From NCBI GenBank assembly GCA_021513695.1, contig CP084166.1, forward strand, positions 2,720,001-2,784,000: a DNA stretch of 64,000 nucleotides. The letters are read 5' to 3'. This document shows positions 1 to 64,000 of the stretch, piece by piece. This DNA is from Candidatus Heimdallarchaeum aukensis (GTDB lineage: Archaea > Asgardarchaeota > Heimdallarchaeia > Heimdallarchaeales > Heimdallarchaeaceae). Positions within the stretch are counted from its first letter, which is position 1. Each line of letters opens with the position of its first letter. The position numbers and the translations under genes were made by a program. Under the pieces are notes generated by a model. The model did no database searches. It had not been told where the DNA came from and worked only from the letters and a program-made list of their open reading frames with translations.

Positions 1-1523
1 GAACTTAATTTGTGTGTTTTTTGATATTTATCTGCTAAAATGCCTACAACTATTTTTCCATCTGTAACAAATTCTAACAATCTAGGTATAGAACTGTTTA
101 TGTCCAAGTAGAAAGCTTCTTCAGGAATAATTGAAATGATGGGAAGATCTTTGGTTTTCTCAAGGAACAAGTAATTGAACTTTGTAAGGGCAATAATTGG
201 GTCTAAAAGTTCTGTAGGATAACTAACATTCTCTTCAGAAATAAACGTTGTTGGATTCTCTTCTTTTTCTTGAGACTGAATAAGTGCTGTAATTGCAAAA
301 TTATCTTCTCGGTAAGAATCATATACTTCTATTCCTGGTTCTATACCTGAAACGCTGTTATAAAGCATCTCTTCCAGAAACAAGTTGTTCCATCTTTCAA
401 AATCTTTAGTTATAGTCACTGACTTTACAAATAAAGCTTTTATCTTTGAAAAGAAACCTTTAGATTGTTTTTTAGTTTTTGTTTCAGTTTCAAGTGGATC
501 TAATATATGATCTTTGTTTTTGTATAATGAAAGGAGGGTGGAAATTTTATTTTTCATCATTACTTCTAATTTTGTTAAATTTATGTCATCGATAGTACTA
601 CTAATTCCTATCCATCCATATGAGTCACCCTTGTTTGCACAAACAATTATGAAGTTTAATGGGGCTGATTCTTCGAGTTTACATTCCATCCTACAGTATT
701 TCAACATATGAGGTTGATTCTCTGATACTTTAAGTTTTGATGCGCTATCTATGAATGCTTTTTTAATCTCTTCTATTTTCTGTTTGTTATCGATATTTGA
801 ATCAAAGAATTTCTTTTTCTTCCCATTGACATTAAGTTCATAATAGTGAAATATATCTGTTTCATTTACATAAGGAACAGGAACTGTATCATTTCTTTCT
901 CCTATTAATTCATTCTCTGCTTTCAAAACTATCAAGTAACTTGCATAATCTATGTCTTCTATGTCTAATAATTTTAGACTCTCTGGAACTTGAGAAAGTG
1001 TTTTAGAAAATATAGACTGATAAAGAGCTGTTTCAATTAACGCTGCCCACCAAAAAATAGGTACTACTGGGCTTTTTTTATTTAGAAATTCAAATAAATA
1101 GCGTATGAAATAACTAGCAAGTCTAAAGGAAGCTATCTTTTTTGGTATTCCCTTATCTAATTGGAAATAATATCTTTTTCTTAAAATAGAAGCAATATGA
1201 TAAATAAAAGCTACCAAATGAGTAAAATCTATCCAATTATCAATATCATGGTAAGGTAAACATAACCAATATTCAATTATTTCTTTTCTTCTAGCTTCAT
1301 CATCAAGTTCCACCTTTACTTCTGACGACATAATAATGTAATCAGATGTATAAAGAGCAGAGCTTATTAATTCTTTAACTAATGTATATTTCTTCTGATA
1401 TTCATTTATTATAGATTTGAACAAAGGTAAGGAGTCATACCTGTTAAAATGAGAATTAATTTTATGTGTTCGTACAATATTTTGAAATTCATTTTCAAAA
1501 AATTGAAGTATAGTTTTATCCAT
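1..1523 (-). CDS. hypothetical protein, 3' end truncated by window edge (at least 507 codons)
   Basis: Hand translation of the reverse strand from ATG at 1523..1521 (MDKTILQFFENEFQNIVRTHK...) runs to position 1 without a stop. An in-frame stop lies just upstream at 1562..1560. It is absent from the ORF track, presumably because it has no in-window stop. No recognisable family. Confidence 0.6.
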   Translation of the reverse strand, partial: MDKTILQFFENEFQNIVRTHKINSHFNRYDSLPLFKSIINEYQKKYTLVKELISSALYTSDYIIMSSEVKVELDDEARRKEIIEYWLCLPYHDIDNWIDFTHLVAFIYHIASILRKRYYFQLDKGIPKKIASFRLASYFIRYLFEFLNKKSPVVPIFWWAALIETALYQSIFSKTLSQVPESLKLLDIEDIDYASYLIVLKAENELIGERNDTVPVPYVNETDIFHYYELNVNGKKKKFFDSNIDNKQKIEEIKKAFIDSASKLKVSENQPHMLKYCRMECKLEESAPLNFIIVCANKGDSYGWIGISSTIDDINLTKLEVMMKNKISTLLSLYKNKDHILDPLETETKTKKQSKGFFSKIKALFVKSVTITKDFERWNNLFLEEMLYNSVSGIEPGIEVYDSYREDNFAITALIQSQEKEENPTTFISEENVSYPTELLDPIIALTKFNYLFLEKTKDLPIISIIPEEAFYLDINSSIPRLLEFVTDGKIVVGILADKYQKTHKLS

Positions 1524-1702
1524 ATCAGAAACATCTTTTAGATTAGATATAAATGTTTTTCAAAAAAAGATTTAATAAACTGAAAACAATTTTGGTTTTA
1601 AATGAAAGCGTTGAGATGATGATGGTTTTACCGTTTGAGGAAAAACCGATGAAATGAACTGGCACACTGATCACGCTTTTCTTTTTTAAAAAATAAAAAA
1701 AA

Positions 1703-3064
1703 TTATAGTAAAAGCTTTGCTGCTTTATTTTGTTTTTTCCAATATTGGTTATATAGAATCACAGGTTTCTTTAAAGGAGTACTTGCTTCAATTTTTTTTA
1801 TCCACGTTTTTGTTTTTTCTACACTTAATGTAAAAGCTTTTTTCGTAATCTTTTTTAGCTCTTCTTTGTCTTTTTTGGATAATTTTCCTGTAATTTTACT
1901 TATTTTCTCATAGGTTTCTTGTATAAATTGTCTTTCTAATTCATCACGTTCAGATCTATACATATTTAATCGATTGACATAGTCCGTTAATACGAGTCGG
2001 TGTAGTTTTTCGTGAATCCACCAAAGATTATCAGGATCGTAAGTAGAGCTAATAGCTTTTTTCTCATTTTCTTTTCCAATACCCGGTAGAAAAATAGGTT
2101 TAAAGATACTAGTACACGGAGCTGACGTTCCAGTAACCCAATGAATCTGTATATTCTCTTTTAAATGTGAAACCATTGAGCCAGTACTCTGGCTGGGTGT
2201 CATCATTGAAGTTGCATGTAAACAAGGACTTTTCATTGAACTTTTGTGTGGAGCCCATTTTTCTTCTTTTTTTGATTGGATGTTATGATCTCGTAAAACA
2301 CTCATTACTATTTCAGGAGTAATCTCTCCTTTATGTTTTTCAAGAAGGAATTGAGTTCTTTTTTTTCTCTTTTTACCCATGGCGCCAATTTGATTAATAT
2401 TTAATTTTTGAACAAAACATTTGGTAAAATCAAAATCTTCTTCTGATTTGCAGTAACCCTTTTTTACAGCGTAATCAACCAATTCTGGGTGTATAAGATC
2501 ATATTCTTTTCCAATTGTAATGGTGTTAGAGATTGTTCTAACTCCTTTTACTTTTTCAGCAATCCAAAATTTATCTGCTGTCTCTAGAACCCATGCTTCT
2601 TTTTTATCTGCAATGATGAAAGAATTGTGATAAAAGAGTTTCTTATCGGTATAGCCTCCTGGACCTCCTTGACCATATTCTTCTAACAATTTAGTGATTA
2701 AAGTCAAAGCTTCAGAAGCAGTTTTTGTACGTTCTAAAGCTAAACGCATCAGATCCATTCCTAAAAGACCTATTTTTCTATAGGGCATTTTAGTCCAAAC
2801 AGCTTCATTACCTATAGTTACTCCAAATTCATTACTCCCCATTTCGCACCCCCAAATCCAGAAGGGTTTGAGGAGTAACACTTCATATGTTTCCTCTACT
2901 TGAGGGATGTTAAGATAAGTTGTTCTAACAGTTTCCTCTTCATGTTTCTTTCTGGGATAATATTCAATAACATGAACTTCATTTGGTTCTCTATCAGAAT
3001 TTTTTCCAAATATTACACTCCCATCCTTCGTTGCATCTCCAATAGCTACAATTGTATCGCACAT
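1703..3064 (-). CDS. secernin-like / peptidase C69-family Ntn-hydrolase (dipeptidase)
   Basis: The N-terminus MCDTIVAIG has Cys2 as the putative N-terminal nucleophile. VIFGKNSDREPNEV, FWIWGCEMGSNEFGV, LLGMDLMRLALER and LLEEYGQGG align closely with the animal secernin / bacterial C69 dipeptidase consensus as I recall it. Confidence 0.7.
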   Translation of the reverse strand: MCDTIVAIGDATKDGSVIFGKNSDREPNEVHVIEYYPRKKHEEETVRTTYLNIPQVEETYEVLLLKPFWIWGCEMGSNEFGVTIGNEAVWTKMPYRKIGLLGMDLMRLALERTKTASEALTLITKLLEEYGQGGPGGYTDKKLFYHNSFIIADKKEAWVLETADKFWIAEKVKGVRTISNTITIGKEYDLIHPELVDYAVKKGYCKSEEDFDFTKCFVQKLNINQIGAMGKKRKKRTQFLLEKHKGEITPEIVMSVLRDHNIQSKKEEKWAPHKSSMKSPCLHATSMMTPSQSTGSMVSHLKENIQIHWVTGTSAPCTSIFKPIFLPGIGKENEKKAISSTYDPDNLWWIHEKLHRLVLTDYVNRLNMYRSERDELERQFIQETYEKISKITGKLSKKDKEELKKITKKAFTLSVEKTKTWIKKIEASTPLKKPVILYNQYWKKQNKAAKLLL

Positions 3065-3108
3065 ATTATTAGAAATGAATATTGAAAAAATAAAAAGATT
3101 GTGAAAAG

Positions 3109-4449
3109 CTATCTGTATTTCTCGATAAGATAAGCGATAAGTTCCATTCCTTTAATCCAGTCTTCGACAAATATGTTCTCATTTGGAGCATGAGCATTAG
3201 AATCAGCATGACCTGTCCCTATTGATACACAAGGAATATCCTTAAACAGATACATAGGACCAGATCCTCCCACAATTGGCCAACAAATTGGATCGTGGTT
3301 ATAAACCTCTTTTATAACAGAAATAACTTTTTGGGCAAATTCATTTTCGATAGGAGTAACAGCTGCAGGATAACCATCCCATGAAGTTATCTCAATATGA
3401 GAAAAGTTTTGTTCATCTAAGTAAGTTCTAATTTTTTTAACTAAATCGTCTGGATTTTGTCCTGGAACCAATCTACAATCTACTTTAGCAAATGCTTCAT
3501 TTGGTGTAACGGTTTTACTTCCTTGTCCTTGGTATCCACTCCATATTCCACAAATATTAAGAGTAGGTTCGAGGAAATATTTTTTCTTTAAATCCATTCC
3601 TGATAAATTCATTCTGAATTTTTCAATCCCAAATGACTCTTTTAGATGTTCTTCTTTAATTTTAAATTCTCTTATTGTCTTCATCTCTTTCTCAGAGGGG
3701 GGTGTTATATTTTCATAAAAACCAGGAACAAGTATTTTGTCTTTTCTATCTTTGAGTGAACTTAAGGCCCAAACCAGTTCATAAGCTGCATTATCGACAA
3801 ACTGTGTATATCCAGAATGAATATCTCGTCCTATTGTTTTTGTATGAAAATGTAGGTATAGAATTCCTTTAACTCCTAAATTTACTTGCTGGATTCCATC
3901 CTTGTCCTTTCCTCCAAACTCCCAAATAATGCCATCTGTGTTTAGAGCAAAATCTTTGTTTTTCTCTACAAAATATCCTAAATTGGGGCTACCTATTTCT
4001 TCTTCTCCTTCTAATATAAATTTAATATTGACGGGTAACTCTCCAAAGATTTCTTTATAAGCTTTTATTGCTTGTAGCCTACAAATTATTTCTCCTTTAT
4101 TATCCGCGACACCACGAGCAAAGATCTTTCCTTCTCGAATAGTAGGTTCAAATGGAGGACTTTCCCATAATTCTACTGGGTCTTCAGGTTGAACATCATA
4201 ATGATCATAAAAACTGATTGTTTTTTCTGCTCCTGAATTTAACTCTGCACAAAAAACAGGGTTACCTGGTGTTTCTGCAACAAAGAAGTCAAATCCCGCT
4301 TCTTTAAAAATTTTCGTTAGAAAATCGATCGCTTCTTCTGTCCCTAATTTTTTTGCTGCAACTGTAGGGATTCTTAAAAATTCAAATAACAAGTCAAGAG
4401 ACTTTTCTTTATTTTGGTGAATAACTTTTGAAACATCATGAGAAGACAT
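3109..4449 (-). CDS. M20 family metallopeptidase (ArgE/DapE/ACY1/dipeptidase-like)
   Basis: The HADSNAHAPNE metal-binding region and overall M20 layout. The ORF track starts at 4554, but the N-terminal 35 residues look non-coding. The likely start is ATG at 4449 (MSSHDVSK...). Confidence 0.75.
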   Translation of the reverse strand: MSSHDVSKVIHQNKEKSLDLLFEFLRIPTVAAKKLGTEEAIDFLTKIFKEAGFDFFVAETPGNPVFCAELNSGAEKTISFYDHYDVQPEDPVELWESPPFEPTIREGKIFARGVADNKGEIICRLQAIKAYKEIFGELPVNIKFILEGEEEIGSPNLGYFVEKNKDFALNTDGIIWEFGGKDKDGIQQVNLGVKGILYLHFHTKTIGRDIHSGYTQFVDNAAYELVWALSSLKDRKDKILVPGFYENITPPSEKEMKTIREFKIKEEHLKESFGIEKFRMNLSGMDLKKKYFLEPTLNICGIWSGYQGQGSKTVTPNEAFAKVDCRLVPGQNPDDLVKKIRTYLDEQNFSHIEITSWDGYPAAVTPIENEFAQKVISVIKEVYNHDPICWPIVGGSGPMYLFKDIPCVSIGTGHADSNAHAPNENIFVEDWIKGMELIAYLIEKYR

Positions 4450-4586
4450 GATTAGTAATTGTTTGTTTAATTTATAAACTCTTTCGTTAAAATTAAGCTT
4501 TAAACTATTGATTATAAAAATTAAGAAAAATAGGATAAAACGTCTTTTAGGCAAATATTTAAGAGAGAGAGAAAAAGAAAATTCTT

Positions 4587-5774
4587 ATGGAAAAAAGAAA
4601 GTACAAGTTTGATACTTTATCAGTTCATGCTGGAGAAAACGTTGAAAAAACAGGAACTATAGCTCCTCCAATTTATCAGTCTGTTGCATACCCCTATTAT
4701 TCTGCAGAATACGCTGCAAAGTTGTTTAGATATGAAATAGAAGGATATATGTATGGAAGAATGGATAATCCCACAAATGCAATGTTTGAAGAAAGAATTG
4801 CAGCGTTAGAAAATGGTGAAAAAGCTGTTGGAACATCATCTGGTATGTCTGCTGAATTTTTAGCTTGTCTTCACTTGTTAGAGCATGGGGATAATTTTGT
4901 TACTGCTGGAAAAATATATGGAGGTACAAATCAACTCTTTACTGTAACATTACCCAAGATGGGCTTTAATCCTAAATTTGTATATGAACCAGATAATTTA
5001 GAAAATTGGGAAAAAGAAATTGACAAGAGAACAAAATTTCTTTATTTAGAAACACCCTCAAACCCCAATTTATTTGTTGGAGATATATCTGGTATAGCTA
5101 AACTTGCTCATGAACACGGAATTCCTCTAATTGTAGATAATACTGTAGCTTCTCCTGCTTTACAGAAACCTTTGAATCTTGGAGCAGATATAGTGGTTCA
5201 TTCAGCAACAAAATATCTTAGCGGAAATTCGACATGTATTTCGGGTGTAATAGTGGGTAAAGCTGATTTTATTGATGGAATAAGAGAAAAAGAGTACAGA
5301 AACATTGGTCCATCTATTAGCCCATTTAATAGTTGGTTGTTACTATTAGGGATGGAAACACTAAGCCTAAGAATGGATAAGCACAGTAAAAATGCTTTAG
5401 CTATTGCTGAGTTTTTAGAAGACCATTCAAAAATTGTTTCTGTTAACTATCCTGGTTTGAAGAGTCATCCTCAACATGAACTTGCGAAAAAACAAATGAA
5501 AGGATATAGTGGGCTATTATCCTTTGTAACTAAAGGAGAACTAGATGATGCGAAAAACGTTCTAAATAGTTTTCAGCTAATTATCCACACAGGACATCTG
5601 GGCACTACAAAAACACTAGCGACCCATCCAGCTTTTACTACACATCAGCAACTATCACAAGAAGAGAGAGAAGCAATAGGAATACCTGATACTATGATCA
5701 GAATGTCTGTAGGAATAGAAGATGTTGATGATTTAATAGAGGATTTAGATCAAGCCTTAACAAAGATTAAATGA
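4587..5774 (+). CDS. PLP-dependent Cys/Met-metabolism enzyme (O-acetylhomoserine sulfhydrylase / methionine gamma-lyase family)
   Basis: SATKYLSGNS PLP-lysine motif, with family-typical N-terminal DTLSVHAG and C-terminal regions. ATG start preceded by a purine-rich stretch. Confidence 0.8.
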   Translation: MEKRKYKFDTLSVHAGENVEKTGTIAPPIYQSVAYPYYSAEYAAKLFRYEIEGYMYGRMDNPTNAMFEERIAALENGEKAVGTSSGMSAEFLACLHLLEHGDNFVTAGKIYGGTNQLFTVTLPKMGFNPKFVYEPDNLENWEKEIDKRTKFLYLETPSNPNLFVGDISGIAKLAHEHGIPLIVDNTVASPALQKPLNLGADIVVHSATKYLSGNSTCISGVIVGKADFIDGIREKEYRNIGPSISPFNSWLLLLGMETLSLRMDKHSKNALAIAEFLEDHSKIVSVNYPGLKSHPQHELAKKQMKGYSGLLSFVTKGELDDAKNVLNSFQLIIHTGHLGTTKTLATHPAFTTHQQLSQEEREAIGIPDTMIRMSVGIEDVDDLIEDLDQALTKIK

Positions 5775-5801
5775 AAATAATATGAGTTTAGTAGAGAATA
5801 A

Positions 5802-6629
5802 TTAGAATAATTGCTTTAATTGTTCAATTTTTTCTGCAGAATAATTATTTCTTTTCATTATTTTAAGAGCTTTATCGTAATATTCCTGTGCTTTTTTCTT
5901 CTTTTCTAGTTTAAGATATATCTTTGCTATTTGCATAACTATTGTAACCAGAAAGTCATCTTGTTTCTTATGTTCAAAATAAGACATTGCAGATAGAAAG
6001 TAATTTAATGCATCTTTTTCATTTTCTGTTGAGAGAGAAAGTAAAGCTAAGTCTATCTCTGCTAATGCTTTTTTTTCTTCAGCTTTTGCCTTCTTAAACA
6101 ATTGTATTGCTTTTTGATAAGCCAACTTAGTATTTTGAACAGAATTAGGGTTCTGTACATCTTTTAAAAGAGTATTTCCTATTTCTTTCCACGAATCACC
6201 TAAATGTTCTATAGATCCTATATCTTCAAAAAGTTCCTTTGAAATATCTAAAAATTTTATACTTTTTTCTATATTTTTGCATTCTCTGTGAAGAGAACCC
6301 ATCTTTAATGCACATTCAGCAGCCTTCTCAATATTTTGAATTTCAGTGAACTTAATGAAAGCTTCATTGAGAGACTTTAAGGCATAGTTCATCTGGTTCA
6401 AATTTAAGTATGCATGACCTAAAATAAACATACTTTCCGCAGCTAATTCCTTTGAATTTAAAGTTGAAAAAAGACTCTCTGCAAACTGTAGGTCTCTTAC
6501 ACACTTTTCATAATTCCCTTTTTCAAAATTAATTTTACCTTGATTAAAATACATGTTTGCTTGAGCTTTATGCGGATTAGCTGCTTCGACCATATGTGTA
6601 CTATTTGATTTTTCTTTTTTTAAATTCAT
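5802..6629 (-). CDS. TPR-repeat protein
   Basis: Repeated 34-residue helical units with the TPR pattern (A/G/Y/L spacing). The track start at 6641 is TTG; the nearest ATG is at 6629. Confidence 0.6.
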   Translation of the reverse strand: MNLKKEKSNSTHMVEAANPHKAQANMYFNQGKINFEKGNYEKCVRDLQFAESLFSTLNSKELAAESMFILGHAYLNLNQMNYALKSLNEAFIKFTEIQNIEKAAECALKMGSLHRECKNIEKSIKFLDISKELFEDIGSIEHLGDSWKEIGNTLLKDVQNPNSVQNTKLAYQKAIQLFKKAKAEEKKALAEIDLALLSLSTENEKDALNYFLSAMSYFEHKKQDDFLVTIVMQIAKIYLKLEKKKKAQEYYDKALKIMKRNNYSAEKIEQLKQLF

Positions 6630-6920
6630 GGATAGTACCAATTAGAAATTTTAATAGAAACGTAATACTCTCGATTTTTTTGAGAAAAGAGTAATTAAAA
6701 ATTAATGGAAAATGGATAAACTACAGTTTAATAATTAATCCTCTTTTGGTTTTTGTTATTAAAAAGTTTAAACTTATTTAAGCTATTCTCTATTTATATA
6801 GTTGTCATCACCTAATTTTGACAAGGAATCTATAAAAAAAGAAAAAAAAGAAAAAAATTTAGGCGCGAAATAGATAATTTTTGCTAGCTAAAGAAAAAGA
6901 AATAATTAAATTAGAAAAGC

Positions 6921-6928
6921 TTTATAAA
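6921..6928 (+). promoter_or_regulatory. candidate archaeal TATA box (tttataaa) upstream of tbp
   Basis: TATA-like octamer about 25 nt upstream of where a transcript for the 6977 start would begin. Motifs of this kind are ambiguous in AT-rich DNA. Confidence 0.25.
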
Positions 6929-6976
6929 GGCTATAAAGAAATCGACATGAATTTAAAAAAAAGGTGTTTAAAACCA

Positions 6977-7552
6977 ATGACAAAATTAGATTTTGGTATA
7001 GTAATACAAAATGTAGTAGCAAGTATAAATCTGTACTGCACTATTGATTTAGTGAATGCTTATCAGATGCTTATTGATGACGATCAACTTTTTGTTTCTT
7101 ACAACCCTGAAACTTTTCCTGGTTTGATTCTTAAAATTAAAAAACCAAAAATTTCTTCTCTAGTTTTTTCTAGCGGCAAACTTGTTTTAACTGGCGCTAA
7201 ATCCACTGATATGGTAAATAAAGGCGTTCAACAGATGATTAAAATACTAAGATCTGTTGGCACAGAGATTACTGAAGAGCCTGAAATTATTGTTCAAAAC
7301 ATTGTTGCTAGCGGACATTTTAACAACCGTTCTATTAACTTAGAACTTGCTTCTTTATGGTTAGACCATTCTATGTATGAACCTGAACAATTTCCAGGTT
7401 TAATTTATCGTTTAGCTGAACCAAAAACAGTCTTACTTCTTTTCCAGAGTGGTAATCTTGTTTGTACTGGAGCTAAAACTGAAGAGCAAGTGCGGCAAGC
7501 AGTTGAAAATACGTATAACCACTTAGACGAAATTAATGCCTTTGAATTTTAA
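6977..7552 (+). CDS. tbp: TATA-box-binding protein
   Basis: Two direct repeats carrying NVVASINL.. and NIVASGHF.. plus (S/T)GKLV(L/C)TGAK, the hallmark of TBP. The track ORF begins at a TTG at 6881. The spacing to the first repeat favours ATG 6977 (MTKLDFGIV...). ATG 6947 is an alternative. Confidence 0.9.
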   Translation: MTKLDFGIVIQNVVASINLYCTIDLVNAYQMLIDDDQLFVSYNPETFPGLILKIKKPKISSLVFSSGKLVLTGAKSTDMVNKGVQQMIKILRSVGTEITEEPEIIVQNIVASGHFNNRSINLELASLWLDHSMYEPEQFPGLIYRLAEPKTVLLLFQSGNLVCTGAKTEEQVRQAVENTYNHLDEINAFEF

Positions 7553-7636
7553 TTTTATTTTTCACTTATTTTTTTATTATACTTCTACATCACGTAAAAT
7601 CTTTGTTACTAAATTAATAACTTAATTCTTTTTTCT

Positions 7637-9223
7637 TTATTTTTCTATAATTGTTAAATAGTTCTTCTGTACATTTTCACTTACTGATACAATTTCCACC
7701 TTCTTGAATTTTTGAGGAGACTTTATCAGCTCATATATTAATAAAATATCAAATTCTTCAAAATGCTTCTGTCTTACTACTGAATCAGGTACTATATGTC
7801 CTATTATTTGATATCCATCAAAAATTCTTTTTTTCTTGTTTAACGATTTCTCGTTTACAGTTGAGCCTGATAACAGTAGAGAACACATCTCATTTTCATA
7901 AGTTATTGCATTTATTAACAAAATCTCTATATTTTTTATTATTTCTTCGTTTTTCTTTTCATGTGTTATTGAACTTATTGCAGGGGTTATATGAATAACA
8001 TCTTTTAGATTTTCTATGATTTTTTTCTTGATATCATTTCTTTTCAAACCAAATATTGCATCAGAATCGGTTATTGCGGATCGATATTTGTAAACTCCGG
8101 GTTTTCCAAGCAAACTATCAGAATCTGTTTTAATCTTTAGATTTTTTAATTTAACAATGTCACTAGAAGATGAAGCAAGGTCGTAAACCATAGTAATATT
8201 TATTGCATTAGCCAACAAGTAAGCATAGTTTTTTCTTATTCGTTGTTGTTCATCATCTGTCAACTTTTTAGTATTTTTCAAAGCTTCAGGAAAAATGGAT
8301 AGAGCTTTAGAATATCCTTTATAATCACCTAATCCATTTGCGATAGCAGCATAAAGAATAGATTTTTTAGTTGTTTTATGTTGTTTTACAAAGTCTAAAA
8401 GTAAGGGTAGAATTCGCTCTACTTGCTCATCAGAAATCTTGCTCATCATTGTTAGAATGGATAACCTTTTTGCTATTTCGTTAGGATTTTTAACTTTAGA
8501 GAGTGTACGTAGAACTAGATTAACTCCATCTACAACCATTGATTTATACTTAGGTGCAACTATTAATCCTTGATTTTCGCTAAAAAGGTGAAGAAAAAAG
8601 TCTGAGGCCATATGTAGTTTTGTAGATGAATAAGCATTATCTTTAACTATTTCTATTACTTTCTTACATGAGTCTGCAGCATCGTTGATTTTTTTGTTAA
8701 ACATATGCATTAATCCGATATTTACTTCTGTGTATACCAAATTTTCTACCATGTTGTTTTTTTCTGCTATTTGCTTCGATTTAATGAGATATTCAAGAGC
8801 TTTATCCTTTTCCAGAGTTCTATAAATGGCAAACAGAAGATTTAAGGACTTAACTATCAATTCGGGGTTATTTATTTTATATGCCATATTTTTTGCTTTT
8901 TCTGCAGCTTTTCTTGCCCCTTCATATTCATTGTTTATCATAAAAGAATTAGCTAAGTTTAGGTAAAACCTAACATAATTCTCTCTTGAAGATAAAGGAA
9001 TTAAAGGTTTTATTCTTTTAAGGAGAATTAAAGCTTGAGAACGTTTTTCTTCTAATAACAATTCATATGTTTCGGATAAAAGAAAATCAACAAAACTGCT
9101 GATATCCATCTCTCTCTCGATTTCAAGATCAGATAATAGTTGTTTTCTCTTTTTATTATCTACGACAATTTCCTTTAACTCATCGACGCTAAAAGCTCCA
9201 ATGTACTTAACTACATCGCTCAT
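7637..9223 (-). CDS. hypothetical protein with TPR-like helical repeats
   Basis: Long ORF with ATG start, co-directional and immediately downstream of hisS. Helical-repeat character in the central part. No confident family. Confidence 0.5.
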   Translation of the reverse strand: MSDVVKYIGAFSVDELKEIVVDNKKRKQLLSDLEIEREMDISSFVDFLLSETYELLLEEKRSQALILLKRIKPLIPLSSRENYVRFYLNLANSFMINNEYEGARKAAEKAKNMAYKINNPELIVKSLNLLFAIYRTLEKDKALEYLIKSKQIAEKNNMVENLVYTEVNIGLMHMFNKKINDAADSCKKVIEIVKDNAYSSTKLHMASDFFLHLFSENQGLIVAPKYKSMVVDGVNLVLRTLSKVKNPNEIAKRLSILTMMSKISDEQVERILPLLLDFVKQHKTTKKSILYAAIANGLGDYKGYSKALSIFPEALKNTKKLTDDEQQRIRKNYAYLLANAINITMVYDLASSSSDIVKLKNLKIKTDSDSLLGKPGVYKYRSAITDSDAIFGLKRNDIKKKIIENLKDVIHITPAISSITHEKKNEEIIKNIEILLINAITYENEMCSLLLSGSTVNEKSLNKKKRIFDGYQIIGHIVPDSVVRQKHFEEFDILLIYELIKSPQKFKKVEIVSVSENVQKNYLTIIEK

Positions 9224-9241
9224 ACTTCACCACTACCACTT

Positions 9242-10744
9242 TTATTCTGTGTTAACTATTTTTCTTAGTTCGTCCTCTATTCCTTCAATTGGAAGTAATG
9301 TTTGTTCTCCTGTTTCAAGGTTTCGTAGAGTTACTTTATTTTGCTCTAGTTCTCTTTTTCCAACTATTATCATGTGTTTAATTTTTCTAGCAGCTGCATC
9401 TTCTAATTGGTTGGATAATTTCCATCCAAAAGGGTTGAACAAGACTCTAAACTCTTTTCTTAGTCTTGCAGTTATATCTGCCGCTTCCTTTATAACTTTC
9501 TTATTTACAGGAGCAACATAAAAATCTACTTTTTGACAATAAGTAGGTAACCTTCCCAAATCTTCTAAGATTGCCATTAATACGGTTTCTCCCATCCCTA
9601 TTCCAGTTGCAGGTATCTTTTCTCCACCGAAACTTGAGACCAATTGATCATATCTTCCACCACCAGCTATGGCTCTTACAACAGAACCAGTACGATCAAA
9701 AAATTCATAGACAATACCCGTATAATAATCTAAACCTCTAGCAATTGAAGCATTATATTCACAATTATTGATAACTCCAAAATATTCTAAATAAATAGCT
9801 AGTTCTCTTAATTTTTCTAATGCTAAACTAGCTTTCTCTCCCAAATCCAATTTTGAAATTTCTTCGAGGAAGAAAGAAGGCGTCCCTTTAGTTTTTGAAA
9901 AAAAGTATACCTTCTCTGCAATTTCTTCATCCAACCCTATTTTTATGAGCGTTTCAATGATTTTCTGTTTCTCTATTTCTGGGGAAAGTTCGTAATAATA
10001 ATTTATGTACTCCTTATCTTTATTGGATAAGTTTGGGAACTCTTTCTCTTTTTTTTGCTTTTTTAGTCTAACAAAAGTTGCAATTTCTTTTGCTTTAGAA
10101 GCAGTAAATTTTTTTTCTAAAAGTTCTTCTACAATAAAATCTTGGATGTACTTCTCTTTTGAATCTAAAACTTTGATTACATCAAGGTAATTTTCAATTC
10201 CTAAGTATTCAATATAACTTTGAACTAACTCTCTACTATTTATTACACAGATAAATTCTCCATCTTTTAATCCACTAGTTTTAATAATGTTACATGTTAA
10301 AGCAATAATTTCTGCATCAGCTGCAGGGTGATCGACACCTATAATATCTGCATTAAATTGAAAAAATTCTCTTACTCTCCCTTTCTGAGGAGTTTCATTT
10401 CTAAAAATTCTAGGTATTGAAAACCAGCGGATTGGTTTAGGATAACGTTGTTGTTCATTTACAATCATTCTAGCTAAAGTGGGTGTTTGCTCTGGACGAA
10501 GAACAAGTTTTCGATCATCTTTACCTTTAACAATAAAAGTCTCTTCTAATATTTCCTCACCTGATTTAATCTCAATTAATTTTGCATATTCTAAAGAAGG
10601 GCCTTCGTATTCCTCATAACCAAAACTTTCAGAGACTTTTTTCATAATATCTAGAATGTAGTTTACCTTCGCAAAATCTGCAGGATAATAATCTCGAAAA
10701 CCTTTAATTCCTTTTAGTATCTCCTTAAGTACTCCGTCATCCAT
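9242..10744 (-). CDS. hisS: histidyl-tRNA synthetase (class II aaRS)
   Basis: N-terminal KGFRDYYP, class II motifs, GGGRYD and the C-terminal anticodon-binding domain. About 80 extra K/E-rich residues sit in the insertion domain. Confidence 0.9.
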   Translation of the reverse strand: MDDGVLKEILKGIKGFRDYYPADFAKVNYILDIMKKVSESFGYEEYEGPSLEYAKLIEIKSGEEILEETFIVKGKDDRKLVLRPEQTPTLARMIVNEQQRYPKPIRWFSIPRIFRNETPQKGRVREFFQFNADIIGVDHPAADAEIIALTCNIIKTSGLKDGEFICVINSRELVQSYIEYLGIENYLDVIKVLDSKEKYIQDFIVEELLEKKFTASKAKEIATFVRLKKQKKEKEFPNLSNKDKEYINYYYELSPEIEKQKIIETLIKIGLDEEIAEKVYFFSKTKGTPSFFLEEISKLDLGEKASLALEKLRELAIYLEYFGVINNCEYNASIARGLDYYTGIVYEFFDRTGSVVRAIAGGGRYDQLVSSFGGEKIPATGIGMGETVLMAILEDLGRLPTYCQKVDFYVAPVNKKVIKEAADITARLRKEFRVLFNPFGWKLSNQLEDAAARKIKHMIIVGKRELEQNKVTLRNLETGEQTLLPIEGIEDELRKIVNTE

Positions 10745-10863
10745 TTAATTTCAAAGACAATTTCCAGAGGAGTTTAAATAATTTAGCTTCTTTAAGATAT
10801 TTCTAGATATATGCCAGTAGAAAAATTAAGGAAAAAAAAAGAATAAATGTTAAAATGATCTAT

Positions 10864-11844
10864 CTATTCATCTTGAAAATCTCTTATTAGGGTAACTTCA
10901 AAGAGTGGTGCAGCTTTTACAGACCAGAAAACTTGTTTATCTATTATATTGCTTAGAAGGTAACGCGTTATTTCAGTTTCAGTTAAACCTGTTTTTGTTT
11001 TCTTGATACCTTGTAAATCCTTCACAAATTCTATCAACAATTTCGTTAATAGATTTGTAGATCTTATTTGTTCCATTCTGGTGGTAACTAACCAACACGA
11101 AACAGAATCATCAGCAGCCATGATAAACTGACGGTCTCTATATTTCAAAATTTCAATTATAGGAAAATGACTAGAAGAAAATTTACACTGAATGACTGGA
11201 GATAAAATATCAGAGTTCAAATTAGATTGAGGAGTAGTTAATCTCATCTCGTAAACTCCCTTATCAGTTTTGATGTAAGAAATAAACATCTCAACAGTTA
11301 TTTTGTCAACTATTAATTGTTGGATAATGCTTGAAGCTAACCAATTAATTGTTCTATCAAAATTTTTTCCTGAACTAAAGGATGTGCTTAAATACTCGAT
11401 GTTTTTTTTTCTTACTCCATCTGAAAATTTCTTAACTATGGATTTTACTTCAGAGTTAGAGAATTCTTCATCTCTCATGTTAAATAATACTAAAACAGGA
11501 TTTTCTTCTTTTAACCAATTTAAAGAGCGAGTAAACCACTTTTTAGATTCATGTAGCTGATCTTTTTTAGTAATATCTGTAACATAAATAAGTGCATCAG
11601 AGCGAGAAATAAAACTCTTCCATAAGGTCTTTCTAAAAGAAGGAAGACCACCTAAATCAGTAATATCTAATATTATACCATCGGCATTATATAACTCGTG
11701 GTTAACTCCCATTGTAGAAGTGATAATGGTGTTGTTGTAACCTAATAGACGGTTAATGAAATAAGTTTTGCCAGAATTTTCTAATCCAGCAACAGTAACA
11801 GAAATATCACGTTTCAAATAATAATAATTCGGTGACACATCCAA
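10864..11844 (-). CDS. small GTPase with C-terminal roadblock/longin-like domain (Rag/Gtr- or MglA-like)
   Basis: P-loop GLENSGKT, switch II DLGG and an NMRD (NKxD-like) motif lie in the first ~175 aa. The following ~150 aa form an alpha/beta domain. The start codon is TTG. Confidence 0.55.
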   Translation of the reverse strand: MDVSPNYYYLKRDISVTVAGLENSGKTYFINRLLGYNNTIITSTMGVNHELYNADGIILDITDLGGLPSFRKTLWKSFISRSDALIYVTDITKKDQLHESKKWFTRSLNWLKEENPVLVLFNMRDEEFSNSEVKSIVKKFSDGVRKKNIEYLSTSFSSGKNFDRTINWLASSIIQQLIVDKITVEMFISYIKTDKGVYEMRLTTPQSNLNSDILSPVIQCKFSSSHFPIIEILKYRDRQFIMAADDSVSCWLVTTRMEQIRSTNLLTKLLIEFVKDLQGIKKTKTGLTETEITRYLLSNIIDKQVFWSVKAAPLFEVTLIRDFQDE

Positions 11845-12274
11845 TCCCCAGCAATAGGTAACCCCGAAACGATCTTCATCGTAAGTAGATGTAAATTGAA
11901 TATTAAGAAGAAATACTTCTTAGTATATTCAGATTTTTAACATCCAATGAAGATTGTTTATTAAACTAGTATTAACAATATAAATATATAATTATATCGT
12001 TTTTAGTTTAAATGAACTTCTTTTAAAGTTAAAATCGTTGAAAAAAAAATTAGAGGATTGAATTAGATGAAATTACAAGAAAAAAATCAAAAAAGAGGAA
12101 GAAAGAAAAACAAAAAAAAAGCTTTTAGTTAAATTGGGAGACTGCTACTTAAAAAGAATTATCTGAACCTATAAATAGAAAGTAATGCTTATAAATGCGT
12201 CTGGTTTTCGTTGTTATAGTTAGTATAAGGAAATTTATTGTTCAAAGTGAACAAAAAGAAAAAGGTGAAATTAT

Positions 12275-13282
12275 TTGAGTTTAAAAGGATATATACTCAG
12301 ACGAACAATCTACATAGTTCCTATTATGCTTGCAATTACACTAATGAACTTTACACTGATTAACATCAGTCCAGGAGATCCTGTTTTAGTAAGATTAGGA
12401 CTGATTAAATGTGAAACACCTGAATGTTACAACGCAGCGTACAACAAAGAAGCAATAGAAATGGGACTACTAGATAATAGTTTATACACTGTTCCATGGT
12501 TCGAAAGATATATAGATTTTGTAAATGATCTATTGCATTTCGACCTAGGAAAAAGCTGGTCATATACCCAAGCAGGAGAAGGGATACCGATATCGAAAAT
12601 AATTGGAGACCACGCAGTTTATACGGTGGTGCTAAACTTACTATCATTTGTTTTATCACTATTATTATCAACAGCAATAGGGGTAGTATCAGCAACAAGA
12701 CAAAACAGTTTCTGGGATAGAACACTAACAGTAGCAATGCTATTAGGATATTCTATGCCTTTGTTCTGGTTAGCAAAATTGTTAATGCTAGTGTCCTATT
12801 ATTTATTTAACTTTACAGGAGTAGCAAACAAATCGGCGTTTAACAAACCGTTAATACTGAACCCGATGTTCTATAAGTTCTTAATATTACCAACATTGTC
12901 ACTAACACTGGGTGGACTAGTGTTCATGGCAAGGTTAATTAGATCACAACTGCTGGAGATATTAAGACAAGATTACATAACAACTGCAAAATCAAAAGGA
13001 TTAGATAGAAGAGCAGTAATATACAAACACGCGTTCAGAAATGGTTTATTGCCTATAGTAACAATTATAGGAAATTCACTACCAGGATTACTATCCGGGT
13101 CAGTAATGGTTGAGTCAGTCTTCGGATGGCCAGGATTAGGAACAATATTCCTAGAAGCTGCATTTATGAGAGATTATCCAATGATGATGGCAACAAACAC
13201 AATATTTCCATTCCTGTTCCTAATAGCAAGATTGCTGACAGATATAACCTATGTCTTTATAGACCCGAGAATAAAATACTAA
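12275..13282 (+). CDS. dppB: ABC peptide transporter permease, DppB/OppB type
   Basis: Characteristic N-terminus YILRRTIYIVPIMLAITLMNF...SPGDPV and the BPD-transport core. TTG start 7 nt after GGTGA. Confidence 0.85.
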   Translation: MSLKGYILRRTIYIVPIMLAITLMNFTLINISPGDPVLVRLGLIKCETPECYNAAYNKEAIEMGLLDNSLYTVPWFERYIDFVNDLLHFDLGKSWSYTQAGEGIPISKIIGDHAVYTVVLNLLSFVLSLLLSTAIGVVSATRQNSFWDRTLTVAMLLGYSMPLFWLAKLLMLVSYYLFNFTGVANKSAFNKPLILNPMFYKFLILPTLSLTLGGLVFMARLIRSQLLEILRQDYITTAKSKGLDRRAVIYKHAFRNGLLPIVTIIGNSLPGLLSGSVMVESVFGWPGLGTIFLEAAFMRDYPMMMATNTIFPFLFLIARLLTDITYVFIDPRIKY

Positions 13283-13301
13283 AAGAGGAGAGTAAAGAAA
13301 A

Positions 13302-14363
13302 ATGGCAACAGTTGATAAAAAAGCAGTAGAAGAGGAAGGACCAATTCTAGATGAAACAACTTTAAAAGAAATTGAAAGCATGAAAGGAGCAGGACAATGG
13401 TCTATTGTATGGAGAAGATTGAAAAAGGATACAATGGGAATGGTAGGATTATACATTGTAACATTCCTAATATTGATGGCAATAGTGTCCTGGTTCTTAC
13501 TAATGTACGATAAATGGCTATTTAATAATGTAGCACTAACAAGAGATCCAGATAATCCATACTCACTAGCTAATCTATATGTAGACTTCTGGCTACCTGG
13601 AATGAAGGAACCAATAATACTGTTCCAACATCCAGAATGGCAATTCGCAGATCAAGTAAAATTGCCACCAAGCATTGAACACCCATTTGGAACAGATAAA
13701 AACGGAAGAGATATGTTCTCAAGAGTGTTCTTTGGAGCTACAATATCAATGGCTCTAGGTTTCATTGGACAAATGACAACCGTAATCATCGGAACAATTT
13801 TAGGATCACTTTCTGGATATTATGGTGGATTATTTGACGACATCCTACAAAGAATAGTAGAATTACTATACTCAATGCCTGGATTTATCTTGCTAGTGTT
13901 CGTAATCGTGCTATTCGAAAATACAAATATACCAGGAGGAAGATACGCAGTAGTAGTAATATTCTTCTCACTAATAAGCTGGGGAGGAACAGCACTTATA
14001 GTAAGATCGAACTTCTTCTCGCTAAAACAACAAGACTTTGTAGAAGCAGAAAAAGCACTAGGGGCAGCAGACATGAGAATAATATTCAGACATATACTAC
14101 CAAACTCACTAGCACCACTGATAATTATAATAACGCTAGGTATAGCAGGAACAATATTCACATTCGCAGCACTAGCATTCTACGGATTCGGAGACCCAAA
14201 CGTCGTTTCCTGGGGTGACGACCTTAACCGCTGGCAAAATGATCTCATGACTTATCCGTGGATGCCCATGTTTCCCGCTCTAATGATATTTTTCACAGTG
14301 TTGGGTTTCAACTTACTTGGTGACGCCCTTCGTGATGCTCTTGATCCTCGTTTGAAAGATTAA
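13302..14363 (+). CDS. dppC: ABC peptide transporter permease, DppC/OppC type
   Basis: EHPFGTDKNGRDMFSRVFFGATISM motif and six predicted TM segments. It follows dppB by 19 nt. Confidence 0.85.
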   Translation: MATVDKKAVEEEGPILDETTLKEIESMKGAGQWSIVWRRLKKDTMGMVGLYIVTFLILMAIVSWFLLMYDKWLFNNVALTRDPDNPYSLANLYVDFWLPGMKEPIILFQHPEWQFADQVKLPPSIEHPFGTDKNGRDMFSRVFFGATISMALGFIGQMTTVIIGTILGSLSGYYGGLFDDILQRIVELLYSMPGFILLVFVIVLFENTNIPGGRYAVVVIFFSLISWGGTALIVRSNFFSLKQQDFVEAEKALGAADMRIIFRHILPNSLAPLIIIITLGIAGTIFTFAALAFYGFGDPNVVSWGDDLNRWQNDLMTYPWMPMFPALMIFFTVLGFNLLGDALRDALDPRLKD

Positions 14364-14710
14364 ATTAATTCTTTTTTTCCTTTTTCAATTATTTTTTCAA
14401 CTATTTCTAAAAATAATAATACTTTGAGTTTAGATAGACTCTTGTAACTTTTAAGGAAGTAGAAGCGCTAATTTATCTCTTTCAATAAAATTATTCCAGA
14501 AAACAATTGACATTTATTTCCTATCCTGTTGTTCATCAAGCAGAATTTGAGCAACCTATGCTTATATAGCATGTGGAAAAGCTTATACAGAAGGCAGAAA
14601 AGCGACATAATTATTATAAATATCTGTAAGAAAATATAGTCGCTCAACTAGTGGAAAATGTAACAAGGGAGATAAAAAAATCATGCCTAAATTACTTAGG
14701 AAAAAAAATT

Positions 14711-15340
14711 ATGTATAAATTGCTGGGAAAATTATTAATACTAATATTACTGCTTCCAATACTTATTTTTCATGGTGTGTTATCAATTAGAGGTGCTCAA
14801 CCTGTTCTCGCTTCTAGAATTTCTGAGATTACTGAAATCACAATTTCTGAATCTACTGATAACCCTTTATTTGAAAATTATACTGCTTTTAAAATCGAAG
14901 CTGAAGTAGAGATCTTAAATAGAGCTGATGAAAATCAAACAGTTATTTCTCCTGATCTTAAACTTATGATTAATGCAAGCTTGGTTAATCAATCATTGAA
15001 GTTGGTAGTGGAAGCAATGGGTTCTTGTATGGTTACTTACGACACCTATTCTCCTGGTATCACTATTGAAAATCACTCTCTTAAATTCTATATTAATCAA
15101 ACGGATTTAAGTTATCTCCCTGATGGTAATTATACTCTCTGGAGACCTATTAATGGGGGAGAAGAATTACCTACGATTATTATAATTAAATCTGGTATAA
15201 TGAATATTACTTACAGTAGTTTTGGCAATCAAGAGACTGAAGCGGTGAGCTTTTTCCTTCTGTTTCCTTTAATGTTATTCCTTCCACTCTTTTCATATGT
15301 GATTGTCTTTTCTAAATGTAAAAAGTCAGAGATTGCTTAA
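14711..15340 (+). CDS. small secreted/surface-anchored protein (N-terminal signal/TM, C-terminal TM anchor plus basic tail)
   Basis: MYKLLGKLLILILLLPILIF hydrophobic N-terminus and a C-terminal FLLFPLMLFLPLFSYVIVFSKCKK anchor. Several N-x-S/T sequons. The track start at 14651 adds 20 non-hydrophobic residues. Confidence 0.5.
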   Translation: MYKLLGKLLILILLLPILIFHGVLSIRGAQPVLASRISEITEITISESTDNPLFENYTAFKIEAEVEILNRADENQTVISPDLKLMINASLVNQSLKLVVEAMGSCMVTYDTYSPGITIENHSLKFYINQTDLSYLPDGNYTLWRPINGGEELPTIIIIKSGIMNITYSSFGNQETEAVSFFLLFPLMLFLPLFSYVIVFSKCKKSEIA

Positions 15341-15385
15341 AAGTTTCTTAGAAAAAAAACCTTACCATTTTTTGTTAAATTTTTG
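15289..15385. repeat. ~95-bp direct repeat, copy 1 (3' end of the 14711..15340 gene plus downstream spacer)
   Basis: atgtgattgtcttttctaaatgtaaaaagtcagagattgcttaaaagtttcttagaaaaaaaaccttaccattttttgttaaatttttgcc matches 19472..19565 at about 90% identity. Confidence 0.8.
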
Positions 15386-15539
15386 CCTTTGTAATCATCT
15401 TATGTGCTCTTTAGGAATTATTTAAGAGATTATATGCGACAAAGGAGTTTTGTACTGACGTGGATGAAGAAGTACATAAATTTTTTAATGTTTTTGGGAA
15501 TATGATTTAAATCTTTATAATTGGAGGAAAATTGTTCTC

Positions 15540-16484
15540 ATGTTATCAGCTAGCAATATATCAAAAACATATCCGAATGGTATTAAAGCATTGCAAGACG
15601 TAAATCTTGAGGTTTCCGAAGGAGAGATAATGGGATTTATTGGCCTAAATGGTGCAGGAAAGACTACTTTTATTAAAATTGCGAATGGTGTGCTGCAAAA
15701 TGATACAGGTAACATTACGATATGTGGTATGAACCCCATATCTGAATTAAAAAAAATAACTCGTAAAATTGCTTGGATTCCTCAAGATGGTCTAAGAAAA
15801 TTCAACACATTTCTTTCTGGTCGTGATAATATAATCTATTTTTCAAGACTGAAGGGTATGAATTCCTTGCAGATTAATCAAAAGTTAGATGAACTCTTGG
15901 AGCATCTATGTCCAGCAAAGGATTTTATTGATAAGAAAATTTCAATTATGAGTGGAGGACAAAAGCAATTGTGCAATCTGTTAACGGGTTTTGTGTTAGA
16001 TAGCGAGTTTCTATTTTGTGATGAAATTTCAGTAAATATTGATCCTATAACCTTAGATAAGATCTACTCTTATTTGCGAGAATATGCATCAGAAGGTAAG
16101 TCTGTATTATTAACCTCACAAAATCTCCATGAAATTGAAGAGTTGTCAAACACTATCGCACTATTACACAAAGGAAAGATTATGCAGGTAGGAAAACCAA
16201 AGGACATATCCAATAAACTTCTAAAATATGAAATAATCGACATAGGGTTTGAAGAAAGAATGAAGGAACTGAATTCAATAAAAGATTTTAGCTTAAAACT
16301 GGAATCAATAGCTGATAAAATAATTATTGATAATGAAAAAAATTTGATACGTATTTATTGTGAAGATTCACTGAGCCTTTTACCTCAAGTAGTTGAGTTT
16401 CTAAAAGAGTATAACTTTGCTGCATCTATAGAAAGTGGTAAAGCTGATTTAACTAATGCAATTATAACTTTAGCGGGGAGATAA
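15540..16484 (+). CDS. ABC-2 type transporter ATP-binding protein
   Basis: Walker A GLNGAGKTT, signature MSGGQKQ and Walker B LFCDE. GGAGGA sits 10 nt upstream of the ATG. Confidence 0.85.
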   Translation: MLSASNISKTYPNGIKALQDVNLEVSEGEIMGFIGLNGAGKTTFIKIANGVLQNDTGNITICGMNPISELKKITRKIAWIPQDGLRKFNTFLSGRDNIIYFSRLKGMNSLQINQKLDELLEHLCPAKDFIDKKISIMSGGQKQLCNLLTGFVLDSEFLFCDEISVNIDPITLDKIYSYLREYASEGKSVLLTSQNLHEIEELSNTIALLHKGKIMQVGKPKDISNKLLKYEIIDIGFEERMKELNSIKDFSLKLESIADKIIIDNEKNLIRIYCEDSLSLLPQVVEFLKEYNFAASIESGKADLTNAIITLAGR

Positions 16485-16486
16485 CT

Positions 16487-17326
16487 ATGAAAACGTTTAT
16501 TGCGAACTTTATAACACAAATAAAATATTTTACTGGCCTCAGAGTCATATGGATTTCAAGGATCGTTTATGTTTTTGTATCCTTACTCACCTCATTTACA
16601 ATGGGTATGGTGTATAAATTTAATGAAGCAACACAAAATTTGATAGGTGTCCAAAATGTTGCTATATTTGTTCTTACTGGCTTTTTCTTGCAATTTTTAA
16701 TGAATGCAAGTTCAGGTTATACACCAGCAGCAGTTAGGGAGATGATACAAAATGGAAACCTTGAGTATTCAGTACATTGTGGAGCTAATATTGTTCAACA
16801 AATATTGGGTATATACATCGCTTCATATCTCTTCGATTTCGTTATTTGTTTGCCTTTCATTGTTACTTTGTCTCTCTTAACCATTAATACAATTTCAGTT
16901 TACGCTTTATTGTCTTTTATAGGTTTTCTCTTTATTTCAGGTTTGTGTCTTTTTTCTATAGGCTTTCTGTTTTCTTCTCTTTACGTTCTGAGCAAGGGAT
17001 TTCTTGGTTTTCATAGTGTGATTGCAAACATAGTCTACTTTATCTGTGGGGTCTATTTTCCAATACAAGGCTATTTAACTCTATTCGGTTCTGTGGGTGG
17101 CTGGATTGCCATAGCTATTGTGTCTATTTTTCCGTATACATATGTATTTGACCTATCACGTTATATGATTTTTCTCGGGCAAAATTATCAAACGTTTTTA
17201 CCTTTTGGTATTGAATTGATAATATTCATTTGTTCTTCAATTTTAATAATGCTTATTGCAATGCAACTATTCAAGTTAGGATTTAAAAGAATGAGAAAAA
17301 AAGGTTTCATAAGTTTTATCTACTAA
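16487..17326 (+). CDS. ABC-2 type transporter permease
   Basis: Polytopic membrane protein of six TM segments, translationally coupled to the upstream ATPase by a TAACTATG junction. Confidence 0.7.
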   Translation: MKTFIANFITQIKYFTGLRVIWISRIVYVFVSLLTSFTMGMVYKFNEATQNLIGVQNVAIFVLTGFFLQFLMNASSGYTPAAVREMIQNGNLEYSVHCGANIVQQILGIYIASYLFDFVICLPFIVTLSLLTINTISVYALLSFIGFLFISGLCLFSIGFLFSSLYVLSKGFLGFHSVIANIVYFICGVYFPIQGYLTLFGSVGGWIAIAIVSIFPYTYVFDLSRYMIFLGQNYQTFLPFGIELIIFICSSILIMLIAMQLFKLGFKRMRKKGFISFIY

Positions 17327-17451
17327 TTCTAAATTTTCATTTTTCCCTTATTTTTTCTTATTCTTCCTTTTTCTTGATTTTTAGATTGTTTTTACTGCAA
17401 CTTATTAAGTAACAATTAAAAATAATAAAACTAATTATCTCTTGATTAAAC

Positions 17452-19464
17452 GTGCGTGATAATTTTTTCTTTCTTAGAAGGTTAAATCTTTTGGGTAAAC
17501 TTGAGAAGTTCGATAAATATTTTTCTTCTATTGATTGGACTTCTATTTTGGATGAAATCAATGAACGCTTGTTTTTTTTTGGTGGAGGTTATAGTCGCAT
17601 TCTTGATTTATTTTCTGCTACTCTCATTGAACGTGGTATTTGGTTTGATTCTCGTTATTATATGAGCAATAAAGTTCTTAAAATTGTCTTTAAGGTTTTA
17701 TCTCAGTTTGCAGATAACAACCTTATTTTTTCTTTAGTTTCTGCTTTGGATGACTACGATTCTGATGTTCGTGCTGCTGTTGCTGAGCTGTTAGGTCTAA
17801 TTGGCCATTCTCTTGCTGTTGACCCCTTAATCAAATTACTCAAAGATGAGAATTGCTTTGTTCGCAGTAGTGTTGTCATAGCTTTGGGTAAGCTTGGTGA
17901 TCCTCGCTCCATTGCTGCATTTAATGATATTGCCTTATATGATGATTCCCAGGGTGTGCGTGCCGATGTTATACGATCCTTGAGAGAGATAGGTGATCCT
18001 CTTGGTGTTTCCCTTCTAATCGAAGCCCTAAAAGATGAGGATAGTATTGTTGTAAGAGCTGCTTTAGAAGTCTTGCTAGAATTGGTTGATTCTGGTTCTG
18101 TTGAGTTATTAATAGAAGCTCTAAAAGATAGGCATTGGTTTGTTCGCAGTAGTGTTGCAGAAGCGTTAGGCAAAATAGGAGACCCTAGAGCCATTGACTC
18201 CCTAGTAGCTGCCTTGAAAGATAAGGATTATTTTGTTCGCAGTAGTGTTGCAAAAGCTTTAAGTAAAATGGACGATTCTAGAGCCATTGACTCCCTAGTA
18301 GCTGCCTTAAAAGATAAAGATTTGCGAATGCGTCGTATTGCTGCAGAAGTGTTGGGAGAAATAGGTGACTCTAGGGCAGTTGAACCCTTAATAGATGTAG
18401 CTCTAAAAGATGAGGGTTTTTTTGTGCGTGAAAAAGCTATAATACTGTTAGGTGAACTAGGTGATTCTAGAGCAGTCAAGCCCTTAATAGAATTACTAAA
18501 AGATGAAGATTGGGAAGTGCGTCGTAATGTTGCAACAGCGTTGGGTAAAATAGGTGACCCTAGAGCCATTGAACCATTAATCAATGCAACTCTATATGAT
18601 GGTAATTGTGAAGTGTGTTATTTTTCTAAAGAGTCACTGATAAAAATAGGTGATATGAGTGCCGTTGAACCTCTAATAGAAGGACTGAAAGATAAGCATC
18701 CTTCTGTTCGTTGTGTTGCTGCTGAAGTGTTAGGTGAACTAGGTGATTCTAGAGCTGTCAAGCCCTTAATAGAATTACTAAAAGATGAAAATAGGAAAGT
18801 GCGTTGTGATGCTGCAGAAGCGTTAGGTAAAATAGGTGACCCTAGAGCCATTGAACCATTAATCAATGCAACATTATACGATGATGTTTTTCATGTGCGT
18901 AATAATGCTGCCTCGGCACTGAGAGAAATAGGCGTTTCTAGTGCTGTTGAACCATTAGTTAAACTAGCCTTATATGATGAAGATTCAGAAGTGCGTAAAA
19001 ATGCTGCTTATGCTTTAGGTGAAATATGTAATCCTAATGTCGTTGACCCATTAATCGATGCAGACCTATATGATGATGAGGAAGTGTGTGAAAATGCTTC
19101 CTCTGAGTTAGGTTTAAGATGTGATCCTAGTTCAGCTGAATTATTAGTAAATTTAACACTCTATGAGGAGGATTCAGTAGTGCGTGCAAGAGCTTTAAAT
19201 TTATTGGTTCAAATACGTGATTCAATTGCAATAGAAAAATTAATCAATATAGTGCTGTATGATGAAGATTCAGAAGTGCGTAAAAATGCCGCAAAAGCCT
19301 TAGGTGAGATAGGTGATACAAATTCATTTGAAACATTAATAATGAATGCCCTAGATGATGACGAGGGGAAAGTGACTAAAAATGTTGAAGAAGCTGTAAG
19401 AATAATGGGCGATCCTGAATTAATTGAATCACTAGAAGATGCCCTATTAAATAAGAGTTGGTAA
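17452..19464 (+). CDS. HEAT-repeat (PBS-lyase HEAT-like) protein, about 18 tandem repeats
   Basis: About 31-aa units such as VRxxAAEALGKIGDPRAIEPLIxALKDxD reiterate from residue ~95 to the C-terminus. The start is uncertain: GTG at 17452, with the first in-frame ATG far downstream. Confidence 0.8.
   Translation: MRDNFFFLRRLNLLGKLEKFDKYFSSIDWTSILDEINERLFFFGGGYSRILDLFSATLIERGIWFDSRYYMSNKVLKIVFKVLSQFADNNLIFSLVSALDDYDSDVRAAVAELLGLIGHSLAVDPLIKLLKDENCFVRSSVVIALGKLGDPRSIAAFNDIALYDDSQGVRADVIRSLREIGDPLGVSLLIEALKDEDSIVVRAALEVLLELVDSGSVELLIEALKDRHWFVRSSVAEALGKIGDPRAIDSLVAALKDKDYFVRSSVAKALSKMDDSRAIDSLVAALKDKDLRMRRIAAEVLGEIGDSRAVEPLIDVALKDEGFFVREKAIILLGELGDSRAVKPLIELLKDEDWEVRRNVATALGKIGDPRAIEPLINATLYDGNCEVCYFSKESLIKIGDMSAVEPLIEGLKDKHPSVRCVAAEVLGELGDSRAVKPLIELLKDENRKVRCDAAEALGKIGDPRAIEPLINATLYDDVFHVRNNAASALREIGVSSAVEPLVKLALYDEDSEVRKNAAYALGEICNPNVVDPLIDADLYDDEEVCENASSELGLRCDPSSAELLVNLTLYEEDSVVRARALNLLVQIRDSIAIEKLINIVLYDEDSEVRKNAAKALGEIGDTNSFETLIMNALDDDEGKVTKNVEEAVRIMGDPELIESLEDALLNKSW
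17750..19330. repeat. DNA-level tandem ~93-bp repeats encoding the HEAT units
   Basis: Nearly identical nucleotide blocks recur, for example ggtgaccctagagccattgaaccattaatcaatgcaac at about 18560 and again at about 18836. They produce long spurious antisense ORFs. Confidence 0.7.
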
Positions 19465-19471
19465 ATGTGAT

Positions 19472-19565
19472 ATGTGCTTGTTTTTTCTAAATGTAAAAAA
19501 TCAGAAACTGCTTAAAAGTTTCTTAGAAAAAAATCTTACCTTTTTTGTTAAATTTTTTCTTTTCT
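19472..19565. repeat. ~95-bp direct repeat, copy 2
   Basis: atgtgcttgttttttctaaatgtaaaaaatcagaaactgcttaaaagtttcttagaaaaaaatcttaccttttttgttaaattttttc matches 15289..15385. Confidence 0.8.
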
Positions 19566-19597
19566 CTTTCCTTTCTCTTCTTTTTTGCTAACTTTTG

Positions 19598-19810
19598 TTA
19601 ATACCTGAATCTTTCTCTAGATTTTAAATAAATTTCCATCAGTTTTGGTTTTTTTGACGCTCTATCCATTAGTTCTTCAATTTCTTTCTTTGGTTGTCCT
19701 TTTTCTGCTTTAATTCTTGATGTAGTAACGATCACATAAATTAACATCGCAGTAATAGCTAAAAAACCTCCAAAAACGATTATACCGAAGGCTACTATTA
19801 CTATATTCAT
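19598..19810 (-). CDS. small single-TM membrane protein (70 aa), paralogue 1
   Basis: MNIVIVAFGIIVFGGFLAITAMLIYVIVTTSRIK..., a TM helix plus a K/E-rich tail. About 75% identical to the ORF at 20082..20297. Confidence 0.5.
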   Translation of the reverse strand: MNIVIVAFGIIVFGGFLAITAMLIYVIVTTSRIKAEKGQPKKEIEELMDRASKKPKLMEIYLKSRERFRY

Positions 19811-19860
19811 CGAATAATAATAGCTTTCAACAATTAAATACTTTTGGAAAAAAGGTATAA

Positions 19861-20080
19861 TTAATTATCTCTTAATTTTTTGTTCATATGCCTTCATTAG
19901 TTCCTTAAAGCTTCTTCTTTTGTAATATCTTTTGGATTTAAGGTAAGTGTTCCATCGTTTATCGCTTTTTCTGTTATTTCTTCTAGCTGTTCTTCTTTTT
20001 CTCCCTCCTCTTTCAATGTTTTTGGTAATTTTGTTAATTAACCTTTCTTGAAGTTCTTCTACTTTTTTTTACTGACTTAT
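19861..20080 (-). pseudogene. decayed duplicate of the 3' end of the Fe-alcohol-dehydrogenase gene
   Basis: The nucleotide sequence parallels 20341..20560 (adh C-terminal ~70 codons) at roughly 85% identity, but in-frame stops break the ORF. Confidence 0.6.
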
Positions 20081-20081
20081 G

Positions 20082-20297
20082 TTAAAACCATAATCTTCCC
20101 TTATACTGTAAATAATTTTCCATTAATTTTGTATTTTTTGCTGCTCTATCCATTAATTCTTCAATTTTCTTTTTTGGTTGTCCTTTTATTGGTTTGATTC
20201 TTGATGTCGTAGCAATTAGATAAATTAATATCGACATAATAGCAAAAAAGCCTACAAAAACAATTACTCCAAAGGCTACTATTAGTGAACTCATCAT
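20082..20297 (-). CDS. small single-TM membrane protein (71 aa), paralogue 2
   Basis: MMSSLIVAFGVIVFVGFFAIMSILIYLIATTSRIK..., immediately downstream of adh on the same strand. Confidence 0.5.
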   Translation of the reverse strand: MMSSLIVAFGVIVFVGFFAIMSILIYLIATTSRIKPIKGQPKKKIEELMDRAAKNTKLMENYLQYKGRLWF

Positions 20298-20360
20298 ATA
20301 ATAATAGTATTCGACAGTTATATACTTTTGGAAAAAGGGTATTAATTATTTCTTAATTTT

Positions 20361-21542
20361 TTATTCATATGCCTTCATTAGTATCCTTAAAGCTTCTTCT
20401 TTTGTTACATCTTTTGGATTTAAGGTAAGTGATCCATCATTTATCGCTTTTTCTGCTATTTCTTCTAGTTGTTCTTCTTTCACTCCTGCTTCTTTCAATG
20501 TTTTTGGTAATTTTATTAGTTCATTTAACCTCTCTTGAAGTTCTTCTATTTTTTCTATGAACTTTCTAGCTCTTTCTTTTTCTTCAGTTTTTACATATAT
20601 TTCTTCTCCCGCTAGTGGTAAAAGTAGTTCTTTTAACTCTTCTTTAATCTCTTCGTAGTTGAATTTAAGCACATGTGGTAGAAATATGTTCATTGCTACT
20701 CCATGAGGAATTTTTGCTACTGCTCCTGCAGCGTGTCCTAAACTATGTACTAGACCGACCATAGAATTAGAAAAAGCTACTCCTGCCATTGTTGCTGCTA
20801 TTGCCATTTCTAATCTTCTTTCTTTGTCCTTTCCATTTTTCACTAGTTCAACGATGTTTTTACTAATTAATTCTATAGCCTTCCATGCATAGACGTCGCT
20901 AAAGAGGTTTTTTTGTAAACAAGTATATGCTTCTATAGCGTGAGTTAGTGCGTCCATAGCTGTTAAAGCTGTTATATAAGCTGGTAGGGTAATAGTCATT
21001 CGTGGATCTATTACTGCTACGTCAGGCATAAGATATCGTGAAGTAAATAACATTTTAGTTGCAGACTTGTCATCTTTTATCACAGCAACTGCTGTTACTT
21101 CTGAACCTGTACCTGCAGTAGTAGGAATAACAAAAAGAGGTCTAAGCGGACGTTTTAATCTTTCTGCTCCAGCAAATTCTTTTAGATCTTTTCCTTTTTC
21201 TGAAACTAAGATATTTACTCCTTTTGCTGTATCTATTACTGATCCTCCGCCTATTGCTATTATCCCATCACATTTTTTTTCATTATAGATTTCTGCTATT
21301 TTATTTACTTCCTCGGTTGAAGAATCTTGAGGTATGTCATCTATTATAGCAGGGAATATTACATCTGCTCCTCCACATGCTTTAATTACTTTATCTACCA
21401 ACCCTGCTTTGTTTACTCCTCTATCAGTGAGAATGATAGGTCTTTTTACTCTGAAATTATCAAATTCCGAAGGCAAGTTTTCTAAAGCTTTTTTGCCTGC
21501 TAATATTTTTGTCTTATTCTGAAATTCAAAATATTCTTTCAT
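20361..21542 (-). CDS. iron-containing (group III) alcohol dehydrogenase
   Basis: GGGSVIDTAKG, the HGVAMNIFLPHVLKFN metal-site region and the Fe-ADH fold. The track start at 21551 is GTG; the likely start is ATG 21542 (MKEYFEF...). It lies 5 nt downstream of aor. Confidence 0.85.
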   Translation of the reverse strand: MKEYFEFQNKTKILAGKKALENLPSEFDNFRVKRPIILTDRGVNKAGLVDKVIKACGGADVIFPAIIDDIPQDSSTEEVNKIAEIYNEKKCDGIIAIGGGSVIDTAKGVNILVSEKGKDLKEFAGAERLKRPLRPLFVIPTTAGTGSEVTAVAVIKDDKSATKMLFTSRYLMPDVAVIDPRMTITLPAYITALTAMDALTHAIEAYTCLQKNLFSDVYAWKAIELISKNIVELVKNGKDKERRLEMAIAATMAGVAFSNSMVGLVHSLGHAAGAVAKIPHGVAMNIFLPHVLKFNYEEIKEELKELLLPLAGEEIYVKTEEKERARKFIEKIEELQERLNELIKLPKTLKEAGVKEEQLEEIAEKAINDGSLTLNPKDVTKEEALRILMKAYE

Positions 21543-21556
21543 TTTTTTCACCTTTA

Positions 21557-23935
21557 TTAAATGTTAAAAGGAATTGAGAATAAATATAGGTAAATTCTAA
21601 CAATATATCTCTTCATTAAATTAATAGTAGGTATTTTTCGCATTATTCTTTTTGCAATAATTCTTGGAAAAAGATAGGTTTCTGTGATATTTAGGCAACG
21701 TATTAGAGACATAGCAATTTGAGTATCTCCTTTAACTTTTATTGCATTAGATGCATAAGCATGATGTATGCCTTTCTGAGCAGTCATTAACTCAAAAGCA
21801 GCGTCTATAGTTCTAAAAGTAATAACTAGATCTGCTTGTTTTTCTGGAATCTTTTGAGGATTTAAGACTCCTTTTTTATTCTTTAAAAGCCCTAAACTAG
21901 TTTCATAGTTATCTACATTAAATAAAATCTTGAAATTTGTTGGCCAAGATCTAATCTCTTGCTTAATATTAGAATCAATAGTTGATAATGTCTTCATTGC
22001 TCTTCCTAAAATTGTAAAAACTAAAGATACTATTCTTTCTTTAATTCTCTTAGGTTTAGGTTGGAATCCTTCTTCTATTCCTAACTTTTTCATGACCTTT
22101 GCTGTTGGGACACCGTTTCTTGAATAACCTCTAATCTTGTAATACTTTTCTTGCATCTCTTCTAAGGGGACAACTTTTTTCTTTTTATCGCTCTCTCTTC
22201 CTTCATTTAGGAATCGTTCAGGAAGAGTATCATCTATTCTTGAGACACCTATCAAGGTGTTCATATATCTTTCTAGAATATGAATTCTTTCACCTGCTTT
22301 GAGAAAATCACGAGAACTTTGTTTTATTCCAGTTACAGTTTCAAATAATTTAGAGTAAATACTTATATCTAATACTTTTTGCGTTATTCTTGGAAAATAG
22401 CTAATAAAGATTTTCAGAAATATTTTTGGCGGATACTTTGCTATTGGTGCTTCTAACATAAAGGCATAAGAAGTAAAAATACATAATTGTAGTGAATTAA
22501 TTGCTGAAAAGAGATTTTCCATGTAATAAACAAACTGTGCTTTAGCTCGCTTCGATTCTCCTTTAAGAAAATTGAAAAATGCTTCTAGGGTGAATAATGA
22601 TGCAGAAAGGTGACACGCTCCTCTATTTGCAACACTGTAGGATAGCCCTTGTCCCCAACATCCTCTTGGATCATATCCTGAAAATTCTAGACCTTTAATA
22701 TTCATTGCAAATCCTTTTCCACCATATTTTTCTGCTAGCCTTTTAGTTCCAAGGGCTAACTCTTCTCCTATTCCTTTTCTGTATGCAATGTCATAAAGTA
22801 TTTCAGAAACTCCTTCTGGAGAACCAAATTTTAGTGGAAAAGAAAAGAGATTTTTCTCATTAGCTTCTATGGCATATGCTAATGTTACAGATATAGAAAT
22901 AGTATCTAATCCTAATCTTGAACAAATTTCATTCCATTCAGCAATTTTTTCAGCATCATATATCTCTAGATTAGAACCAAATAAACTTGTGGTCTCATAT
23001 TCTGGAGCTTGAATTAATTTACCGTTGAACATTCCTTTATGTCCACAGAGGATTGCACAGTTCCTGCAAGAGCTGTATTTCTTATAGAATTCGGACTTTA
23101 ATCTTTCACCATACAGTTCACTAGCTTTTTCGCTCATACCTTTTGTGAAATTGCGAACTGGTAAGATCTTTTTTTCGTTACATATCCTAAAACCAGCGTT
23201 TGTGCCATAATTTCTGTATAAATCTGAAGTATATTCGTTTCTATTAATATACTTAATTGCTTTTCTTTTTATTTTCATGTATTTCTTTTCTTTTTTTGGT
23301 TTTATTCTGAAAGAACCTTTTTCAACAACAATAGCTTTAAGGTTTTTAGCTCCAAAGACAGCTCCTATTCCTCCTCTACCAAAAAATCTGTGTCCAGAAG
23401 CTACATTGGCATAAAGAACCCTATTTTCTCCTGCAGGACCAATAACTAGATTCCCTTTATTTTTTGCTTCTAGTAATTCTTGAGTCTCAAAGATATCTTT
23501 ACCCCAAATTTTAGAAGCACTGTTAAATGAAACACCGTTTTCTGTAATAGATAGATAAGTTGGTTCTTTTGCTTGCCCTTTTATTATTACTCCGTCATAA
23601 CCTACAGATTTCAAGAAAAACGCAAATGACCCTCCACAAGATGAAGAAACTATTAAACCTGTAAGCGGAGATTTAGTAACAGCAGCAAAGCGAGAAGAAT
23701 TGGGTGCACCAGTTCCAACCATTACTCCACCAAAGATGGCAATAATGTTATCTTCACCTAAAGGGTCACAAGACAGATCCATCTTTTTATATAGATAGTA
23801 AATGGCTAATCCCTTTCCTCCGAGATAAAGTTTTCTTTCTTCATTACTTATAGAAACTGTTGTAAAAGCTTTCTTTGTAAGATCAATCTCAAGTAGTTTG
23901 TTGTGAGACCCTAAAATCAACCTAGGACTAGTCAT
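21557..23935 (-). CDS. aor: tungsten-type aldehyde:ferredoxin oxidoreductase with C-terminal SCP2 sterol-carrier-like domain
   Basis: N-terminal LGGKGLAIYYLY...APNSSRFAAVTKSPLTG and the CRNCAILC 4Fe-4S motif. The FETVTG...KAGERIHILERYMNT...DTLPERFLNEG segment also matches the AOR family. Residues ~630-760 (NPQKIPEKQADLVITFRTIDAAFELMTAQKGIHHAYASNAIKVKGD) match the SCP2 fold consensus (ADxTITMxDxDFLALMTGKLNPQxAFxxGKLKIKG). Confidence 0.85.
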   Translation of the reverse strand: MTSPRLILGSHNKLLEIDLTKKAFTTVSISNEERKLYLGGKGLAIYYLYKKMDLSCDPLGEDNIIAIFGGVMVGTGAPNSSRFAAVTKSPLTGLIVSSSCGGSFAFFLKSVGYDGVIIKGQAKEPTYLSITENGVSFNSASKIWGKDIFETQELLEAKNKGNLVIGPAGENRVLYANVASGHRFFGRGGIGAVFGAKNLKAIVVEKGSFRIKPKKEKKYMKIKRKAIKYINRNEYTSDLYRNYGTNAGFRICNEKKILPVRNFTKGMSEKASELYGERLKSEFYKKYSSCRNCAILCGHKGMFNGKLIQAPEYETTSLFGSNLEIYDAEKIAEWNEICSRLGLDTISISVTLAYAIEANEKNLFSFPLKFGSPEGVSEILYDIAYRKGIGEELALGTKRLAEKYGGKGFAMNIKGLEFSGYDPRGCWGQGLSYSVANRGACHLSASLFTLEAFFNFLKGESKRAKAQFVYYMENLFSAINSLQLCIFTSYAFMLEAPIAKYPPKIFLKIFISYFPRITQKVLDISIYSKLFETVTGIKQSSRDFLKAGERIHILERYMNTLIGVSRIDDTLPERFLNEGRESDKKKKVVPLEEMQEKYYKIRGYSRNGVPTAKVMKKLGIEEGFQPKPKRIKERIVSLVFTILGRAMKTLSTIDSNIKQEIRSWPTNFKILFNVDNYETSLGLLKNKKGVLNPQKIPEKQADLVITFRTIDAAFELMTAQKGIHHAYASNAIKVKGDTQIAMSLIRCLNITETYLFPRIIAKRIMRKIPTINLMKRYIVRIYLYLFSIPFNI

Positions 23936-24078
23936 TTTTTTTAAAAGAAAAGAACTTGTTTAAATTTTTTTGTACTGGTAACGGAAATATTATGGTTTTC
24001 TATATTGGTAGAACTCAAAGAGAGAAAGTGAAAAAAAATGAAGAAGCAAACAAAAAAAGAAAAAAGAAAAAAAGGAGT

Positions 24079-27021
24079 TTAGTTAGTTTTAGCGAAAACA
24101 AGACCTTTTTTCTTGAGTAATAGCAGTATTACTGTAATAAGACCAATGCCGCCCACTGCAGCTAGAGGAATAATATACATTAATGGATTAATTTCTTTTT
24201 CTACACTGTAATTTATTTCAAATATTTCAGTTTCTGTAGTTAAAGATGAGTCATCAGTTGCACTTATCTTGAAAATTAAGGTTCCTGATTTTTTGGGTAA
24301 TTCTATGTCAAAGAAGTAACAATCTGTCTCATTGTTGTAAAGCATTGTTTCAACCATCCATTCATCTTCTGTAGCAAATTTGTAAGAAAACAGGACATTT
24401 GTTATATTTCCATCATCGGTCACATTAGCTCTGATTCTTATCGCTTTTTCTTCTAGGACTAAAGGAGAAGAGAATGACGTATCTAACACGATAATTATTG
24501 GAGCTAAAGCTTTTGTAAACTCTATAATGGTAATATTAGATTCTGAAGAAAATCCAGCAAGATCATATGCTCTTACTTTGTATGTCAAGTTCCCTGAAGA
24601 AATAATGACCGGTATCGAAACTGTGTATAAAGATATAGAAGAGTCATATTTCATTGAAAGTATTTTCCAATCGCTTTCTTCATCAAATGTGTAATAAACT
24701 TCTACTGTAAGTAATCCTCCTTTATCTGTGACATTTGCTTGAACTTCAATATCATAACCCCCAGCTAGGTCAAGAGGACTTGTAATAGGAATTAGACTAA
24801 TATTTGGAGCTAATCCATCTGAATAATAACTAAAGGTAGAACTATTAACTGAGTTATCTAATGCGTCAGTTAAGGTAATATAAAATAGAACATCTGTATC
24901 CATATTTGTTCTGGGGATAGTAGAAATAAATTCATAACCTATTGGAATAGTATAATGCTTTAATACAATCTCATAATTTATTACAGAACCAGAATATAAA
25001 TCAGAATAATCTGTAATTTTTAGAGTGAAATTAGCTTCTGTGAAGTCAGATTGAGTTAACCCAAGTTCTAGTAAGTCGATGCTTAAAGTAAAACTTGTTG
25101 GTCTAGTTTCTCTATCAAAAATCAAAAATTCTCTTCCATCATCTAATTCTAACCAGATTCTAATATCTGCAGATTTCTCGTGAGTGATGTCAACGTTTAG
25201 TGTTGCTTCTGATACTCCTCCTCCTCTTTCAACATTTAAAGTTACAAGTGTTGTACTATTGTCTTCAATTAAGGCAGGTAAGTCTACAGCAGTAAAAGTT
25301 TCCATATAATCCATAAAAGAATTGTAGTTTATGACATAGGATATTGTGTTGTTCCACGTTATTCCTCCATCTGTACTATACCAAACAACAGAAGTTTTAA
25401 GGTCTGTGTAGTCGGTCGCATTAAATAACACTTGGACATCGGTAATATTTGAGATTACTGGGGGGTTAACAAGTAGTTTGCCCAAAATAGGTGCTGCACC
25501 ATCAGCATAATAGAAGTTGACTGAAGTGTTCCCCACATTGTCAAAAAAGTCATAAGTTTCAAAGAAGTACTCAACAAACGTTGTTTCGTTTGTTTCAGGT
25601 AGAATAACTGTAAAAGTTGTGGGGGATGTTCCTTCTTCTATTGGCGTTGTATTGACCATCTGTTTTCTTAAGAAAGTTGTTCCGTTAGGCATTGAGTATA
25701 AAATATCAACTCTTTTTGTTCCTGAAGGGTCAACAAATTTTGCAGTAATATTAACTTCTGAACTTGTTAATGTTACATTTTCTATTCCTGGAATAGATAT
25801 TCCGCCATAAATTGAAATTGAATTTACTCTGGGATTCATGTTATCTACTATGGCGGTTTTTAATCCAGATGATCCCTCTCTTCCTTTTTTAGAGTCAACT
25901 ATATCTGAAGCATTTATCATGTATAGAAGATTAGCTTCTACATTAGAAATATCGTCTATTTGAAGTGTTGTACGGTAACTTGCCGCTGTACTACTTAAAT
26001 CTGTCAAATATTCAAAGTTTTGCGATTTATAGTCTTCCTCACCTTCAATCTTATAGTATAAAGTTACACTAGTATCATTAATCGTTTCTACTCCATCATA
26101 ATCCGTAACTGTGACATTAAATACAAAACCAGTGTCTGCATTAATAACTGTTGGTACTTCATGAATGGTAATCTTGGGGGTCCAATCCATAAGAAATGTG
26201 TATGTTTCACTGGTCATTGAATTATTGAATAGATCAAACGAGGTAACATAATATTCAACCCAAGTGGGAGTGTTAGTTGTGACGCTAGGTGGAGTTATAT
26301 CTCCACTAAAATATTCTTCATATATACGCAAGTAATTAAATACTGGGTCATTTACATTAGGATGATCTCCAATATGTGTGATCGCAAATATCTTATATCC
26401 TAATACAGATTCTGTGCTATCATAATCTACAGGAAATGGTGAAACTTCTTCTGTCCCTCCATATGATCCATCAATATATCTTTGTTCCCATGTTTCTGAA
26501 GTAATATTAAAGGCTTCAATTGAGACATAGACAAGATTGTTACGACTTGTTTCCTTATCAATTGAGCAATATATTCTCTTTATTACATCTCCTTCATTAG
26601 CTATGAAAATGTATTCACCATATCTCCATTCTGTTTTATCATTCGTTTTGATTCCAGTGTCAGTTATGTATCCTGTTGATTCAAACTCTGTCTCATCCAC
26701 AACTAGTTGTAAATCTCTACTCATCGAAGCGTTAAACAAAGTATCGTTTAGTGAAATATACTTCCACCACAGAGTAGCATTCCTTATTTCATCTGAATCA
26801 CTTATTGTCAAAGAAACCGTTGCTGTTTCATTGCTATTTGGAGCATCAGGACTAACCTGTGGTGTTCCGAAGAAACTATATTCTGAACTGAATTTTATAG
26901 GTGTTTCTCTGTCTAAAGTTCGGTTTGAAGATAAGTAAATATTCAGCGATACTTCTACACTAGCAGTTATTAAGACAGCTGTAATTAAAATAATTTGGCT
27001 AAATTTCTTTAATTCTTTCAT
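24079..27021 (-). CDS. large cell-surface (S-layer-like) glycoprotein, N-terminal signal peptide and C-terminal TM anchor
   Basis: A signal-like N-terminus FSQIILITAVLITASVEVSL, dozens of N-x-S/T sequons, and a C-terminal LMYIIPLAAVGGIGLITVILLLLKKKG TM plus basic tail. No enzymatic motifs. Confidence 0.6.
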   Translation of the reverse strand: MKELKKFSQIILITAVLITASVEVSLNIYLSSNRTLDRETPIKFSSEYSFFGTPQVSPDAPNSNETATVSLTISDSDEIRNATLWWKYISLNDTLFNASMSRDLQLVVDETEFESTGYITDTGIKTNDKTEWRYGEYIFIANEGDVIKRIYCSIDKETSRNNLVYVSIEAFNITSETWEQRYIDGSYGGTEEVSPFPVDYDSTESVLGYKIFAITHIGDHPNVNDPVFNYLRIYEEYFSGDITPPSVTTNTPTWVEYYVTSFDLFNNSMTSETYTFLMDWTPKITIHEVPTVINADTGFVFNVTVTDYDGVETINDTSVTLYYKIEGEEDYKSQNFEYLTDLSSTAASYRTTLQIDDISNVEANLLYMINASDIVDSKKGREGSSGLKTAIVDNMNPRVNSISIYGGISIPGIENVTLTSSEVNITAKFVDPSGTKRVDILYSMPNGTTFLRKQMVNTTPIEEGTSPTTFTVILPETNETTFVEYFFETYDFFDNVGNTSVNFYYADGAAPILGKLLVNPPVISNITDVQVLFNATDYTDLKTSVVWYSTDGGITWNNTISYVINYNSFMDYMETFTAVDLPALIEDNSTTLVTLNVERGGGVSEATLNVDITHEKSADIRIWLELDDGREFLIFDRETRPTSFTLSIDLLELGLTQSDFTEANFTLKITDYSDLYSGSVINYEIVLKHYTIPIGYEFISTIPRTNMDTDVLFYITLTDALDNSVNSSTFSYYSDGLAPNISLIPITSPLDLAGGYDIEVQANVTDKGGLLTVEVYYTFDEESDWKILSMKYDSSISLYTVSIPVIISSGNLTYKVRAYDLAGFSSESNITIIEFTKALAPIIIVLDTSFSSPLVLEEKAIRIRANVTDDGNITNVLFSYKFATEDEWMVETMLYNNETDCYFFDIELPKKSGTLIFKISATDDSSLTTETEIFEINYSVEKEINPLMYIIPLAAVGGIGLITVILLLLKKKGLVFAKTN

Positions 27022-27297
27022 TATTTTAACCTTTTATAGTTTACTAGTACATAGTTACTTTTCTTACATATATAAGGTAACTTCTCCAAAAAAGTAAAGT
27101 TTGTCTCTTAAACGAAGAAAAATAAGTAAAGTGGAATAATTCCTTAAAAAACTAGTATATTTTTATTTTCTAATTAAAGTAAATTATTAATAAGATTACT
27201 ATCTTTCAAAAAAGTTATAAAGTTCTGTAGTTTTTACGTTTATAACAAGGTAAAGCATTAAGATAAACTTATGCAAATGAAAATTTAAAGTGATTTT

Positions 27298-28347
27298 ATG
27301 AGTGTAAGAGCACCGGAAGATATTCTACTAGAAGTAAAAGGCTTAAAAACCTACTTCTTTACAGAAGAAGGAGTAGTGAAAGCTATAGAATCAATTAATT
27401 TTGTTGTTTATAAATCAGAAACATTAGGGCTAGTAGGAGAATCTGGATCTGGAAAAAGTGTAACTGCTCTAAGCATCTTAGGAATAGTACCGGACCCACC
27501 GGGAAAAGTCCTTGAAGGTGAAGTTATTTTCCATGGTCAAGATTTACGTAAATTAAGCCCTGCTGAAATGCGCAAAATCAGAGGAAACCAGATTGCCCAA
27601 GTATTTCAAGATCCAATGACCTCTTTGAACCCTGTTTTCACTGTTGGAGACCAAATCGGAGAAGCTATTATTCTTCATCAACAAGTTTCAAGGAAGGAAG
27701 CTAGAGAAAAAGCTATCAAAATTATGTCTCTTGTTGGTATTCCTTCTGCAGATGAACGTGTTGATAACTATCCCTTTGAGTTCTCAGGAGGTATGCGCCA
27801 AAGAGTTATGATTGCTATGGCTCTCAGTTGTAATCCTGAGCTTCTCATCGCAGACGAACCTACAACAGCTTTAGACGTAACTATTCAAGCTCAAATTCTC
27901 GAGCTTCTAAAAGCAACCAGTGAAGAGTTCGACATGAGTATTATTCTTATTACACATGATATGGGTGTTATTGCAGAGATGTGTGATCGTGTAGCAGTCA
28001 TGTATGCAGGGTATATTGCTGAAGTTAGCGACATAATGACTATTTTCAAGTCTCCTTTGCATCCTTATACCAAAGGTTTGCTCGGAGCTATTCCTCGTCC
28101 TGATGCGAAAAGAGAAGACTTGACGATTATTAGAGGAAGTATTCCTAATCTTATTAATCCTCCATCTGGATGTCGTTTCCATCCTCGATGTGATTACTGG
28201 ATTAAAGGCTTATGTGAAGTGAAAGTTCCTGAGTTTATAGAAATTGAACCAGGACATGAATTAATGTGCCACTTATACACTGAAGAAGGTAAAGCTTATC
28301 TGGAAGCTCACAAAGACCACCCCAGAATATCTTATGCAGCAAAGTAG
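27298..28347 (+). CDS. dppD: ABC peptide transporter ATP-binding protein DppD/OppD type
   Basis: Walker A GESGSGKS, signature FSGGMRQR, Walker [13 protein letters not shown] and the C-terminal oligopeptide-ABC Cys-rich extension. Confidence 0.9.
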
Positions 28348-28358
28348 GTGAATAAAGA

Positions 28359-29564
28359 ATGTCAACACCATCTATTATAGAAAAATTACAAGCAAAAAAA
28401 GGAAAAGATGCAAGAATTAAAACTAAAGAACTCGAGGAAGATGTTGTTCTCGAAGTTGAAAATTTAGCTAAATACTTTAAAATCCCTAATCCTATGGATA
28501 CAACTTGGTTCTTAGTTGCTTTTGTAGCCTCATTAGTAATATTCGCATTTTTCAAAATTATTGGACTTATTCTTATAGGATTGATTATTCTAGCTTATTT
28601 CATTATACCTTATATTCCACCATTCAATAAAAGACCAAAATTTGTTTATCTGAAAGCAGTTGATGGTCTAAACCTTAAAATTAGAAAACAAAAAATTGTA
28701 GGTCTTGTAGGAGAAAGTGGATGTGGAAAGAGTACAGCAGCTAGAACTATTTTACGTCTTCTCGAACCAACCAAAGGTTCTGTTTATTTCAGGGGTATAG
28801 ACATCAACAGATTAACTTCTGATGAATTAAAAGAAATGAGAAGATATATGCAGATAGTGTTTCAAGATCCTTATGCCAGTCTTAACCCAAGAGCAACAGC
28901 TTTTGATATTATATCTGAACCATATATCATTCATGGAGTAGCTTCTGGAGACGAAATAAGTATTAATGTTCTCAGATTGTTAAAGGAAGTAGGATTAGCT
29001 CCTCACCACGCTTACAGATATCCTCATGAGTTCTCTGGTGGTCAAAGACAAAGAATAGGAATTGCTCGTGCTTTAGCTTTAGAGCCTGATTTCATCATCA
29101 TGGACGAACCTGTAAGTAACTTAGACGTTTCTGTAAGAGCAGCAATTATTCAACTAATTCTAAAATTACAACAAAAAATGGGTTTGACTTATCTATTTAT
29201 TGCTCATGATCTTGCACTAGTTCGTATCCTCTGTGATGAAGTAAATGTTATGTATCTCGGAAAACTAATGGAAGCTGGAACAAGCGATGAAATCTTCGAG
29301 GATATGAAGCATCCTTATACAAAAGCTTTAGTTTCTGCAGTTCCAATAGCTGACCCAACAAAAAGATCTAAGAAAATATTCTTACAAGGAGATATTCCTA
29401 CACCAATTAATCCTCCACCAGGTTGCCGTTTCCAAACTCGATGTCCTCTTGTGAGTGACATCTGTCGAGCTGAAGATCCTAAACCTAAATATTTCAGTAA
29501 AACACATGTTGTATATTGCCACAATGTTGAGGGTGGAGAAGATTCTCCAAACGCTTTTGAATAA
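28359..29564 (+). CDS. dppF: ABC peptide transporter ATP-binding protein DppF/OppF type with ~55-aa hydrophobic insertion
   Basis: Walker A GESGCGKST, FSGGQRQR and IIMDEPVSNLD. Residues ~44-97 (TTWFLVAFVASLVIFAFFKIIGLILIGLIILAYFIIPYIPPF) are inserted between the first beta-strand and the P-loop. Confidence 0.85.
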   Translation: MSTPSIIEKLQAKKGKDARIKTKELEEDVVLEVENLAKYFKIPNPMDTTWFLVAFVASLVIFAFFKIIGLILIGLIILAYFIIPYIPPFNKRPKFVYLKAVDGLNLKIRKQKIVGLVGESGCGKSTAARTILRLLEPTKGSVYFRGIDINRLTSDELKEMRRYMQIVFQDPYASLNPRATAFDIISEPYIIHGVASGDEISINVLRLLKEVGLAPHHAYRYPHEFSGGQRQRIGIARALALEPDFIIMDEPVSNLDVSVRAAIIQLILKLQQKMGLTYLFIAHDLALVRILCDEVNVMYLGKLMEAGTSDEIFEDMKHPYTKALVSAVPIADPTKRSKKIFLQGDIPTPINPPPGCRFQTRCPLVSDICRAEDPKPKYFSKTHVVYCHNVEGGEDSPNAFE

Positions 29565-29653
29565 AACTTTCTTTTTTCCTTTTCAACCTTTTTTAAATAT
29601 AGCATAATTCTTATATTACTTATTATTATATTTCAATTGTTAAAATAAAATGC

Positions 29654-30421
29654 TTGGTGACCAAGTCAATGAGTAAGGTAAATGTACAAACAGCTCTAAA
29701 TAATATTGAAAGAATAAAGTCAGAATTAGAAGAATTAACTCAATTAGTTGTTGGGTTGAAAGAAGATCTTAATTATTCTGTAGAAAATAGTAAAAATTCA
29801 TTGTCAAGTATACTAAAAAAAATAGAAGAGAAAAGTGAAAATATAACCAATCTTGAAAATTCTAGAAAAGAATTACAACGTCAAATTAGCGAAAAAACTG
29901 GTGAATTAAACGAAAAGACATCAAAGAAGGATATTTTGGCCTCTGAAATACAAAGTAAAAGGCAAGACTTAGAAAAGCTTAATTCTGTCATTCTCACAGA
30001 AGAAAAGAATAAAACAGAACTGCAAACCGAAACAGTTGGAAAAGAGGAGAAGTTACAATCACTTAACAGAAAAATAGAAGAGAATCAAGTCTTAATTGAA
30101 GCAACAAAAGAAGAAACAGAGAAAGAAATTTTAGCCAAGAATCAAGAACTTATGAAATTAAGTGATGAAAAAGATAAAATTATTTCAAGAGCTAAAGCGC
30201 TAAAATATCTCCTGAAGAAAAACATTATCAGCTTACCAGAGATCAATGTAATCAGAAGTCTAAATGTACCAGGAGTAGATACTGAAGAAAACATTAGAAA
30301 AACTTCTGGCGTTTCTGACCAGATTGTAAGGAAAATTTTGATGGATCTGGATGAGAGAGGAATTATAACCTATGAAACATTATCGGGGAAGGTGCAAAAA
30401 CTAACTAGAATAGATATTTAG
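29654..30421 (+). CDS. coiled-coil protein with C-terminal winged-helix-like domain (paralogue A)
   Basis: About 180 aa of heptad-rich E/K/L/Q sequence, then LPEINVIRSLNVPGVDTEENIRKTSGVSDQIVRKILMDLDERGIITYE, which looks like a wHTH. No enzymatic motifs. Confidence 0.5.
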   Translation: MVTKSMSKVNVQTALNNIERIKSELEELTQLVVGLKEDLNYSVENSKNSLSSILKKIEEKSENITNLENSRKELQRQISEKTGELNEKTSKKDILASEIQSKRQDLEKLNSVILTEEKNKTELQTETVGKEEKLQSLNRKIEENQVLIEATKEETEKEILAKNQELMKLSDEKDKIISRAKALKYLLKKNIISLPEINVIRSLNVPGVDTEENIRKTSGVSDQIVRKILMDLDERGIITYETLSGKVQKLTRIDI

Positions 30422-30432
30422 GAGGAATAAGA

Positions 30433-31197
30433 ATGCAAGAAGTTGAACAACTTAGGTCTCATTTAGACAGAATTAGAGAATCAATAGACAACTTGAGCAA
30501 TAAGCTCAATAATAAAATCAATACAATTCGTTCTATTTCTTCTTCTACTGATGAAGAAATAAATGTAATTCCTGGATTCTTCGAAGAACTAGAAAAAAAA
30601 GAAAATGAACTAAATGAAGAAATCAAAAAACTAAAAGAAGACCTTCAAAATTTAGTAGATAATATACAAAAAACTGAAGAAGAAATCTCTCTCAATGAGG
30701 TTGAACTACAGAAGTTAAAAGAAAAAGAAAATGAAAAAAGAGAAGAGAAAGATAAGATTATTTCTGAAATAGCTGAGTTGAAAAACAAGAATATTCTTTT
30801 AGATACTCAAATAGAGGAAAAAACAAAAGAACTTGAAACATTAACAGAACAATATTCACAAGTACAAATTAATTCAAAACAACAGATAGAAGAACTAACA
30901 GCAAAAATTAGCGCACTTGAAGAGGAACTAAAGAAAGCGAAAGAAGATAATAAACTTATAGTTTACTTGATGGACGCAGGATTGATGGATGTTCCTGAAG
31001 CTGAAATAATCTCGGTAATTGCAGCAAGTACTGATGGATTAACATTAAACGAAATAAAGGAAAAAGTTTCTATCCCTAGCGTAAGAGTACAACCTACACT
31101 AAATAATTTACTTGAAAAAGTCTTAACTTATGATGCAAGAAGAGAGAAATACCAGATTAGTTCAATAGTACAAGAAGAAATGAACAATAGATCCTAA
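30433..31197 (+). CDS. coiled-coil protein with C-terminal winged-helix-like domain (paralogue B)
   Basis: Same architecture as the upstream gene, 11 nt downstream and preceded by GGAGGA. C-terminal DGLTLNEIKEKVSIPSVRVQPTLNNLLEKVLTY. Confidence 0.5.
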   Translation: MQEVEQLRSHLDRIRESIDNLSNKLNNKINTIRSISSSTDEEINVIPGFFEELEKKENELNEEIKKLKEDLQNLVDNIQKTEEEISLNEVELQKLKEKENEKREEKDKIISEIAELKNKNILLDTQIEEKTKELETLTEQYSQVQINSKQQIEELTAKISALEEELKKAKEDNKLIVYLMDAGLMDVPEAEIISVIAASTDGLTLNEIKEKVSIPSVRVQPTLNNLLEKVLTYDARREKYQISSIVQEEMNNRS

Positions 31198-31222
31198 AAT
31201 TCTATTGTTCATTAAACTTTAT

Positions 31223-32182
31223 TCATTTTTTCTTAGATTCAAAATTCTTCTTTATTTCATAATAATCTTTATTGTTAAAAGGACAGACCTTTAAACATAT
31301 GCTACATCCGTATTCATTAGTAAAATGTGGCATACATTTTTCCTGTATAATATGAGTTATTCTTCCTGAGCTGTGAATAATTGGTTCATCTAGAATTGCT
31401 TTACCTGGGCAAGAACGAATACATTTTCTACATTTTTTACAATAATCCTCTATCCAAGAGTGCTTATTCTCTTTCGCAAAAGGTAAATTTTCAATATTTG
31501 TATATATTGCTGATATTCTAAATCTAGGACCAAACTCAGGAGAAATCATTAATCCGGAGTAACCGATCCAAGCTAATCCCGCAGCTTGTGCTAAAGGTGG
31601 ATATAGAGAAATCCCTCCTAAAGGGTGTCCTGCATGAGCTGAAAAGCCTAGCTTTCTTAAATATTTAGTTAATTTGTTTGTTAAGATGCCAAGTTTGTTA
31701 TAAGTGTGCATTACTTCTTTAATTGCTTTAAAGCTGGGGGATGTATCCATTTTTTCTTTATTCATTTCCATTCCTAAAACAATAGCATTTTTGTACAAAA
31801 CGCATTTTTCCTTGAAAATGTTTTGTGGTTCTACTTTTGCATAACCAATGAGGTCAATACCTATCTGTTTTGCATAATTTTCAACATCTTTTAATTCTGC
31901 TTTTGTAATTCTTTTCTTAGGATTAGAAGGGTTCTTCTTTAATGTATCAATTGCCTTGTGTAAATTAATTACATTAGAAATTACTATTGGAGATAAACGA
32001 ACTAATCCTCTAAGTCCTTCAGGTCTATATTTAGCACTTTCTTTAGGTATAAAGAATCTTTCAATGGAATCTTCATTGTAACTGACACTAGTTTCATATC
32101 TACAAACATTGTTCTCTTTCTTAAAAAGAGGATTCATAGCTCTATCTAAAAAAAATCCTTGAATTTTACCAATGATTTTCAT
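31223..32182 (-). CDS. QueG-family (epoxyqueuosine-reductase-like) Fe-S protein
   Basis: AAGLAWIGYSGLMISPEFGPRF matches the QueG GLGWIGKN..L(I/L)TPEFGSW signature. Two 4Fe-4S motifs follow: CKKCRKCIRSCP and CSICLKVCPFN. Confidence 0.6.
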   Translation of the reverse strand: MKIIGKIQGFFLDRAMNPLFKKENNVCRYETSVSYNEDSIERFFIPKESAKYRPEGLRGLVRLSPIVISNVINLHKAIDTLKKNPSNPKKRITKAELKDVENYAKQIGIDLIGYAKVEPQNIFKEKCVLYKNAIVLGMEMNKEKMDTSPSFKAIKEVMHTYNKLGILTNKLTKYLRKLGFSAHAGHPLGGISLYPPLAQAAGLAWIGYSGLMISPEFGPRFRISAIYTNIENLPFAKENKHSWIEDYCKKCRKCIRSCPGKAILDEPIIHSSGRITHIIQEKCMPHFTNEYGCSICLKVCPFNNKDYYEIKKNFESKKK

Positions 32183-32375
32183 TTTTACATTACTCGTTTT
32201 TTGTTTATTTTCAACATAAATAATTCATTAAATTCTTAAAAATTTTTGAGGTAAACGGCTATTTTCTTTTTAAAATCTTAAATTTTGTTTTAACTTTATT
32301 CTAATTTTGAAATGAATTAGATTTAAATGCTAGATATTAATAATCACTTACTCCTTGAAATTTAAATAGTTGAAA

Positions 32376-33038
32376 TTAAACTAATGAGGTATTTATTAAA
32401 TAAGTAGAGAAAATAGCATTCATTAATTCATTTCTTTCTCTGATTAACTCAGTGATGATTTCTCCAAATCTTTCGTCTCTTATTTCTTCTCTAACTTCAT
32501 TCAACAGTATTTCGTTAAGTCCTTTGTTTAAACATAAAGTTATTTTATTGCATTTATACAAGATTGCTAGTAATAGTTTGGTGTGCATGGTTGCTTTTTT
32601 CGAATTAATTATAGTCTCTTGTAATTGATGCATTAGTTCAATTTTTACGCGTTCTTCTGTACAGAAAATTTTTCTTCTTTTAAAAAATAGAAACCTTTTT
32701 TCAGATTTAGTTAGTATTCCGCTCTTAATCATAACTTCAATAAAAGATTCAAGTATTTGATTTGATTTTATGCCTAATGATCTTATCCAAAACCTAATAT
32801 CGCTTTCATGTTCATTTTGCATTTCTTCAATAATATTCTTAAAAATAGGTTGTGTAGTTTCTGATGAAATAATCTCTATCTTATTATCATCTCTAATTTT
32901 TATTAAGTTTAACATCTCTAAATCGATAATTATAGATGAAGGTAAACCATAAAAAATAAGGTCACTACTACTTTTTTCTATCCTTCCTCTCCTTTGATCA
33001 ATTAACAAGATTATTAACTTCTCTGTTAGTAATAACAT
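32376..33038 (-). CDS. GPP34 (GOLPH3/Vps74-like) family protein
   Basis: The N-terminal LLLTEKLIILLIDQRRGRI...YGLPSSIIIDLEMLNLIKIRDD follows the GPP34 pattern (LxEELLLLALDDxxGK...LAGAxLAELxLxGRI). The FWIRSLG...SGILTKSEKRFLFFKRRKI and LLLAILYKCNKI blocks are also in family order. Confidence 0.45.
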   Translation of the reverse strand: MLLLTEKLIILLIDQRRGRIEKSSSDLIFYGLPSSIIIDLEMLNLIKIRDDNKIEIISSETTQPIFKNIIEEMQNEHESDIRFWIRSLGIKSNQILESFIEVMIKSGILTKSEKRFLFFKRRKIFCTEERVKIELMHQLQETIINSKKATMHTKLLLAILYKCNKITLCLNKGLNEILLNEVREEIRDERFGEIITELIRERNELMNAIFSTYLINTSLV

Positions 33039-33730
33039 TCAAATTAAAATTAACTATTTCACCCTAATATATTTTGCTTTCTAGTAAATAAAATAATCGT
33101 AAAATTCAAGATTCATTAAAGCATCAACTAGATTTTTGTACGCTAATCTTGCTTATGAAGTAAAGGAGAGAAGTCCTGTACTACCCATCATTTTTTTTAT
33201 AGTTAGATTGCCAGTCCAGTTCTTGTTTTTGGCTAGTTTTATACGATTTCTAACTTGAACTATTTTGATGTATTCTAGAAAAAAAAGGAAAAAGGTAATT
33301 ATACTTTTGAACTATCTTTTGAGTAATAGTAAATATGAAATGAAACCAACAGCAATTGTTCCAATTACCAGGGCAACAATTCTTGTAGTCATGAAGAATA
33401 GAGCAGTAGCAAGAATTTTCCTATATGTTGTCTTAAGGTTACCTTATTGTATGGGGCACAATCTAATAACATAGTATGTTCTTAACTTTTTTACTAAGTT
33501 TTAGTCCTTTTATAGAAATATGTATTTTTAGCCATTAAAATCAGATCTCTAAATTAAAGCCTATTTTATACAACAATAATACTAAATAATCTAATTGTTT
33601 GCTATTTTTTGTTAAGCCATACAAAAAACCAATCTGTTGTTACAAGGATAGACGCTGTGATTCTTTAGAAGGAGAATATTTTTTTCTATTAAAATGGCTA
33701 AACTTTTTATGAACTGGAAGCTTAGTCAAG

Positions 33731-34762
33731 TTGCTAAGTCTCTTGAATGAAATGAAAAACGAAAGAAAGGTAAAGAAAATGGTTGAATTTTTAAAAGTGA
33801 AAGAAGGTAAAAAGGATAATGTTGATTGGGCTTCATTTCAATCCTCAAAGCGTGAGATAATGAATCTTTATTTTGAAAAGAAGTATGAGGAAGGTTTGAA
33901 GAAGTCCCAACAACTAATAGAAAAATTTCCAGAGTTTCCTGAAACTACATATTTCTACACTGCTTGTTTTTATGGATTATTAAATAAAAGAGAAGAAGCA
34001 CTAAATTCTCTTAAAATGGGTATGGAAAAAGGGGCTTGGTGGACTTCTCAATTTTTAAATTCAGAAACAGATTTGGATCTCTTAAAGGACGACCCTAGAT
34101 TTATTGAACTAGGAAAGAGAGGAGATCAAATATTAAGAGAAGAAGAGACATCACCTGAATTATTAATAAGTTACTCTGATAATTACAACTTAAACGAAGA
34201 GTACATTGTTTTATTAATTTTGCATTGGTTTAGTGGCAATAATCTTGAAACACGTTTCTTTTGGGACACTTTACTTAAACTAAGAAATGACTTAATACTT
34301 TGTTTCTTACAATCCTCTCAAATTTGCGGAAAAAATCGTTATTGTTGGGATAATTGGGCTATGACCAGAAAAGAAGTGCTGAAAGCATACAACTACTTGA
34401 AAACAAATCTTAGAATCAAAGAGACAATTTTAGCAGGAGTATCACAAGGTGCAACAGTTGCATTTAGAATGACATTCAATAATTTTATTCGAGCCGACAG
34501 ATTAATTTTAGTTATACCTTCAATTAAGTCGAAAGAGCAGATTAGCGAAATAATAGAAAATGTAGAACAAGATGTACAGGAGATATCTACACTTATTTTT
34601 GCTGGACAGAAAGATACATTTTATCAAGGAGCTCTTCAACTAGATCAGTATATAAAAGAAAAAAGACTAAAGAGCAAAATTTACTCCTACTCTAATTTAG
34701 GTCATTCAATACCCGAGGATACTATAGAAAAAGTAAATGAATTTATTGAAAAAAATAATTAG
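33731..34762 (+). CDS. alpha/beta-hydrolase-fold esterase with N-terminal helical (TPR-like) region
   Basis: GVSQGA (GxSxG nucleophile elbow) after a beta-strand and a C-terminal LGHSIPED candidate catalytic His. The N-terminal ~150 aa are helical. Confidence 0.5.
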   Translation: MLSLLNEMKNERKVKKMVEFLKVKEGKKDNVDWASFQSSKREIMNLYFEKKYEEGLKKSQQLIEKFPEFPETTYFYTACFYGLLNKREEALNSLKMGMEKGAWWTSQFLNSETDLDLLKDDPRFIELGKRGDQILREEETSPELLISYSDNYNLNEEYIVLLILHWFSGNNLETRFFWDTLLKLRNDLILCFLQSSQICGKNRYCWDNWAMTRKEVLKAYNYLKTNLRIKETILAGVSQGATVAFRMTFNNFIRADRLILVIPSIKSKEQISEIIENVEQDVQEISTLIFAGQKDTFYQGALQLDQYIKEKRLKSKIYSYSNLGHSIPEDTIEKVNEFIEKNN

Positions 34763-34873
34763 TTAAATGTGTTTAGTTCCTCTAATCTCTTCGAGAGATA
34801 AGAAGTAATTGGTTCAGTCAAGCTTGTTATGGCAAAATTATTTAATGTCTTATGTTAGACGACTTGAAGTCAA

Positions 34874-35464
34874 ATGATTGTTAATGAATATGTTGTGATG
34901 AATTTTTTCCTCGAACAGATGTCTCAAGATAAAATTGCTTTTTTAGCAGATAGTCCAGAGAAAAAAGAAAAAATTCGTGAAAAAATAACTTATTTGACCA
35001 AGTGTAATAATCTTCACGATCAAATATTAGCAGCAAAAAGCCTATGGAAAATGCTCTTTGAGAGTGCAATGAGTTTTATTGATGAAAATAAAAGAGGTTA
35101 TGATGACCTTTTCTCTTACTTTGATGCTTTTGTTAATTTTGAAGAGTTGATTTTTGCTTCAGATTCGTTTTATAGAGATCATACTTTACATAGTCTTTGG
35201 GTTTATTTTCTTGGTGAATATCTATTTAGAGCACAGGAATTTCAACCTCTTTGGACGAATTTTAACTATCCATTCCGTGTTTTACTAAAAGCTCAAAAGA
35301 TTCTTGAACATTTAGATTGTCCTGAGGTTTTTGACACTTATTCAAAAACTCTTGATGCTATCATTCCTTTTATTAATTTTGAAGATTCTATCCGCTGTAT
35401 TGCTCCTCTAACGCATCATTTAAATTCTTTAGTGAAATTATTACTGATATTCCTTTTTTTTTGA
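34874..35464 (+). CDS. hypothetical protein
   Basis: ATG-initiated ORF with non-repetitive composition and no recognisable motifs. Confidence 0.4.
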   Translation: MIVNEYVVMNFFLEQMSQDKIAFLADSPEKKEKIREKITYLTKCNNLHDQILAAKSLWKMLFESAMSFIDENKRGYDDLFSYFDAFVNFEELIFASDSFYRDHTLHSLWVYFLGEYLFRAQEFQPLWTNFNYPFRVLLKAQKILEHLDCPEVFDTYSKTLDAIIPFINFEDSIRCIAPLTHHLNSLVKLLLIFLFF

Positions 35465-35625
35465 ATATTTAGTTTCAATATCTTCAATTTGAAAGATTTT
35501 TTCTATTTTTTCTTTTTATATACTCTTTTTTTGATATTTTTTGAATTATTTGTAAAATCTGCCTATCTCTTCACTGTAACCTTTTAGAGATATTGTTAAC
35601 CCTTCATATCGGAATATTTAAATTT

Positions 35626-36603
35626 ATGAATGTATTTTTTCCCCCCATGTCGGATAAAACTCTATTTAAAAAACAATTATTGTTTAAGTATTTACCTGTA
35701 ACAATTTTACTTATTGTTATTGGTATAATCGAACTTCTTTCTATTCTTTTAAATTTTAACCGCCCACAAGATGCTCCTGAGCTGACATGGTTTTTAATTA
35801 TTATTTTGTTAATCGTAGGTATTACAGCAGGTTTTCTAGGCGGTATTATTGGTACTGGTGGTTGCAGTGTTATGCTTCCAATATTACACTTTTGGTTGGG
35901 TTTCCCTGCTCCACTTGCAGTTGGTACAACATTATTTGCTGTTATTTTTACTGCCATATCTGGTGGGTATGGACACTTAATCCGAAAAAATGTAGATAAA
36001 AGAGCATCCATTATCTTAGGATTATCGGGTATTGCTGGTGTCGCTCTTGGTTCTTGGTTATTTACTATGCTGACTGGAGAAAACACAGTAAGATATTTGA
36101 GTTTGATTCTTGGTATTGTTTTTATATGGCCCGCAATTAGGATGACTTGGGAAGGAATAAGGGGCAAGATAATAGATAAAAAAGGTTCTACGGAAATAAA
36201 AACAGAGACTAAAGAGCAGGTAATTAAAGGATCAGTTAAATGGTTAAGTGTATTTGGTTTTATTATTGGAATAACTACTGGCTTAATTGGTCTTGGAGGT
36301 GGTTATGCTCTTGTTCCTGGACTTATATATCTGTTTGGAGCACCTGTTTATATAACAATGGGTACTTCTTTGGCTATTATGATACCTTTAGCTTTAACTG
36401 GTGGGTTGATTAAATTATTCCAAGGATATGTTGTTCTTGACGCCGCTCTGCTTCTTGCAGCAGGAACAATTATTGGTGCTCAAATAGGTTCTGCTGTGAT
36501 TAAAAAATTCAGACCTTATTACTTGAAGCTCATATTTGGTCTGTATTTTGTTTACGTTTCATTAAAGTTCATATTCTGCTTTTTTGGTTTGAGAATATGG
36601 TAA
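35626..36603 (+). CDS. TauE/SafE (DUF81) family sulfite/sulfo-compound exporter
   Basis: Two 4-TM halves, each with G-rich motifs (GFLGGIIGTGGCSVMLPIL and LIGLGGGYALVPGLIYLF). The track start is TTG 35593; candidate ATG starts are 35626 or 35647. Confidence 0.7.
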   Translation: MNVFFPPMSDKTLFKKQLLFKYLPVTILLIVIGIIELLSILLNFNRPQDAPELTWFLIIILLIVGITAGFLGGIIGTGGCSVMLPILHFWLGFPAPLAVGTTLFAVIFTAISGGYGHLIRKNVDKRASIILGLSGIAGVALGSWLFTMLTGENTVRYLSLILGIVFIWPAIRMTWEGIRGKIIDKKGSTEIKTETKEQVIKGSVKWLSVFGFIIGITTGLIGLGGGYALVPGLIYLFGAPVYITMGTSLAIMIPLALTGGLIKLFQGYVVLDAALLLAAGTIIGAQIGSAVIKKFRPYYLKLIFGLYFVYVSLKFIFCFFGLRIW

Positions 36604-36855
36604 AAATTAATCAAAATTTAAATATTCTTTTTTTTCTTTTCATTAATAATAATTAAAATGATTAACAGTGTATTTTTGAGTTGAAAAATTACTAAATATC
36701 TGATTATTTAACGTTTTTAACGATTATACATTTTTAGGTACGCTGCAGGTTCTTTTTCTCATTATCAATTAGAATCTCAAAATTTTTTTGTAATTATTAA
36801 GTTGATGAAATAGTTTAATAGAAAAAGGATTCGAATATACTATAAAAATTGATTT

Positions 36856-37977
36856 TCACATTTTCTTTTGGCCATCTATTAACATAAGTACACTTTGTTC
36901 TTTGGGTTTTTCATAGCCCCATTTGTTAATAAATTGCTTCCAACGAGAGTAGATCTTTAATTTATCTGCTTCTGATATTCGATATGAACCTGGTTTGTAA
37001 TCTTTTGTTTTTTCTAAATATTTGTCAAACATGGGTTTAGCATCGTTAAATCCTGGTAAAGATAAATCTTGATAAATTCCTTCTAATACTTTAATCGGAT
37101 TCTTTACAAATTCTTCGTATCTAATTTCAACATAGTTCTCTTTAGGTATTAAATCTAAATCTTGGTAAAACTTGTTGTACATCTGCTCAAAGTTTGATAG
37201 AACGAACTCATCTAGGTCTTCTTCTCTTTCTTGTAATTGAAGCAAACTAATAAGTTTCTTGTGCATTCTTTTTGTTGAAAAGAAAACTTTGTATGGATCT
37301 CTAATTATATGGATAAATTTAGCTTTAGGAAAAAGTTCTGTTAGCAAATCTACCCTTGCAGTATCAATTGGACTTTTCATTACTAGTGTTTTATCTTGCT
37401 TCTTAATTTCTAGTTTTTTGATCAAATAAAGAATACTTCTTTTTAGTTTTCTTTTCTCTTTTTTTGAGACATTCTTGAAAGTTACATACCTGTTGTAATA
37501 GTCTTGATTAGTTGGAAAATAAGCTCCGGTATAAGGAGACATTGTACAAAGATTAGCTATCGCGAAATCATGTTCACTTGGAGAATCAGCTTTAATTTTC
37601 ATATTATCTTGCGGTCTTTTTTCAGGTAAAAATAAAGATAAAAGCCAATTAAAGAAACGAGAAAAACCTAGAAAATAATAGGGAAAGACACTTTCAGTTA
37701 AAGTTATGAATTCGTGTTGGGGGTCACTTACTAATAATTCGTGCAAAAATGTAGTCCCTGTTCTCCAATGACCTAGTATAAAAATTGGTTGTTTCTTTAT
37801 TTTATGCTTAGATATTTTGCGATCAAAAAGAATCTTTTCTATGAGTATTAAAGGACTAAAAATAAATGTAAGAAAAGTTATAATTATTGCTCTTAAGCTG
37901 TATTTCCATGAGATTTTAAATCTATTTTCAAAAAGCAATTTCATCCATTTAGCAAAACTAGTTCCAACTACAAACAT
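36856..37977 (-). CDS. membrane-anchored sulfotransferase (PAPS-dependent family), paralogue 1
   Basis: 5'-PSB P-loop ILGHWRTGTTFLHELL and the 3'-PB region IHIIRDPYKVFFS. An N-terminal hydrophobic segment (AIIITFLTFIFSPLILIEKILF) precedes the catalytic domain. Confidence 0.75.
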   Translation of the reverse strand: MFVVGTSFAKWMKLLFENRFKISWKYSLRAIIITFLTFIFSPLILIEKILFDRKISKHKIKKQPIFILGHWRTGTTFLHELLVSDPQHEFITLTESVFPYYFLGFSRFFNWLLSLFLPEKRPQDNMKIKADSPSEHDFAIANLCTMSPYTGAYFPTNQDYYNRYVTFKNVSKKEKRKLKRSILYLIKKLEIKKQDKTLVMKSPIDTARVDLLTELFPKAKFIHIIRDPYKVFFSTKRMHKKLISLLQLQEREEDLDEFVLSNFEQMYNKFYQDLDLIPKENYVEIRYEEFVKNPIKVLEGIYQDLSLPGFNDAKPMFDKYLEKTKDYKPGSYRISEADKLKIYSRWKQFINKWGYEKPKEQSVLMLIDGQKKM

Positions 37978-38163
37978 TTTCTCTCTTCCAGCTCTTTCTT
38001 CTAATTAAACAATGGTGTGAAAATACATGATACTTTGTGTGAAACGAAGATTGTGTTTATAAAGCTCTGAGTGAAACAATGATATTTACATGAAAATAAT
38101 AAATTCTGGTAAGAATCATTCAATAATTAAAATGACCTTTAGGCTTTTACCATTTCTTTCTTT

Positions 38164-39039
38164 CTAATCTCTAAGTGAAAATTTGCAGTTAGTGTCTCCT
38201 TTTGCTCTACATTCTGTCTCGCTTACATTTATTTTAGGGTTGTTTAATGCACCCTCAATGAAACCTGTAAAAAAGTCGCACATTGGTTCATCTGATGAGT
38301 AACCTCTACATATTGGGCAGAGTTTCATTACAAATTGATTGTTTTTTTCATCGAAGTCTACTACTGAAATTTCGGATAGCAAATTATAAACATCTTTAGG
38401 GCTAATTACAAGTTTCTTTGAGTAATTTTTTTTAGCTAGCTTATAGCCAAAATATTTTCCAATAGATTCTAGCACATTTTTCTTTATATTTTCATCGTAC
38501 TTAGAATATAGTTCTCTTGCTAACTTTACTGTTCGTTCAGGATAATCATCTAGTAAACCCTTCTCCAGTTCTACTGATTCGAGTAATATAGTTAATGGTA
38601 AATTAGGATCAAAGATATTAAAAAATTCAGGGTTGGTTTGATAAAGATGATATAATTGGTCGTATAATTTTTGAGCCTTTACACCAAAAGTCTCAAAAAT
38701 AGATTTTTCAATATAAGTAATATCTTGGGTTTCAAAGAAATATGAAAAATCTTTCAAAAATTCAATTTCTATTTGCTTAACAAGAAATTGCCCCAACTTT
38801 ACATCTTCTTTTTCAAAGGCATGAACAACAAAAATCAATCCATGCTTTGATGAATAAATGAGGGTTCCATCTTCTGTTTGAATAGCGTAAAGGTTTGAAT
38901 GACCTAATTCTTTTAAGAATAGATCGATTGCACTAGAAACGCCAGCAAAAAGAATTTCATCAATATCTTGTTTTTTGTCAATTGAGAATTTGAATACTGG
39001 TAACCCTGTTAAATGAAAGATGTAAACAGCTTTAATCAT
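38164..39039 (-). CDS. longin-like N-terminal domain plus C-terminal V4R domain protein (TRAPP Bet3/Trs-like)
   Basis: The C-terminal CPICRGY...CDFFTGFIEGALNN...ETECRAKGDTNCKFSL matches the V4R consensus (C..C...G..xG....ETxCxAxGxxxCxF). The N-terminal ~120 aa (MIKAVYIFHLTGLPVFKFS...) have a roadblock/longin-like pattern. Confidence 0.5.
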   Translation of the reverse strand: MIKAVYIFHLTGLPVFKFSIDKKQDIDEILFAGVSSAIDLFLKELGHSNLYAIQTEDGTLIYSSKHGLIFVVHAFEKEDVKLGQFLVKQIEIEFLKDFSYFFETQDITYIEKSIFETFGVKAQKLYDQLYHLYQTNPEFFNIFDPNLPLTILLESVELEKGLLDDYPERTVKLARELYSKYDENIKKNVLESIGKYFGYKLAKKNYSKKLVISPKDVYNLLSEISVVDFDEKNNQFVMKLCPICRGYSSDEPMCDFFTGFIEGALNNPKINVSETECRAKGDTNCKFSLRD

Positions 39040-39097
39040 TGATAATCTACTTTTCTTATGCTGCTTTTTTACTTTTTGGTTTTTTTTGTTTGTTAAA

Positions 39098-39457
39098 TCA
39101 TTCTTCTCCTAGTAATCTTTTTGATAATTGATAAAATTGGAAAAACATAACCACTAGTAAAATAATTGCTATTACCATTAAACCTAATTTGGTTGGTTTC
39201 CAAATTTGGTCATAAAAGGATTTTGGGTTAAACCAGAAAAACTCATCATAAGCATTCATTAATGAACTGAGTGTTCCAAGTATTCCAAAACTTAATAGTG
39301 GATAGAAAATTTTCTTTTTTTCAAAAAGTGGAAAACGTTTTCTAAGTATAAATATTATAACTACTAAAAAAATAAAAGTAACAAATAGCAATACATCAAA
39401 AATTGCCTTCAAAATAGCTAAAATATTATCAGGCAAGTGAAGAATTACTGAAACCAT
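39098..39457 (-). CDS. small polytopic membrane protein
   Basis: Three predicted TM helices, with an ATG start one nt after the stop of the upstream ORF. Confidence 0.4.
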   Translation of the reverse strand: MVSVILHLPDNILAILKAIFDVLLFVTFIFLVVIIFILRKRFPLFEKKKIFYPLLSFGILGTLSSLMNAYDEFFWFNPKSFYDQIWKPTKLGLMVIAIILLVVMFFQFYQLSKRLLGEE

Positions 39458-39458
39458 T

Positions 39459-39788
39459 TCATAAACCCCATTGTTTTTTTCCTTCAGTAGAAGTTAACAG
39501 TAATCCAATTGCAATTAAAGCTATTGCAGTGAAAAAGAATAGTCCGTCAAAAAGATCGAACCAATCACTCAAATTTCCAAAATCAAATGTGTCAAAGATA
39601 TCGAACAAACTATGTAAAATCCCACAAAATAAACCAACTTGAATAACAATCCAACTCTTTGTGCGAGAAATTTTAGGATAGTTTTTACTTAATATTGAAG
39701 TCATAAAGAATGATGTTGAAAAACCTAAAAATGAAATTATTTCAAATATGAATAAATAAATGTCTGGAGCTTCAAATATTGCCATCAA
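39459..39788 (-). CDS. small polytopic membrane protein
   Basis: Hydrophobic ORF with ATG start. Its TGA stop is separated from the next ATG by one nt (TGAAATG). Confidence 0.4.
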   Translation of the reverse strand: MMAIFEAPDIYLFIFEIISFLGFSTSFFMTSILSKNYPKISRTKSWIVIQVGLFCGILHSLFDIFDTFDFGNLSDWFDLFDGLFFFTAIALIAIGLLLTSTEGKKQWGL

Positions 39789-40000
39789 ACAAAATGTCTT
39801 ATCCTTATTTTTAAGATTTTTGGGTTCAAGAATTAAAAAATGAAAAAAAGCGATGAAATTTTTGGTAAATTCTCGAATTTTTTAAACTTATATCTCCACG
39901 AATTCTATTGCTTGATATAACAATTCTTTTCTTAACGCTTTCCAAAAAGAATTTCAAAGGTTTTATTTTCTCTTCATTATTTTTATCGGTTCTTCACAAC

Positions 40001-40010
40001 ATTTAAATAT
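40001..40010 (+). promoter_or_regulatory. candidate TATA box (atttaaatat) for the nuo operon
   Basis: TATA-like decamer about 185 nt upstream of the nuoJ ATG, followed by an unusually GC-rich palindromic leader. Confidence 0.3.
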
Positions 40011-40036
40011 GCAACTGTAAAAATTACTCGTCGATT

Positions 40037-40110
40037 GTGTGCAGTTGTGTCATTAGTGCGCACAAAGTGCATAACCATGCACAGCGGTTCTAGATAGACA
40101 CTCTGTACAG
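40037..40110 (+). promoter_or_regulatory. GC-rich nested inverted repeats in the nuo leader (candidate operator or structured 5'-UTR)
   Basis: The outer imperfect inverted repeat is TGTGCAGTTGTGTC ... GACACTCTGTACA. Inside it are the palindrome GTGCGCAC and the perfect inverted repeat GTGCAT-aacc-ATGCAC. Local GC is far above the intergenic background. Confidence 0.4.
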
Positions 40111-40194
40111 ACAAAATAAGAATAATTGTGAATAGAATGATGAAAACGGAAAGAAATTCTGACTTCTTCTATAATTTATTTTTTGGTGATAACA

Positions 40195-40728
40195 ATGGTT
40201 AATGTTTATGCAATTGACTATATCATTATGGCTGTGCTTATTATAATAAGCGCAATAATGGCTCTAGAAGCAAGAGAAATAGTCTATGCAATTTTTTTCT
40301 TTGACCTGTTTACAATAGGCATTGGAGGAATGTTTCTTTTATTCAACGCTGGTTATGTGGCAATGTTTCAGTTGGCAGTCTATGCTGGTGCTGTGGCAGT
40401 AACAGTGTTGTTTGCAGTAATGCTTACAAGACGAACTGCGACAGGAAAAGAAATTATCTCTTTTGCATCAATACGAAATAAAATTGCAAGTCTTGTTTTA
40501 GCTCTCAGCATTGCAGCATTAATGCTTATTCTAGTTTCGAGATATGATTGGGCTACTCCTGCTGGTGATTATCCTGATCCATTAGGTGGTGGAGCGATAT
40601 TTACAAGTATAGTTACGAACTATGTTGTACCTTTTCTAGGAATTAGTCTAATTCTTGCTGCTTCTTTGGTAGGAAGCGTTGCATTGCTAAGAGAAGAGAG
40701 AAGTAAAAAGGAGGTTGCCAGTAAATGA
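40195..40728 (+). CDS. nuoJ: complex I subunit J (ND6-like)
   Basis: YAGAVAVTVLFAVMLT and the NuoJ TM pattern. The track start at 40183 is TTG; the likely start is ATG 40195, 5 nt after GGTGA. Confidence 0.8.
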   Translation: MVNVYAIDYIIMAVLIIISAIMALEAREIVYAIFFFDLFTIGIGGMFLLFNAGYVAMFQLAVYAGAVAVTVLFAVMLTRRTATGKEIISFASIRNKIASLVLALSIAALMLILVSRYDWATPAGDYPDPLGGGAIFTSIVTNYVVPFLGISLILAASLVGSVALLREERSKKEVASK

Positions 40729-41087
40729 CAGCAGTTCCAACAGAGTGGACAGTTTATTTGTCAGTAGTAATTTTGTCGATAGGTCTCTATGGTATTTTTA
40801 CTAGACGAAGTATGATACGCATTCTCCTTGGAGTAGAATTAATTTTAGGTGCAGCGACGCTGAATTTTATTGTATTTTCAATGTCTGTGCTAAATGGAGA
40901 TGTAGTAGGTCACATTCTGACCTTATTCGTTATAGCTCTAGCTGCAGCTGAAACAATTATCGGGTTAATCTTGCTTATTATGCTTTACAAAGATGTTGGC
41001 TCTATTGACATTTCTTTAGCAAGTGATGTAAAAGCGGAAGAGCAAGATGAAAATAAATTAACAAGAGGTGAAAAAGAAGATGGGTAA
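40725..41087 (+). CDS. nuoK: complex I subunit K (ND4L-like)
   Basis: LSIGLYGIFTRRSMIRILLGVELILGAATLNF is typical of NuoK. Its ATGA start overlaps the nuoJ stop. Confidence 0.85.
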   Translation: MTAVPTEWTVYLSVVILSIGLYGIFTRRSMIRILLGVELILGAATLNFIVFSMSVLNGDVVGHILTLFVIALAAAETIIGLILLIMLYKDVGSIDISLASDVKAEEQDENKLTRGEKEDG

Positions 41088-41580
41088 ATTTGCAGATTTT
41101 TTTAAGAAATGGGCTCGTAGTTCCTCTATTTGGCCCGTCAGATATTGTGTAGCCTGCTGTTCTACAGAAATGGCGGCAGCAATGGCTTCAAGATTTGATA
41201 TGGAACGTTATGGTGTGATGCCAGTTTGGGGACCTCGTCAAGCTGATTTTCTCATGATTGGTGGAATTGTTACTAAAAAAGCAGCAACAAGAATAAAAAC
41301 AATTTATGAGCAAATGCCTGAACCGAAGTATGTACTAGCTTTAGGTGCTTGTACAAGTGGTGGAGGACCTTATTATGATAGTTACAATGCAGTTCAAGAT
41401 GTAAGTGAGATTGTTCCTATTGATGTATATGTTCCTGGTTGCCCTCCTAGACCAGAAGCAATCCTAAGAGGAATTGAGATGATACAAGAAATGATTAAGA
41501 AAGGAATTAGAGCTGATGCTCCTCTACAAGTCGATGAAAAGACCAAATTGAAGGAGGTTCTAAAGTCATATGAACGTTGA
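41080..41580 (+). CDS. nuoB: complex I subunit B (PSST, N2 cluster)
   Basis: The CCSTEM, GACTSGGGPY and VPGCPP cysteine motifs. The track start at 41068 is GTG; the likely start is ATG 41080 after GAGGTGA. Confidence 0.9.
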   Translation: MGKFADFFKKWARSSSIWPVRYCVACCSTEMAAAMASRFDMERYGVMPVWGPRQADFLMIGGIVTKKAATRIKTIYEQMPEPKYVLALGACTSGGGPYYDSYNAVQDVSEIVPIDVYVPGCPPRPEAILRGIEMIQEMIKKGIRADAPLQVDEKTKLKEVLKSYER

Positions 41581-42040
41581 AGAGTTAAAAAAGAAGTTTC
41601 TAGACAATATAAAAACGGCTCAAGAAGAGAAAATTCAAGATAATCAGATTTTTATTAAAATCGACAAAGAGGATATCAAAACTGTTTCTAAATTTATCAA
41701 GGAGCAATTTGATGACGTAAATAAAATACTAGAGCAAGTTTTTGCTATAGATTTTCCTGATAGAAATGAAATGGAAATGATTTACACCTGGTGGTTTATC
41801 GAATATCATGCCTTAGTTCATTTTCGTGTAATCTTACCATATGATGATCTGAAAGTTGTATCTATTCAAGATGATTGGGTCGCTGCTAATTGGCATGAGC
41901 GAGAAACTTGGGAAATGTTTGGGATAGATTTTGAAGGACATCCAAACTTAAAGCAATTTTTGCTCTCAGACGAACTTTTCGGTAAACATCCTATGAGGAA
42001 ATCTTTCAAAATTGAGCATAATCCGGAGGAAGCAAAATGA
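41570..42040 (+). CDS. nuoC: complex I subunit C (30 kDa)
   Basis: NuoC-like length and conserved WHERETWEMFGIDFEGHPNL block. AGGAGGT upstream. Confidence 0.8.
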   Translation: MNVEELKKKFLDNIKTAQEEKIQDNQIFIKIDKEDIKTVSKFIKEQFDDVNKILEQVFAIDFPDRNEMEMIYTWWFIEYHALVHFRVILPYDDLKVVSIQDDWVAANWHERETWEMFGIDFEGHPNLKQFLLSDELFGKHPMRKSFKIEHNPEEAK

Positions 42041-43152
42041 CAGAAAATAAAGAAAGAAGTTCAAGTTTAGTTTCTTTTAGCTATGGTCCTCAACATCCTG
42101 GAACACATCCTTATTCCTTACTTTTAACTGTTGATGGAGATCGAATAGAAAAAGTAGAAGCACAGATTGGTTATGTTCATAGAGGATTAGCTAAACAAGC
42201 TGAATCAAGAACATTTATCCAAGCTTTACCAATAATGGAAAGATCTTGTTTCATTGATTCAGTTAACCATCAATTTGGTTATGTCATGGCAGTGGAAAAA
42301 TTAGCCGGTATAGAAGTACCAGAAAGAGCAGAATACCTTAGAGTTATTGCTGCTGAATTATCACGCATGAACTCTTTGATAAGCTGGTTTGGTGGTTACG
42401 CAGCTGAAACTGGAATTAACTCAGCTTTCATGTGGGCTTGGAAAGATAGAGAAATGTTTCTTGACCTATTTGGCCATCTTGCAGGAAGCAGAGTTTCTGT
42501 AATGTACTTAACTATCGGAGGAGTTAGGTGGGATTGGAATGATAAGCTAACCAATTTAACTTGGGAAATTATTGATTATATGGAAGAGAGACTAAAAATA
42601 CACAAAAAGCTGGTTATGAAGAATTCAATATTCAAAAAACGAACTAAAGGTGTAGGAGTCGTTTCAAAAGAGAAAGCACTAGAATATGCATTTACAGGGC
42701 CTAACTTAAGAGCTTCAGGAGTACAAGGCGATATTAGAATTTTAGAACCCTATAGTGTTTATGATCATTTCAAATTTACTCCTAAAGTAATGACTGAGGG
42801 AGATAACTGGGCTAGAACCATGATTCGTCTACACGATATTGAAACTAGTATGGAGATTCTAAAACAAGCTCTTCCAGAGATTCCCGAAGGAGAATACAAG
42901 ACTAAAGTTCCTCTAAAATTAAGAGCTAATGCTGGCGAGGCATATGCAAGAGTAGAGTTGTCTAGAGGAGTCATGGGTTATTATATTAGAACAGTGGAGG
43001 ACAAATCAACAAAACCCTATAGAGTTAAAATAAGAGGACCTTCATTCTCACACTTCCAAATTGTAGAAGATATTCTAGTTGGAACACATATGGCTGATAT
43101 TCCAATAATCAAAGGTTCTCTAGATGTATGTCCAGCAGATTTAGATAGATAA
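42037..43152 (+). CDS. nuoD: complex I subunit D (49 kDa), no NiFe-binding cysteines
   Basis: SFSYGPQHPGTHPYSLLLTVDGDRI and the RGxEK-like core. The N- and C-termini lack the RxCGxC and DPCxxC motifs of hydrogenase large subunits. Confidence 0.85.
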   Translation: MTENKERSSSLVSFSYGPQHPGTHPYSLLLTVDGDRIEKVEAQIGYVHRGLAKQAESRTFIQALPIMERSCFIDSVNHQFGYVMAVEKLAGIEVPERAEYLRVIAAELSRMNSLISWFGGYAAETGINSAFMWAWKDREMFLDLFGHLAGSRVSVMYLTIGGVRWDWNDKLTNLTWEIIDYMEERLKIHKKLVMKNSIFKKRTKGVGVVSKEKALEYAFTGPNLRASGVQGDIRILEPYSVYDHFKFTPKVMTEGDNWARTMIRLHDIETSMEILKQALPEIPEGEYKTKVPLKLRANAGEAYARVELSRGVMGYYIRTVEDKSTKPYRVKIRGPSFSHFQIVEDILVGTHMADIPIIKGSLDVCPADLDR

Positions 43153-43165
43153 GAAGGTGAAAGTA

Positions 43166-44140
43166 ATGAATACAGATTTTCTATTTATAAAAGTCGCAGT
43201 ATTTCCTGGTGTCCTTTTCGTACTATTTGGATGTCTTTATTTGATGTATTTCGAAAGGAAAACAATAGCGAGAATTCATGGAAGAATAGGGCCACAATAT
43301 GTAGGCTATGGAGGTTTGTTACAAACAATAGCTGATCTAATGAAATTAATGTTTAAGGAATGGATATTCCCAAAAACAGCAAAGAAAGCAGCTCTATTTC
43401 TAACCCCTATTGCTCTATTTCTACTTGCTTTTCTACCCCTATCGGTTGTTCCATGGGGAGAAAATTGGTATGTAGCAGATTTCAGTGTTACATTGATCTT
43501 TGCATTTGTGGTTATAGCTGCTATTCCTTTCTTAAGCCTTCTACTTGGTTGGTCCTCAGGAAGTAAATATTCTTTGATAGGCGGATACAGAGCTGCATCA
43601 CAACAAATTGTGTTTGAGGTTCCTTTATTTCTTTCTGCATTAACTCCTGCTATACTTGCAAATAGTTTGAGTTTAATGGATATTACAAAAAATCAGAAAA
43701 TATGGTTCCTTGTACTGAATCCAATCGCTGCTTTCGTCTTTTTCGTTTCTATGCTTGCAATGATGGAAAGACAACCTTTTGATATTCCTGAAGCAGAATC
43801 CGAATTAGTATTTGGTTGGAAAACAGAGTTAAGTGGTATTTTCTTTGGTTGGTCAATATTCGCTGGTTACACTATTATGATCGGAGGAAGTGCTCTATTT
43901 GTTGTTTTATTCATGGGTGGTTTTAACGGGCCAGGAAATAATTTAGGTGTCCTATGGTTTATGCTCAAACTAGCTTTGATATGGCTTATTCTTTTCGCTA
44001 TGAGAGCAGTTTTACCAAGATATAGAATGGATCAGATACTAAGAATGTCTTGGAGGTTGATGATACCACTTTCTTTGGTCAGTATTGGCTTATCAATCGG
44101 GTTACTATTTGCATTCCCCAATTTCTTCAGAGGTGTATAA
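43166..44140 (+). CDS. nuoH: complex I subunit H (ND1-like)
   Basis: The ERKTIARIHGRIGPQYVGYGGLLQTIADLMKL region and eight TM helices. The track start at 43157 is GTG; the likely start is ATG 43166 after AAGGTGA. Confidence 0.85.
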   Translation: MNTDFLFIKVAVFPGVLFVLFGCLYLMYFERKTIARIHGRIGPQYVGYGGLLQTIADLMKLMFKEWIFPKTAKKAALFLTPIALFLLAFLPLSVVPWGENWYVADFSVTLIFAFVVIAAIPFLSLLLGWSSGSKYSLIGGYRAASQQIVFEVPLFLSALTPAILANSLSLMDITKNQKIWFLVLNPIAAFVFFVSMLAMMERQPFDIPEAESELVFGWKTELSGIFFGWSIFAGYTIMIGGSALFVVLFMGGFNGPGNNLGVLWFMLKLALIWLILFAMRAVLPRYRMDQILRMSWRLMIPLSLVSIGLSIGLLFAFPNFFRGV

Positions 44141-44183
44141 TTTGGCAGATAAAAACTTTCTAACTAACATAAGATCGTTATAC

Positions 44184-44627
44184 ATGGCTATTGCACAGAT
44201 GTTCAAGAAACCATTCACAACAAAGTATCACACAACAAACAAAGAAAGAATAGTGGAATACGACAGATTGCGTGGAGAACTTATAATGAACTTACCCAAA
44301 TGTGTGGGTTGTACACTATGTGTTCAAGCTTGTCCTAATGCTGCATTGAAAATGGTTTCATATGACAATGGAAATCCAAGAAACAAAAAGAAACATGTTC
44401 CTTCTTTTAATTTAGGACTCTGCAGTTTTTGCGCTTTATGTGTAGAAGCTTGTCCTTATGATGTCCTAGAAATGGGTAAAGTGTACGATAGAGCCTATGC
44501 CACTATGGAAGATATGCTTCGTTCTCCTGAGGAGATGTATGAGGATTGGATTGAACAGAAAGGAGAAGAAGATGAAATAGATCCTGAAGAAATTGAAACT
44601 GACAAAATCGATATCGAGGAGGATTAA
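44184..44627 (+). CDS. nuoI: complex I subunit I (2x[4Fe-4S] ferredoxin-type)
   Basis: CVGCTLCVQACP and CSFCALCVEACP. The track start at 44085 overlaps nuoH; ATG 44184 avoids the overlap. An acidic C-terminal tail. Confidence 0.8.
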   Translation: MAIAQMFKKPFTTKYHTTNKERIVEYDRLRGELIMNLPKCVGCTLCVQACPNAALKMVSYDNGNPRNKKKHVPSFNLGLCSFCALCVEACPYDVLEMGKVYDRAYATMEDMLRSPEEMYEDWIEQKGEEDEIDPEEIETDKIDIEED

Positions 44628-44628
44628 A

Positions 44629-46086
44629 ATGGTTGTTAGTACAGTTTTGTTATTAATTTCTATAATAGCTCCTTTAGTTATAGGATTCTTATTATTCATT
44701 CCATTCCTTCAAAAATATGCAGGGTGGATAACAGCTGGAGTATCTACTGTCGTTTTAGCCTTCTTAATTACTGCTTCTGTTCCAATATGGAACAGTTCTG
44801 TAACAAAAGTGGAACTCCAATGGGCTCCAGCAGCTGGTCTGTTAATGGGATTCTTGTTGGACAATCTATCAGCACTTATTGCATTATTGATAGCAGTTGT
44901 TTCTACCTTAACAGCTTTCTATTCCATAAAATATATGGAGCATGAAGAGAGAAAAGGATTATACTTTAGCTTATACAACTTCTTCTTTGCAGGTATGCTC
45001 GGAGTAGTTCTATCTACAAACCTCCTAGAGTTTTTCTTCTTCTGGGAACTTATGCTAATTCCTAGTTACTTAATGATTGTTTATTGGGGTACTAAAGCTA
45101 AAGCAGCAAAAGTTGCATTGAAGTATTTCTTCTATACTCAAGTGGGTTCTATTGGAATAATTGTTAGTTTTGCAATTATTGCCTTTTATGGTAACAGTTT
45201 AAACATTGCAGAAATTGCAACTAATCTCTCAATATCTTCACTTCCAAATGCTATACTCTACTTAACCTTTATACTACTGATGATAGGTTTAGCTGTAAAA
45301 CTCGCTATCTTTCCTTTCCAAAATTGGTTACCTGATGCTCACGGAGAAGCTCCAACACCAATAAGTGTATTGCTCTCTGCAGTTATGATCGAAACAGCAG
45401 CTTATGCAATAGTTCGTATTGCTATGCAATTTTATGGAGAGATTTTCGAAACATCTAGGATTGTCTTTGAGAGTGTAGGAGTATTTACCCTCTTGTATGG
45501 AGGCTTCTTAGCTTTAAGGCAAACAGATGTTAAAAGACTACTCGCTTATTCTTCTGTAAGCCAAATGGGTTATGTCTTTATTGGTTTATCAACATACAAC
45601 CAATTTGGTGTTTCAGGAGGATTATTCCACATATTAGCTCATGGATTTGGAAAAGGGATACTCTTCATGACTGCAGGAATTCTCATACATGAAGTGAAAA
45701 CTAGAGATATTACTGCAATGGGTGGATTAGGTAGAAAAATGCCTTTCACTGCTATAATTTCATTTATTGCAGCATTAAATCTCGCTGGAACACCCCCACT
45801 AAGTGGATTCTTCAGTGAATGGTTTATCTTTAGTGGCGCATTCTATCAAGCAACAACAGAGTTTGTAATTCTAGGTATTTTTCTATTACTAGGTTCAATA
45901 TTAAGCGCAGCTTATATGCTACGTTTTCTGTGGAAAGTGTTCCTTGGTCCTTTACCAGGAGAACTAGAAAAGACAAAAGAAACAAAGCTATTACTTTGGG
46001 TTCCAGGAGCGATTTTAGCACTATTGGCTATATTCTTCGGTATCTTTGCTAATGTTGCAATTGAACTTTTCAGTACAGTGATTTGA
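44629..46086 (+). CDS. additional antiporter-like subunit, NuoM/ND4-like (or MrpD-like)
   Basis: WLPDAHGEAPTPISVLLSAVMIETAAYAIVRI is a NuoM-type motif. The ATG at 44629 directly follows the nuoI stop, and GAGGAGGA lies upstream. Confidence 0.75.
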   Translation: MVVSTVLLLISIIAPLVIGFLLFIPFLQKYAGWITAGVSTVVLAFLITASVPIWNSSVTKVELQWAPAAGLLMGFLLDNLSALIALLIAVVSTLTAFYSIKYMEHEERKGLYFSLYNFFFAGMLGVVLSTNLLEFFFFWELMLIPSYLMIVYWGTKAKAAKVALKYFFYTQVGSIGIIVSFAIIAFYGNSLNIAEIATNLSISSLPNAILYLTFILLMIGLAVKLAIFPFQNWLPDAHGEAPTPISVLLSAVMIETAAYAIVRIAMQFYGEIFETSRIVFESVGVFTLLYGGFLALRQTDVKRLLAYSSVSQMGYVFIGLSTYNQFGVSGGLFHILAHGFGKGILFMTAGILIHEVKTRDITAMGGLGRKMPFTAIISFIAALNLAGTPPLSGFFSEWFIFSGAFYQATTEFVILGIFLLLGSILSAAYMLRFLWKVFLGPLPGELEKTKETKLLLWVPGAILALLAIFFGIFANVAIELFSTVI

Positions 46087-46095
46087 GGTGAAAAA

Positions 46096-48126
46096 ATGGA
46101 AGCTATAATAATTACAGTATTACTAACAGTTTTGGTTCCTCTTGTAGGAAGCTTGATAAGTCCATTATTAAATAAAATATTGAAAGAGAAAATACACTTT
46201 TATGCTATAGCCATAGCAGTTATAACTGCTGCACTTGGAATAACTTCTTTTTCAATTGGTTTAAGAATGGAGGAAATAGAGCCTTGGACATTCAATTGGA
46301 TTAAAGATCTATTAAATCCTGGAGAGTTTATACAAGGAGGAATTTTTCTAGATAAATTCTCGTTACTTATGCTAATGCTTGTTTCAGTAATAGCCATGTT
46401 GATTGTAATCTTTAGCCATGATTATATGCACGGTGATGATGCTTTACCAAGATATTATTTCTGGATACTATTCTTTATTGGCAGTATGCTAGGGCTAATA
46501 GTATCAGACAACTTGATTCAGTTGTTTATATTCTGGGAAGGTGTAGGATTAGCCAGTTATGGACTAATTGGTTTCTGGAACAGAGAAAATGAAAATGTGA
46601 AGAGTGGTACAAAAGCTTTTCTTGTTACAAGAGCTGGAGATATGGGTTTACTTGCTGCGATAATATTGATTTACTTTAATGTAGGAACACTAAGTTTCTC
46701 TGAATTCACCTCTGATTTTGGAAATATTTTAGGTGAAAGTAAATTAATAGTGTTAGTAGGAGTCTTAATACTCGTTGGAATTGCAGGTAAATCTGCTCAG
46801 TTTCCTTTGCAGTTCTGGTTACCGGAAGCTATGGCAGGTCCTTCAACCGTATCGGCTCTCATCCATGCAGCAACAATGGTTAAAGCTGGTATTTATCTCG
46901 GAGGAAGATTCTTACCTTATTTCTTAACCGCAGCGCCTTTATATGCTGAGCAATTAGAAGTTCTCTTCTTAATAATTGCAGCTGTTGGAGTATTCACAGC
47001 TTTTCTTGCAGCATCTATAGGCATGGCAGCGAGAGAATTCAAAAAAATACTGGCTTTTTCAACTATTTCGCAATTAGGATACATGTTGCTTGCAATTGGT
47101 GTTGCTGGTCTGCTTCATAATGGAGAAGATGCTCTATTTGCTTCTATCTTCCACATGACCTCCCATATGTTCTTCAAAGCATTACTCTTCCTTGGTGCAG
47201 GAGCTATCTTACATTCTGTAACAACTACGAAGGATATCTTTGAAATGGGAGGACTGAGAAAATATATGCCTAAAACAACATTGTTGTTCAGTGCAGGAGC
47301 ATTATCTTTAGCTGGAATACCTCCTTTTGCAGGTTTCTTCTCCAAAGAGACAATATTTTCAAAAATTATTGAGTATATTGAAGAAACTTCATCAGTATGG
47401 GGGTGGATATTCCTGTCATTAGCAGTAATTGCAGCGATAATGACATTATTTTACACGATGCGAATGATAGGTGTAGTTTTCTTTGGAGAAAGTGGAGAAC
47501 ATGTAAAAGAAGCTGAAAAACATGGACATCTTCATGATCCTAGTTGGTTTATGATGGGCCCTTTACTAGTTTTAGCAATAGGATCAACAATATGGGGATT
47601 CTTTGGCGGATTAATAGAACATTGGTTTTATCACGGAGATCAAACCTATGGAGAATGGATAGGCCATATCTTCAGAAATGGATGGGGATGGTTAATATTA
47701 GCTATAATTGTAATTGTTGGTGGAATACCAGGATACCTAATTTACTTTAGAAAAGTAAACAATACTTTCTTTGCCAACTCGTTCTTACAGAAGTTTCTGT
47801 ATAATCGTTGGTATTGGAATTCCTTAATGTTAACTGTTTTCGTTGACGGAACAACAAAAGTTGGAGATCTGCTTCAATATCCAGAAAAAGCACTTGATCA
47901 TGGAACAAACTCCCTTGCAAGTGGAGTTCTTGCTACTGCTAATGCTTTCGAAGTTCTTGATCGCAAAATAGTTGACGGTGCAGTAAACAAAATAGCTTAT
48001 GGTTTCCAATGGATGGGGATGAAACTTCGAAGATTCGAAACAGGCTTCATATCTCAATACCTGTGGATAGGAGCATTTGGTTTTGTTATTCTATTAATTG
48101 GAGTAACACTTGCTATTATATTGTGA
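46096..48126 (+). CDS. nuoL: complex I subunit L (ND5-like, with long C-terminal extension)
   Basis: WLPEAMAGPSTVSALIHAATMVKAGIYL, 676 aa with the C-terminal region typical of NuoL. GAGGTGAAAAAATG start context. Confidence 0.85.
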   Translation: MEAIIITVLLTVLVPLVGSLISPLLNKILKEKIHFYAIAIAVITAALGITSFSIGLRMEEIEPWTFNWIKDLLNPGEFIQGGIFLDKFSLLMLMLVSVIAMLIVIFSHDYMHGDDALPRYYFWILFFIGSMLGLIVSDNLIQLFIFWEGVGLASYGLIGFWNRENENVKSGTKAFLVTRAGDMGLLAAIILIYFNVGTLSFSEFTSDFGNILGESKLIVLVGVLILVGIAGKSAQFPLQFWLPEAMAGPSTVSALIHAATMVKAGIYLGGRFLPYFLTAAPLYAEQLEVLFLIIAAVGVFTAFLAASIGMAAREFKKILAFSTISQLGYMLLAIGVAGLLHNGEDALFASIFHMTSHMFFKALLFLGAGAILHSVTTTKDIFEMGGLRKYMPKTTLLFSAGALSLAGIPPFAGFFSKETIFSKIIEYIEETSSVWGWIFLSLAVIAAIMTLFYTMRMIGVVFFGESGEHVKEAEKHGHLHDPSWFMMGPLLVLAIGSTIWGFFGGLIEHWFYHGDQTYGEWIGHIFRNGWGWLILAIIVIVGGIPGYLIYFRKVNNTFFANSFLQKFLYNRWYWNSLMLTVFVDGTTKVGDLLQYPEKALDHGTNSLASGVLATANAFEVLDRKIVDGAVNKIAYGFQWMGMKLRRFETGFISQYLWIGAFGFVILLIGVTLAIIL

Positions 48127-48135
48127 GGTGAAAAA

Positions 48136-49605
48136 ATGATAGGAATATTAACTACTTTAATAACTGTTCCCCTTATAGGAGCAATAATTGTGTTCTTGAT
48201 TGGAACAAAAAATAAAAAACTTTCAAGACTTTTAGCTCAATTTATAACATTTGCTGAGTTATCAATCTCTTGGAGTTTATTCGCTTTCTATGATAGAATT
48301 AATAAAAGGCTCAATATTGAGGATGAATTTGTACGATGGATAGATTCTTTTTCTATTCATTTTTCGCTCAGCATTGATGGAATAAGCTTTGTGCTAGTAC
48401 TACTCTCAACTACCATCGTATTTCTAGTTGCTCTCCAATCTACATTCGTAATAGAAGAAAATGAACATTTATACTATACTTTGCTTTTACTATTTGAGAC
48501 AGGAATTTTAGGAGTCTTCTTGGCTTCAAACTTAATAATATTCTACATTTTCTGGGAATTAGTTTTAGTTCCAATGTTCTTTCTTATAGGTGAATGGGGT
48601 GGAGAAAGAAAACGTTATGCTGCAGTCAAGTTCTTCATATTTACACATGTAGGAAGCTTGTTTATGCTACTAAGTTTTCTGTATCTATTCATTAACATGA
48701 AAACATTTAGTATTATAGAGTTAAGTCAAAAGGATATACCTGAAATTGTTCAAACCATTGCAGCAATCGGTATCTTCCTTGGAGTGGCAGTAAAACTACC
48801 CGCTGTTCCAATACATTCATGGTTACCTGATGCACATGTAGAAGCTCCAAGTCCAGTAAGTGTATTACTCGCAGGTCTATTGCTAAAAATGGCAGGATAT
48901 GGTTTTCTTAAACTAGGATTGAATATTGTCCCAGAAGGAATAAAAGTCCTGCGTCCTGTTCTTATAACCTTAGGTGTAGTTGGAGCTTTTTATGCTGCTT
49001 TTGCTGCTATAGCACAAAAGGATCTCAAGAGAGTTATTGCTTTTACTTCAATTAATCACATGAGTTTTATCATGATCGCAGTAGCAGTTGCAACACCCCT
49101 TGCAATTATTGGAGCAGTATTTCAAATGATAAGCCATGGAATAATCATAGGGCTAATGTTCTTCCTCTCTGGTATAATACAACACCATGTAGGAACCAGA
49201 GAAATAAACTTACTTGGAGGAATAAAAAAGAAACCTGTTTTAACTGGTTTCTTAATTGTTGGCTCTATAGCTGCATTTGGCGCTCCTCCAATGAGTGGAT
49301 TCATTGCAGAAATGATGATATTCTTTGCTTCGATTCCAGTATATCCTTGGGTAATGACTGTGGCTGCTTTCTCAATCGTAATAACCTCTGTTATTTACCT
49401 TTGGTTACTAACTAGAGTACTATTTACTAATAAAGCAGAAGAAGTAGTTTTTGAGGACCTAGTATCTCATCAGAACTACTTAAAATATGAATTATCAATA
49501 GTTGGTCTCTTATTTATACCTATATTCGTTCTTGGATTCTTTCCAAATTTGTTAGTATCAATTATTGAACAAGCTGTGAACCAGCTTCTTAAAATAATAG
49601 GGTGA
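48136..49605 (+). CDS. nuoM: complex I subunit M (ND4-like)
   Basis: WLPDAHVEAPSPVSVLLAGLLLKMAGYGFLK. GAGGTGAAAAAATG start context. Confidence 0.85.
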   Translation: MIGILTTLITVPLIGAIIVFLIGTKNKKLSRLLAQFITFAELSISWSLFAFYDRINKRLNIEDEFVRWIDSFSIHFSLSIDGISFVLVLLSTTIVFLVALQSTFVIEENEHLYYTLLLLFETGILGVFLASNLIIFYIFWELVLVPMFFLIGEWGGERKRYAAVKFFIFTHVGSLFMLLSFLYLFINMKTFSIIELSQKDIPEIVQTIAAIGIFLGVAVKLPAVPIHSWLPDAHVEAPSPVSVLLAGLLLKMAGYGFLKLGLNIVPEGIKVLRPVLITLGVVGAFYAAFAAIAQKDLKRVIAFTSINHMSFIMIAVAVATPLAIIGAVFQMISHGIIIGLMFFLSGIIQHHVGTREINLLGGIKKKPVLTGFLIVGSIAAFGAPPMSGFIAEMMIFFASIPVYPWVMTVAAFSIVITSVIYLWLLTRVLFTNKAEEVVFEDLVSHQNYLKYELSIVGLLFIPIFVLGFFPNLLVSIIEQAVNQLLKIIG

Positions 49606-49610
49606 AAAAA

Positions 49611-51041
49611 ATGGAAGTAATTATTTATCCTTTAATCGCACTCCTTGTTGGTATTGTGTTAAGTTTAATAACTGGAACACTAAAAAAAGGAGATGTTGCA
49701 CGTACAATAAGTATCTTAAGCCTTATAACAGCGATATCTTTGCTTGCGGTTTTCTATCCTTTCAACGGTCAAAGACTATTCAGTGACACAATTGTTCTAG
49801 ATAATTTTGGAGGATTTTTTGTTTTTCTATTCTTATCTCTCGCTGTATTTATTCTACTTGGAAGCACAAAAGTGTTGGATGAACATCCTGAAATGCCGGC
49901 ACTTTTACTTCTTTCTACAATTGGGATGGCTTTAATCGGAATTACTGATAACTTAGTGATGATCTTTGTAGCTTGGGAATTAATGAGTTTGACAACATAC
50001 GTATTAGCAGGTCTTGGAAAAAGAGAACAATCAACAGAAGCGGCCATGAAATACTACATTTATGGAAGTGTTTCTTCTGCCCTTATTCTATTCTCTATTA
50101 GCTTGATATACGGTATAACTGGCTCTATGCAATTGTCCATAATAGCTACTGTTGCATCTTCACTAGACACAACGGCAATAGGTGTTCTGCTTTTATCTGC
50201 AACAATATTCATCTTTGGTTTTGGATATAAAGTAGGAATAGTTCCATTCCATCTTTGGTTACCAGATGTGTATGAAGGAAGCCCCGCTCCAGTAAGTGGG
50301 CTTCTAGCAGGTGTATCAAAGAAAGTAGCTATTGTCGCAACAGCTAGAATCTTTTTGACTGGATTTGAGAGTGTAGACTTTAATTGGAAAATCCTTTACG
50401 CAATTATAGCTGTAATAACTATGACTGTTGCTAATATTGCTGCTTTATCTCAAAGAAAAGTTGTAAGAATGTTTGCATATAGCTCGATCTCTCAAATAGG
50501 ATACATGATTGTCGGATTTGCTATATTTTCTCCTGAAGGATTGGCAGCAACGATGATGCAACTAACTGTTCATGCAGTTACAACCGTTGGAGCCTTTATC
50601 ACAATAGGTATTATAGCAAAGAAACTAGATCTCAGGACATATGATGACTATAAAGGTTTAGGAGCTAGAAAACCTGTGTTAGGACTAGGTTTGACAATAA
50701 TGATGTTGTCTTTAGCTGGCATTCCTCCTCTTGCAGGATTTGTCAGTAAATTGTTCTTGTTTACTGAAGCAGTAAGAGCTAATTTACTGTGGTTAGCAAT
50801 CGTTTTAGTTTTGAACAGCGTTTTATCGCTTGGTTACTATCTCCCTCTCATAAGAAACATGTATCTTGAGAAACCAGAGAAAACAACAGAAGGCGAAGAA
50901 ACGAAAAAAGAAAAATTCGACACTAGGACTATAGGTCCTATAATGGTCAATATTATGACTACATTAGCTATTGTAATTATACCAATCTTTGCACAAAAGA
51001 TTTTCGACATAATCACTGAAGCAGCTAAAAATGTAATATAG
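49611..51041 (+). CDS. nuoN: complex I subunit N (ND2-like)
   Basis: FHLWLPDVYEGSPAPVSGLLAG. The track start at 49602 is GTG overlapping the nuoM stop; the likely start is ATG 49611 (MEVIIYP...). Confidence 0.85.
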   Translation: MEVIIYPLIALLVGIVLSLITGTLKKGDVARTISILSLITAISLLAVFYPFNGQRLFSDTIVLDNFGGFFVFLFLSLAVFILLGSTKVLDEHPEMPALLLLSTIGMALIGITDNLVMIFVAWELMSLTTYVLAGLGKREQSTEAAMKYYIYGSVSSALILFSISLIYGITGSMQLSIIATVASSLDTTAIGVLLLSATIFIFGFGYKVGIVPFHLWLPDVYEGSPAPVSGLLAGVSKKVAIVATARIFLTGFESVDFNWKILYAIIAVITMTVANIAALSQRKVVRMFAYSSISQIGYMIVGFAIFSPEGLAATMMQLTVHAVTTVGAFITIGIIAKKLDLRTYDDYKGLGARKPVLGLGLTIMMLSLAGIPPLAGFVSKLFLFTEAVRANLLWLAIVLVLNSVLSLGYYLPLIRNMYLEKPEKTTEGEETKKEKFDTRTIGPIMVNIMTTLAIVIIPIFAQKIFDIITEAAKNVI

Positions 51042-51054
51042 AGGTGAAAAAAAG

Positions 51055-51432
51055 ATGATGTTATTTGATGCAATAATTCCAGTACTCGCATTGGGCCTAG
51101 CAGGTATGATTTTCGTAGGTATAATGATGACTTTATCAGTCTTGACTAAACCTAAAGGAGAAAAAACAAAGCTAAAGTTACAAACCTATGAAAGTGGAGA
51201 AGTTCCAGTAACTGACCGTTTAGGATTCCAATTTAATTATCAATACTTTGTTTATGCTATAGTTTTCACTGCTTTGGACGTTATGTCTATTTTCTTATAT
51301 GCGTGGGCTGTTGATTCTGCCCGTTTAGAAACAAACACCTTACTAACGATACTTGGCTTTATCACAATTTTATTCTTGGGCTTTGTTTATGTATCTGTAG
51401 CAACAAGAGAGTGGAAGAAAAATATAATGTAA
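51055..51432 (+). CDS. nuoA: complex I subunit A (ND3-like)
   Basis: YESGEVPVTDRLGFQFNYQYFVYAIVFTALDVMSIFLYAWAV is the NuoA signature. GAGGTGAAAAAAAGATG start context. Confidence 0.85.
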   Translation: MMLFDAIIPVLALGLAGMIFVGIMMTLSVLTKPKGEKTKLKLQTYESGEVPVTDRLGFQFNYQYFVYAIVFTALDVMSIFLYAWAVDSARLETNTLLTILGFITILFLGFVYVSVATREWKKNIM

Positions 51433-51555
51433 ATTAAATTACAGCACAAAAGTGTTGTATCTCTTTTTTTTATTATTTTGAAATTGTTTATTTTAAATTC
51501 AATACATATTCATTCAAGGAAACAGTTTAAAACAAGCAAATTATCTTTATAATCA

Positions 51556-52218
51556 ATGAAAAAAGATTTGTATTTAACAGAGGAAAATCGAAAAGAAAAA
51601 TCTGTTCAATGGTTAAAAGAATGTAGAAAATACAAAAAAACTAATCCTTTTAACTTTAATTTGAAAACCGCTGCTTTAGTTGTTTTAGATATGCAAAAGG
51701 TTTTTCTCGAAAAAGATTCACACGCTTTTATTCCTTCAGGGGTTACTATTATACCGATCATTAATAAAATAGTAACAAAATTCAACGAATACAAACGTCC
51801 AATTATCTTTTCTAGACATATTTTTCCAGAGAGCAAAGAGTCTCTTTTGTACAAAATTTGGAGAAATTCTATAGATCTTAACCAAGAAGAGTCAGAACTA
51901 GTTGAAGAAATAAAAAGTGGAGGAATTATTCTAATAAAAAGGAATTATAGCGCATTTAGGAAAACTAACCTAGAAACAATTTTAAGAAAAAACAAAGTCA
52001 AACAACTAGTTGTAACAGGGTTAATGAGCCATCTTTGTTGTGATACAACAACAAGGGATGCTTTTATGTTGGGATATGAACCATTTTTTGTTGTTGATGC
52101 TACAGCTACCTATAATGAAACTTTACATTTAGGAACACTAAGAGCGCTTTCTCATGGATTTTCAGTACCTATTGTTTCGGAGGAGATAATTAATTGGAAA
52201 GAAAATCCAAAAATGTAG
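51556..52218 (+). CDS. isochorismatase-family cysteine hydrolase
   Basis: AALVVLDMQKVF (Asp), the Lys region and VVTGLMSHLCCDTTTRDA (catalytic Cys). Confidence 0.75.
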   Translation: MKKDLYLTEENRKEKSVQWLKECRKYKKTNPFNFNLKTAALVVLDMQKVFLEKDSHAFIPSGVTIIPIINKIVTKFNEYKRPIIFSRHIFPESKESLLYKIWRNSIDLNQEESELVEEIKSGGIILIKRNYSAFRKTNLETILRKNKVKQLVVTGLMSHLCCDTTTRDAFMLGYEPFFVVDATATYNETLHLGTLRALSHGFSVPIVSEEIINWKENPKM

Positions 52219-53093
52219 ACATATTACTAGTTGGTGGAGGGCCTGCTTGTTGTTCTGCCGCAATTCAATTAGTAAGAAGTAAAAAAAACATTTTACTGAT
52301 TACTAAAGAAATAGGCGGTTTAGTTAAAAATGCCAACTTAATAGAAAATTTATTGGGTTTTCCTAATGGAATTAGAGGAAAAGATTATGCTTCATTGATG
52401 CAAGAACAATTAAAGAAAATCAAAGTACCAGTGCTTATAGATGAAGTAAAAAAAGTAGAGAAAGTAGAAGAGCATTTCGTTATAACAACTTCAAATAAGA
52501 AATTTACTGCAAATTATGTTATTATTGGTTCTGGAACTATTCCTAAAAAACTAGAAATTTCAGGAGAGGAGAAGGCATATCAAGATAAAAAATTATTTTA
52601 TGAAGTCTATGAAGCAAAAGAATTTCTAGAAAAGAAAGATGATGTAATTATAATTGGAGGAGGAGATGCAGCTTATGATTATGCTTTAAACATATCGAAT
52701 CAAGTTAAACAAATTAGAATTTTGCAAAGATCAGAAAATGCAAAATGTTTGCCTTTATTATTAAAACGAGTTAAAAAAAAGGAAAATATACAAATTATAA
52801 AAAATGTAACTCCTTCAGAGATTAGTTTTTATTCAAACAAATTATTATTAACTGTTAGAAAATCAACAAATAATTTTCTAGACTTATTGACTGATAAAAT
52901 TTTGATAGCAGTAGGTAGAACACCTAACATTTCTTTTATTGAAGAAGGTTTATTAACATCTGAAAACTTACAAAGCACAGACCGAAGATTAATCCTAATC
53001 GGCGACATTAAAAATAAACGACTTAGACAAATTTCAATTGCAATTGGAGATGGTCTTAAAGAAGCAATGAAAATAATTGAAGAGAATGAGTGA
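52194..53093 (+). CDS. FAD/NAD(P)-binding pyridine-nucleotide-disulfide oxidoreductase family protein (thioredoxin-reductase-like, no obvious CxxC)
   Basis: Two Rossmann dinucleotide motifs: VDILLVGGGPACCSAA and VIIIGGGDAAYDYA. It overlaps the upstream gene by 25 nt. Confidence 0.65.
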   Translation: MERKSKNVDILLVGGGPACCSAAIQLVRSKKNILLITKEIGGLVKNANLIENLLGFPNGIRGKDYASLMQEQLKKIKVPVLIDEVKKVEKVEEHFVITTSNKKFTANYVIIGSGTIPKKLEISGEEKAYQDKKLFYEVYEAKEFLEKKDDVIIIGGGDAAYDYALNISNQVKQIRILQRSENAKCLPLLLKRVKKKENIQIIKNVTPSEISFYSNKLLLTVRKSTNNFLDLLTDKILIAVGRTPNISFIEEGLLTSENLQSTDRRLILIGDIKNKRLRQISIAIGDGLKEAMKIIEENE

Positions 53094-54045
53094 TAAAATG
53101 GAAATAATCGGTAAATACGGAAAAGATGATTTAGCGATATTATATATAGCAAAGATGGATAATGGACAGATTCTAGAGTTTGTTGAAAGTACCCAACCAC
53201 CCATCCCCAGAGAGAAAAAATGGGTACTAATAATCTCCACAATGTTTGGTTGTCCAATTCAATGCTTAATGTGTGATGCAGGAGAATATTATGCTGGAAA
53301 CATTTCAAAAGAACAAATGCTAGAGGAAATTGATTTCTTAATAAAGAGTAGATTTCCAGATACAAAGTACATAGATGTTCCTAAATTTAAAATTCAATTT
53401 GCTAGAATGGGTGAACCTGCTTTAAATGATGATGTACTTGAGGTAATAAGAGAACTTCCTTCAATCTATGATGCTCCTGGACTAATGCCGTGTATAAGTA
53501 CTGTTGCACCAAGAACTGCAGGAGAGTTTATGGAAAAATTATTGGTTATAAAAGACCAATTATACTCTAATGGAAAATTCCAGCTTCAATTTTCTATTCA
53601 CTCCACAAATGAAGAAATAAGAAAGAAATTAATGACTTCAAACATCTGGACATTGGAGGAAATAGCAGAATATGGACAACGATGGTTTAAAGAAGGAGAT
53701 AGAAAAATTACTCTAAACTTTGCAGTAGCAGAGGACTATGAAATTGATCCTTCGGTTTTGAAAAGAATTTTTGATCTATCAAAATACATGATAAAAATAA
53801 CACCTATCAACCCTACAAATAAAGCTATAGAGAATAATCTTGAATCAGCGATAAAGGAAGAAAATGAACATTATTTTCCACTGGTTGAAGAATTAAGAAA
53901 AGAAGGATTTGAAACTCTAATTAGCATAGGAGAATGGGAGGAAAATAAAATAGGTACAAACTGTGGTCAATTTGCTACAAAGTATAATAAAGGACAAGTT
54001 GAGATAAAAGAAACTTACTTAACCACACAATATAAATTAAATTGA
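53077..54045 (+). CDS. radical SAM enzyme, RlmN/Cfr-like family
   Basis: A CPIQCLMC (Cx3Cx2C) cluster motif. The blocks MGEPALN, STVAPRTAG, FSIHSTNEEIR, ITPINP and C-terminal NCGQ are in the same order as the RlmN blocks MGEPLLN, STSG, SLHAPNDEIR, LIPWNP and CGQ. Confidence 0.55.
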   Translation: MKRMSDKMEIIGKYGKDDLAILYIAKMDNGQILEFVESTQPPIPREKKWVLIISTMFGCPIQCLMCDAGEYYAGNISKEQMLEEIDFLIKSRFPDTKYIDVPKFKIQFARMGEPALNDDVLEVIRELPSIYDAPGLMPCISTVAPRTAGEFMEKLLVIKDQLYSNGKFQLQFSIHSTNEEIRKKLMTSNIWTLEEIAEYGQRWFKEGDRKITLNFAVAEDYEIDPSVLKRIFDLSKYMIKITPINPTNKAIENNLESAIKEENEHYFPLVEELRKEGFETLISIGEWEENKIGTNCGQFATKYNKGQVEIKETYLTTQYKLN

Positions 54046-54062
54046 AAAAAAAGAAAAAGAAG

Positions 54063-55199
54063 TTAGTTACTGGTACTAGAAGGTTCTATTTTTTCATATC
54101 CCCAATGATCTCTGTAGTCTGACCAGTATTTATTCACTCTTTCTATCACATCATCTGTTATTTTGTGTACATTAGGTTTATATTCTCTTTTTTGTGTTTC
54201 TGCATATTTTCTCATGTTTTCTCTATATTCTTCTTTTAGCTCTAAACCAAGCTCTGAGTATATTCTATCAATATGTTTCATTGGTTCCTCAATGAATTCT
54301 TCATATTTTACATGTACAATATTACCTTCAGGAATAAGTTTGATATCTCGTTCTAGATATTCATAAAGAGTTTTGTAGTTGCGTAGAATATCCAATTTCA
54401 TTTTTTCATCATCCCAAGTTTGTAAGGTATAAATTGCAAAAACTTCATCAAAGAACTTGTATGTACTAGGATAAACTTCATAGGGATTTCTATAAGTATG
54501 AATGAATTTTGCGTTAGGAAACATTTCTAGAATATGAGGAATTCGATAACTATTAGTGGGATTTTTAAAAATCATCTGTCTTCCTTCATATTTTAAGGTC
54601 ATTTTCTGAACAAAGTAGTAATAGATTTTTTTCCATTTCTCCAGATCCTTGGGTAAACCCTCAAAAGTCAAGTAACGAGTATATTGGTCAAAATTTCTTG
54701 GAAAAATAAATCCATTATAATAACCATATTTAGACATAGCTCCAATTGAGTACTCTTCTTCTGTTGGTTCTTCTGCTCCCATCGGAACGTTATCCATTGG
54801 TCTTACATCTGGCAAAGACATATCAATCAGTGCTTTAGTAATTTTAGGGAATGAAAGGAAGAAGTGTGGAGCATAACCCTCTAAGTTTGAAACATAACCT
54901 CTATCTTTATCCATAGATAATAAAGTCATTAGGTATGTTGTTCCAGTCCTATAATGACCAATTACAAAAATTGGGTCGGTTTTTATTTCTGTTTTCTTTA
55001 TTTTTCTATGATATAAAATTCTCTCTATAACCCTCATTGGAGCAGTAATTGTAGCTAGACCAATCGCATACCAGAATCTCAAATAATATTTGGGGTGAAT
55101 CCTGAATTTATTTTCCCATAGCAATCGAAAAATATTTGTAAAAGACATTCCAGCCAAAGGCTCTTCTTTGCAAATCAACCAAGTTTTTTTGTGTGCCAT
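54063..55199 (-). CDS. membrane-anchored sulfotransferase (PAPS-dependent family), paralogue 2
   Basis: VIGHYRTGTTYLMTLL and IHTYRNPYEVYPS. It aligns along its full length with the 36856..37977 product, including the N-terminal hydrophobic segment. The track start at 55238 is GTG; the nearest ATG is 55199. Confidence 0.75.
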   Translation of the reverse strand: MAHKKTWLICKEEPLAGMSFTNIFRLLWENKFRIHPKYYLRFWYAIGLATITAPMRVIERILYHRKIKKTEIKTDPIFVIGHYRTGTTYLMTLLSMDKDRGYVSNLEGYAPHFFLSFPKITKALIDMSLPDVRPMDNVPMGAEEPTEEEYSIGAMSKYGYYNGFIFPRNFDQYTRYLTFEGLPKDLEKWKKIYYYFVQKMTLKYEGRQMIFKNPTNSYRIPHILEMFPNAKFIHTYRNPYEVYPSTYKFFDEVFAIYTLQTWDDEKMKLDILRNYKTLYEYLERDIKLIPEGNIVHVKYEEFIEEPMKHIDRIYSELGLELKEEYRENMRKYAETQKREYKPNVHKITDDVIERVNKYWSDYRDHWGYEKIEPSSTSN

Positions 55200-55351
55200 A
55201 AAATCACTCTCGTCCTCTAGATCCTCAAAGAAAAGCACTTGGTTATAAAATTAATTCTAAAACGAAAAAGAAAAGAAACATTTTACTGTTTTACCCCAGC
55301 TTAACTCATATTTAAGGTGCTGCTTTTTTCTTAAAAAAATGAGCTGAAAAT

Positions 55352-55714
55352 TTATCTTTTTTTGGTTGAAGCAATAATGTAAATTATTCCTGCAATTACA
55401 ACTATTAATCCAGGAAGACCTATACCAATAATGCCTAATATTATCAATATGATTCCTAACAGAAAATCTGACAATTTAGAAGAGGGTAAAGCAATGGCAA
55501 GTATTCCTAGGACTATGGTTATAATTGCAATTATGAAATCATGAGTAATGATTCTTAATAAAAATCCTTTTGCAATAAGGTCAAGTTCAAGAGTCCCCAT
55601 ATTAAAGCGGAGTAAAATATGTAAAATTAAAAACACTCCTCCTAAAATATATAAAACCCCTCCGATAATTGAAAGAGCTTTTCCCCATTTTTCTAATTTA
55701 CTTTTTCGAGCCAT
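55352..55714 (-). CDS. small membrane protein (3 TM)
   Basis: G-rich hydrophobic helices (IIGGVLYILGGVFLILHILL...) with an ATG start. Confidence 0.4.
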   Translation of the reverse strand: MARKSKLEKWGKALSIIGGVLYILGGVFLILHILLRFNMGTLELDLIAKGFLLRIITHDFIIAIITIVLGILAIALPSSKLSDFLLGIILIILGIIGIGLPGLIVVIAGIIYIIASTKKR

Positions 55715-55757
55715 ATTTTTTTAAACAGTAAAGCAGTATTTTAGTTTTTCCACAGAT

Positions 55758-56129
55758 TTAGCATGTAAGATGAAGTAAAGCAACGATATGCTGTTTTTGT
55801 TTAATTGCAGAATTTATTTTGGATATTATTTTTGGTGTTGTCTCTTCTATAATTTTAACTTTAGAATTTTCTAAAATTCTTCTTGTCTCTGATGGAATAG
55901 GTAAAACGCCAAATTGCCCTTTTCCAATAAAGAATATTTCAGGTTTATATGATAATAGAAATTCAGCTTCTTTTTCACCAAAGCAAGTGTGACCTTTTAC
56001 TTTGTAGGATAATTCTTTTTTTCTTTTTTGAATAATAAACTCTTCATTCTCTGAAATAATATAAATATCGTTAGAATACTTTTTACCATCAATAACTATT
56101 TGACCAAAAGAAGTTTTCTCAATTTTCAA
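55758..56129 (-). CDS. Mth938-like (DUF498) domain protein
   Basis: SFGQIVIDGKKYSNDIYI ... KPEIFFIGKGQFGVLPIPSETRRILENSKVKI follows the Mth938/NDUFAF3-like pattern (FG.I.IDG..Y..D...G.G.....E.L...G). TTG start, 4 nt after GAGGTGA. Confidence 0.45.
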   Translation of the reverse strand: MKIEKTSFGQIVIDGKKYSNDIYIISENEEFIIQKRKKELSYKVKGHTCFGEKEAEFLLSYKPEIFFIGKGQFGVLPIPSETRRILENSKVKIIEETTPKIISKINSAIKQKQHIVALLHLTC

Positions 56130-56205
56130 CGAATCACCTCAATTTATTTTGTTTCTTGCTTATTATTCCAGTAATTTTTAAATATTAATTGTTTTTCGTT
56201 AAATT

Positions 56206-57597
56206 ATGGGTAGTATTCGAGAAAACTTTATGATTCTCGCTATTGTTTCTCTAACTTCTTTTACTATTTCATTCGGTGGCTCATCATTAAATCTTGCTAT
56301 TCCTATAATGCAAATTGATCTTCAAGCAGATTCTTCCACTATGAGTTGGTTTGTTACAATCTATATTTTAGCAACAGCTATGTTTCAAATACCTTTTGCT
56401 AAACTTTCTGACATTTTCGATAGAAAAATAATTTATTTGTTAGGACTATTCATTTTTTCCATTTCCTGTATTATGGTAGTATTAACAAAAAATATCTCAT
56501 TATTACTTATACTTCGTTTTCTCCAAGGTTTTGGTGGAGCTCTAATTTTTGCTACTGGGACTGCAATTTTAGCTAATACCTTTTCACCAGAAATTAAAGG
56601 GAAGGTTTTTGGGATTAATATTTCTTCAGTTTATTTTGGATTGACAACAGGACCTGTGATAGGTGGACTGATTGTTAGTTTTTTTTCTTGGAAAGGTATA
56701 TTTGTAGTAACTGCTTCTTTAGGTGCTCTTTCATTAATTCTTCTTTTGATAAAAGTAGATATCAGACAAGAGAGAATTTCAAATGAAAAATTTGACTACT
56801 TAGGAGCATTGTTTTATACTCTTACACTTTTCACTCTCCTATATGGCTTTAGAATATTACCTAATAATGTAGGATATATTCTCATAGGAGGTTCAGTTCT
56901 TTTTAGTATATTTTTTATTTTCTGGGAAACACGAGTTACCAGCCCTCTAATTCAACTATCTATATTTAAAAATAACAGATTTTTTACATTTGCTAATCTT
57001 ACATCAATAACCTATTATACTTCAGTAACAGCTATAGCCTTTTTAATAAATTTATTTTTACAAAATGTAAAAAATTTTAGCCCTCAGTTTGTAGGCTTTA
57101 TTTTACTCACACGCCCTTTATCACAAGCTCTTGTTTCTCCCTTTGGTGGGCTACTCTCAGATAAGATTGAGCATAGAATATTAACAACTATAGGAACTAT
57201 TTTAGGAGCTATAGGTCTATTCATTTTCATATTTCTTAATGCTAATACTCCTCTATATCTAATTCTCTTAAGTTTGGTAATAGGAGGTGTTGGTTTCGGT
57301 CTGTTTTCTTCTCCAAATACAAATTCAATTATGAGCGGCGTAGAAAGAAAATATTATAACACTGCCTCTGCTTTAATCGGAACTATGAGAACGATAGGAC
57401 AAACGATGTCTATGGGAATAGTTACAATCACTTTTTCAGTTCTAATTGGAAAAGAGCAAGTTGGTTCAAACATCTACAATGAGAAACTTATTTACAGTAT
57501 TAATACCTTATTTACTATATTTCTCGGAATATGTTTAGTTTCCTCAATATTCTCTTATCTAAGAGGAAAACAACTTACAAAAACCGGAATAGAATAA
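56206..57597 (+). CDS. MFS transporter (14-TM, DHA2-like)
   Basis: MFS signatures: the LSDIFDRK-type loop between TM2 and TM3, LQGFGGALIFATGTAIL, and 14 hydrophobic segments. Confidence 0.7.
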   Translation: MGSIRENFMILAIVSLTSFTISFGGSSLNLAIPIMQIDLQADSSTMSWFVTIYILATAMFQIPFAKLSDIFDRKIIYLLGLFIFSISCIMVVLTKNISLLLILRFLQGFGGALIFATGTAILANTFSPEIKGKVFGINISSVYFGLTTGPVIGGLIVSFFSWKGIFVVTASLGALSLILLLIKVDIRQERISNEKFDYLGALFYTLTLFTLLYGFRILPNNVGYILIGGSVLFSIFFIFWETRVTSPLIQLSIFKNNRFFTFANLTSITYYTSVTAIAFLINLFLQNVKNFSPQFVGFILLTRPLSQALVSPFGGLLSDKIEHRILTTIGTILGAIGLFIFIFLNANTPLYLILLSLVIGGVGFGLFSSPNTNSIMSGVERKYYNTASALIGTMRTIGQTMSMGIVTITFSVLIGKEQVGSNIYNEKLIYSINTLFTIFLGICLVSSIFSYLRGKQLTKTGIE

Positions 57598-57633
57598 ATT
57601 TTAAGAAATAATTAAATATAATTAGTTTTTTCT

Positions 57634-59070
57634 ATGTTCAGAATGAGTGTTAGAAACTATTTAACTAATGTAAAAGAGAGTTATAATAGAGCAAAAGAAG
57701 GAGAAGGATTTTCCTTTCTTTTTACAGTTGTGATTGGTTTAGGCTTTTTTACAACCGCAATTACATGGGCAATGTATAATGTTTACATTCCTACTTATTT
57801 GGACGAGTACTTATTTTTGAATTGGGGAGAGCTGCCTTTTGCAAGCACAATTATTGGTTTCATCATGGTACTTGACAATATCGTTGCTGTGATAATGCAA
57901 CCTTGGATAGGTCATATTAGTGATCGAATATGGAAAAGATACTCTCCAAATAAATGGGGAAGAAGAATGCCTTTTATTGTAATTGGAATACCCTTAGGTG
58001 CTATATTTTTTACAATGTTAGGGTTGTTTGGTACTGATAACTTTACAGGTAGTCCCATGACAGGTTTCATTCTTTTACTGTTAACCATTGGAGGATTCAA
58101 TATTTCGATGGCTTTGTATCGTTCTCCTGTTGTAGCATTAATGCCCGATTTAGTACCAAAAGAGTATCGTAGCAGAGGAAACGGTTTGATCAACTTAATG
58201 GGCGGAGTAGGAGCCCTAATGGCTTTGTTTATTCTACCAATTGTATATCGAAAAAATCCTTTACTAGCTTACCTTATTGTAAGCTTAGTGATGATTTTCT
58301 GCTTGGTTATCTTATACTTTACAATAAAAGAACCTGAAGTACTTAAAGACAAAGAAGAAAAAGAAAAAGTGAAAATTATTGAGACTGTAAAAGAATTCTT
58401 TGCTCAAGAAGATAAAAGCATGATTTTTATCTTGTTTGCTATTTTCGCTTGGTTCTTGGGTTATAATGTCATAGAAACGTTTTTCTCGTTATACGGTGTT
58501 AACATCCTCCAAATAGAAAAAGAAGATGCAAGCACTATTTTAGGGGTACTAGCTTTAATGTTTATTCTCTCCTCTGTACCTGCTGGTTTTGTAGCCAAGA
58601 AGATTGGTAGAAAAAGAACGATCTTAGTTGGACTCGGGATAATTCTAGTTGCTCTAGTAATTGCTGCAATCTTTTCGGTAGTAACTATTCCAAGCTTACA
58701 AACTCGAACAACATTTTTAGGAATGGATGTTCCCTATACTGCTTTCATTATACTAGGTTGCTTCTTCTTTAGTGGAATTGGTTGGGCCTTTGTTAACATT
58801 AATAGTATAGTAATTGTCTGGACTTTAGCTGGAAAAGAGCGTGTAGGTGCTGGAACAGGAGTATATTATTTCTTCTCTGCTTCAGCAGCTATAATTGGAC
58901 CCGTTTTAGTAGGTGGAATATTTGATTTAATCAAATATATATTCGGTCTTCCAGCGGGATTACAATACAAGACTTTATTCTTCTTCTCTGCTTTCTTCTA
59001 TTTAGTAGCGATGGTCCTTACTCTCTTTGTTAAAACTACTGGAGTAGAAGGAGAAAAAGAAGAAGAGTAA
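57634..59070 (+). CDS. MFS-type transporter (12-TM; possibly GPH/sugar-cation symporter-like)
   Basis: 12 predicted TM segments with a central hydrophilic loop and an MFS-like GxxxDRxGRR region (HISDRIWKRYSPNKWGRR). Confidence 0.6.
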   Translation: MFRMSVRNYLTNVKESYNRAKEGEGFSFLFTVVIGLGFFTTAITWAMYNVYIPTYLDEYLFLNWGELPFASTIIGFIMVLDNIVAVIMQPWIGHISDRIWKRYSPNKWGRRMPFIVIGIPLGAIFFTMLGLFGTDNFTGSPMTGFILLLLTIGGFNISMALYRSPVVALMPDLVPKEYRSRGNGLINLMGGVGALMALFILPIVYRKNPLLAYLIVSLVMIFCLVILYFTIKEPEVLKDKEEKEKVKIIETVKEFFAQEDKSMIFILFAIFAWFLGYNVIETFFSLYGVNILQIEKEDASTILGVLALMFILSSVPAGFVAKKIGRKRTILVGLGIILVALVIAAIFSVVTIPSLQTRTTFLGMDVPYTAFIILGCFFFSGIGWAFVNINSIVIVWTLAGKERVGAGTGVYYFFSASAAIIGPVLVGGIFDLIKYIFGLPAGLQYKTLFFFSAFFYLVAMVLTLFVKTTGVEGEKEEE

Positions 59071-59086
59071 AATCACTTTTTTTTTC

Positions 59087-62065
59087 TTATTCTTCATTAG
59101 TAGAAGGTAAAAAAACCATTCCTTCTTTTCTTTTTGCGTCAACTCTTACAATTAAGGGTACATCTGTTTGTACATGAACAACATAATCCCCTTCTTCAAT
59201 AATTTTTTGACTTTTTAACCATTCCCAGTTTATAACATGTTTCTCTGAATTGTGTTTTATGTATAGATAACCTAAATTTCCAGCAACAATAGAAGAGAAA
59301 AAGTGACTTCCTTGGCTAAAATCCACACTGAAATCTGATGTTGAAGCTTCAATAATAGCTATAGCACCGTTAATATTTGTCCATTTTACAGGAATACCTA
59401 AAAATCTATCAGCGGTTCCCCATCTACCAAAGCCAATTAGGATATAAGGTGCGTTTTTCTCTCGTAGAATAGCGTTTAATTCATCTATTTCTTGAACAAT
59501 TTCAAGTGTTTTTGTCTTATCAAAAGTCTCTGGCCTAACATAAATAATGTCATTAATATCTTTTCTAATTAAGTTACCACTTACCGTGTTTGAAAAAAGA
59601 ATAATTTTGTCTTTCTGAATCATAGAATAATCTTCAAATTCTAATTCTTCTTGCAACAAAAATGGTCTGATTTGTAGCATATAGAATTGATCTTTTTCTT
59701 CCTTACCAGACTTGAAATTGCCTGCAAATTCTATTTCAATAGGCGAACCCATCGCTTTTTCTCCTATTTCCATCATTGTACTAATTATTTTTGCAAGAGG
59801 AAAGGTTTCTAATTTTAGTTGTTGGTTAAAAGTTATAACTGGAGAACCTTTTTGGTAATATCCTGTCTTCAATGCTTCAGAATTAAAGTCATATGTATCG
59901 GCTATTTTTGTCAAAGATCCGTCTTTTATTGCATGAATTAAGTTATACTTCTTCACATAAGGGTCAGTCGTCTCAATGTCGAATTCGTCTTTTTCCATAT
60001 CTATAGCATAAAAAGTATTTTGGCTTTGTTCAAGAAGTTCTTTAATGTCTGCATAGTAATTAACCTTTGGGTATTTTGGGCTAAATCGAATTGATTGTCC
60101 TCCTTCTACAACATATCTTCCTAGACCTAAAGCCACACTGGCTATCCTATCTTCAGATTTCATATAGTGACCTATTGGATAGAAATTGAAGGAAGAAGCT
60201 GTTCCGCTAAAATTAGGATAGTATCTCCCATCATATCGTTTTCCTACAACTTCTTGTATAACTACAGCCATTTTAGATTGTTCTACAGTCATGTCAATTA
60301 ATTCTGCGTATGTTCGTGCGAGTTTCAAAAAGGGGGAGGCATAGACTAATTTTATTGCCGTACATAATTGATTTAGACGTTTTTTAATATCTGAACTATT
60401 ATTGGGCAACATATAAGTCTCAAAAATTCCTGCAAATGGTTGATAGGCAGAATCTTCTAATAAACTTGAAGAACGAATGGCTAAAGGTTTTTTCAAATCT
60501 TTAAGCAAAAACTGCAAGTCTTCACGTAAACTAGATGATAATTTAGCTTTAACGAACTTTTCTTTTATTTGTTTGTCTGTTATATCTGGTTTGTGAGCAA
60601 ACTCATACAAATTGTTTTCAGCCATAAATTTATCAAATTCATCAGTTCCTATTACAATAGTTTTTGGTATTGTGATTGTAACGTTAGGAAATAGATCTTG
60701 AAGCTTGAATGAATGGATTAAGAACATTATAAAAGCTACTCCTCTCCCCTTTCCTCCTAATGAACCTGGACGAAGTCTTAAAAAAAGTATCTCTGGATGG
60801 TAGCTGTCTTTATTAAAATCATTTACTATCCCTTTGGTTTTCTCTACCACTATTCTTCTAAAATTCTTCAGTAAAAATTCTCTTAATTCTTCGTCTGTGA
60901 ACTCTGAAACTTTTCTGGGCTTAAGTGCTTCTGCTACATCGAACTCTCCTCTAGCATTTAACCATCCAGAAAAATGGTCATTTTTTCCATGATATTTTAA
61001 CGATTCATATGGAATTACCTTTAATTGTTCATAGAATTCAATTATATCTTTTGCTCTTCCCAGTTCTTTTCCTTTTTCATCTCGAAAAATAAATTCACCA
61101 AAACCAACGCATTCTAACAACCATTTATTAAGAGCACTTAAGACCTCGTGACTTCCTTTGTATATGAAGAAACAAGCTAGTTCATCTGCAAGTTTTTTAT
61201 ATTCCTTCTTTGAGGATTGCAAAATTACAGGAAGATTTTTTGTTTCTTTTTTTATTTGTTTTATAAAATCAATTCCTGCATTTTTGTCTAATACTCCATT
61301 TCTCGGGAATTCAACATCAGTAATTACTCCTAAAACATTGCTCTTATACTTAGAAAAATACTCCATCGCTTCTTCGTAAGTTTCAGCAAGTAATATTTTT
61401 GGCCTTATCCTCATCTTAAGTAGATCTAAATAATCGTTTGAACCTTCAAGTATTAATTGATGTGTCTGCTTCATTATGGCCCCATAAAGCTCTGGAAGAA
61501 GGAGTGAATAATGACGAATAGAATCCTCTACAAAAATGAAAACTCTAACATTTGCTATTTTAATATCATTATCAATATTTAATTTATCTTCCAAATGTTT
61601 AACAATTGCTACAAATAGTTTTGAATCACCATTCCAAACAAAAATACGATCAACATTTTTTCTTTTAGATTTTTCAGGTAAATATTTAATTTCTACAACA
61701 CTATTTAAAAGTAGAACTACAGGAATGTTTTTGATTTTCTTTACTTTTTCACCAAAAGTAAAAGGATTAATATCTCCAACCCGACTCATAGTTATTACTA
61801 AATCAAAATCTTCTTTTTTTATTAGCTCTAAAGCCTCAGAAGCTAATGAAACGCGGGTTATTCTTGGAAGAGTTCTCAAGTTAAGGTTCCGAAACTCTTC
61901 ATAAACTTGGTCGGATAACCTCCCATCCTCTTCTAAGAGAAAACTATCGTAGATTGAACTTACAATTAATATATTTTTCATCCTAATTTTCATTAATTCG
62001 TGAAATACTTTGTATCTAGGTTTGTATTCTGAGAATAACTGATTTGAACCTCTTATAAAATCCAA
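59087..62065 (-). CDS. multidomain signalling protein: two receiver (REC)-like domains plus a PEP-synthase/PPDK-type ATP-grasp domain, with a C-terminal domain possibly related to a degenerate PEP-utilising swivel
   Basis: The REC-like 1 (ILIVSS...DLVITM) lacks the acidic pocket. The REC-like 2 (IFVEDS...LGVITDVEFP...PVILQSS) retains a candidate phospho-Asp. LRPGSLGGKGRGVAF and PLAIRSSSLLEDSAYQPFAGIFETY match the PPDK_N nucleotide-binding signatures (GGKxxxL ... RSSAxxEDxxxxSFAGQxxTY). The C-terminal LIGFGRWGTADRFLGIPV resembles a His-less version of GGRTSHAAIxARELGIPxVVG. TTG start; the first ATGs are at residues 25 and 29. Confidence 0.65.
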   Translation of the reverse strand: MDFIRGSNQLFSEYKPRYKVFHELMKIRMKNILIVSSIYDSFLLEEDGRLSDQVYEEFRNLNLRTLPRITRVSLASEALELIKKEDFDLVITMSRVGDINPFTFGEKVKKIKNIPVVLLLNSVVEIKYLPEKSKRKNVDRIFVWNGDSKLFVAIVKHLEDKLNIDNDIKIANVRVFIFVEDSIRHYSLLLPELYGAIMKQTHQLILEGSNDYLDLLKMRIRPKILLAETYEEAMEYFSKYKSNVLGVITDVEFPRNGVLDKNAGIDFIKQIKKETKNLPVILQSSKKEYKKLADELACFFIYKGSHEVLSALNKWLLECVGFGEFIFRDEKGKELGRAKDIIEFYEQLKVIPYESLKYHGKNDHFSGWLNARGEFDVAEALKPRKVSEFTDEELREFLLKNFRRIVVEKTKGIVNDFNKDSYHPEILFLRLRPGSLGGKGRGVAFIMFLIHSFKLQDLFPNVTITIPKTIVIGTDEFDKFMAENNLYEFAHKPDITDKQIKEKFVKAKLSSSLREDLQFLLKDLKKPLAIRSSSLLEDSAYQPFAGIFETYMLPNNSSDIKKRLNQLCTAIKLVYASPFLKLARTYAELIDMTVEQSKMAVVIQEVVGKRYDGRYYPNFSGTASSFNFYPIGHYMKSEDRIASVALGLGRYVVEGGQSIRFSPKYPKVNYYADIKELLEQSQNTFYAIDMEKDEFDIETTDPYVKKYNLIHAIKDGSLTKIADTYDFNSEALKTGYYQKGSPVITFNQQLKLETFPLAKIISTMMEIGEKAMGSPIEIEFAGNFKSGKEEKDQFYMLQIRPFLLQEELEFEDYSMIQKDKIILFSNTVSGNLIRKDINDIIYVRPETFDKTKTLEIVQEIDELNAILREKNAPYILIGFGRWGTADRFLGIPVKWTNINGAIAIIEASTSDFSVDFSQGSHFFSSIVAGNLGYLYIKHNSEKHVINWEWLKSQKIIEEGDYVVHVQTDVPLIVRVDAKRKEGMVFLPSTNEE

Positions 62066-62273
62066 TTTTTTCTCTCCTTTTGTTACTATTACACTATTTT
62101 GTTTTCTTCCTATTATTATTTTCCTTAGATTTTTAAAAAAAATTGTTTAACGCTGTATGACTGATGTTTTTTGTTTAGACTCTATTAGTTTTTACTTTTT
62201 TTGCTTTTTTAATGATTTTAACTTAAATTATCTCCAAATTTTTAGAGAAAATATATAGTTTCAAAGGAAAAAG

Positions 62274-62283
62274 TATTTAAATA
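62274..62283 (+). promoter_or_regulatory. candidate TATA box (tatttaaata) upstream of alba
   Basis: It lies about 55 nt upstream of ATG 62338, and the AAGGTGA Shine-Dalgarno sequence sits 7 nt before the ATG. Confidence 0.3.
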
Positions 62284-62337
62284 AAGTATTAGACGAACTC
62301 TTACGTAACTAAGTTACTTATTTACAAGGTGAAAAAA

Positions 62338-62628
62338 ATGTCTGAAGGAGAAAATCAAGAAAGCGTAATTTTTATTGGCCGAAAATCGACTATTTCTTAT
62401 GTGTTGGTAGCTGTTACCATACTAAATAAGAATGATACTTGCAATATTCAAGCTCGTGGAAGACAAATTTCCAAAGCTGTTGATGTTGCAGAAATTACTC
62501 GACGCAAATTCCTTGCTGATCAAGTCGTTGTTGACAATGTCACAATCTCATCAGAAGAATTGCCTTCTGATAATGGAGAAGGAACAAAAACCGTAAGTAC
62601 AATTGAAATTACTCTCAAAAAGAAATAA
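62338..62628 (+). CDS. alba: Alba DNA/RNA-binding chromatin protein
   Basis: VIFIGRKSTISYVLVAVTILNKN...IQARGRQISKAVDVAEITRRKF matches the Alba consensus (IGKKPVMNYVLA..T.L......I.ARGRAISKAVD..EI.R..F). The track starts at GTG 62329; ATG 62338 follows GGTGAAAAAA. Confidence 0.9.
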   Translation: MSEGENQESVIFIGRKSTISYVLVAVTILNKNDTCNIQARGRQISKAVDVAEITRRKFLADQVVVDNVTISSEELPSDNGEGTKTVSTIEITLKKK

Positions 62629-62810
62629 TCTATGAGAGTAATCTAACTCAGAGATTTTTCCAATAATTTTTCTTTTTGTTTTATTTTGAAACTATTTTTT
62701 TGCTCACATAATTCTAAAGTATCGTATTGTAGAGTATAATATAGTTTCGTGTAAAAAATGTGCGCTATTTCAAAATATTATTATATCCAAACTTTAAACA
62801 TTTATAAACA

Positions 62811-64000
62811 ATGAATATCCGAACTAAAAGTGATTTTATTATAGTAGCAATTAGCGTGCTTGTGTTCTCTACAACAAGAGTTATCTATAGCCTTTTAATA
62901 ATAAATTGGAATAATTATGAAAAAGGGAATGTTACACCTTCATTTTTATTTTGGATAGATTTTATATCCTATTTTGTGGTTTTTTTCTTGTATTTGCTCT
63001 ATGGGTGGTATATTCGAAGGAAACTTGTTAAAAAAAATCAAGATAAAGGAGATTATTCCTTACATTATATTATTAGAATATTTATTACTATTTATGCCCC
63101 CATTTTCCTCATATCTTTTGTTATTTCTTTTATAAAACAAATTGATTTACGGATATACTATACTGCATCGATATTTAATGAAACAGTTCAAATGATGTTT
63201 TTTAGTACACTAGTGGGTATTCTTCTATATAATCAAATTGAGCAATTTTTCTCTAAAGTTTTTAAATCTTCTAATTATCAAAAATATTCTTCTGAAGAGT
63301 TGACTTTTCTTGAGCAATCAATAGTCAAAACAATTAACCGTTTTTGGAGTTATGCGCTTTACACAGTTCTATTTTTTGTTTTTTTAGCAAATTTTTTGGT
63401 TTTAGTAATCTATCCAAGTATCCCTACAGAATACGATTCTAGTATCAAATTAATTATAGCCTATCCAAATTTCTCTTTTACCTTTAATAAAGAAACAGGT
63501 TTTCATCAAGAATTTTTTACTTATCTTGCACTAGATTATACAAAGTTTCTTAACTGGAAATTAATTCAGTCTTTACTCTGTATTCTTTTTATTTTAGCAA
63601 TAGCACTACTTTATTATCTTCCTTTGCATAAAAAAGAAAACGAACCTTTAAACAATGTAGAAAAACAAGAGATTGCAGAAATAAAATCTAAAACAGAAGA
63701 AGTTCAAAGCACAGAAAAAGGAATACTCAAGCAAAAAGATACAACAAAGTTAAACAACACAGGTCTACAACAAGAGATTGATTCCATCGTTTTCCTAAAC
63801 ACTGAAAATGATTATTATACTCCAATAGGTTTTATTAAGAAAAGAAACAGAAAACTTGAAAAATTGTTGTCTCAAATGAAAAAAAGTGATATTATCCCTG
63901 TGATGAATCTTGCTGCTTTGAATCTGGGTTTAGCTATGGTTTTTGTTTATTTTGTTCACTTATTTGTTCCATTAGCATATTCAAGTTACACATTATCAGA
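62811..64000 (+). CDS. polytopic membrane protein, 3' end truncated by window edge
   Basis: ATG at 62811 (MNIRTKSDFIIVAISVLVFS...). I read it in frame to the end of the window without a stop. Multiple hydrophobic helices and a central charged coiled-coil-like segment. Confidence 0.5.
   Translation, partial: MNIRTKSDFIIVAISVLVFSTTRVIYSLLIINWNNYEKGNVTPSFLFWIDFISYFVVFFLYLLYGWYIRRKLVKKNQDKGDYSLHYIIRIFITIYAPIFLISFVISFIKQIDLRIYYTASIFNETVQMMFFSTLVGILLYNQIEQFFSKVFKSSNYQKYSSEELTFLEQSIVKTINRFWSYALYTVLFFVFLANFLVLVIYPSIPTEYDSSIKLIIAYPNFSFTFNKETGFHQEFFTYLALDYTKFLNWKLIQSLLCILFILAIALLYYLPLHKKENEPLNNVEKQEIAEIKSKTEEVQSTEKGILKQKDTTKLNNTGLQQEIDSIVFLNTENDYYTPIGFIKKRNRKLEKLLSQMKKSDIIPVMNLAALNLGLAMVFVYFVHLFVPLAYSSYTLS

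Follow-up and report, generated by a model that had tools for sequence, protein, structure and literature searches.

An ABC ATPase of the OppF/DppF type encoded by Candidatus Heimdallarchaeum aukensis carries a segment of 57 residues between strands beta1 and beta2 of its nucleotide-binding domain, where canonical OppF has about 13-14. The segment is hydrophobic, predicted to be helical, conserved and restricted to one clade. We favour, with moderate confidence, the reading that it is a transmembrane hairpin which anchors OppF in the membrane, probably beside the permease OppC. The DNA analysed, here called the window, is the whole stretch of 64,000 nucleotides from contig CP084166.1, and nucleotide coordinates refer to it.

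The ATPase and its family

28359..29564, plus strand: oppF/dppF-type ABC ATPase gene that bears the insertion, a 401-aa ORF with Pfam ABC_tran and oligo_HPY
28359..28442, plus strand: Lys/Arg-rich N-terminal extension, residues 1-28, lineage-specific and missing in bacterial homologues (alignment A1)
28443..28478, plus strand: beta-strand 1, ending at the presumed A-loop aromatic F40 (AlphaFold2 strand 29-43)
28710..28736, plus strand: Walker A motif GESGCGKST, residues 118-126, alignment columns invariant
29424..29519, plus strand: C-terminal four-Cys motif C356, C362, C369 and C387, 4/4 invariant (alignments A1 and A2)

The Pfam models ABC_tran (Pfam: PF00005) and oligo_HPY (Pfam: PF08352) match OppF at residues 102-252 (E = 2.1e-31) and 304-369 (E = 3.5e-18), respectively. 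The protein has the full set of Walker A, Q-loop (Q169), LSGGQ signature (SGGQ at 226-229), Walker B and catalytic Glu (D249-E250), D-loop (SNLD at 253-256) and H-loop (H283), and with the exception of N254 these residues are invariant in the 60-sequence alignment A2. Such intact and invariant motifs point to a working ATPase and not a decayed one. F40 is likewise invariant in 60/60 sequences of A2; we take it to be the A-loop aromatic that stacks on adenine, from its position relative to HisP Y16 and MalK W13.

The NCBIfam models for DppF/OppF lead with 355-360 bits against 202-210 bits for the OppD/DppD models, every one of these scores lying under the equivalog cut-offs. In a Foldseek comparison with solved structures, OppF and DppF chains ranked at the top, among them E. 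coli OppF (8z21_D) and DppF (8z1v_D) with 39-42% identity and target-normalised TM-scores of 0.89-0.90. OppF shares with canonical OppF/DppF the ABC_tran and oligo_HPY domains, the latter with four cysteines, the catalytic motifs and, in related genomes, the oppBCDF context. In every defining feature tested, the window protein is thus a member of the Opp/Dpp ATPase family. Its counterpart in Ca. Heimdallarchaeum endolithica PR6, whose genome is closed, is 97.5% identical.

The cysteines C356, C362, C369 and C387 may bind a [4Fe-4S] cluster, like their counterparts in E. coli DppF/OppF. DppD and DppF carry [4Fe-4S] clusters on four C-terminal cysteines, and the complex relies on these clusters and disintegrates upon oxidation (PMC12136057).

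The Lys/Arg-rich extension at residues 1-28 was left out of the preliminary description, which dealt with the insertion. It is partly conserved in the 26 orthologues described below, with R19, D28 and V29 invariant and with conservation of the R19-I-R-T-K23 stretch as well as of D28. The extension could lie on the membrane surface.

Size and layout of the inserted segment

28479..28649, plus strand: inserted segment K41-Y97, 57 aa, defined by the alignments
28500..28550, plus strand: hydrophobic arm 1, T48-F64, TTWFLVAFVASLVIFAF, predicted transmembrane helix (Hessa sums, AlphaFold2 helix 45-64)
28551..28562, plus strand: four-residue turn F65-I68, in orthologues EQ(V/L)I, RQLI or NQIA (entropy, polarity)
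28563..28616, plus strand: hydrophobic arm 2, G69-I86, GLILIGLIILAYFIIPYI, predicted transmembrane helix (hydropathy, AlphaFold2 helix 66-85)
28617..28640, plus strand: Pro-rich basic return linker PPFNKRP(K/R), residues 87-94, with P87-P93 invariant in 26 orthologues

We aligned OppF with bacterial OppF/DppF proteins that are 55-60% identical to it over the core. From F40 to K99, the start of the 'KAVDG' strand, OppF has 58 residues and the bacterial proteins have about 14, so that the net insertion amounts to about 43-44 residues (129-132 bases). The canonical bacterial loop, PIKKGIFSKTVAH, is the counterpart of OppF residues 44-94. After F40 the archaeal protein reads KIPNPMD-TTWFLVAFVASLVIFAF-FKII-GLILIGLIILAYFIIPYI-PPFNKRPKFVYL, followed by K99; the arms are 17 (arm 1) and 18 (arm 2) residues long with the four-residue turn between them.

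The alignment confirms the long insertion that had been reported in place of the canonical loop, in an interval (28488..28649) corresponding to OppF residues N44-Y97, and revises the length given for that loop from about ten residues to about 14. Of the 40-residue uninterrupted hydrophobic run described there, the hydrophobicity holds; the run is broken in the window copy by K66 in its middle. Two transmembrane helices had been proposed, and all checks that we ran agree with a membrane helical hairpin within the nucleotide-binding domain.

Distribution and selection

We scanned one genome per prokaryotic species with a profile of the insertion alone. The insertion is present in 27 species-representative genomes, all of them Heimdallarchaeota, including AB_125 and the closed PR6 chromosome (CP084167.1). 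The proteins that bear it fall into about 37 protein clusters, are 75-97% identical and have lengths of 401-409 aa. From these Heimdall loci we took 26 distinct full-length coding sequences as the ortholog set. K41-Y97 spans exactly 57 residues in 26/26 orthologues, with zero indels, which answers in the positive whether orthologues share the insertion.

Between I42 and P93, 23 positions are invariant in the 26 orthologues. Twelve of them lie before or in arm 1 (I42, P43, P45, T48, T49, W50, F51, A54, F55, F62, A63 and F64) and four in arm 2 (G69, L70, F81 and P84), and these 16 are joined by the block P87-P93. The most variable positions of the insertion are 65 and 67, with entropies of 2.6 and 2.5 bits. 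At the turn, most orthologues have polar residues at positions 65 (typically E/N/Q) and 66 (typically Q/T). Conservation along arm 2 oscillates with the 100-degree period of an alpha helix, which argues for one conserved packing face.

The dN/dS of the insertion is 0.115 when pooled and 0.167 as a median, compared to 0.03 for the ATPase core (Nei-Gojobori method, restricted to the 38 unsaturated pairs). Because dN/dS is well below 1 and the length is fixed, the inserted segment is translated and under purifying selection. The insertion is less tightly constrained than the catalytic core, a difference commonly seen in membrane helices.

These data bear on the reading that the insertion is an artefact, be it a misassembly, an untranslated element inside the gene or a sign of a decaying pseudogene. 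An assembly artefact had been named beforehand as one way in which the idea of a hairpin could fail. Against it stand the in-frame, fixed-length insertion in 27 independently assembled genomes, one of them closed, its occurrence in about 37 protein clusters, the dN/dS well below 1 and the intact OppF catalytic motifs. The artefact reading is effectively refuted, and we give it next to no probability. The other way for the idea to fail, that the segment is a common non-membrane loop of the lineage, does not fit either: the segment is lineage-wide, yet predicted to be membrane-embedded and not soluble.

Hydrophobicity and predicted structure

The Kyte-Doolittle mean over 19 residues reaches up to 2.97 in the insertion. 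The additive Hessa sums are -1.7 kcal/mol for residues 48-65 and -2.7 kcal/mol for residues 67-86, on a scale that is crude and for segments slightly longer than the arms. Over the orthologues, the additive Hessa sum of arm 1 runs from -0.7 to -2.6 kcal/mol (26/26) and the Kyte-Doolittle mean of arm 2 from 1.84 to 2.57; the additive Hessa score of arm 2 is slightly positive in about half of them, as the scored stretch takes in P84 and a polar residue 85. On the same crude scale, just four 19-residue stretches of OppB and OppC together are at or below +1.0 kcal/mol; most of the transmembrane helices expected in these permeases thus score less favourably than the two arms. The hydropathy scan found no comparable segment in the remainder of OppF or in OppD.

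Eisenberg mean hydrophobicities of 0.84 (arm 1) and 1.0 (arm 2) come with hydrophobic moments of 0.04 and 0.16. High means together with low moments place the arms in the transmembrane class and not among surface-amphipathic helices. The 15 residues after arm 2 have a net charge of +3, and this C-terminal flank and the basic N-terminal extension fit cytoplasmic ends. Most orthologues have acidic residues (D41, E47) among the seven that directly precede arm 1, which runs counter to the positive-inside rule.

AlphaFold2, run on the 60-sequence alignment (mean pLDDT 82.9, pTM 0.78), predicted helices at 45-64 and 66-85, with a block-mean pLDDT of about 84-91 for residues 51-80. In the model a helical hairpin sits atop an elongated beta1-beta2 stalk (strands 29-43 and 95-109) on an otherwise standard OppF fold. 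The segment has the features by which a transmembrane hairpin is recognised: two apolar, non-amphipathic arms of a length sufficient to cross a bilayer, predicted to be helical, and a short turn.

Transporter genes and neighbourhood

12275..13282, plus strand: oppB-type permease, Pfam BPD_transp_1
13302..14363, plus strand: oppC-type permease, the expected membrane partner of OppF, Pfam OppC_N and BPD_transp_1
27298..28347, plus strand: oppD-type partner ATPase, 349 aa, directly 5' of oppF, with a normal short beta1-beta2 loop and without hydrophobic segment
29654-30421 and 30433-31197, plus strand: tandem paralogous proteins of about 250 aa, coiled-coil-like, weak Pfam hits
10864-11844, minus strand: Arf-family small GTPase, 326 aa, a eukaryote-type trafficking homologue
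32376-33038, minus strand: GPP34/GOLPH3-family protein, 220 aa, a eukaryote-type trafficking homologue
24079-27021, minus strand: 980-aa protein, hydrophobic segments at both termini, numerous N-x-S/T sequons, without Pfam match

Related Heimdall genomes have the gene order oppB-oppC-oppD-oppF, followed by two paralogous coiled-coil genes. The conserved order argues that the four Opp proteins are one system, in which the permeases are kept. The distance by which oppB and oppC precede oppD is 13 kb in the window; in the related loci that yielded both, it is 0.36-4.7 kb.

In the window, oppB/oppC are split from oppD/oppF by about 13 kb of unrelated genes (14364-27297), which encode an ABC-2-type ATPase and permease, a HEAT/PBS-lyase repeat protein, an Fe-alcohol dehydrogenase, an aldehyde:ferredoxin oxidoreductase and the 980-aa protein. 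The latter is probably a glycosylated surface protein, and a homologue of it is found upstream of oppD in Ca. H. endolithica. The same junction measures 0.36 kb in locus L001 (8573-8929), about 1.3 kb with one 266-aa ORF in L008 (7530-8793) and 4.7 kb in L004 (4077-8783). The oppC/oppD junction looks like a recurrent insertion point.

No gene of the PF00496 type (family-5 substrate-binding protein) adjoins the Opp genes in the window, L001 or L008, and a family-5 binding protein, if any, may be encoded elsewhere in the genome. The coiled-coil-like pair is found 3' of oppF in nearly all Heimdall loci that reach past oppF (36-46% identity). The first protein of the pair is without Pfam hit, and the second has weak sub-threshold hits only.

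Searches for similar insertions

We searched OppF residues 29-135 with phmmer against 1.84 billion representative proteins. Matches across the insertion came from a single 50%-identity cluster (P0033) and one fragment (P0136); all remaining hits in this set covered flanking ATPase sequence only and left the insertion unmatched. Five proteins considered as further bearers of the insertion (P0164, P0143, P0243, P0145 and P0170) proved on inspection to contain normal polar loops or linkers between domains. The insertion is missing in every non-Heimdall homologue that we saw. A further search with an insertion-only profile, on the origin of the insertion, returned three partial Heimdall proteins alone, a weakly informative result given that it also missed the full-length orthologues.

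In a hydropathy screen of all 269 Opp-type proteins that we fetched, transmembrane-like segments directly ahead of a Walker A motif occur in the Heimdall group alone. Two proteins were examined as a second case and rejected. P0139 is a eukaryotic ABCB-like chimera. P0094 (685 aa, from a metagenome) is a fused OppD-OppF whose hydrophobic segment is C-terminal (628-655) and whose reliability is doubtful, as it contains frameshift-like low-complexity stretches. The P0094 tail may be another way to anchor an Opp ATPase.

No PDB chain aligned with OppF ahead of residue 95, the stretch 41-95 included, and full-length OppF/DppF matches begin at 96-99. By these comparisons the putative two-helix insertion in OppF appears in no other family member or solved structure. 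Within the window, we found no DNA repeat or paralogous peptide from which the insertion could have originated. Full-text literature searches returned no description of membrane hairpins within the ATPase domain of ABC proteins, and nothing relevant on Heimdall peptide transporters or on Mollicutes OppF/OppD insertions.

Comparison with known systems

Canonical OppF/DppF is a peripheral, soluble subunit with a loop of about 14 residues, whereas the Heimdall OppF has 58 residues at this place with two predicted transmembrane helices, and in addition the basic extension. The E. coli OppF loop (WFW..PPK) may resemble TTWF..PPFNKRPK, a likeness that we do not use as evidence.

The insertion site itself is already known. 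CFTR NBD1 has a regulatory insertion of about 30 residues (404-435) between the same two strands, and this insertion modulates open-burst stability (PMC2217481). The site therefore tolerates insertions without loss of the ATPase. Only the position is shared, flanked in OppF by the AlphaFold2 strands 29-43 and 95-109, and the two insertions have no detectable sequence relationship. The CFTR insertion, in a eukaryotic exporter-type protein, is soluble and largely disordered, contains a PKA site and is without hydrophobic arms. We rejected the OppF segment as a CFTR-type regulatory insertion, since it is apolar and predicted to be helical with a pLDDT of 84-91, not soluble or disordered.

Fused ABC half- and full transporters have their ATPase domain in covalent linkage with membrane helices, as we propose for the Heimdall OppF. 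These transporters have a whole membrane domain of 5-6 helices at a terminus of the ATPase, while OppF has a two-helix hairpin inside the fold and its permeases OppB and OppC are still separate genes. The Mollicutes OppF/OppD (NCBIfam: NF043078, NF043079) also contain large lineage-specific extra sequence, their models having 649 and 561 positions compared to about 330 for canonical proteins. OppF matches the Mollicutes models in the C-terminal part only, with the best stretch at residues 204-340 aligned to model positions 473-609. The 'helical hairpin' of M. tuberculosis DppABCD was considered as a parallel and dismissed, as it is a periplasmic loop of DppB (PMC10954201).

Proposed mechanism and alternative readings

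In the mechanism we propose, an insertion of fixed length would have been gained four residues after the A-loop F40, between strands beta1 and beta2. The basic N-terminal extension and strand beta1 would remain cytoplasmic, arm 1 (T48-F64) would cross the membrane outward, the four-residue turn, polar in most orthologues, would face the outside, and arm 2 (G69-I86) would cross back, with the PPFNKRP(K/R) linker leading into strand beta2 and the remaining ATPase. The hairpin would in this way make OppF an integral membrane subunit with both ends cytoplasmic. It would most likely pack beside the helices of OppC and add two helices to the OppBCDF translocator, and the A-loop corner of the ATPase would be tethered to the membrane via two proline-rich linkers. 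The complex might be stabilised, or its assembly helped, from one side only, the OppC/OppF side, because OppD is without hairpin. With only 47 residues ahead of arm 1, OppF could also be targeted to the membrane during its translation. The arrangement assumes that, as ABC structures in general suggest, the tip of beta1-beta2 points towards the membrane in Opp/Dpp complexes. The E. coli DppBCDF complex has DppF docked beneath DppC (PMC12136057).

The hairpin might instead be in the membrane with a chiefly regulatory role, relaying the membrane state or the permease conformation to the ATP site of OppF; lipid packing, thickness or tension could then gate ATP binding or hydrolysis. The insertion starts right after the invariant F40, and the invariant Pro-rich linkers (IPxP ahead, PPFNKRP behind) could transmit movement. 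Support by analogy comes from E. coli DppF, which is the nucleotide-binding subunit in the resting state of its complex (PMC12136057), and from the modulation of open bursts by the same-site insertion of CFTR (PMC2217481). A passive anchor fits the same features equally, and a regulatory role is compatible with anchoring; as the chief function we consider it unlikely.

That the bilayer is not crossed, and that the segment is a monotopic re-entrant hairpin in the cytoplasmic leaflet or a hydrophobic protein-protein interface, is suggested by the shortness of the arms (17-18 residues) and by the conserved helical face of arm 2, which speaks for protein packing. In the M. tuberculosis complex, DppB and DppC enclose a V-shaped lateral opening (PMC10954201), and the hairpin could, for instance, fill such an opening between the permeases or bind another partner. 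A turn with polar or charged residues (E, Q, N, R, K), as most orthologues have it, would, however, be costly to bury in mid-bilayer, and an apolar run of about 35 residues with next to no amphipathic character exceeds the needs of a soluble interface. We regard this arrangement as rather improbable, and prefer the transmembrane anchor. A bolder form, in which the hairpin is a working part of the transporter, either as 13th and 14th helix at the OppB/OppC opening or by coupling the bilayer to the A-loop, is speculative and in our estimate has only a slim chance of being right.

Implications

In binding-protein-dependent importers, the ABC ATPase subunits are regarded as soluble and peripheral. 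If the hairpin is a real membrane part, a small internal insertion can make an ABC ATPase domain membrane-integral, the beta1-beta2 loop would be a general evolutionary 'port' for new functions (compare CFTR), and one-sided anchoring of a heterodimeric ATPase pair would be viable. If it is even a working part, the importer's use of ATP would be gated from within the membrane via the ATPase subunit, for which we know of no description in any ABC transporter. Asgard archaea, to which the Heimdall group belongs, are the archaea closest to eukaryotes. The finding would surprise ABC-transporter specialists, and its practical impact would be modest, being limited to one transporter family in one archaeal family. 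The hairpin offers a compact natural test case for the way in which such hairpins become inserted and for the effect of tethering on the ATPase cycle.

Follow-up and report, generated by a model that had tools for sequence, protein, structure and literature searches.

Adjacent coiled-coil and winged-helix paralogues conserved across Asgard archaea, candidates for a heterodimeric rod

Two adjacent genes of Candidatus Heimdallarchaeum aukensis, here called A and B, each encode a coiled coil of about 180 residues followed by a C-terminal winged-helix (wH) domain, and on the sequences compared the pair appears to be an undescribed, Asgard-restricted family; a literature search found no description of it. 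We propose, tentatively and at somewhat less than even confidence, that A and B form an obligate, parallel, in-register heterodimeric rod that acts as a non-enzymatic adaptor or tether of fixed length. No known prokaryotes are closer relatives of eukaryotes than Asgard archaea; uncharacterised proteins found throughout this lineage are candidate cell-biological machinery. The A-B unit is conserved over at least six named Asgard lineages, with a geometry that is fixed in the length of the rod, the positions of the stutters and the motifs at the rod end, and belongs to no curated family.

Gene models

Both open reading frames were present as first described in the list for the window, that is, the whole 64,000-nucleotide stretch of DNA that was analysed. 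The first-pass annotation had given adjacent genes of 254 and 255 aa; both genes stand, with the length of gene A revised to 250 aa. Its start is most likely the ATG at 29669 rather than the TTG at 29654, because its homologues begin with MS[KR]VN (29/29 of those of full length) and are nearly all 250 aa long, and a GGTGA lies 8 nt upstream of this ATG. Gene B has 69 homologues, the full-length ones of about 250 aa. The intergenic distance between A and B is 11 nt, and a GGAGG at the stop codon of gene A ends 7 nt before the ATG of gene B. Judging only from the letters upstream of A, the elements between OppF and A may represent an archaeal terminator and promoter.

29565..29668, + strand: intergenic region between OppF and gene A (read in sequence)
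29572-29577, 29580-29583 and 29590-29594, + strand: T-runs in this region (read in sequence)
29592-29599, + strand: TATA-like TTTAAATA in this region (read in sequence)
29640-29649, + strand: TTAAAATAAA in this region (read in sequence)
29656-29660, + strand: GGTGA in this region (read in sequence)
29669..30421, + strand: gene A, A-type coiled-coil and winged-helix protein, 250 aa (ORF, start set from homologues; AF2 pLDDT 90)
30421..30425, + strand: GGAGG, Shine-Dalgarno-like site for gene B, overlapping the stop codon of gene A (read in sequence)
30433..31197, + strand: gene B, B-type coiled-coil and winged-helix protein, 254 aa (ORF; AF2 pLDDT 87)

A coiled-coil rod with conserved stutters and ends

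The AF2 monomers each contained one unbroken helix, spanning residues 3-183 of A (pLDDT 90) and 2-181 of B (pLDDT 87). Conserved hydrophobic residues over positions 1-180 gave a power peak of 2.4-2.9 at period 3.5, compared to ≤0.38 at the other periods tested, and the core table of both proteins had mostly I/V/L at a positions and mostly L at d, a dimer-type pattern. The coil had initially been described as about 170 aa of continuous heptads; a coiled coil of about 180 aa is supported by the AF2 models and the 3.5 period, but it is not strictly continuous, being interrupted by two stutters in each chain. The registers of A and B keep a constant offset of 2, with the maximum of their cross-correlation at +2, and therefore both stutters lie at equivalent places.

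29675..30217, + strand: A rod, single helix, heptad coiled coil, residues 3-183 (AF2; period-3.5 peak; register phases 5 then 2 then 6)
29756..29782, + strand: A stutter 1, residues ~30-38, core spacing 4-4 (register shift, core table)
30062..30088, + strand: A stutter 2, residues ~132-140 (register shift, core table)
30194..30241, + strand: A rod-end/junction motif KALKYLLKKNIISLPE, residues 176-191, with invariant L178, L181, K183, P190 and E191
30436..30975, + strand: B rod, single helix, residues 2-181, stutters at ~28-36 and ~130-138 (AF2; register phases 3 then 0 then 4)
30949..30999, + strand: B rod-end/junction motif NKLIVYLMDAGLMDVPE, residues 173-189, with invariant N173, I176-M180, G183, L184 and D186-E191 (39 sequences)

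The rods of A and B are equal in length, and in most A-like and B-like proteins, whatever the lineage, the wH domain opens with a proline at residue 187-188. A junction signature, YL-x7-[VLI]PE, is common to A, B and distant Asgard relatives. Mean pairwise identity reached 70% in the N-terminal 20 aa of A, 60-76% in the rod-end junction and 71% in the wH domain, against 46-53% in the rod.

Such a rod could also belong to an intermediate-filament (IF)-like protein, with A and B as keratin type I/II-like heterodimers joined head-to-tail through their rod ends into nucleotide-independent filaments that display wH tails. That would agree with the probable obligate pairing of paralogues, with conserved stutters of which one lies about 45 residues ahead of the rod end, with rod ends better conserved than the rod itself, and with weak matches, below threshold, between relatives and the crescentin rod or Filament families. 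Those matches (Filament, 19-20 bits versus a cut-off of 40; Rod_CreS, 19-22 versus 100) are ordinary coiled-coil noise, however, and A and B themselves gave none; moreover, the rod is about half as long as an IF rod and has no linkers, and filament assembly is purely hypothetical for A:B. We consider this explanation unlikely.

The winged-helix domains

The C-terminal regions had been noted as wHTH-like, and AF2 and Foldseek bear this out, with a confidently folded wH in both chains. Neither C-terminus was predicted to be disordered or to adopt another fold, and both follow the fold order H1-S1-H2-H3-S2-S3.

30236..30418, + strand: A winged-helix domain, residues 190-250
30991..31188, + strand: B winged-helix domain, residues 187-252, with a short C-terminal helix (AF2; Foldseek; recognition helix)

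Foldseek matched the B domain to wHTH domains of IclR, MarR, TrmBL2 and ArsR proteins. A carries a canonical helix-turn-helix pattern, KTSGVSxxxxRxxLxxL. The recognition helix of B, VRVQPxxNxLL, is invariant across the Heimdall family, and B-like recognition helices retain R/T/N/K/Q-type residues between lineages; A-like ones vary, often with D/E. Within the Heimdall family the net charge of the domain is -5 for B, which has an acidic wing, and -2.4 for A, with about 0 over the superfamily, and the whole proteins carry -7 to -18.

Which ligand such a two-domain head might hold is a matter of slight preference. Mainly because of the invariant, R/Q/N-rich recognition helix of B, we lean a little towards nucleic acid, as a possibility held with some doubt; a protein ligand seems about equally likely. 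Arguing against DNA are the neutral-to-acidic wH domains, the overall charge of the proteins, the variable A-like recognition helices and the acidic wing of B.

The same observations bear on a further reading, in which A and B act as a DNA-binding heterodimer, either a transcription regulator or a nucleoid protein, whose coil merely dimerises two wHTHs on a pseudo-palindromic site. Consistent with it, the best structure and sequence matches of the wH domains are DNA-binding regulators (IclR BlcR/TtgV, MarR, TrmBL2, Fur and ArsR), the helix-turn-helix of A is canonical, polar and basic residues are kept in B-like recognition helices, and in Thor and Hodarchaeales the pair adjoins MutS-like and beta-CASP nuclease genes. 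Yet dimerisation would call for far less than a 180-residue rod of conserved length, the proteins are strongly acidic and their wH domains neutral to acidic, the A-like recognition helices are variable, no conserved target operon lies beside the pair and no regulator family reached its Pfam cut-off. The wHTH fold of MarR/IclR/TrmB regulators is present in A and B, but their dimerisation/effector domain is absent, the remainder of each chain being coiled coil. Taken together, a regulator of this kind is improbable.

Family membership

BLASTP of A against B returned nothing significant (E 0.31), whereas hhalign of the two family profiles gave 94.2% (E 1.2e-7, 100 columns), indicating that A and B are distant paralogues; the relationship asserted at first reading thus holds at the level of profiles but not of BLASTP. 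No family in Pfam, NCBIfam, PADLOC or PHROGs was above threshold for either protein, and the pair is accordingly predicted to be non-enzymatic.

NCBIfam SMC_prok_A/B, ASRP and Rad50 scored 20-32 bits against cut-offs of 300-1087, all within the coil (residues ~3-198). Pfam yielded no SMC_N or ABC domain, and no ABC-type ATPase head with Walker A/B and signature motifs was recognised. An antiparallel fold-back arm of SMC/Rad50 type, with its hinge or zinc hook, was not found either, the AF2 helix being single and extended, without a turn, and the rod having no conserved mid-rod Gly/Pro/Cys hook. In PADLOC and PHROGs nothing rose above coiled-coil noise: the matches, of 13-25 bits, involved the arms of JetC, LmuB and DndD, or tape-measure proteins. 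Against Pfam regulators, the C-terminal domains scored best with TrmB, at 15.8 bits versus 25.6, and TFIIE_alpha, RPA_C and MarR_2 were also below cut-off. The Mnd1 and TBPIP Pfam families were not matched by A, B or their C-terminal domains. MksE gave weak matches (E 0.017 in 2/27 sequences), and the kleisin (ScpA/Scc1) arrangement, an N-terminal helical domain and a C-terminal wH encoded with an SMC protein, was not observed. Full-length sequences searched against the PDB gave coiled-coil noise only, and the C-terminal profile gave only weak wHTH matches, the best being TtgV (E 0.005). The absence of ATPase, SMC-hinge and ESCRT-III features, remarked on in the first-pass annotation, therefore stands at threshold, with sub-threshold SMC/Rad50-like matches in the coil only.

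An ESCRT-related origin, as a CdvB-like ESCRT-III protein with a wH or as an ESCRT-II-like wH subunit, deserves mention since CdvB likewise joins a helical region of about 170 aa to a C-terminal wH, and coiled-coil and wH proteins such as arCOG09748 are known from archaeal ESCRT loci (PMC10936438). It is largely refuted and has very little chance of being right: no Snf7, ESCRT-II or Vps family was matched (Snf7 none at E≤1, Pfam), the AF2 helix is extended and does not form the ESCRT-III hairpin, and no Vps4 or ESCRT-III gene occurred in any neighbourhood read.

A profile of the C-terminal region, searched against 1.84 billion representatives, recovered about 45 proteins, 237-254 aa long, in which the domain occupies ~160-250. 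A search with the superfamily C-terminal alignment added only 4 fragments and no wider taxonomic range. Longer matches among the representatives (P0105, P0125, P0128, P0129, P0154 and P0155) were multi-wHTH MarR-type or unrelated proteins and were not counted as members. A and B share the features by which we define the family: a heptad rod of ~188 aa, two stutters, the YL-x7-[VLI]PE junction and a C-terminal wH of ~60 aa.

Conservation of the A-then-B pair

A-then-B adjacency was found in 25/25 Heimdall-type loci with upstream DNA, and the order was the same, on one strand, in each of the 29 loci with both genes complete, where the gaps ranged from -4 to +21 nt. The pair occurs in Heimdallarchaeaceae, Hodarchaeales, Thor, Odin, Baldr and other Asgard contigs, with neighbours that differ by lineage; A and B were typed by HMM scores in Thor, Baldr, L029/L030 and L032, while for L033, Odin and Hodarchaeales adjacency was read and only part of the partners was HMM-typed. 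It is kept even in the Odin genome of 1.4 Mb. The two genes thus behave as a conserved unit, in A-then-B order at every locus that could be examined, and not as scattered singles. The constant order, the short gaps and the GGAGG at the stop codon of A speak for co-inheritance and co-expression of the two chains.

Across the lineages examined, no conserved neighbour gene indicated a partner. A connection in function with the Fe-S and GPP34 genes downstream was considered and rejected: their conservation extends only to the closest relative, H. endolithica, and they are incidental and uninformative on function. OppD and OppF, conserved as neighbours solely within the Heimdall clade, immediately precede gene A wherever the DNA of a Heimdall-type locus reaches far enough.

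This last arrangement could suggest that A and B are accessory subunits of an ABC-type ATPase, whether of the adjacent OppD/OppF or of a split SMC/Rad50-like machine, with the wH domains docking on the heads in kleisin fashion. OppDF still adjoins A in this genome despite the 13 kb that separate OppBC from OppDF, a SufC-type ABC ATPase lies upstream of the pair in Baldr, and the weak MksE matches point the same way. Nonetheless we regard such a role as very unlikely. No ABC ATPase adjoins the pair in Thor, Odin, Hodarchaeales, L029/L030, L032 or L033; in the window, OppF and A are set apart by T-runs and a TATA-like box, and in L018, L024 and L026 1-1.7 kb lie between them. OppD/F are, moreover, ordinary oligo_HPY transport ATPases, and given how common ABC ATPase genes are, two coincidences are nothing remarkable.

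Heterodimer or homodimers

When the 51 core layers were compared, only 1 was like-charged in A:B, against 8 in A:A and 7 in B:B, where they include K92, E99, K102 and K106 within 15 residues. Layers without any hydrophobic residue numbered 6 in A:B versus 17 and 18 in the homodimers, and the trend favouring A:B was repeated in 7 distant pairs. The e/g salt-bridge score was positive for A:B in 23/23 pairs, with a mean of +3.3 of 40 compared to -1.6 for A:A and +1.7 for B:B. This signal is weak, a +7 slip scores nearly as high, and the score does not fix the register. Likewise, shifted-register A:B heterodimers do as well as in-register ones in the core-layer test, and the A:B advantage is what two independent patterns would yield. 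The core-layer statistics thus support a heterodimer over homodimers without proving the register, and the charged core pattern fits an obligate parallel A:B heterodimer.

These results also have to be set against the possibility that A and B are unpaired, acting as separate homodimers or alone, their adjacency being that of an old tandem duplication. Common ancestry alone predicts a matched register and matched stutters, and the latter could be simple inheritance; core complementarity does not rise above independence, and the B:B e/g score is mildly positive. On the other hand, strict order and short gaps have persisted through class-level divergence while all neighbours change, homodimers would bury 7-8 like-charged core layers, and the rods are of equal length. 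Unpaired proteins are, in our view, quite unlikely.

Proposed role

Heterodimerisation, parallel orientation, tether function and ligand are what we infer for A:B. The two chains would pair in parallel and in register to give a rod of ~180 residues, roughly 27 nm long, whose C-terminal end bears two different wH domains next to each other and whose N-terminal end forms a conserved tip. The two-wH head might then dock on one partner and the N-terminal tip on another; were the head to bind nucleic acid, the rod would be a chromosome-linked adaptor. A cytoskeletal or segregation adaptor, as the architecture had first been likened to, is suggested by analogy.

A bolder version, which we hold to be quite improbable, would make the A:B rod an Asgard-specific scaffold that ties the chromosome, through the wH head, to a cytoskeletal or membrane structure at the N-terminal tip, and/or assembles into polymers by way of its conserved ends. 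Such a rod would be the prokaryotic analogue of eukaryotic rod adaptors (lamin/IF-type nucleoskeleton, Hop2-Mnd1-like dimers and kinetochore rods), possibly even their forerunner, and would serve a core cell-biological function, because of which the pair would have been retained in the 1.4-Mb Odinarchaeum genome.

As a DNA-to-structure tether or as a filament former, the pair would extend the sparse list of Asgard cytoskeletal and chromosome-organising parts by a new one, and would offer an easy target for biochemistry because the two proteins are small and soluble. Should it be just a regulator, it would be an ordinary one, though unusual in shape.

Comparison with known systems

TrmB/TrmBL2, MarR and IclR proteins have an N-terminal wHTH, a short dimerisation helix and a ligand-binding domain after it, whereas A and B place a 180-aa rod ahead of the wH, have no effector domain and carry neutral-to-acidic domains. 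The kleisin and KITE wH domains of SMC complexes (Scc1/ScpA, MksE) differ in that A and B have no kleisin N-terminal domain and no adjacent SMC gene, and combine coil and wH in one chain. Archaeal proteins of the arCOG09748 type, found in Vps4/ESCRT-III loci, and CdvB share with A and B the order of coiled coil and then C-terminal wH (PMC10936438). The arCOG09748-type proteins, however, also contain globular domains at the N-terminus and in the centre; A and B have neither these nor such loci.

With IF-type rods (keratin I/II, lamins, crescentin), A and B would share a parallel, in-register dimer of paralogues, and they do share a conserved stutter, conserved rod ends and a globular C-terminal tail, although their rod is about half as long and without linkers and their tail is a wH rather than an Ig fold. 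Hop2-Mnd1 is a eukaryotic accessory heterodimer of meiotic recombination, built from paralogues of ~200-250 aa as an obligate parallel coiled coil with two wH domains at one end. No test run detected homology between Hop2-Mnd1 and A/B, and the order differs: the wH domains of Hop2-Mnd1 are N-terminal and its coil consists of three leucine zippers, whereas those of A and B are C-terminal and follow one helix with two stutters. The likeness lies in the overall plan, a pair of paralogues, a probable parallel coiled-coil heterodimer in the case of A:B, and wH domains together at one end.

A conserved, ordered gene pair in Asgard archaea

The two adjacent genes A and B each encode a coiled-coil rod followed by a C-terminal winged helix (wH), and they represent an undescribed gene family, as our literature search found no description of it. 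The first-pass annotation had placed two adjacent genes of 254 and 255 aa at 29654-31197; both are present, with the start of A moved downstream, and its interpretation of the pair holds and is carried further here.

Genes A and B in the window
29669-30421, + strand: gene A, 250 aa, ATG start set by homologues
30433-31197, + strand: gene B, 254 aa, open reading frame on the same strand as A

The mechanical open reading frame of A opens at TTG 29654. Because nearly all full-length A homologues are 250 aa long and all begin with MS[KR]VN, ATG 29669, which has GGTGA 8 nt on its 5' side, is the most likely true start. The spacer between A and B measures 11 nt, and a GGAGG that overlaps the A stop codon ends 7 nt before the B ATG. 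On the 5' side of A, three T-runs and a TTTAAATA box come after the stop codon of an OppF-like gene, from which we infer that the pair probably has its own promoter.

Word-indexed searches returned 69 B-type and 30 A-type clusters, with every named cluster belonging to Heimdallarchaeota or the 'Asgard group'. A scan with the B alignment across one genome per GTDB species recovered 26 loci, and A lay directly 5' of B, at gaps of 3–15 nt, in all 25 that had any upstream DNA. An HMMER comparison of a C-terminal profile (~90 residues) with 1.84 billion representative proteins yielded 61 matches at E ≤ 1e-3, about 45 of them 237–254 aa long with the domain at ~160–250; the longer matches were generic multi-wHTH proteins and were rejected. 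Named members came from Hermodarchaeota, Baldrarchaeia, Thorarchaeota, Ranarchaeia, Hodarchaeales, Odinarchaeum yellowstonii LCB_4 and further Heimdallarchaeota. Contigs from seven of these lineages each carried an adjacent, same-strand, size-matched partner, 3–21 nt apart or with a 4-nt overlap. Where HMM scores were used to type the two genes (Thor, Baldr and the homologous loci L029/L030 and L032), they gave an A-like first and a B-like second gene, and the second gene of locus L033 was likewise B-like; for the Odin and Hodarchaeales partners, pairing is defined by adjacency, strand and size. The presence of an A-then-B pair in these lineages indicates that the duplication predates the split of the sampled Asgard lineages and that gene order has been retained since. 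As far as sampled, the pair is restricted to Asgard archaea and is conserved as an ordered unit, both in the 25 Heimdall-type loci and in the more distant contigs.

Fold and common blueprint of the two chains

AlphaFold2 models built from the family alignments (pLDDT 90 for A and 87 for B) show an unbroken single helix at residues 3–183 of A and 2–181 of B, which in both chains a short linker joins to a canonical winged helix (H1-S1-H2-H3-S2-S3), with a short additional C-terminal helix in B. Among family-conserved hydrophobic positions of residues 1–180, power peaks at period 3.5 (2.4–2.9, versus ≤0.38 at other tested periods), and a positions are mainly I/V/L and d positions mainly L; both features mark the rod as a true coiled coil. 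The long coiled coil and C-terminal wH that the first-pass annotation had read in both chains are thus upheld, and so is its claim that ATPase, SMC-hinge and ESCRT-III features are lacking, since no Pfam, NCBIfam, PADLOC or PHROG family scored above cut-off for the pair. SMC, Rad50, JetC, LmuB, MAD, ATG and tape-measure families gave low-scoring matches to the coiled coil and were dismissed. The B-family homologue P0024 has a precomputed match to PF28175.

BLASTP detects no similarity between A and B. The final 100 columns of the two family profiles do align (hhalign 94.2%, E 1.2e-7), which bears out the paralogy noted in the first pass, and the joint alignment reveals a common rod-end signature, YL-x7-[VLI]PE. 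The heptad register shifts twice in each protein (phases 5, 2, 6 in A and 3, 0, 4 in B), and the constant two-residue offset therefore puts both stutters, at ~30–38 and ~132–140 in A, at equivalent positions; cross-correlation of the hydrophobicity profiles is likewise maximal (0.405) at +2. Rod length is conserved, because across all lineages the wH-opening proline is residue 187–188 in the majority of A-like and B-like members. Mean pairwise identity within the Heimdall families is 46–53% for the rod, 70% for the first 20 residues of A, 60–76% for the rod-end junction and 71% for the wH. A and B are thus ancient paralogues that share one blueprint.

Heterodimer or homodimers

Strict adjacency, equal rod lengths and matched stutters point to a heterodimer, as does the Shine-Dalgarno-like site of B within a very short spacer. 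Core a/d positions of both chains hold many charged or polar residues. Across 51 core layers, A:A would bring like charges together in 8 and leave 17 without a hydrophobic residue; B:B would do so in 7 and 18, among them those of K92, E99, K102 and K106, which fall within one 15-residue stretch of B. For in-register A:B the numbers are 1 and 6, those expected from two independent patterns. The same trend towards A:B appears in seven distant pairs, and the e/g salt-bridge score slightly favours A:B in 23 of 23 Heimdall pairs (+3.3 of 40, versus −1.6 for A:A and +1.7 for B:B). Both scores support a heterodimer over homodimers without proving its register, as register-shifted heterodimers score equally well. 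A parallel, in-register A:B is predicted instead from the equal lengths and the matched, asymmetrically placed stutters. These last features could alternatively be ancestral traits of two separate homodimers, one of A and one of B. Overall, the product of the pair is very probably a heterodimeric coiled-coil/wH rod.

Genomic neighbourhood

The window has a G+C content of ~30%, and its proteins are 92–99% identical to those of Candidatus Heimdallarchaeum endolithica PR6, which marks it as DNA from a close relative. Flanks of the A/B pair vary by lineage. A Fer4_16 Fe-S protein and a GPP34-family gene lie 3' of the pair in the window and H. endolithica only. In Heimdall-type genomes, an OppD/OppF-type ATPase pair always precedes A/B.

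Neighbouring genes in the window
12275-13279: OppB
13302-14360: OppC
17452-19464, + strand: 670-aa protein, nearly all HEAT/PBS-lyase-type repeats (HEAT_2 E 7e-114)
24079-27021, − strand: 980-aa protein, no Pfam match
27298-28347: OppD
28359-29564, + strand: OppF-like ABC ATPase
32376-33038, − strand: GPP34/GOLPH3-family protein (Pfam E 2e-18), a neighbour of the pair in this genome and H. endolithica alone
42037-51041, + strand: complex-I-like cluster (49-kDa subunit, NuoH-type NADHdh, four Proton_antipo_M)

At locus L002 the four Opp genes are contiguous (OppB-OppC-OppD-OppF-A-B); in the window, ~13 kb of other genes separate OppBC (12275-14360) from OppDF (27298-29564), and A/B still accompanies OppDF. 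A role as an ABC-ATPase accessory is a rival reading that this neighbourhood brings to mind; outside the Heimdall-type clade, the Opp association is absent from A/B loci. In both Thor (L027, 9462-15744) and Hodarchaeales (L035, 1197-6786), an orthologous block adjoins the pair, comprising a MutS_V/HHH protein (39% identity between the two), a beta-CASP RNase (47%), Prok-JAB (35%) and a radical-SAM protein (46%). In Thor, B and the radical-SAM gene run on one strand and overlap at the end of B. In our reading, the Opp association and this block both reflect inherited synteny, and their functional meaning is weak at best.

Several observations concern the neighbours themselves. The OppF-like protein, 75–80% identical over its whole length across >20 Heimdall genomes, has an N-terminal extension of ~95 aa with a long hydrophobic, transmembrane-like stretch (WFLVAFVASLVIFAFFKIIGLILIGLIILAYFIIPYI), an unusual feature in a soluble ATPase subunit of a transporter. 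Three Heimdall-type loci (L018 4438-5402, L024 5508-7233, L026 5454-7225) have 1–1.7 kb of extra sequence between OppF and A, versus ~100–250 nt elsewhere. On Heimdallarchaeota contig WJIK01000071 (L032, 7687-8593), an Arf/Ras-family small GTPase and a 99-aa open reading frame follow the pair on the same strand. The HEAT-repeat protein sits within the 13-kb stretch dividing the Opp operon. The 980-aa protein resembles a surface glycoprotein of the S-layer type, combining a hydrophobic segment at the N-terminus and a hydrophobic anchor at the C-terminus with numerous N-x-S/T sequons. The complex-I-like cluster is ordinary context, unrelated to A/B.

Proposed function and ligand

Because a catalytic domain is lacking, the most economical reading is that A/B would be a structural adaptor of fixed length, in which a rod of ~27 nm (180 residues × 0.15 nm) separates a two-wH head from a conserved tip at the opposite end. 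As a rough weighting, a protein ligand for the head has not quite an even chance, nucleic acid is a serious though somewhat weaker candidate, and anything else is improbable. Nucleic acid would fit the canonical HTH pattern of A, the invariant R/Q/N-rich recognition helix of B (VRVQPxxNxLL), the related R/T/N/K patterns in B-like proteins of other lineages, the DNA binders that are the best-matching solved domains for the wH, and the DNA/RNA-processing genes nearby in two lineages. Against it, the wH ranges from neutral to acidic (in the Heimdall families, net charge −5 for B and −2.4 for A; ~0 superfamily-wide), whole proteins carry −7 to −18, A-like recognition helices vary between lineages and often contain D/E, and the wing of B is acidic; these features would suit a co-evolving protein partner equally well. 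If the rod tethers DNA to a cellular structure, or polymerises, A/B would be of much higher interest.

Comparison with known systems

Three further rivals invite comparison with described families. A plain transcription regulator might be suggested by the wH, which shares the broad wHTH fold class of MarR, IclR and TrmB yet belongs to none of these families. An ESCRT component is the second: proteins of archaeal ESCRT loci that combine a coiled coil with a wH, unrelated to A/B, are the closest published mention (PMC10936438). The third is an IF-like filament former. A/B is assembled from familiar parts, and it would work most like the rod-shaped eukaryotic heterodimers of paralogues, such as keratin I/II and Hop2-Mnd1. 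It is a member of none of them: no family score rises above threshold, and the domain order of Hop2-Mnd1 is the opposite of that in A/B.

Follow-up and report, generated by a model that had tools for sequence, protein, structure and literature searches.

The closest described systems are human GOLPH3 and yeast Vps74, whose hosts have a Golgi. The PI4P-binding site of GOLPH3 consists of R90, R171, and R174 together with W81 (Wood et al. 2009; PMC2806290), and the counterparts of W81, R90, R171, and R174 in Vps74 are W88, R97, K178, and R181 (PMC2806290). With the paired substitutions W81A/R90A or R171A/R174A, equivalent to W88A/R97A and K178A/R181A in Vps74, PI4P is no longer bound, Golgi targeting is lost, and Vps74 does not function (PMC2806290). 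A hairpin of GOLPH3 inserts into the bilayer and mediates dimerization (PMC2806290; 10.1101/2025.06.26.661719), and an electronegative surface facing the membrane binds the short basic tails of its client enzymes, the acidic cluster residues being given in the figures of a recent preprint (10.1101/2025.06.26.661719).

In prokaryotes the family is represented by GPP34_S, a widespread short single-domain form defined by Ferreira et al. 2025 (PMC11706023). Within the Archaea, that study found GPP34 in Asgardarchaeota only, with the archaeal sequences non-monophyletic, and its tree suggests transfers between archaea and bacteria (PMC11706023). Bacterial GPP34 was also proposed there to bind host PI4P, the residues at the W81 and R90 columns not being examined (PMC11706023). 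The sole prokaryotic GPP34 with genetic data is the GOLPH3-like protein SCO4440 of Streptomyces coelicolor, which affects peptidoglycan cross-linking (PMC12402492). Circular Asgard genomes, including those of Heimdallarchaeum, were described by Wu et al. 2022 (PMC8813620), whose main text has no mention of GPP34, GOLPH3, Vps74, or Golgi. Besides Ferreira et al., our literature search found no paper tying GPP34/GOLPH3/Vps74 to Asgard archaea.

In this study, we examine the GPP34 gene of Candidatus Heimdallarchaeum aukensis, an organism that has no Golgi, within a 64-kb stretch of DNA referred to here as the window. An earlier note on this DNA had placed the gene product in the GPP34 family, had pointed to PI4P binding and Golgi glycosyltransferase retention by GOLPH3/Vps74 in eukaryotes, and had suggested a glycan-modification and sorting theme. 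The family and the fold stand; the PI4P and sorting part does not, as the pocket residues are replaced and the sorting theme is unsupported. We consider it fairly probable that the protein is a functional, divergent short-form prokaryotic GPP34 that acts as a hairpin-docked or dimeric adaptor, and is neither a PI4P effector nor a COPI adaptor.

Results

Identity and integrity of the gene

The gene and the elements around its start are as follows.

32376-33038, minus strand: GPP34/GOLPH3/Vps74-family CDS, short single-domain form; complete, 220 aa plus stop
32529-33029, minus strand: Pfam PF05719 match, residues 4-170, HMM positions 1-167 of 201
33039-33041, minus strand: in-frame TGA directly 5' of the GPP34 ATG, read from the sequence
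33065-33075, minus strand: AT-rich TATA-like element AAAATATATTA, about 30 nt 5' of the GPP34 ATG, read from the sequence alone

Membership in the GPP34 family, as claimed by the earlier note, was borne out by the PF05719 profile, which the protein matches significantly (67.5 bits, gathering score 29.1; E=2.1e-18). In a Pfam scan this was the sole domain of the 220-aa protein, with no fused domain, and the precomputed annotation also gives PF05719 for the exact sequence. The assignment was already known: the exact protein is named GPP34/GOLPH3/VPS74 in NCBI and UniRef, and a database entry called 'GPP34 family phosphoprotein [Candidatus Heimdallarchaeum aukensis]' (P0001, on a 3.08-Mb contig) is 100% identical to the window protein. 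Ca. H. endolithica and a Heimdallarchaeaceae MAG have orthologues at 94-95% identity, the MAG copy being named 'GOLPH3/VPS74 family protein', and the Heimdallarchaeum orthologues share the same start, MLLLTE. No GPP34 paralogues were found within the 64-kb window.

Among the three Heimdallarchaeum orthologues, dN/dS is 0.09-0.17 at a dS of 0.15-0.29, close to the dN/dS of 0.06-0.07 for a neighboring coiled-coil gene. The gene is therefore under purifying selection, despite the departures from near-invariant family positions that are described below, and these values rule out a pseudogene or a gene in decay.

The element AAAATATATTA may be an archaeal promoter of GPP34's own, with a leader that is short or absent, but the evidence is weak because intergenic DNA of 27% GC yields such strings by chance. 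The 690 bp 5' of the gene (33039-33730) hold no convincing ORF and lie in the lowest-GC region of the window (about 27%). The corresponding stretch varies among relatives, in which small ORFs of 48-103 aa are called, and no Rfam match to a structured RNA was obtained in the window, 33039-33730 included. Residues 32-162 of the protein weakly match the phage family phrog_5367 (PHROG, function unknown; E=7e-4) and the Leptospira LIC10173 family NF047687 (E=8e-4), both of which are probably further distant GPP34-like families. A defense or phage origin was ruled out: there was no PADLOC match, the PHROG match is single and weak, and no flanking repeats were found around GPP34 beyond AT-rich chance matches.

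Fold and hairpin

Although identity to human GOLPH3 (PDB 3KN1, 9QPQ) and yeast Vps74 (2ZIH/2ZII) is only 13-20%, the predicted structure has a core of alpha helices and a projecting beta3/beta4 hairpin, and is superimposable on 3KN1/2ZIH. The model thus has the GOLPH3/Vps74 fold that the earlier note had expected, and not that of an unrelated helical bundle.

32661-32714, minus strand: beta3/beta4 hairpin, residues 109-126 (E109-116, E119-126), from model secondary structure and alignment
32670-32699, minus strand: hairpin tip K114-R-F-L-F-F-K-R-R-K123, equivalent to GOLPH3 192-QNFLLFDMTT

The hydrophobic tip is kept, with F116-L-F-F119 falling at GOLPH3 194-FLLF in the alignment and in the predicted hairpin. 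It is flanked by six Lys/Arg (K114-R115 and K120-R-R-K123), whereas the GOLPH3 flanks read Q-N and D-M-T-T. The net charge of the H. aukensis hairpin is +6, compared with a family median of +2 and a family maximum that is also +6. With regard to an electronegative client-binding surface the comparison is one of bulk values only, with a net charge of +1 and a pI of 7.7 for H. aukensis GPP34 and of -1 and 6.6 for the GOLPH3 core.

These features suggest a way in which the protein might work. It would be a cytosolic protein that works through the hydrophobic tip F116-L-F-F119, the only functional element conserved in the family. The hairpin may insert into the anionic face of the cytoplasmic membrane and be held there electrostatically by the six basic residues, or may mediate dimers by analogy with GOLPH3 in solution, or both. 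Once on the membrane, the protein could serve as a peripheral adaptor for partner proteins. A different explanation takes it for a soluble protein with a regulatory or scaffold role and no tie to membranes, whose winged-helix-like units would bind protein, ligand, or even nucleic acid and whose hairpin would have no role but oligomerization. We regard this explanation as unlikely, albeit one with an appreciable chance of being right.

PI4P pocket and coat-binding tail

The pocket columns were taken from the family alignment, and the comparison was repeated by hmmalign on 272 sequences. GOLPH3 60-296 and Vps74 67-231 were rebuilt from HMMER alignments, and reproduction of the known pocket residue numbering served as a check.

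32967-32969, minus strand: Ser24, aligned with GOLPH3 Trp81 (stacks on the inositol ring); not conserved in the alignment
32940-32942, minus strand: Pro33, aligned with GOLPH3 Arg90 (a ligand of the phosphate); not conserved in the alignment
32751-32762, minus strand: Asn93-Leu96, at the positions of GOLPH3 Arg171-Arg174, N-terminus of helix alpha6; both basic residues lost

As aligned, H. aukensis GPP34 lacks all four PI4P pocket residues, W81, R90, R171, and R174 being replaced by S24, P33, N93, and L96, so the conservation of the pocket that the earlier note had put forward for checking was not found. A Trp was also looked for in the loop G18-Y30 of the protein, and there is none. In GOLPH3, R171 ends a 10-residue stretch (162-171, NPLKLHYQLR) that appears as an insertion in the HMMER profile alignment and is missing from all prokaryotic short forms; H. 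aukensis GPP34 has neither this insert, which precedes helix alpha6, nor a second one of about 10 residues that follows the first hairpin in GOLPH3 and Vps74. Other residues may form an alternative basic pocket, R82, R86, and K91 being nearby in sequence.

The pocket is also incomplete elsewhere in the family. None of 267 prokaryotic homologues (P0004-P0270) has R/K at the R90 column, where 206 have Ala, and Ala is the commonest residue at the W81 column as well. Basic residues occupy both the R171 and R174 columns in 67 of 270 relatives, which thereby keep a pair that H. aukensis GPP34 does not have. Judged by these columns, no prokaryotic short form examined appears to keep the PI4P pocket intact. 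The Ala/Ala consensus at the W81/R90 columns is the very state of the PI4P-dead mutant W81A/R90A, and host PI4P binding by bacterial GPP34, as proposed in the literature, is without residue-level support.

The coat-binding element is missing too. GOLPH3 and Vps74 have a flexible N-terminal COPI-binding tail of 50-60 residues, whereas H. aukensis GPP34 has none: its residue 2 aligns with GOLPH3 L60 in the HMMER alignment and, because of the in-frame TGA directly 5' of the ATG, no such tail can be encoded.

These losses weigh on the idea that the protein is a true functional counterpart of GOLPH3/Vps74, bound to a phosphoinositide of an internal membrane or the plasma membrane and retaining or sorting membrane-anchored glycan-modifying enzymes such as the nearby sulfotransferases. 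The common fold and the conserved hydrophobic hairpin would suit such a role, but four of four pocket residues are replaced, the insert ending in R171 and the N-terminal coat-binding tail are missing, and the equivalent alanine mutants lose PI4P binding and in vivo function (PMC2806290).

Relatives and phylogeny

When 1.84 billion cluster representatives were searched exhaustively with phmmer, 338 matches reached E<=1e-3 and only 17 of them E<=1e-10. The best non-self match (P0004; 29% identity, 89.5 bits) sets the ceiling for any member outside the genus, and nothing lies between 50% and 29% identity. Nearly all of the 150 matches listed are 200-250 aa long and are short forms, not the eukaryotic type of about 300 aa; the median homologue length is 222 aa, and H. 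aukensis GPP34, at 220 aa, falls within the short-form range of about 215-230 aa. The named relatives are bacterial (Virgibacillus, Salimicrobium, Filobacillus, Alkalibacillus, and Pullulanibacillus, as well as Aminicenantes, Holophagae, Dehalococcoidia, and Formimonas). When GTDB species genomes were scanned with a 3-sequence alignment (A4), the nearest relative was an 'uncultured archaeon' MAG (P0006, 27%), followed by Kapabacteria, Marinifilum, Ignavibacteria, Verrucomicrobia, and others. A profile built from H. aukensis GPP34, P0004, and P0006 recovered no further members.

The protein has much in common with GPP34_S, annotated as 'GPP34 family phosphoprotein' or 'GOLPH3/VPS74 family protein': one tail-less domain about 220 aa long, a shared set of deletions relative to the eukaryotic proteins, no W81/R90 equivalents, and a stand-alone gene. 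It keeps the family positions L2, L4, E6, L8, G18, Y30, G31, L32, L40, W84, L117, F119, L156, and C163. It departs from positions that are near-invariant in the short forms (G31-L-A-G-A35, Y124-P125, E132, and R136 by the consensus of our own, uncurated alignment), with GLAGA changed to GLPSS, Y124-P125 to I-F, E132 to K, and R136 to M. These departures may reflect a lineage-specific function. It also differs from most bacterial members in having no hydrophobic Ala/Val/Ser-rich C-terminal tail. In most bacterial short forms the C-terminal tail is hydrophobic and rich in Ala/Val/Ser/Thr, and 46 of 79 contain a 19-residue Kyte-Doolittle window above 1.6 (alignment A2); the C-terminal value for Heimdallarchaeum GPP34 is 0.44. 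The bacterial tail may be a tail anchor or a membrane-associating helix.

By its published description, SCO4440 is likewise a short cytosolic single-domain protein. The process it affects is that of the cell wall, whereas archaea have no peptidoglycan and the H. aukensis window holds no neighbor of that kind.

A rough NJ tree (Kimura distances, 221 columns, two eukaryotic sequences of which one is partial, deep nodes unsupported) joined the Heimdallarchaeum clade to P0004 at 95% support and to P0006 at 18%. Both eukaryotic sequences were placed away from this clade, again without support. The Heimdallarchaeum lineage is, as far as these alignments tell, an isolated, long-branched member of the prokaryotic short-form family. 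They give no support to a specific tie with eukaryotic GOLPH3, nor do they firmly rule one out.

The same data bear on whether the protein descends vertically from an archaeal ancestor of GOLPH3, as a eukaryotic signature protein in the state before PI4P recognition and COPI coupling. Such descent would agree with the standing of Heimdallarchaeia as the closest known archaeal relatives of eukaryotes (PMC8813620), with the restriction of archaeal GPP34 to Asgard lineages (PMC11706023), and with the fold and hairpin common to GOLPH3 and H. aukensis GPP34. The distribution is very patchy, however, with the gap from 50% to 29% identity and only two singleton relatives (P0004 and P0006) in the group, and the family is widespread in bacteria. 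H. aukensis GPP34 scores 42-90 bits to prokaryotic short forms against 16.5 bits to GOLPH3, and the eukaryotic sequences do not join it in our rough and, at this point, unsupported tree. The published tree, moreover, is non-monophyletic for archaea and suggests transfers between archaea and bacteria (PMC11706023). We therefore hold vertical descent to be improbable.

Bolder still is the idea that the Heimdallarchaeum protein retains the way in which GOLPH3 worked before eukaryotes arose, as a hairpin-docked peripheral membrane adaptor that sorts or clusters membrane proteins jointly with Asgard small GTPases or with HEAT/adaptin-like proteins, the PI4P insert, the W/R/R/R residues, and the COPI tail all being acquired later, on the eukaryotic stem. 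We think this decidedly improbable; if true, the membrane-trafficking set of eukaryotic signature proteins would have an overlooked member in GPP34.

Gene neighborhood

GPP34 is followed on the same strand by an Fe-S gene that is reduced in related contigs.

31223-32182, minus strand: RDH/QueG-like double-4Fe-4S protein, 319 aa, 193 nt 3' of GPP34, same strand
L004 9334-9672, L005 4163-4501, and L006 1726-2064: 112-aa Fe-S remnants in related contigs

The genes beyond the Fe-S gene encode a 254-aa coiled-coil protein, whose C-terminus gives a weak TrmB-like match below threshold, a 255-aa protein without a Pfam match, and two oligopeptide-type ABC ATPases. This 3' gene order is conserved within the genus. 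The RDH/QueG-like product measures 287-304 aa in Ca. H. endolithica. In three Heimdallarchaeaceae contigs all that is called is a ferredoxin-like remnant of 112 aa, which suggests that the gene was truncated or pseudogenised in their lineage. The remnant stands beside an intact GPP34, which argues against functional coupling, and the Fe-S gene was accordingly rejected as an operon partner.

The 5' side is variable, with an alpha/beta hydrolase, TauE, and the sulfotransferase in H. aukensis and large Big_7 proteins in Ca. H. endolithica. At the nearest GPP34 loci outside the genus the neighbors are unrelated: a HEPN/nucleotidyltransferase pair with a HEAT-repeat protein, PAS histidine kinases, and an acetyltransferase. 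Among 71 neighbor proteins from 14 independent loci, scanned with Pfam, no family recurs beyond related genomes. H. aukensis GPP34 is a stand-alone gene with no conserved operon partner.

HEAT-repeat proteins were encountered twice. The window holds one of 670 aa (HEAT_2, E=7e-114; 17452-19464, plus strand), and the 'uncultured archaeon' contig holds a 294-aa HEAT_2 protein (L008 2409-3293, plus strand), 120 nt 3' of P0006 on the same strand. HEAT neighbors make up 2 of the 71 scanned neighbor proteins, which may be coincidence.

Sulfotransferases and surface protein

The window does contain the two kinds of protein from which the earlier note had drawn a glycan-modification and sorting theme, namely membrane-anchored sulfotransferases, each with a single N-terminal hydrophobic segment, and a heavily sequon-decorated surface protein.

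36856-37977, minus strand: Sulfotransfer_3 enzyme, 3.8 kb upstream of GPP34 (PF13469, E=1e-33)
54063-55238, minus strand: second Sulfotransfer_3 enzyme, 15 kb further on (PF13469, E=3e-31)
24079-27021, minus strand: sequon-rich surface protein, 980 aa, no Pfam match

In both sulfotransferases the hydrophobic segment is followed by a strongly basic stretch and then by the PAPS-binding motif GHxRTGTT. Given the positive-inside rule and the cytosolic location of the donor PAPS, this order implies that the catalytic domain faces the cytoplasm. The arrangement would be opposite to that of the Golgi type II enzymes, whose short basic cytosolic tails are recognized by GOLPH3. The 980-aa protein carries N-x-S/T sequons by the dozen. 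It has a signal or anchor at its N-terminus and a transmembrane helix plus a short basic tail (KKKGLVFAKTN) at its C-terminus, and is probably a glycosylated type I surface protein.

A sulfotransferase recurs 5' of GPP34 in two related Heimdallarchaeaceae contigs, but Ca. H. endolithica has none on that side and none occurs at any of the more distant GPP34 loci examined, and linkage of the two genes was rejected on these grounds. The first sulfotransferase lies in a cluster (35593-39039) with a TauE/SafE-family membrane protein (plus strand) and a V4R-domain protein (minus strand, as is the sulfotransferase), and the pair of sulfotransferase and V4R gene is found again 5' of GPP34 in contig L004. 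With the linkage patchy, the sulfotransferase catalytic domains predicted to be cytoplasmic, and nothing connecting the surface protein with GPP34, the proposed theme finds no support.

The genomic surroundings also bear on a GOLPH3-like retention function. In its favor are the sulfotransferase 3.8 kb upstream, with its N-terminal hydrophobic segment and its recurrence in two related contigs, and the presence in the window of the sequon-rich surface protein and an Arf-family GTPase. Against it stand the loss of the linkage in Ca. H. endolithica and at all distant loci and the implied cytoplasmic position of the catalytic domain; in addition, COPI and PI 4-kinase are not known in archaea. Taken together with the missing pocket and tail, this makes a true functional counterpart of GOLPH3/Vps74 the most improbable of the explanations considered.

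Discussion

The family assignment itself adds nothing; the residue-level result is more useful. Over prior knowledge, the alignments add that the pocket appears entirely missing here and not intact in any short form examined, and that the hairpin is conserved throughout. What stays conserved across all three domains is the fold together with the hydrophobic hairpin, which makes hairpin-mediated membrane docking or dimerization a candidate for the ancestral activity. Since the PI4P pocket and the coat-binding tail are missing, H. aukensis GPP34 is not evidence of Golgi-like enzyme retention or sorting. The same caution extends to Asgard GPP34 in general, whose presence is no ground for inferring Golgi-like sorting or phosphoinositide signaling.

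Other features of the window

Several further genes of the window were recorded. A 326-aa protein (10864-11844, minus strand) has an Arf-family small GTPase domain at residues 11-172 (PF00025, E=7e-19) and is extended at the C-terminus by about 150 residues; its gene is 21 kb away from GPP34, with no link implied, and small GTPases are typical Asgard eukaryotic signature proteins. A long same-strand cluster (40183-51432, plus strand) encodes one complex I subunit (49-kDa/NuoD-like) along with three antiporter subunits of the Mrp/NuoL-M-N type, probably of a membrane-bound respiratory or hydrogenase-like complex, and its GC content (0.36) and GC skew (+0.2) are higher than in the rest of the window. 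Two proteins are unusual fusions: a 792-aa aldehyde:ferredoxin oxidoreductase (21557-23935, minus strand) whose C-terminal extension gives a weak SCP2-like match below threshold, and a 992-aa protein (59087-62065, minus strand) that joins a response-regulator receiver to a PPDK_N (PEP/pyruvate-binding) domain.

Follow-up and report, generated by a model that had tools for sequence, protein, structure and literature searches.

Two PAPS-type sulfotransferases of a widespread prokaryotic family in Candidatus Heimdallarchaeum aukensis and their conserved N-terminal helical subdomain

The mycobacterial sulfotransferases Stf1 (PDB 2zq5) and Stf9 (PDB 2z6v) are the nearest relatives, in fold and in profile comparison, of the two archaeal enzymes described here, ST1 and ST2. 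In both mycobacterial proteins a helical N-terminal extension precedes the 5'-phosphosulfate-binding (5'-PSB) loop. Their sequences are only 15-17 % identical to those of ST1 and ST2, the N-terminal extension does not align in sequence, and in profile comparisons the matched region begins near position 68. To our knowledge, an acceptor has been established neither for Stf1 nor for Stf9. Stf3 (Rv2267c, EC 2.8.2.40), the omega-hydroxy-beta-dihydromenaquinone-9 sulfotransferase, acts on a lipophilic isoprenoid acceptor, and cyp128-stf3 is the sulfomenaquinone operon of Mycobacterium tuberculosis (PMC7404182). The sulfotransferase domains of CurM and olefin synthase (PDB 4gbm, 4gox) are embedded in polyketide synthases and lack an N-terminal helical subdomain. 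The Golgi enzymes TPST1/2, HS NDST/3-OST and CHST are far more distant from ST1 and ST2 than the bacterial relatives are. Sulfated N-glycans exist in archaea, whose sulfotransferases are all uncharacterised (PMC11625862). A search of the literature for sulfotransferases of Heimdallarchaeota found nothing.

The window, the whole stretch of DNA that was analysed, comprises 64,000 nucleotides of contig CP084166.1 of Candidatus Heimdallarchaeum aukensis. It encodes two sulfotransferases with the following features:

36856..37977, minus strand: ST1, a PAPS-type sulfotransferase of 373 amino acids (Pfam Sulfotransfer_3) from a clade found only in Heimdallarchaeia
54063..55199, minus strand: ST2, a paralogous PAPS-type sulfotransferase of 378 amino acids (PF13469, E 3.1e-31)
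37744..37788, minus strand: 5'-PSB loop of ST1, PIFILGHWRTGTTFL, residues 64-78
54930..54974, minus strand: 5'-PSB loop of ST2, PIFVIGHYRTGTTYL
37276..37317, minus strand: 3'-phosphate-binding (3'-PB) motif of ST1, FIHIIRDPYKVFFS, residues 221-234
54465..54506, minus strand: 3'-PB motif of ST2, FIHTYRNPYEVYPS

Judged by their sequences, ST1 and ST2 are genuine PAPS-type sulfotransferases with intact cofactor motifs, as an earlier note on this DNA had proposed. Both exceeded the cut-off of Pfam Sulfotransfer_3 (PF13469; 27 bits) by far, with 117.5 bits for ST1 (E 1e-33) and 109.8 bits for ST2. The core of the 5'-PSB loop reads GHWRTGTT in ST1 and GHYRTGTT in ST2, and the 3'-PB core (R-x-P ... 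S) reads IIRDPYKVFFS and TYRNPYEVYPS, respectively. Across 54 homologues, P64, F66, G69, H70, R72 and G74 of the 5'-PSB loop (ST1 numbering) were invariant and T75 and T76 invariant or nearly so; R226, P228 and S234 of the 3'-PB motif were invariant as well. The sulfotransferase alpha/beta fold is present in both proteins, the AF2 models reaching a pTM of 0.92 for ST1 and a pLDDT of 92.8 with a pTM of 0.92 for ST2. The ATG start of ST2 at 55199 agrees with the gene call in a 92 %-identical strain. An NCBIfam search yielded an equivalog for neither enzyme, the sole match being NoeE below threshold (E 0.005). Weak matches to a phage Ocr/gp0.3 profile (E ~4e-4) were attributed to the composition of an acidic helical stretch and dismissed as noise.

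ST1 and ST2 share 35 % identity over their full length. In an NJ tree without support values ST2 fell into a different clade from ST1, together with another heimdallarchaeal and a Promethearchaeati sequence. We assign both to a single family of PAPS-dependent sulfotransferases, widespread in prokaryotes, within which they diverged long ago; the family is common in Asgard archaea and Thermoplasmatota. Homologues carrying the full-length N-terminal segment, with matches starting at query residue 2-5, were present in at least 600 prokaryotic species, among them Planctomycetota, Thermoplasmatota, Loki- and Odinarchaeota, Rhodobacteraceae and Clostridia. The statement of the earlier note that such a topology is uncommon among prokaryotic sulfotransferases is thus wrong for this family.

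The segment in question comprises the following features:

37789..37977, minus strand: conserved helical subdomain at the N-terminus of ST1, residues 1-63, with a helix 8-17 and a long helix 24-57 in the AF2 model
37840..37896, minus strand: hydrophobic stretch of ST1, LRAIIITFLTFIFSPLILI, residues 28-46, a candidate membrane-interacting segment (KD19 = 2.32)
55026..55082, minus strand: the counterpart of this stretch in ST2, LRFWYAIGLATITAPMRVI, not TM-grade (KD19 = 1.09)

A conserved subdomain of two helices occupies the N-terminal ~60 residues and belongs to the family architecture in bacteria and archaea. Homologues from both domains share the pattern G5, W11, L15, N18, F20, T34, E47, R53 and I55. 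In the AF2 models a helix is followed by a 34-residue helix in identical architecture (24-57 in ST1, 36-69 in ST2), and in both proteins this long helix ends about seven residues before beta-1 and the PSB loop. The pTM would have a ceiling of ~0.85 with the 57-63 N-terminal residues left unplaced; given the 0.92 of both models, and read from pTM alone, the N-terminus thus appears to be confidently placed.

The hydrophobicity of the long helix differs strongly within the family. A TM segment had been proposed in front of each sulfotransferase domain; ST1 surpasses the usual KD19 threshold of 1.6 for such a segment, while the ST2 counterpart, located inside helix 36-69, falls below it. A simple sum on the Hessa scale gave ~0 kcal/mol for the ST1 stretch, a borderline value, and 6.9 for the ST2 segment. 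All 15 sequences of the ST1 clade had a KD19 of at least 1.9 (median 2.33). Values of at least 1.6 were reached by 3 of 19 sequences from Thermoplasmatota, 9 of 30 from Planctomycetota and 3 of 18 from other bacteria; by hydropathy, most family members have no TM-grade N-terminal helix. Helix positions 37, 40 and 44 are polar in the relatives and hydrophobic in the ST1 clade, and an invariant proline occupies the middle of the ST1 stretch. The hydrophobic N-terminal helix of ST1 could be in contact with the membrane.

Next to ST1 lies a transporter gene:

35593..36603, plus strand: TauE/SafE (TSUP-family) membrane transporter (PF01925, E 5.8e-47, 160.8 bits, cut-off 32.6)

It is convergent with ST1, as had been observed before, across a spacer of 252 nt. 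A sulfation module coupled to this transporter, as inferred in the earlier note, is not supported, since the genes are convergent and their adjacency is not conserved. The pair was common only to the window and the 92 %-identical strain L005; no TauE gene accompanied the sulfotransferase on the contigs of the 74 % orthologue and of relatives with 51-57 % identity, and V4R and GPP34 genes were also missing from the contig of the 74 % orthologue. Tblastn searches with TauE, V4R, GPP34, rSAM, tm120, DUF498 and MFS against 80 related loci yielded no match. Pfam counts over two neighbours per side revealed no enrichment of PAPS-pathway, glycosyltransferase or TauE families. FlhB was enriched (6), which probably reflects planctomycete synteny, and the neighbourhoods of archaeal family members were otherwise heterogeneous. 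TSUP genes are ubiquitous and abundant, occur in multiple copies and have no general functional assignment, with sulfite exporters and a sulfate importer among the members (PMC5840216). In L005 the TauE gene appeared as two tblastn pieces; a pseudogene was rejected as explanation, for a scaffold gap (run of N) lies inside a (TETK)n repeat. The gene described as a longin-V4R protein following ST1 does encode a V4R domain (Pfam E 1e-13) on the same strand, but it is located upstream of ST1 and the longin part found no support in Pfam. The reported GPP34-like gene (Pfam E 2e-18) and sequon-dense surface protein of 980 amino acids were both recovered. The latter has a signal-like N-terminus, a C-terminal TM segment and 30 N-X-S/T sequons (3.06 per 100 aa), where 12.5 were expected from composition. 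TauE, V4R and GPP34 are neighbours by local synteny only and not parts of a sulfation module. The window also carries a complex-I-like operon, but men or futalosine genes were not seen in it.

Hints to the acceptor came from other branches of the family. Two bacterial homologues (P0082 and P0087), ~35-38 % identical to ST1, bear the KO label of Stf3 in JGI. A P450 gene was located directly downstream of and co-directional with the sulfotransferase gene in four loci of Pseudomonadota, mirroring the cyp128-stf3 operon (PMC7404182). Rhodobacteraceae such as Paracoccus xiamenensis carry pairs of this kind. A UbiA prenyltransferase adjoins the sulfotransferase in three Thermoplasmatota loci, and bacterial neighbours included HMG-CoA reductase (3) and polyprenyl synthetase (1). 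These P450, UbiA and isoprenoid neighbours are few and phylogenetically clustered in the bacterial and Thermoplasmatota branches, and none adjoins ST1 or ST2. In contrast to the Stf3 system, the ORFs of the window that were scanned included no P450.

The earlier note had interpreted ST1 and ST2 as type II proteins (N-in/C-out) similar to Golgi CHST/TPST, whose external catalytic domains would sulfate surface glycans or proteins in a module with the TauE exporter. This would have meant a Golgi-style lumenal sulfation in an Asgard archaeon and would have been relevant to how the secretory pathway of eukaryotes arose. A TM-grade helix near the N-terminus of ST1, a window with a sequon-rich surface protein and GPP34/Arf-type genes, and the known sulfated archaeal N-glycans (PMC11625862) agree with it. 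Nevertheless, the type II topology is highly improbable and largely refuted. The helix of ST2 is not TM-grade, and the presumed anchor is a subdomain conserved in hundreds of bacteria. Golgi enzymes possess a variable signal-anchor and a stem, whereas ST1 and ST2 have a conserved N-terminus, and in the AF2 models neither has a stem region between helix and catalytic domain. The charges flanking the ST1 helix are +4/-1 on the N side and +7/-2 on the C side; with the C-terminal flank more positive, the positive-inside rule predicts the reverse of N-in/C-out. The catalytic domains contain one and zero N-glycosylation sequons, respectively, and one cysteine each. Given two positive flanks, no stem and 0-1 sequons, a location of both catalytic domains on the cytoplasmic side is favoured. 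Furthermore, prokaryotes are not known to have an extracytoplasmic supply of PAPS. Kinship to the eukaryotic enzymes was not apparent either: in a TPST profile comparison the Heimdall clade scored 23.9 bits against 20.2 for the bacterial profile, hence it is no closer to TPST than the bacterial members, and the nearest relatives are Stf1 and Stf9. Together with the convergent, unconserved TauE gene, the evidence removes the Golgi-style reading: the enzymes are of bacterial type, the 'anchor' is one of their conserved parts, and the transporter is incidental. Since the family is prokaryote-wide, the helix belongs to the enzymes themselves and the TauE gene is not a conserved partner, ST1 and ST2 have to be seen as an ordinary, if uncharacterised, enzyme pair.

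On the cytoplasmic side, ST1 and ST2 may be ordinary soluble enzymes with the hydrophobic helix buried in the core or in a dimer interface, acting on small soluble metabolites or on secondary-metabolite intermediates. Stf1 and Stf9, which are closest in structure, were soluble proteins when crystallised and have helical N-terminal extensions of ~90-100 residues, and the sub-TM helix of most family members, its confident placement by AF2 and the heterogeneous neighbourhoods are in line with this. However, the helix face is exposed to solvent in the relatives, and its uniform hydrophobicity in all 15 sequences of the ST1 clade is difficult to account for in such enzymes. The P450, UbiA and isoprenoid neighbours suggest lipophilic acceptors; we consider fully soluble enzymes rather unlikely. 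Improbable is a single span of ST1 with the N-terminus outside and the catalytic domain inside (type III-like), by which dolichol-phosphate oligosaccharides would be sulfated before flipping and give rise to sulfated surface N-glycans. The TM-grade hydropathy of ST1 and the more positive C-terminal flank fit such a protein, and Halobacterium is a precedent for sulfation at the dolichol-linked stage. Sulfated archaeal N-glycans are known and archaeal sulfotransferases uncharacterised (PMC11625862), which leaves room for it. Yet the 27-residue N-terminal tail has charges of +5/-1, which disfavours translocation, and its W11, N18 and F20 are conserved, unexpected for an external tail; the borderline Hessa-type sum, the invariant mid-segment proline and the lack of glycosylation genes nearby point in the same direction.

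Probably, ST1 and ST2 are cytoplasm-facing PAPS enzymes of a widespread family, of which ST1 is tethered to the membrane and acts on a lipophilic acceptor, ST2 is likelier peripheral or soluble, and the neighbouring genes are incidental. The catalytic domains would reside on the side on which PAPS is synthesised. The long N-terminal helix, leading to the PAPS loop without a stem, may contribute to the acceptor site, provide a surface for interfacial contact with the membrane, or both. In the ST1 clade, where the polar helix face turned hydrophobic, it is a probable monotopic tether or marginal span at the cytoplasmic face of the membrane. ST1 would then sulfate a lipophilic acceptor embedded in the membrane, with a hydroxylated isoprenoid or quinone, as for Stf3, a glycolipid or a dolichol-phosphate-linked glycan as candidates. 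The helix of ST2 seems amphipathic; this enzyme is likelier to be peripheral or soluble, and its acceptor probably differs from that of ST1. Tentatively, the ST1 clade may have converted the family-wide amphipathic helix into a membrane-inserting one and may sulfate isoprenoid lipids, quinones or dolichol-phosphate-linked glycans at the cytoplasmic face, a possibility to be viewed with some doubt. If so, ST1 would be the first membrane-interfacial sulfotransferase to be identified in archaea, and a source of sulfated lipids or sulfated surface glycans in the archaea most closely related to eukaryotes. The hydrophobic helix makes the ST1 clade a reasonable candidate for the enzymes behind sulfated archaeal lipids and glycans. 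For surface glycans, sulfation could proceed only via a lipid-linked route at the cytoplasmic face.

The window contains no sat, cysC, cysH or cysQ. Sat, CysC and CysH are reported to be widespread in MAGs of Heimdallarchaeia (PMC11193907). Divergent from the 74 % orthologue lies a gene with CysQ as best match (152 bits, below the NCBIfam cut-off of 228.8), and the CysQ-like query had a match in one of the 80 related loci.

The two sulfotransferase paralogues ST1 and ST2 are new representatives of a bacterial-type sulfotransferase family that is already known and widespread. They share 35% identity over the full length, N-terminal region included, and their Pfam scores are far over the threshold. 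The genes concerned are:

36856-37977, minus strand: ST1, 373 aa; Pfam Sulfotransfer_3, 117.5 bits
54063-55199, minus strand: ST2, 378 aa; Pfam Sulfotransfer_3, 109.8 bits
35593-36603, plus strand: TauE/TSUP transporter gene, E 6e-47
38164-39039, minus strand: V4R-domain gene, co-oriented with ST1 and upstream of it

The ATG at 55199 is also used as ST2 start by a 92%-identical strain (locus L005). The 5'-PSB loop (GHWRTGTT in ST1, GHYRTGTT in ST2) and the 3'-PB motif (RDPY...S and RNPY...S, respectively) are intact and fall on invariant columns in an alignment of 54 homologues. The descriptive core of the earlier note, a sulfotransferase pair with these motifs and a TauE gene convergent with ST1 (252-nt spacer), is largely real. 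Its interpretation as Golgi-like, membrane-anchored enzymes forming a sulfation module with the exporter is mostly not supported.

A closeness to eukaryotic Golgi sulfotransferases was not borne out by profile comparison. The Heimdall clade has no special eukaryote affinity: TPST1 scored 23.9 bits with its profile versus 20.2 bits with a bacterial profile, and Stf1 scored 58 and 78.8 bits, respectively. In a neighbour-joining tree without support values, ST1 fell into a Heimdall-only clade, and ST2 grouped with another Heimdall and a Promethearchaeati sequence, Clostridia and Thermoplasmatota being close by. The pair are either old paralogues or separate acquisitions in a mixed archaeal-bacterial family.

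A transmembrane segment had been proposed ahead of each catalytic domain. By Kyte-Doolittle hydropathy (19-residue window) this holds only for ST1, whose segment LRAIIITFLTFIFSPLILI reached 2.32; plain summation of Hessa biological-scale values was borderline for it, at about 0 kcal/mol. The homologous segment of ST2 scored only 1.09 (Hessa sum 6.9). Nor is the segment a Golgi-type feature uncommon in prokaryotes. It is not a lineage-specific anchor: for homologues in Planctomycetota, Hydrogenedentota, Bacteroidota, Rhodobacteraceae, Clostridia, Calditrichia, Thermoplasmatota, Loki- and Odinarchaeota the alignment already begins at residue 2-5 of the query, and the motif occurs in at least 600 species of the genome collection. 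Residues 1-63 carry a family-wide conserved pattern (G5, W11, L15, N18, F20, [IV]22, S23, I33, T34, E47, R53, I55). One face of the helix is polar in ST2 and in most bacteria (S32, T34, S37, N40, S41, R/A44); the Heimdall ST1 clade has hydrophobic residues at positions 37, 40 and 44 and an invariant P42. Hydropathy of transmembrane grade was found in 15 of 15 ST1-clade sequences, and elsewhere in 3/19 Thermoplasmatota, 3/7 Loki/Odin, 9/30 Planctomycetota and 3/18 other bacterial sequences. The uniformly hydrophobic N-terminal helix of the Heimdall ST1 clade is the one distinctive trait, and would fit an enzyme held more tightly to the cytoplasmic side of the membrane and acting on a lipid-like acceptor.

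AlphaFold2 models of ST1 (pLDDT 95.1, pTM 0.92) and ST2 (pLDDT 92.8, pTM 0.92) both have a short helix and, after it, a single helix of 34 residues (ST1 24-57; ST2 36-69), which stops about 7 residues short of beta-1 and the PAPS loop, so that a stem region is absent. With about 60 N-terminal residues unplaced relative to the core, pTM would have a ceiling of about 0.85; judged from pTM alone, the N-terminal subdomain thus seems confidently placed. As ST2 with its non-transmembrane helix yields the same arrangement, the models argue for the long helix as a structural element of the fold.

The orientation suggested previously was type II, with the catalytic domain outside. Both flanks of the hydrophobic ST1 helix are positive, the C-terminal one (residues 47-63, +7/-2) more than the 15 residues on its N side (+4/-1), a pattern kept throughout the clade. 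The positive-inside rule would favour a cytoplasmic C-terminal domain, the reverse of type II, and translocation of the conserved, basic N-tail seems unlikely. The catalytic domains contain one sequon (ST1) or none (ST2) and one Cys each, compared with 30 sequons in the window's 980-aa surface protein. PAPS is a metabolite of the cytoplasm, and no route for its export is known in prokaryotes. Flank charges, the scarcity of sequons and Cys, and the location of PAPS combined make cytoplasmic catalytic domains most likely for ST1 and ST2.

The proposed functional link of ST1 and TauE draws on an arrangement that is kept in L005 (tm109, tm119, V4R, ST1, convergent TauE). The V4R gene does share the strand of ST1, but lies upstream of it rather than after it. 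At L001, the locus of a 74% ST1 orthologue, none of the window's ST1 neighbours is present, and TauE, V4R or GPP34 occurred within 7 kb of the sulfotransferase in 0 of 80 genome-collection loci. Pfam counts of two neighbours on each side revealed no dominant partner, and TSUP genes, ubiquitous and multi-copy, have no assigned function (PMC5840216). For these reasons the supposed module is local synteny rather than a functional unit. Several Heimdallarchaeia have two tandem ST1-clade genes with an ABC-2-type exporter (ATPase and permease) and a TrmB-family regulator alongside (L003 8001-10174; L006 6977-9131; L010 7001-9216); the 51-57% relatives P0005 and P0012 are found in such tandem pairs, beside an ABC-2 exporter and a TrmB regulator. 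This arrangement, absent from the window, is more plausible as 'sulfate-then-export' than the TauE one. At L001 an Inositol_P-family gene (7037-7963, minus strand) is divergent from the ST1 orthologue. Its best NCBIfam match was CysQ, a PAP phosphatase, with 152 bits, under the 228.8 cut-off (HisN 141 bits); a role in product removal for the sulfotransferase is possible. The central loop of TauE (window 36150-36230) contains a TETK-type repeat (KTETKEQ), expanded to (TETK)n in L005 (about 9830-9980) with a scaffold gap inside; it is a length-variable repeat in a transporter loop. A broken TauE in L005 was rejected, the break being this gap.

With regard to the acceptor, JGI assigns the Stf3 KO to two bacterial homologues. 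In four Pseudomonadota loci (L045:7001-9363, L052:7001-9348, L056:7001-9327, L074:7001-9324; hosts a Rhodobacteraceae bacterium, Paracoccus xiamenensis, a Pseudomonadota MAG and Szabonella alba) a co-directional P450 with the FGxGxHRCxG heme motif lies directly downstream. These pairs resemble the cyp128-stf3 operon of mycobacteria, which makes sulfomenaquinone: menaquinone-9 is hydroxylated by CYP128 and sulfated by Stf3 (PMC7404182). In three Thermoplasmatota (L036:8118-8960, L038:3625-4455, L040:8081-8941) a convergent UbiA prenyltransferase gene adjoins the sulfotransferase; further bacterial neighbours are HMG-CoA reductase and polyprenyl synthetase. Together with the Stf3 labels these neighbours, few and phylogenetically clustered, point to lipophilic, isoprenoid-type acceptors. 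A dolichol-linked glycan on the cytoplasmic face is possible, since sulfated N-glycans are known in archaea while none of their sulfotransferases is characterised (PMC11625862). The 64-kb window contained no sat, cysC, cysH or cysQ; Heimdallarchaeia MAGs from cold seeps are reported to carry Sat, CysC and CysH widely (PMC11193907).

The window has a low GC (about 0.30). The host is a Heimdallarchaeaceae-type Asgard archaeon: the nearest named homologues of the query were from 'Candidatus Heimdallarchaeaceae', and the genes present include Arf, GPP34, TBP and SNAP-like ones. A cluster of five eukaryote-signature-type genes consists of the V4R gene listed above and:

5802-6641, minus strand: TPR protein, weak SNAP match
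10864-11844, minus strand: Arf-family GTPase with C-terminal extension
17452-19464, plus strand: HEAT-repeat protein, 670 aa
32376-33038, minus strand: GPP34

The 'longin' N-terminal part of the V4R protein had no Pfam support. Between GPP34 and TauE (33731-35464, plus strand) are an alpha/beta-hydrolase gene (33731-34762) and a 196-aa ORF without Pfam match (34874-35464), neither with a counterpart in L005. The 980-aa protein noted as rich in N-glycosylation sequons (24079-27021, minus strand) indeed has 30 N-X-S/T sites versus 12.5 expected from composition. It has no Pfam match, a signal-like N-terminus, a C-terminal transmembrane segment and a KKK tail; its ORF and two Opp/Dpp-type ABC ATPase genes (27298-29564) point away from each other, and the product probably serves as a glycosylated surface protein or solute-binding protein.

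Between the ST1 and ST2 clusters lies a complex-I-like (Nuo/Fpo-type) operon of 11 subunits (40183-51432, plus strand), with a GC of 0.36 versus about 0.30 in the flanks. It is absent at the compared place in L005 (5385-6523), where tm109 directly adjoins the isochorismatase gene and the ST1-ST2 gap is only about 5 kb; two close strains thus differ by a recent insertion or deletion of 11 kb that comprises a respiratory operon. The ST2 orthologue of L005 (2401-3526) is broken across two reading frames and annotated as separate genes of 203 and 177 aa, which reflects either a frameshift or pseudogene, or an assembly error. A radical-SAM gene (53077-54045, plus strand), with weak RlmN/Cfr-like matches (E 2.6e-12) far under cut-offs, is convergent with ST2, the gene ends 17 nt apart. 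With isochorismatase and a pyridine-nucleotide-disulfide oxidoreductase it forms a conserved trio, present in L005 too.
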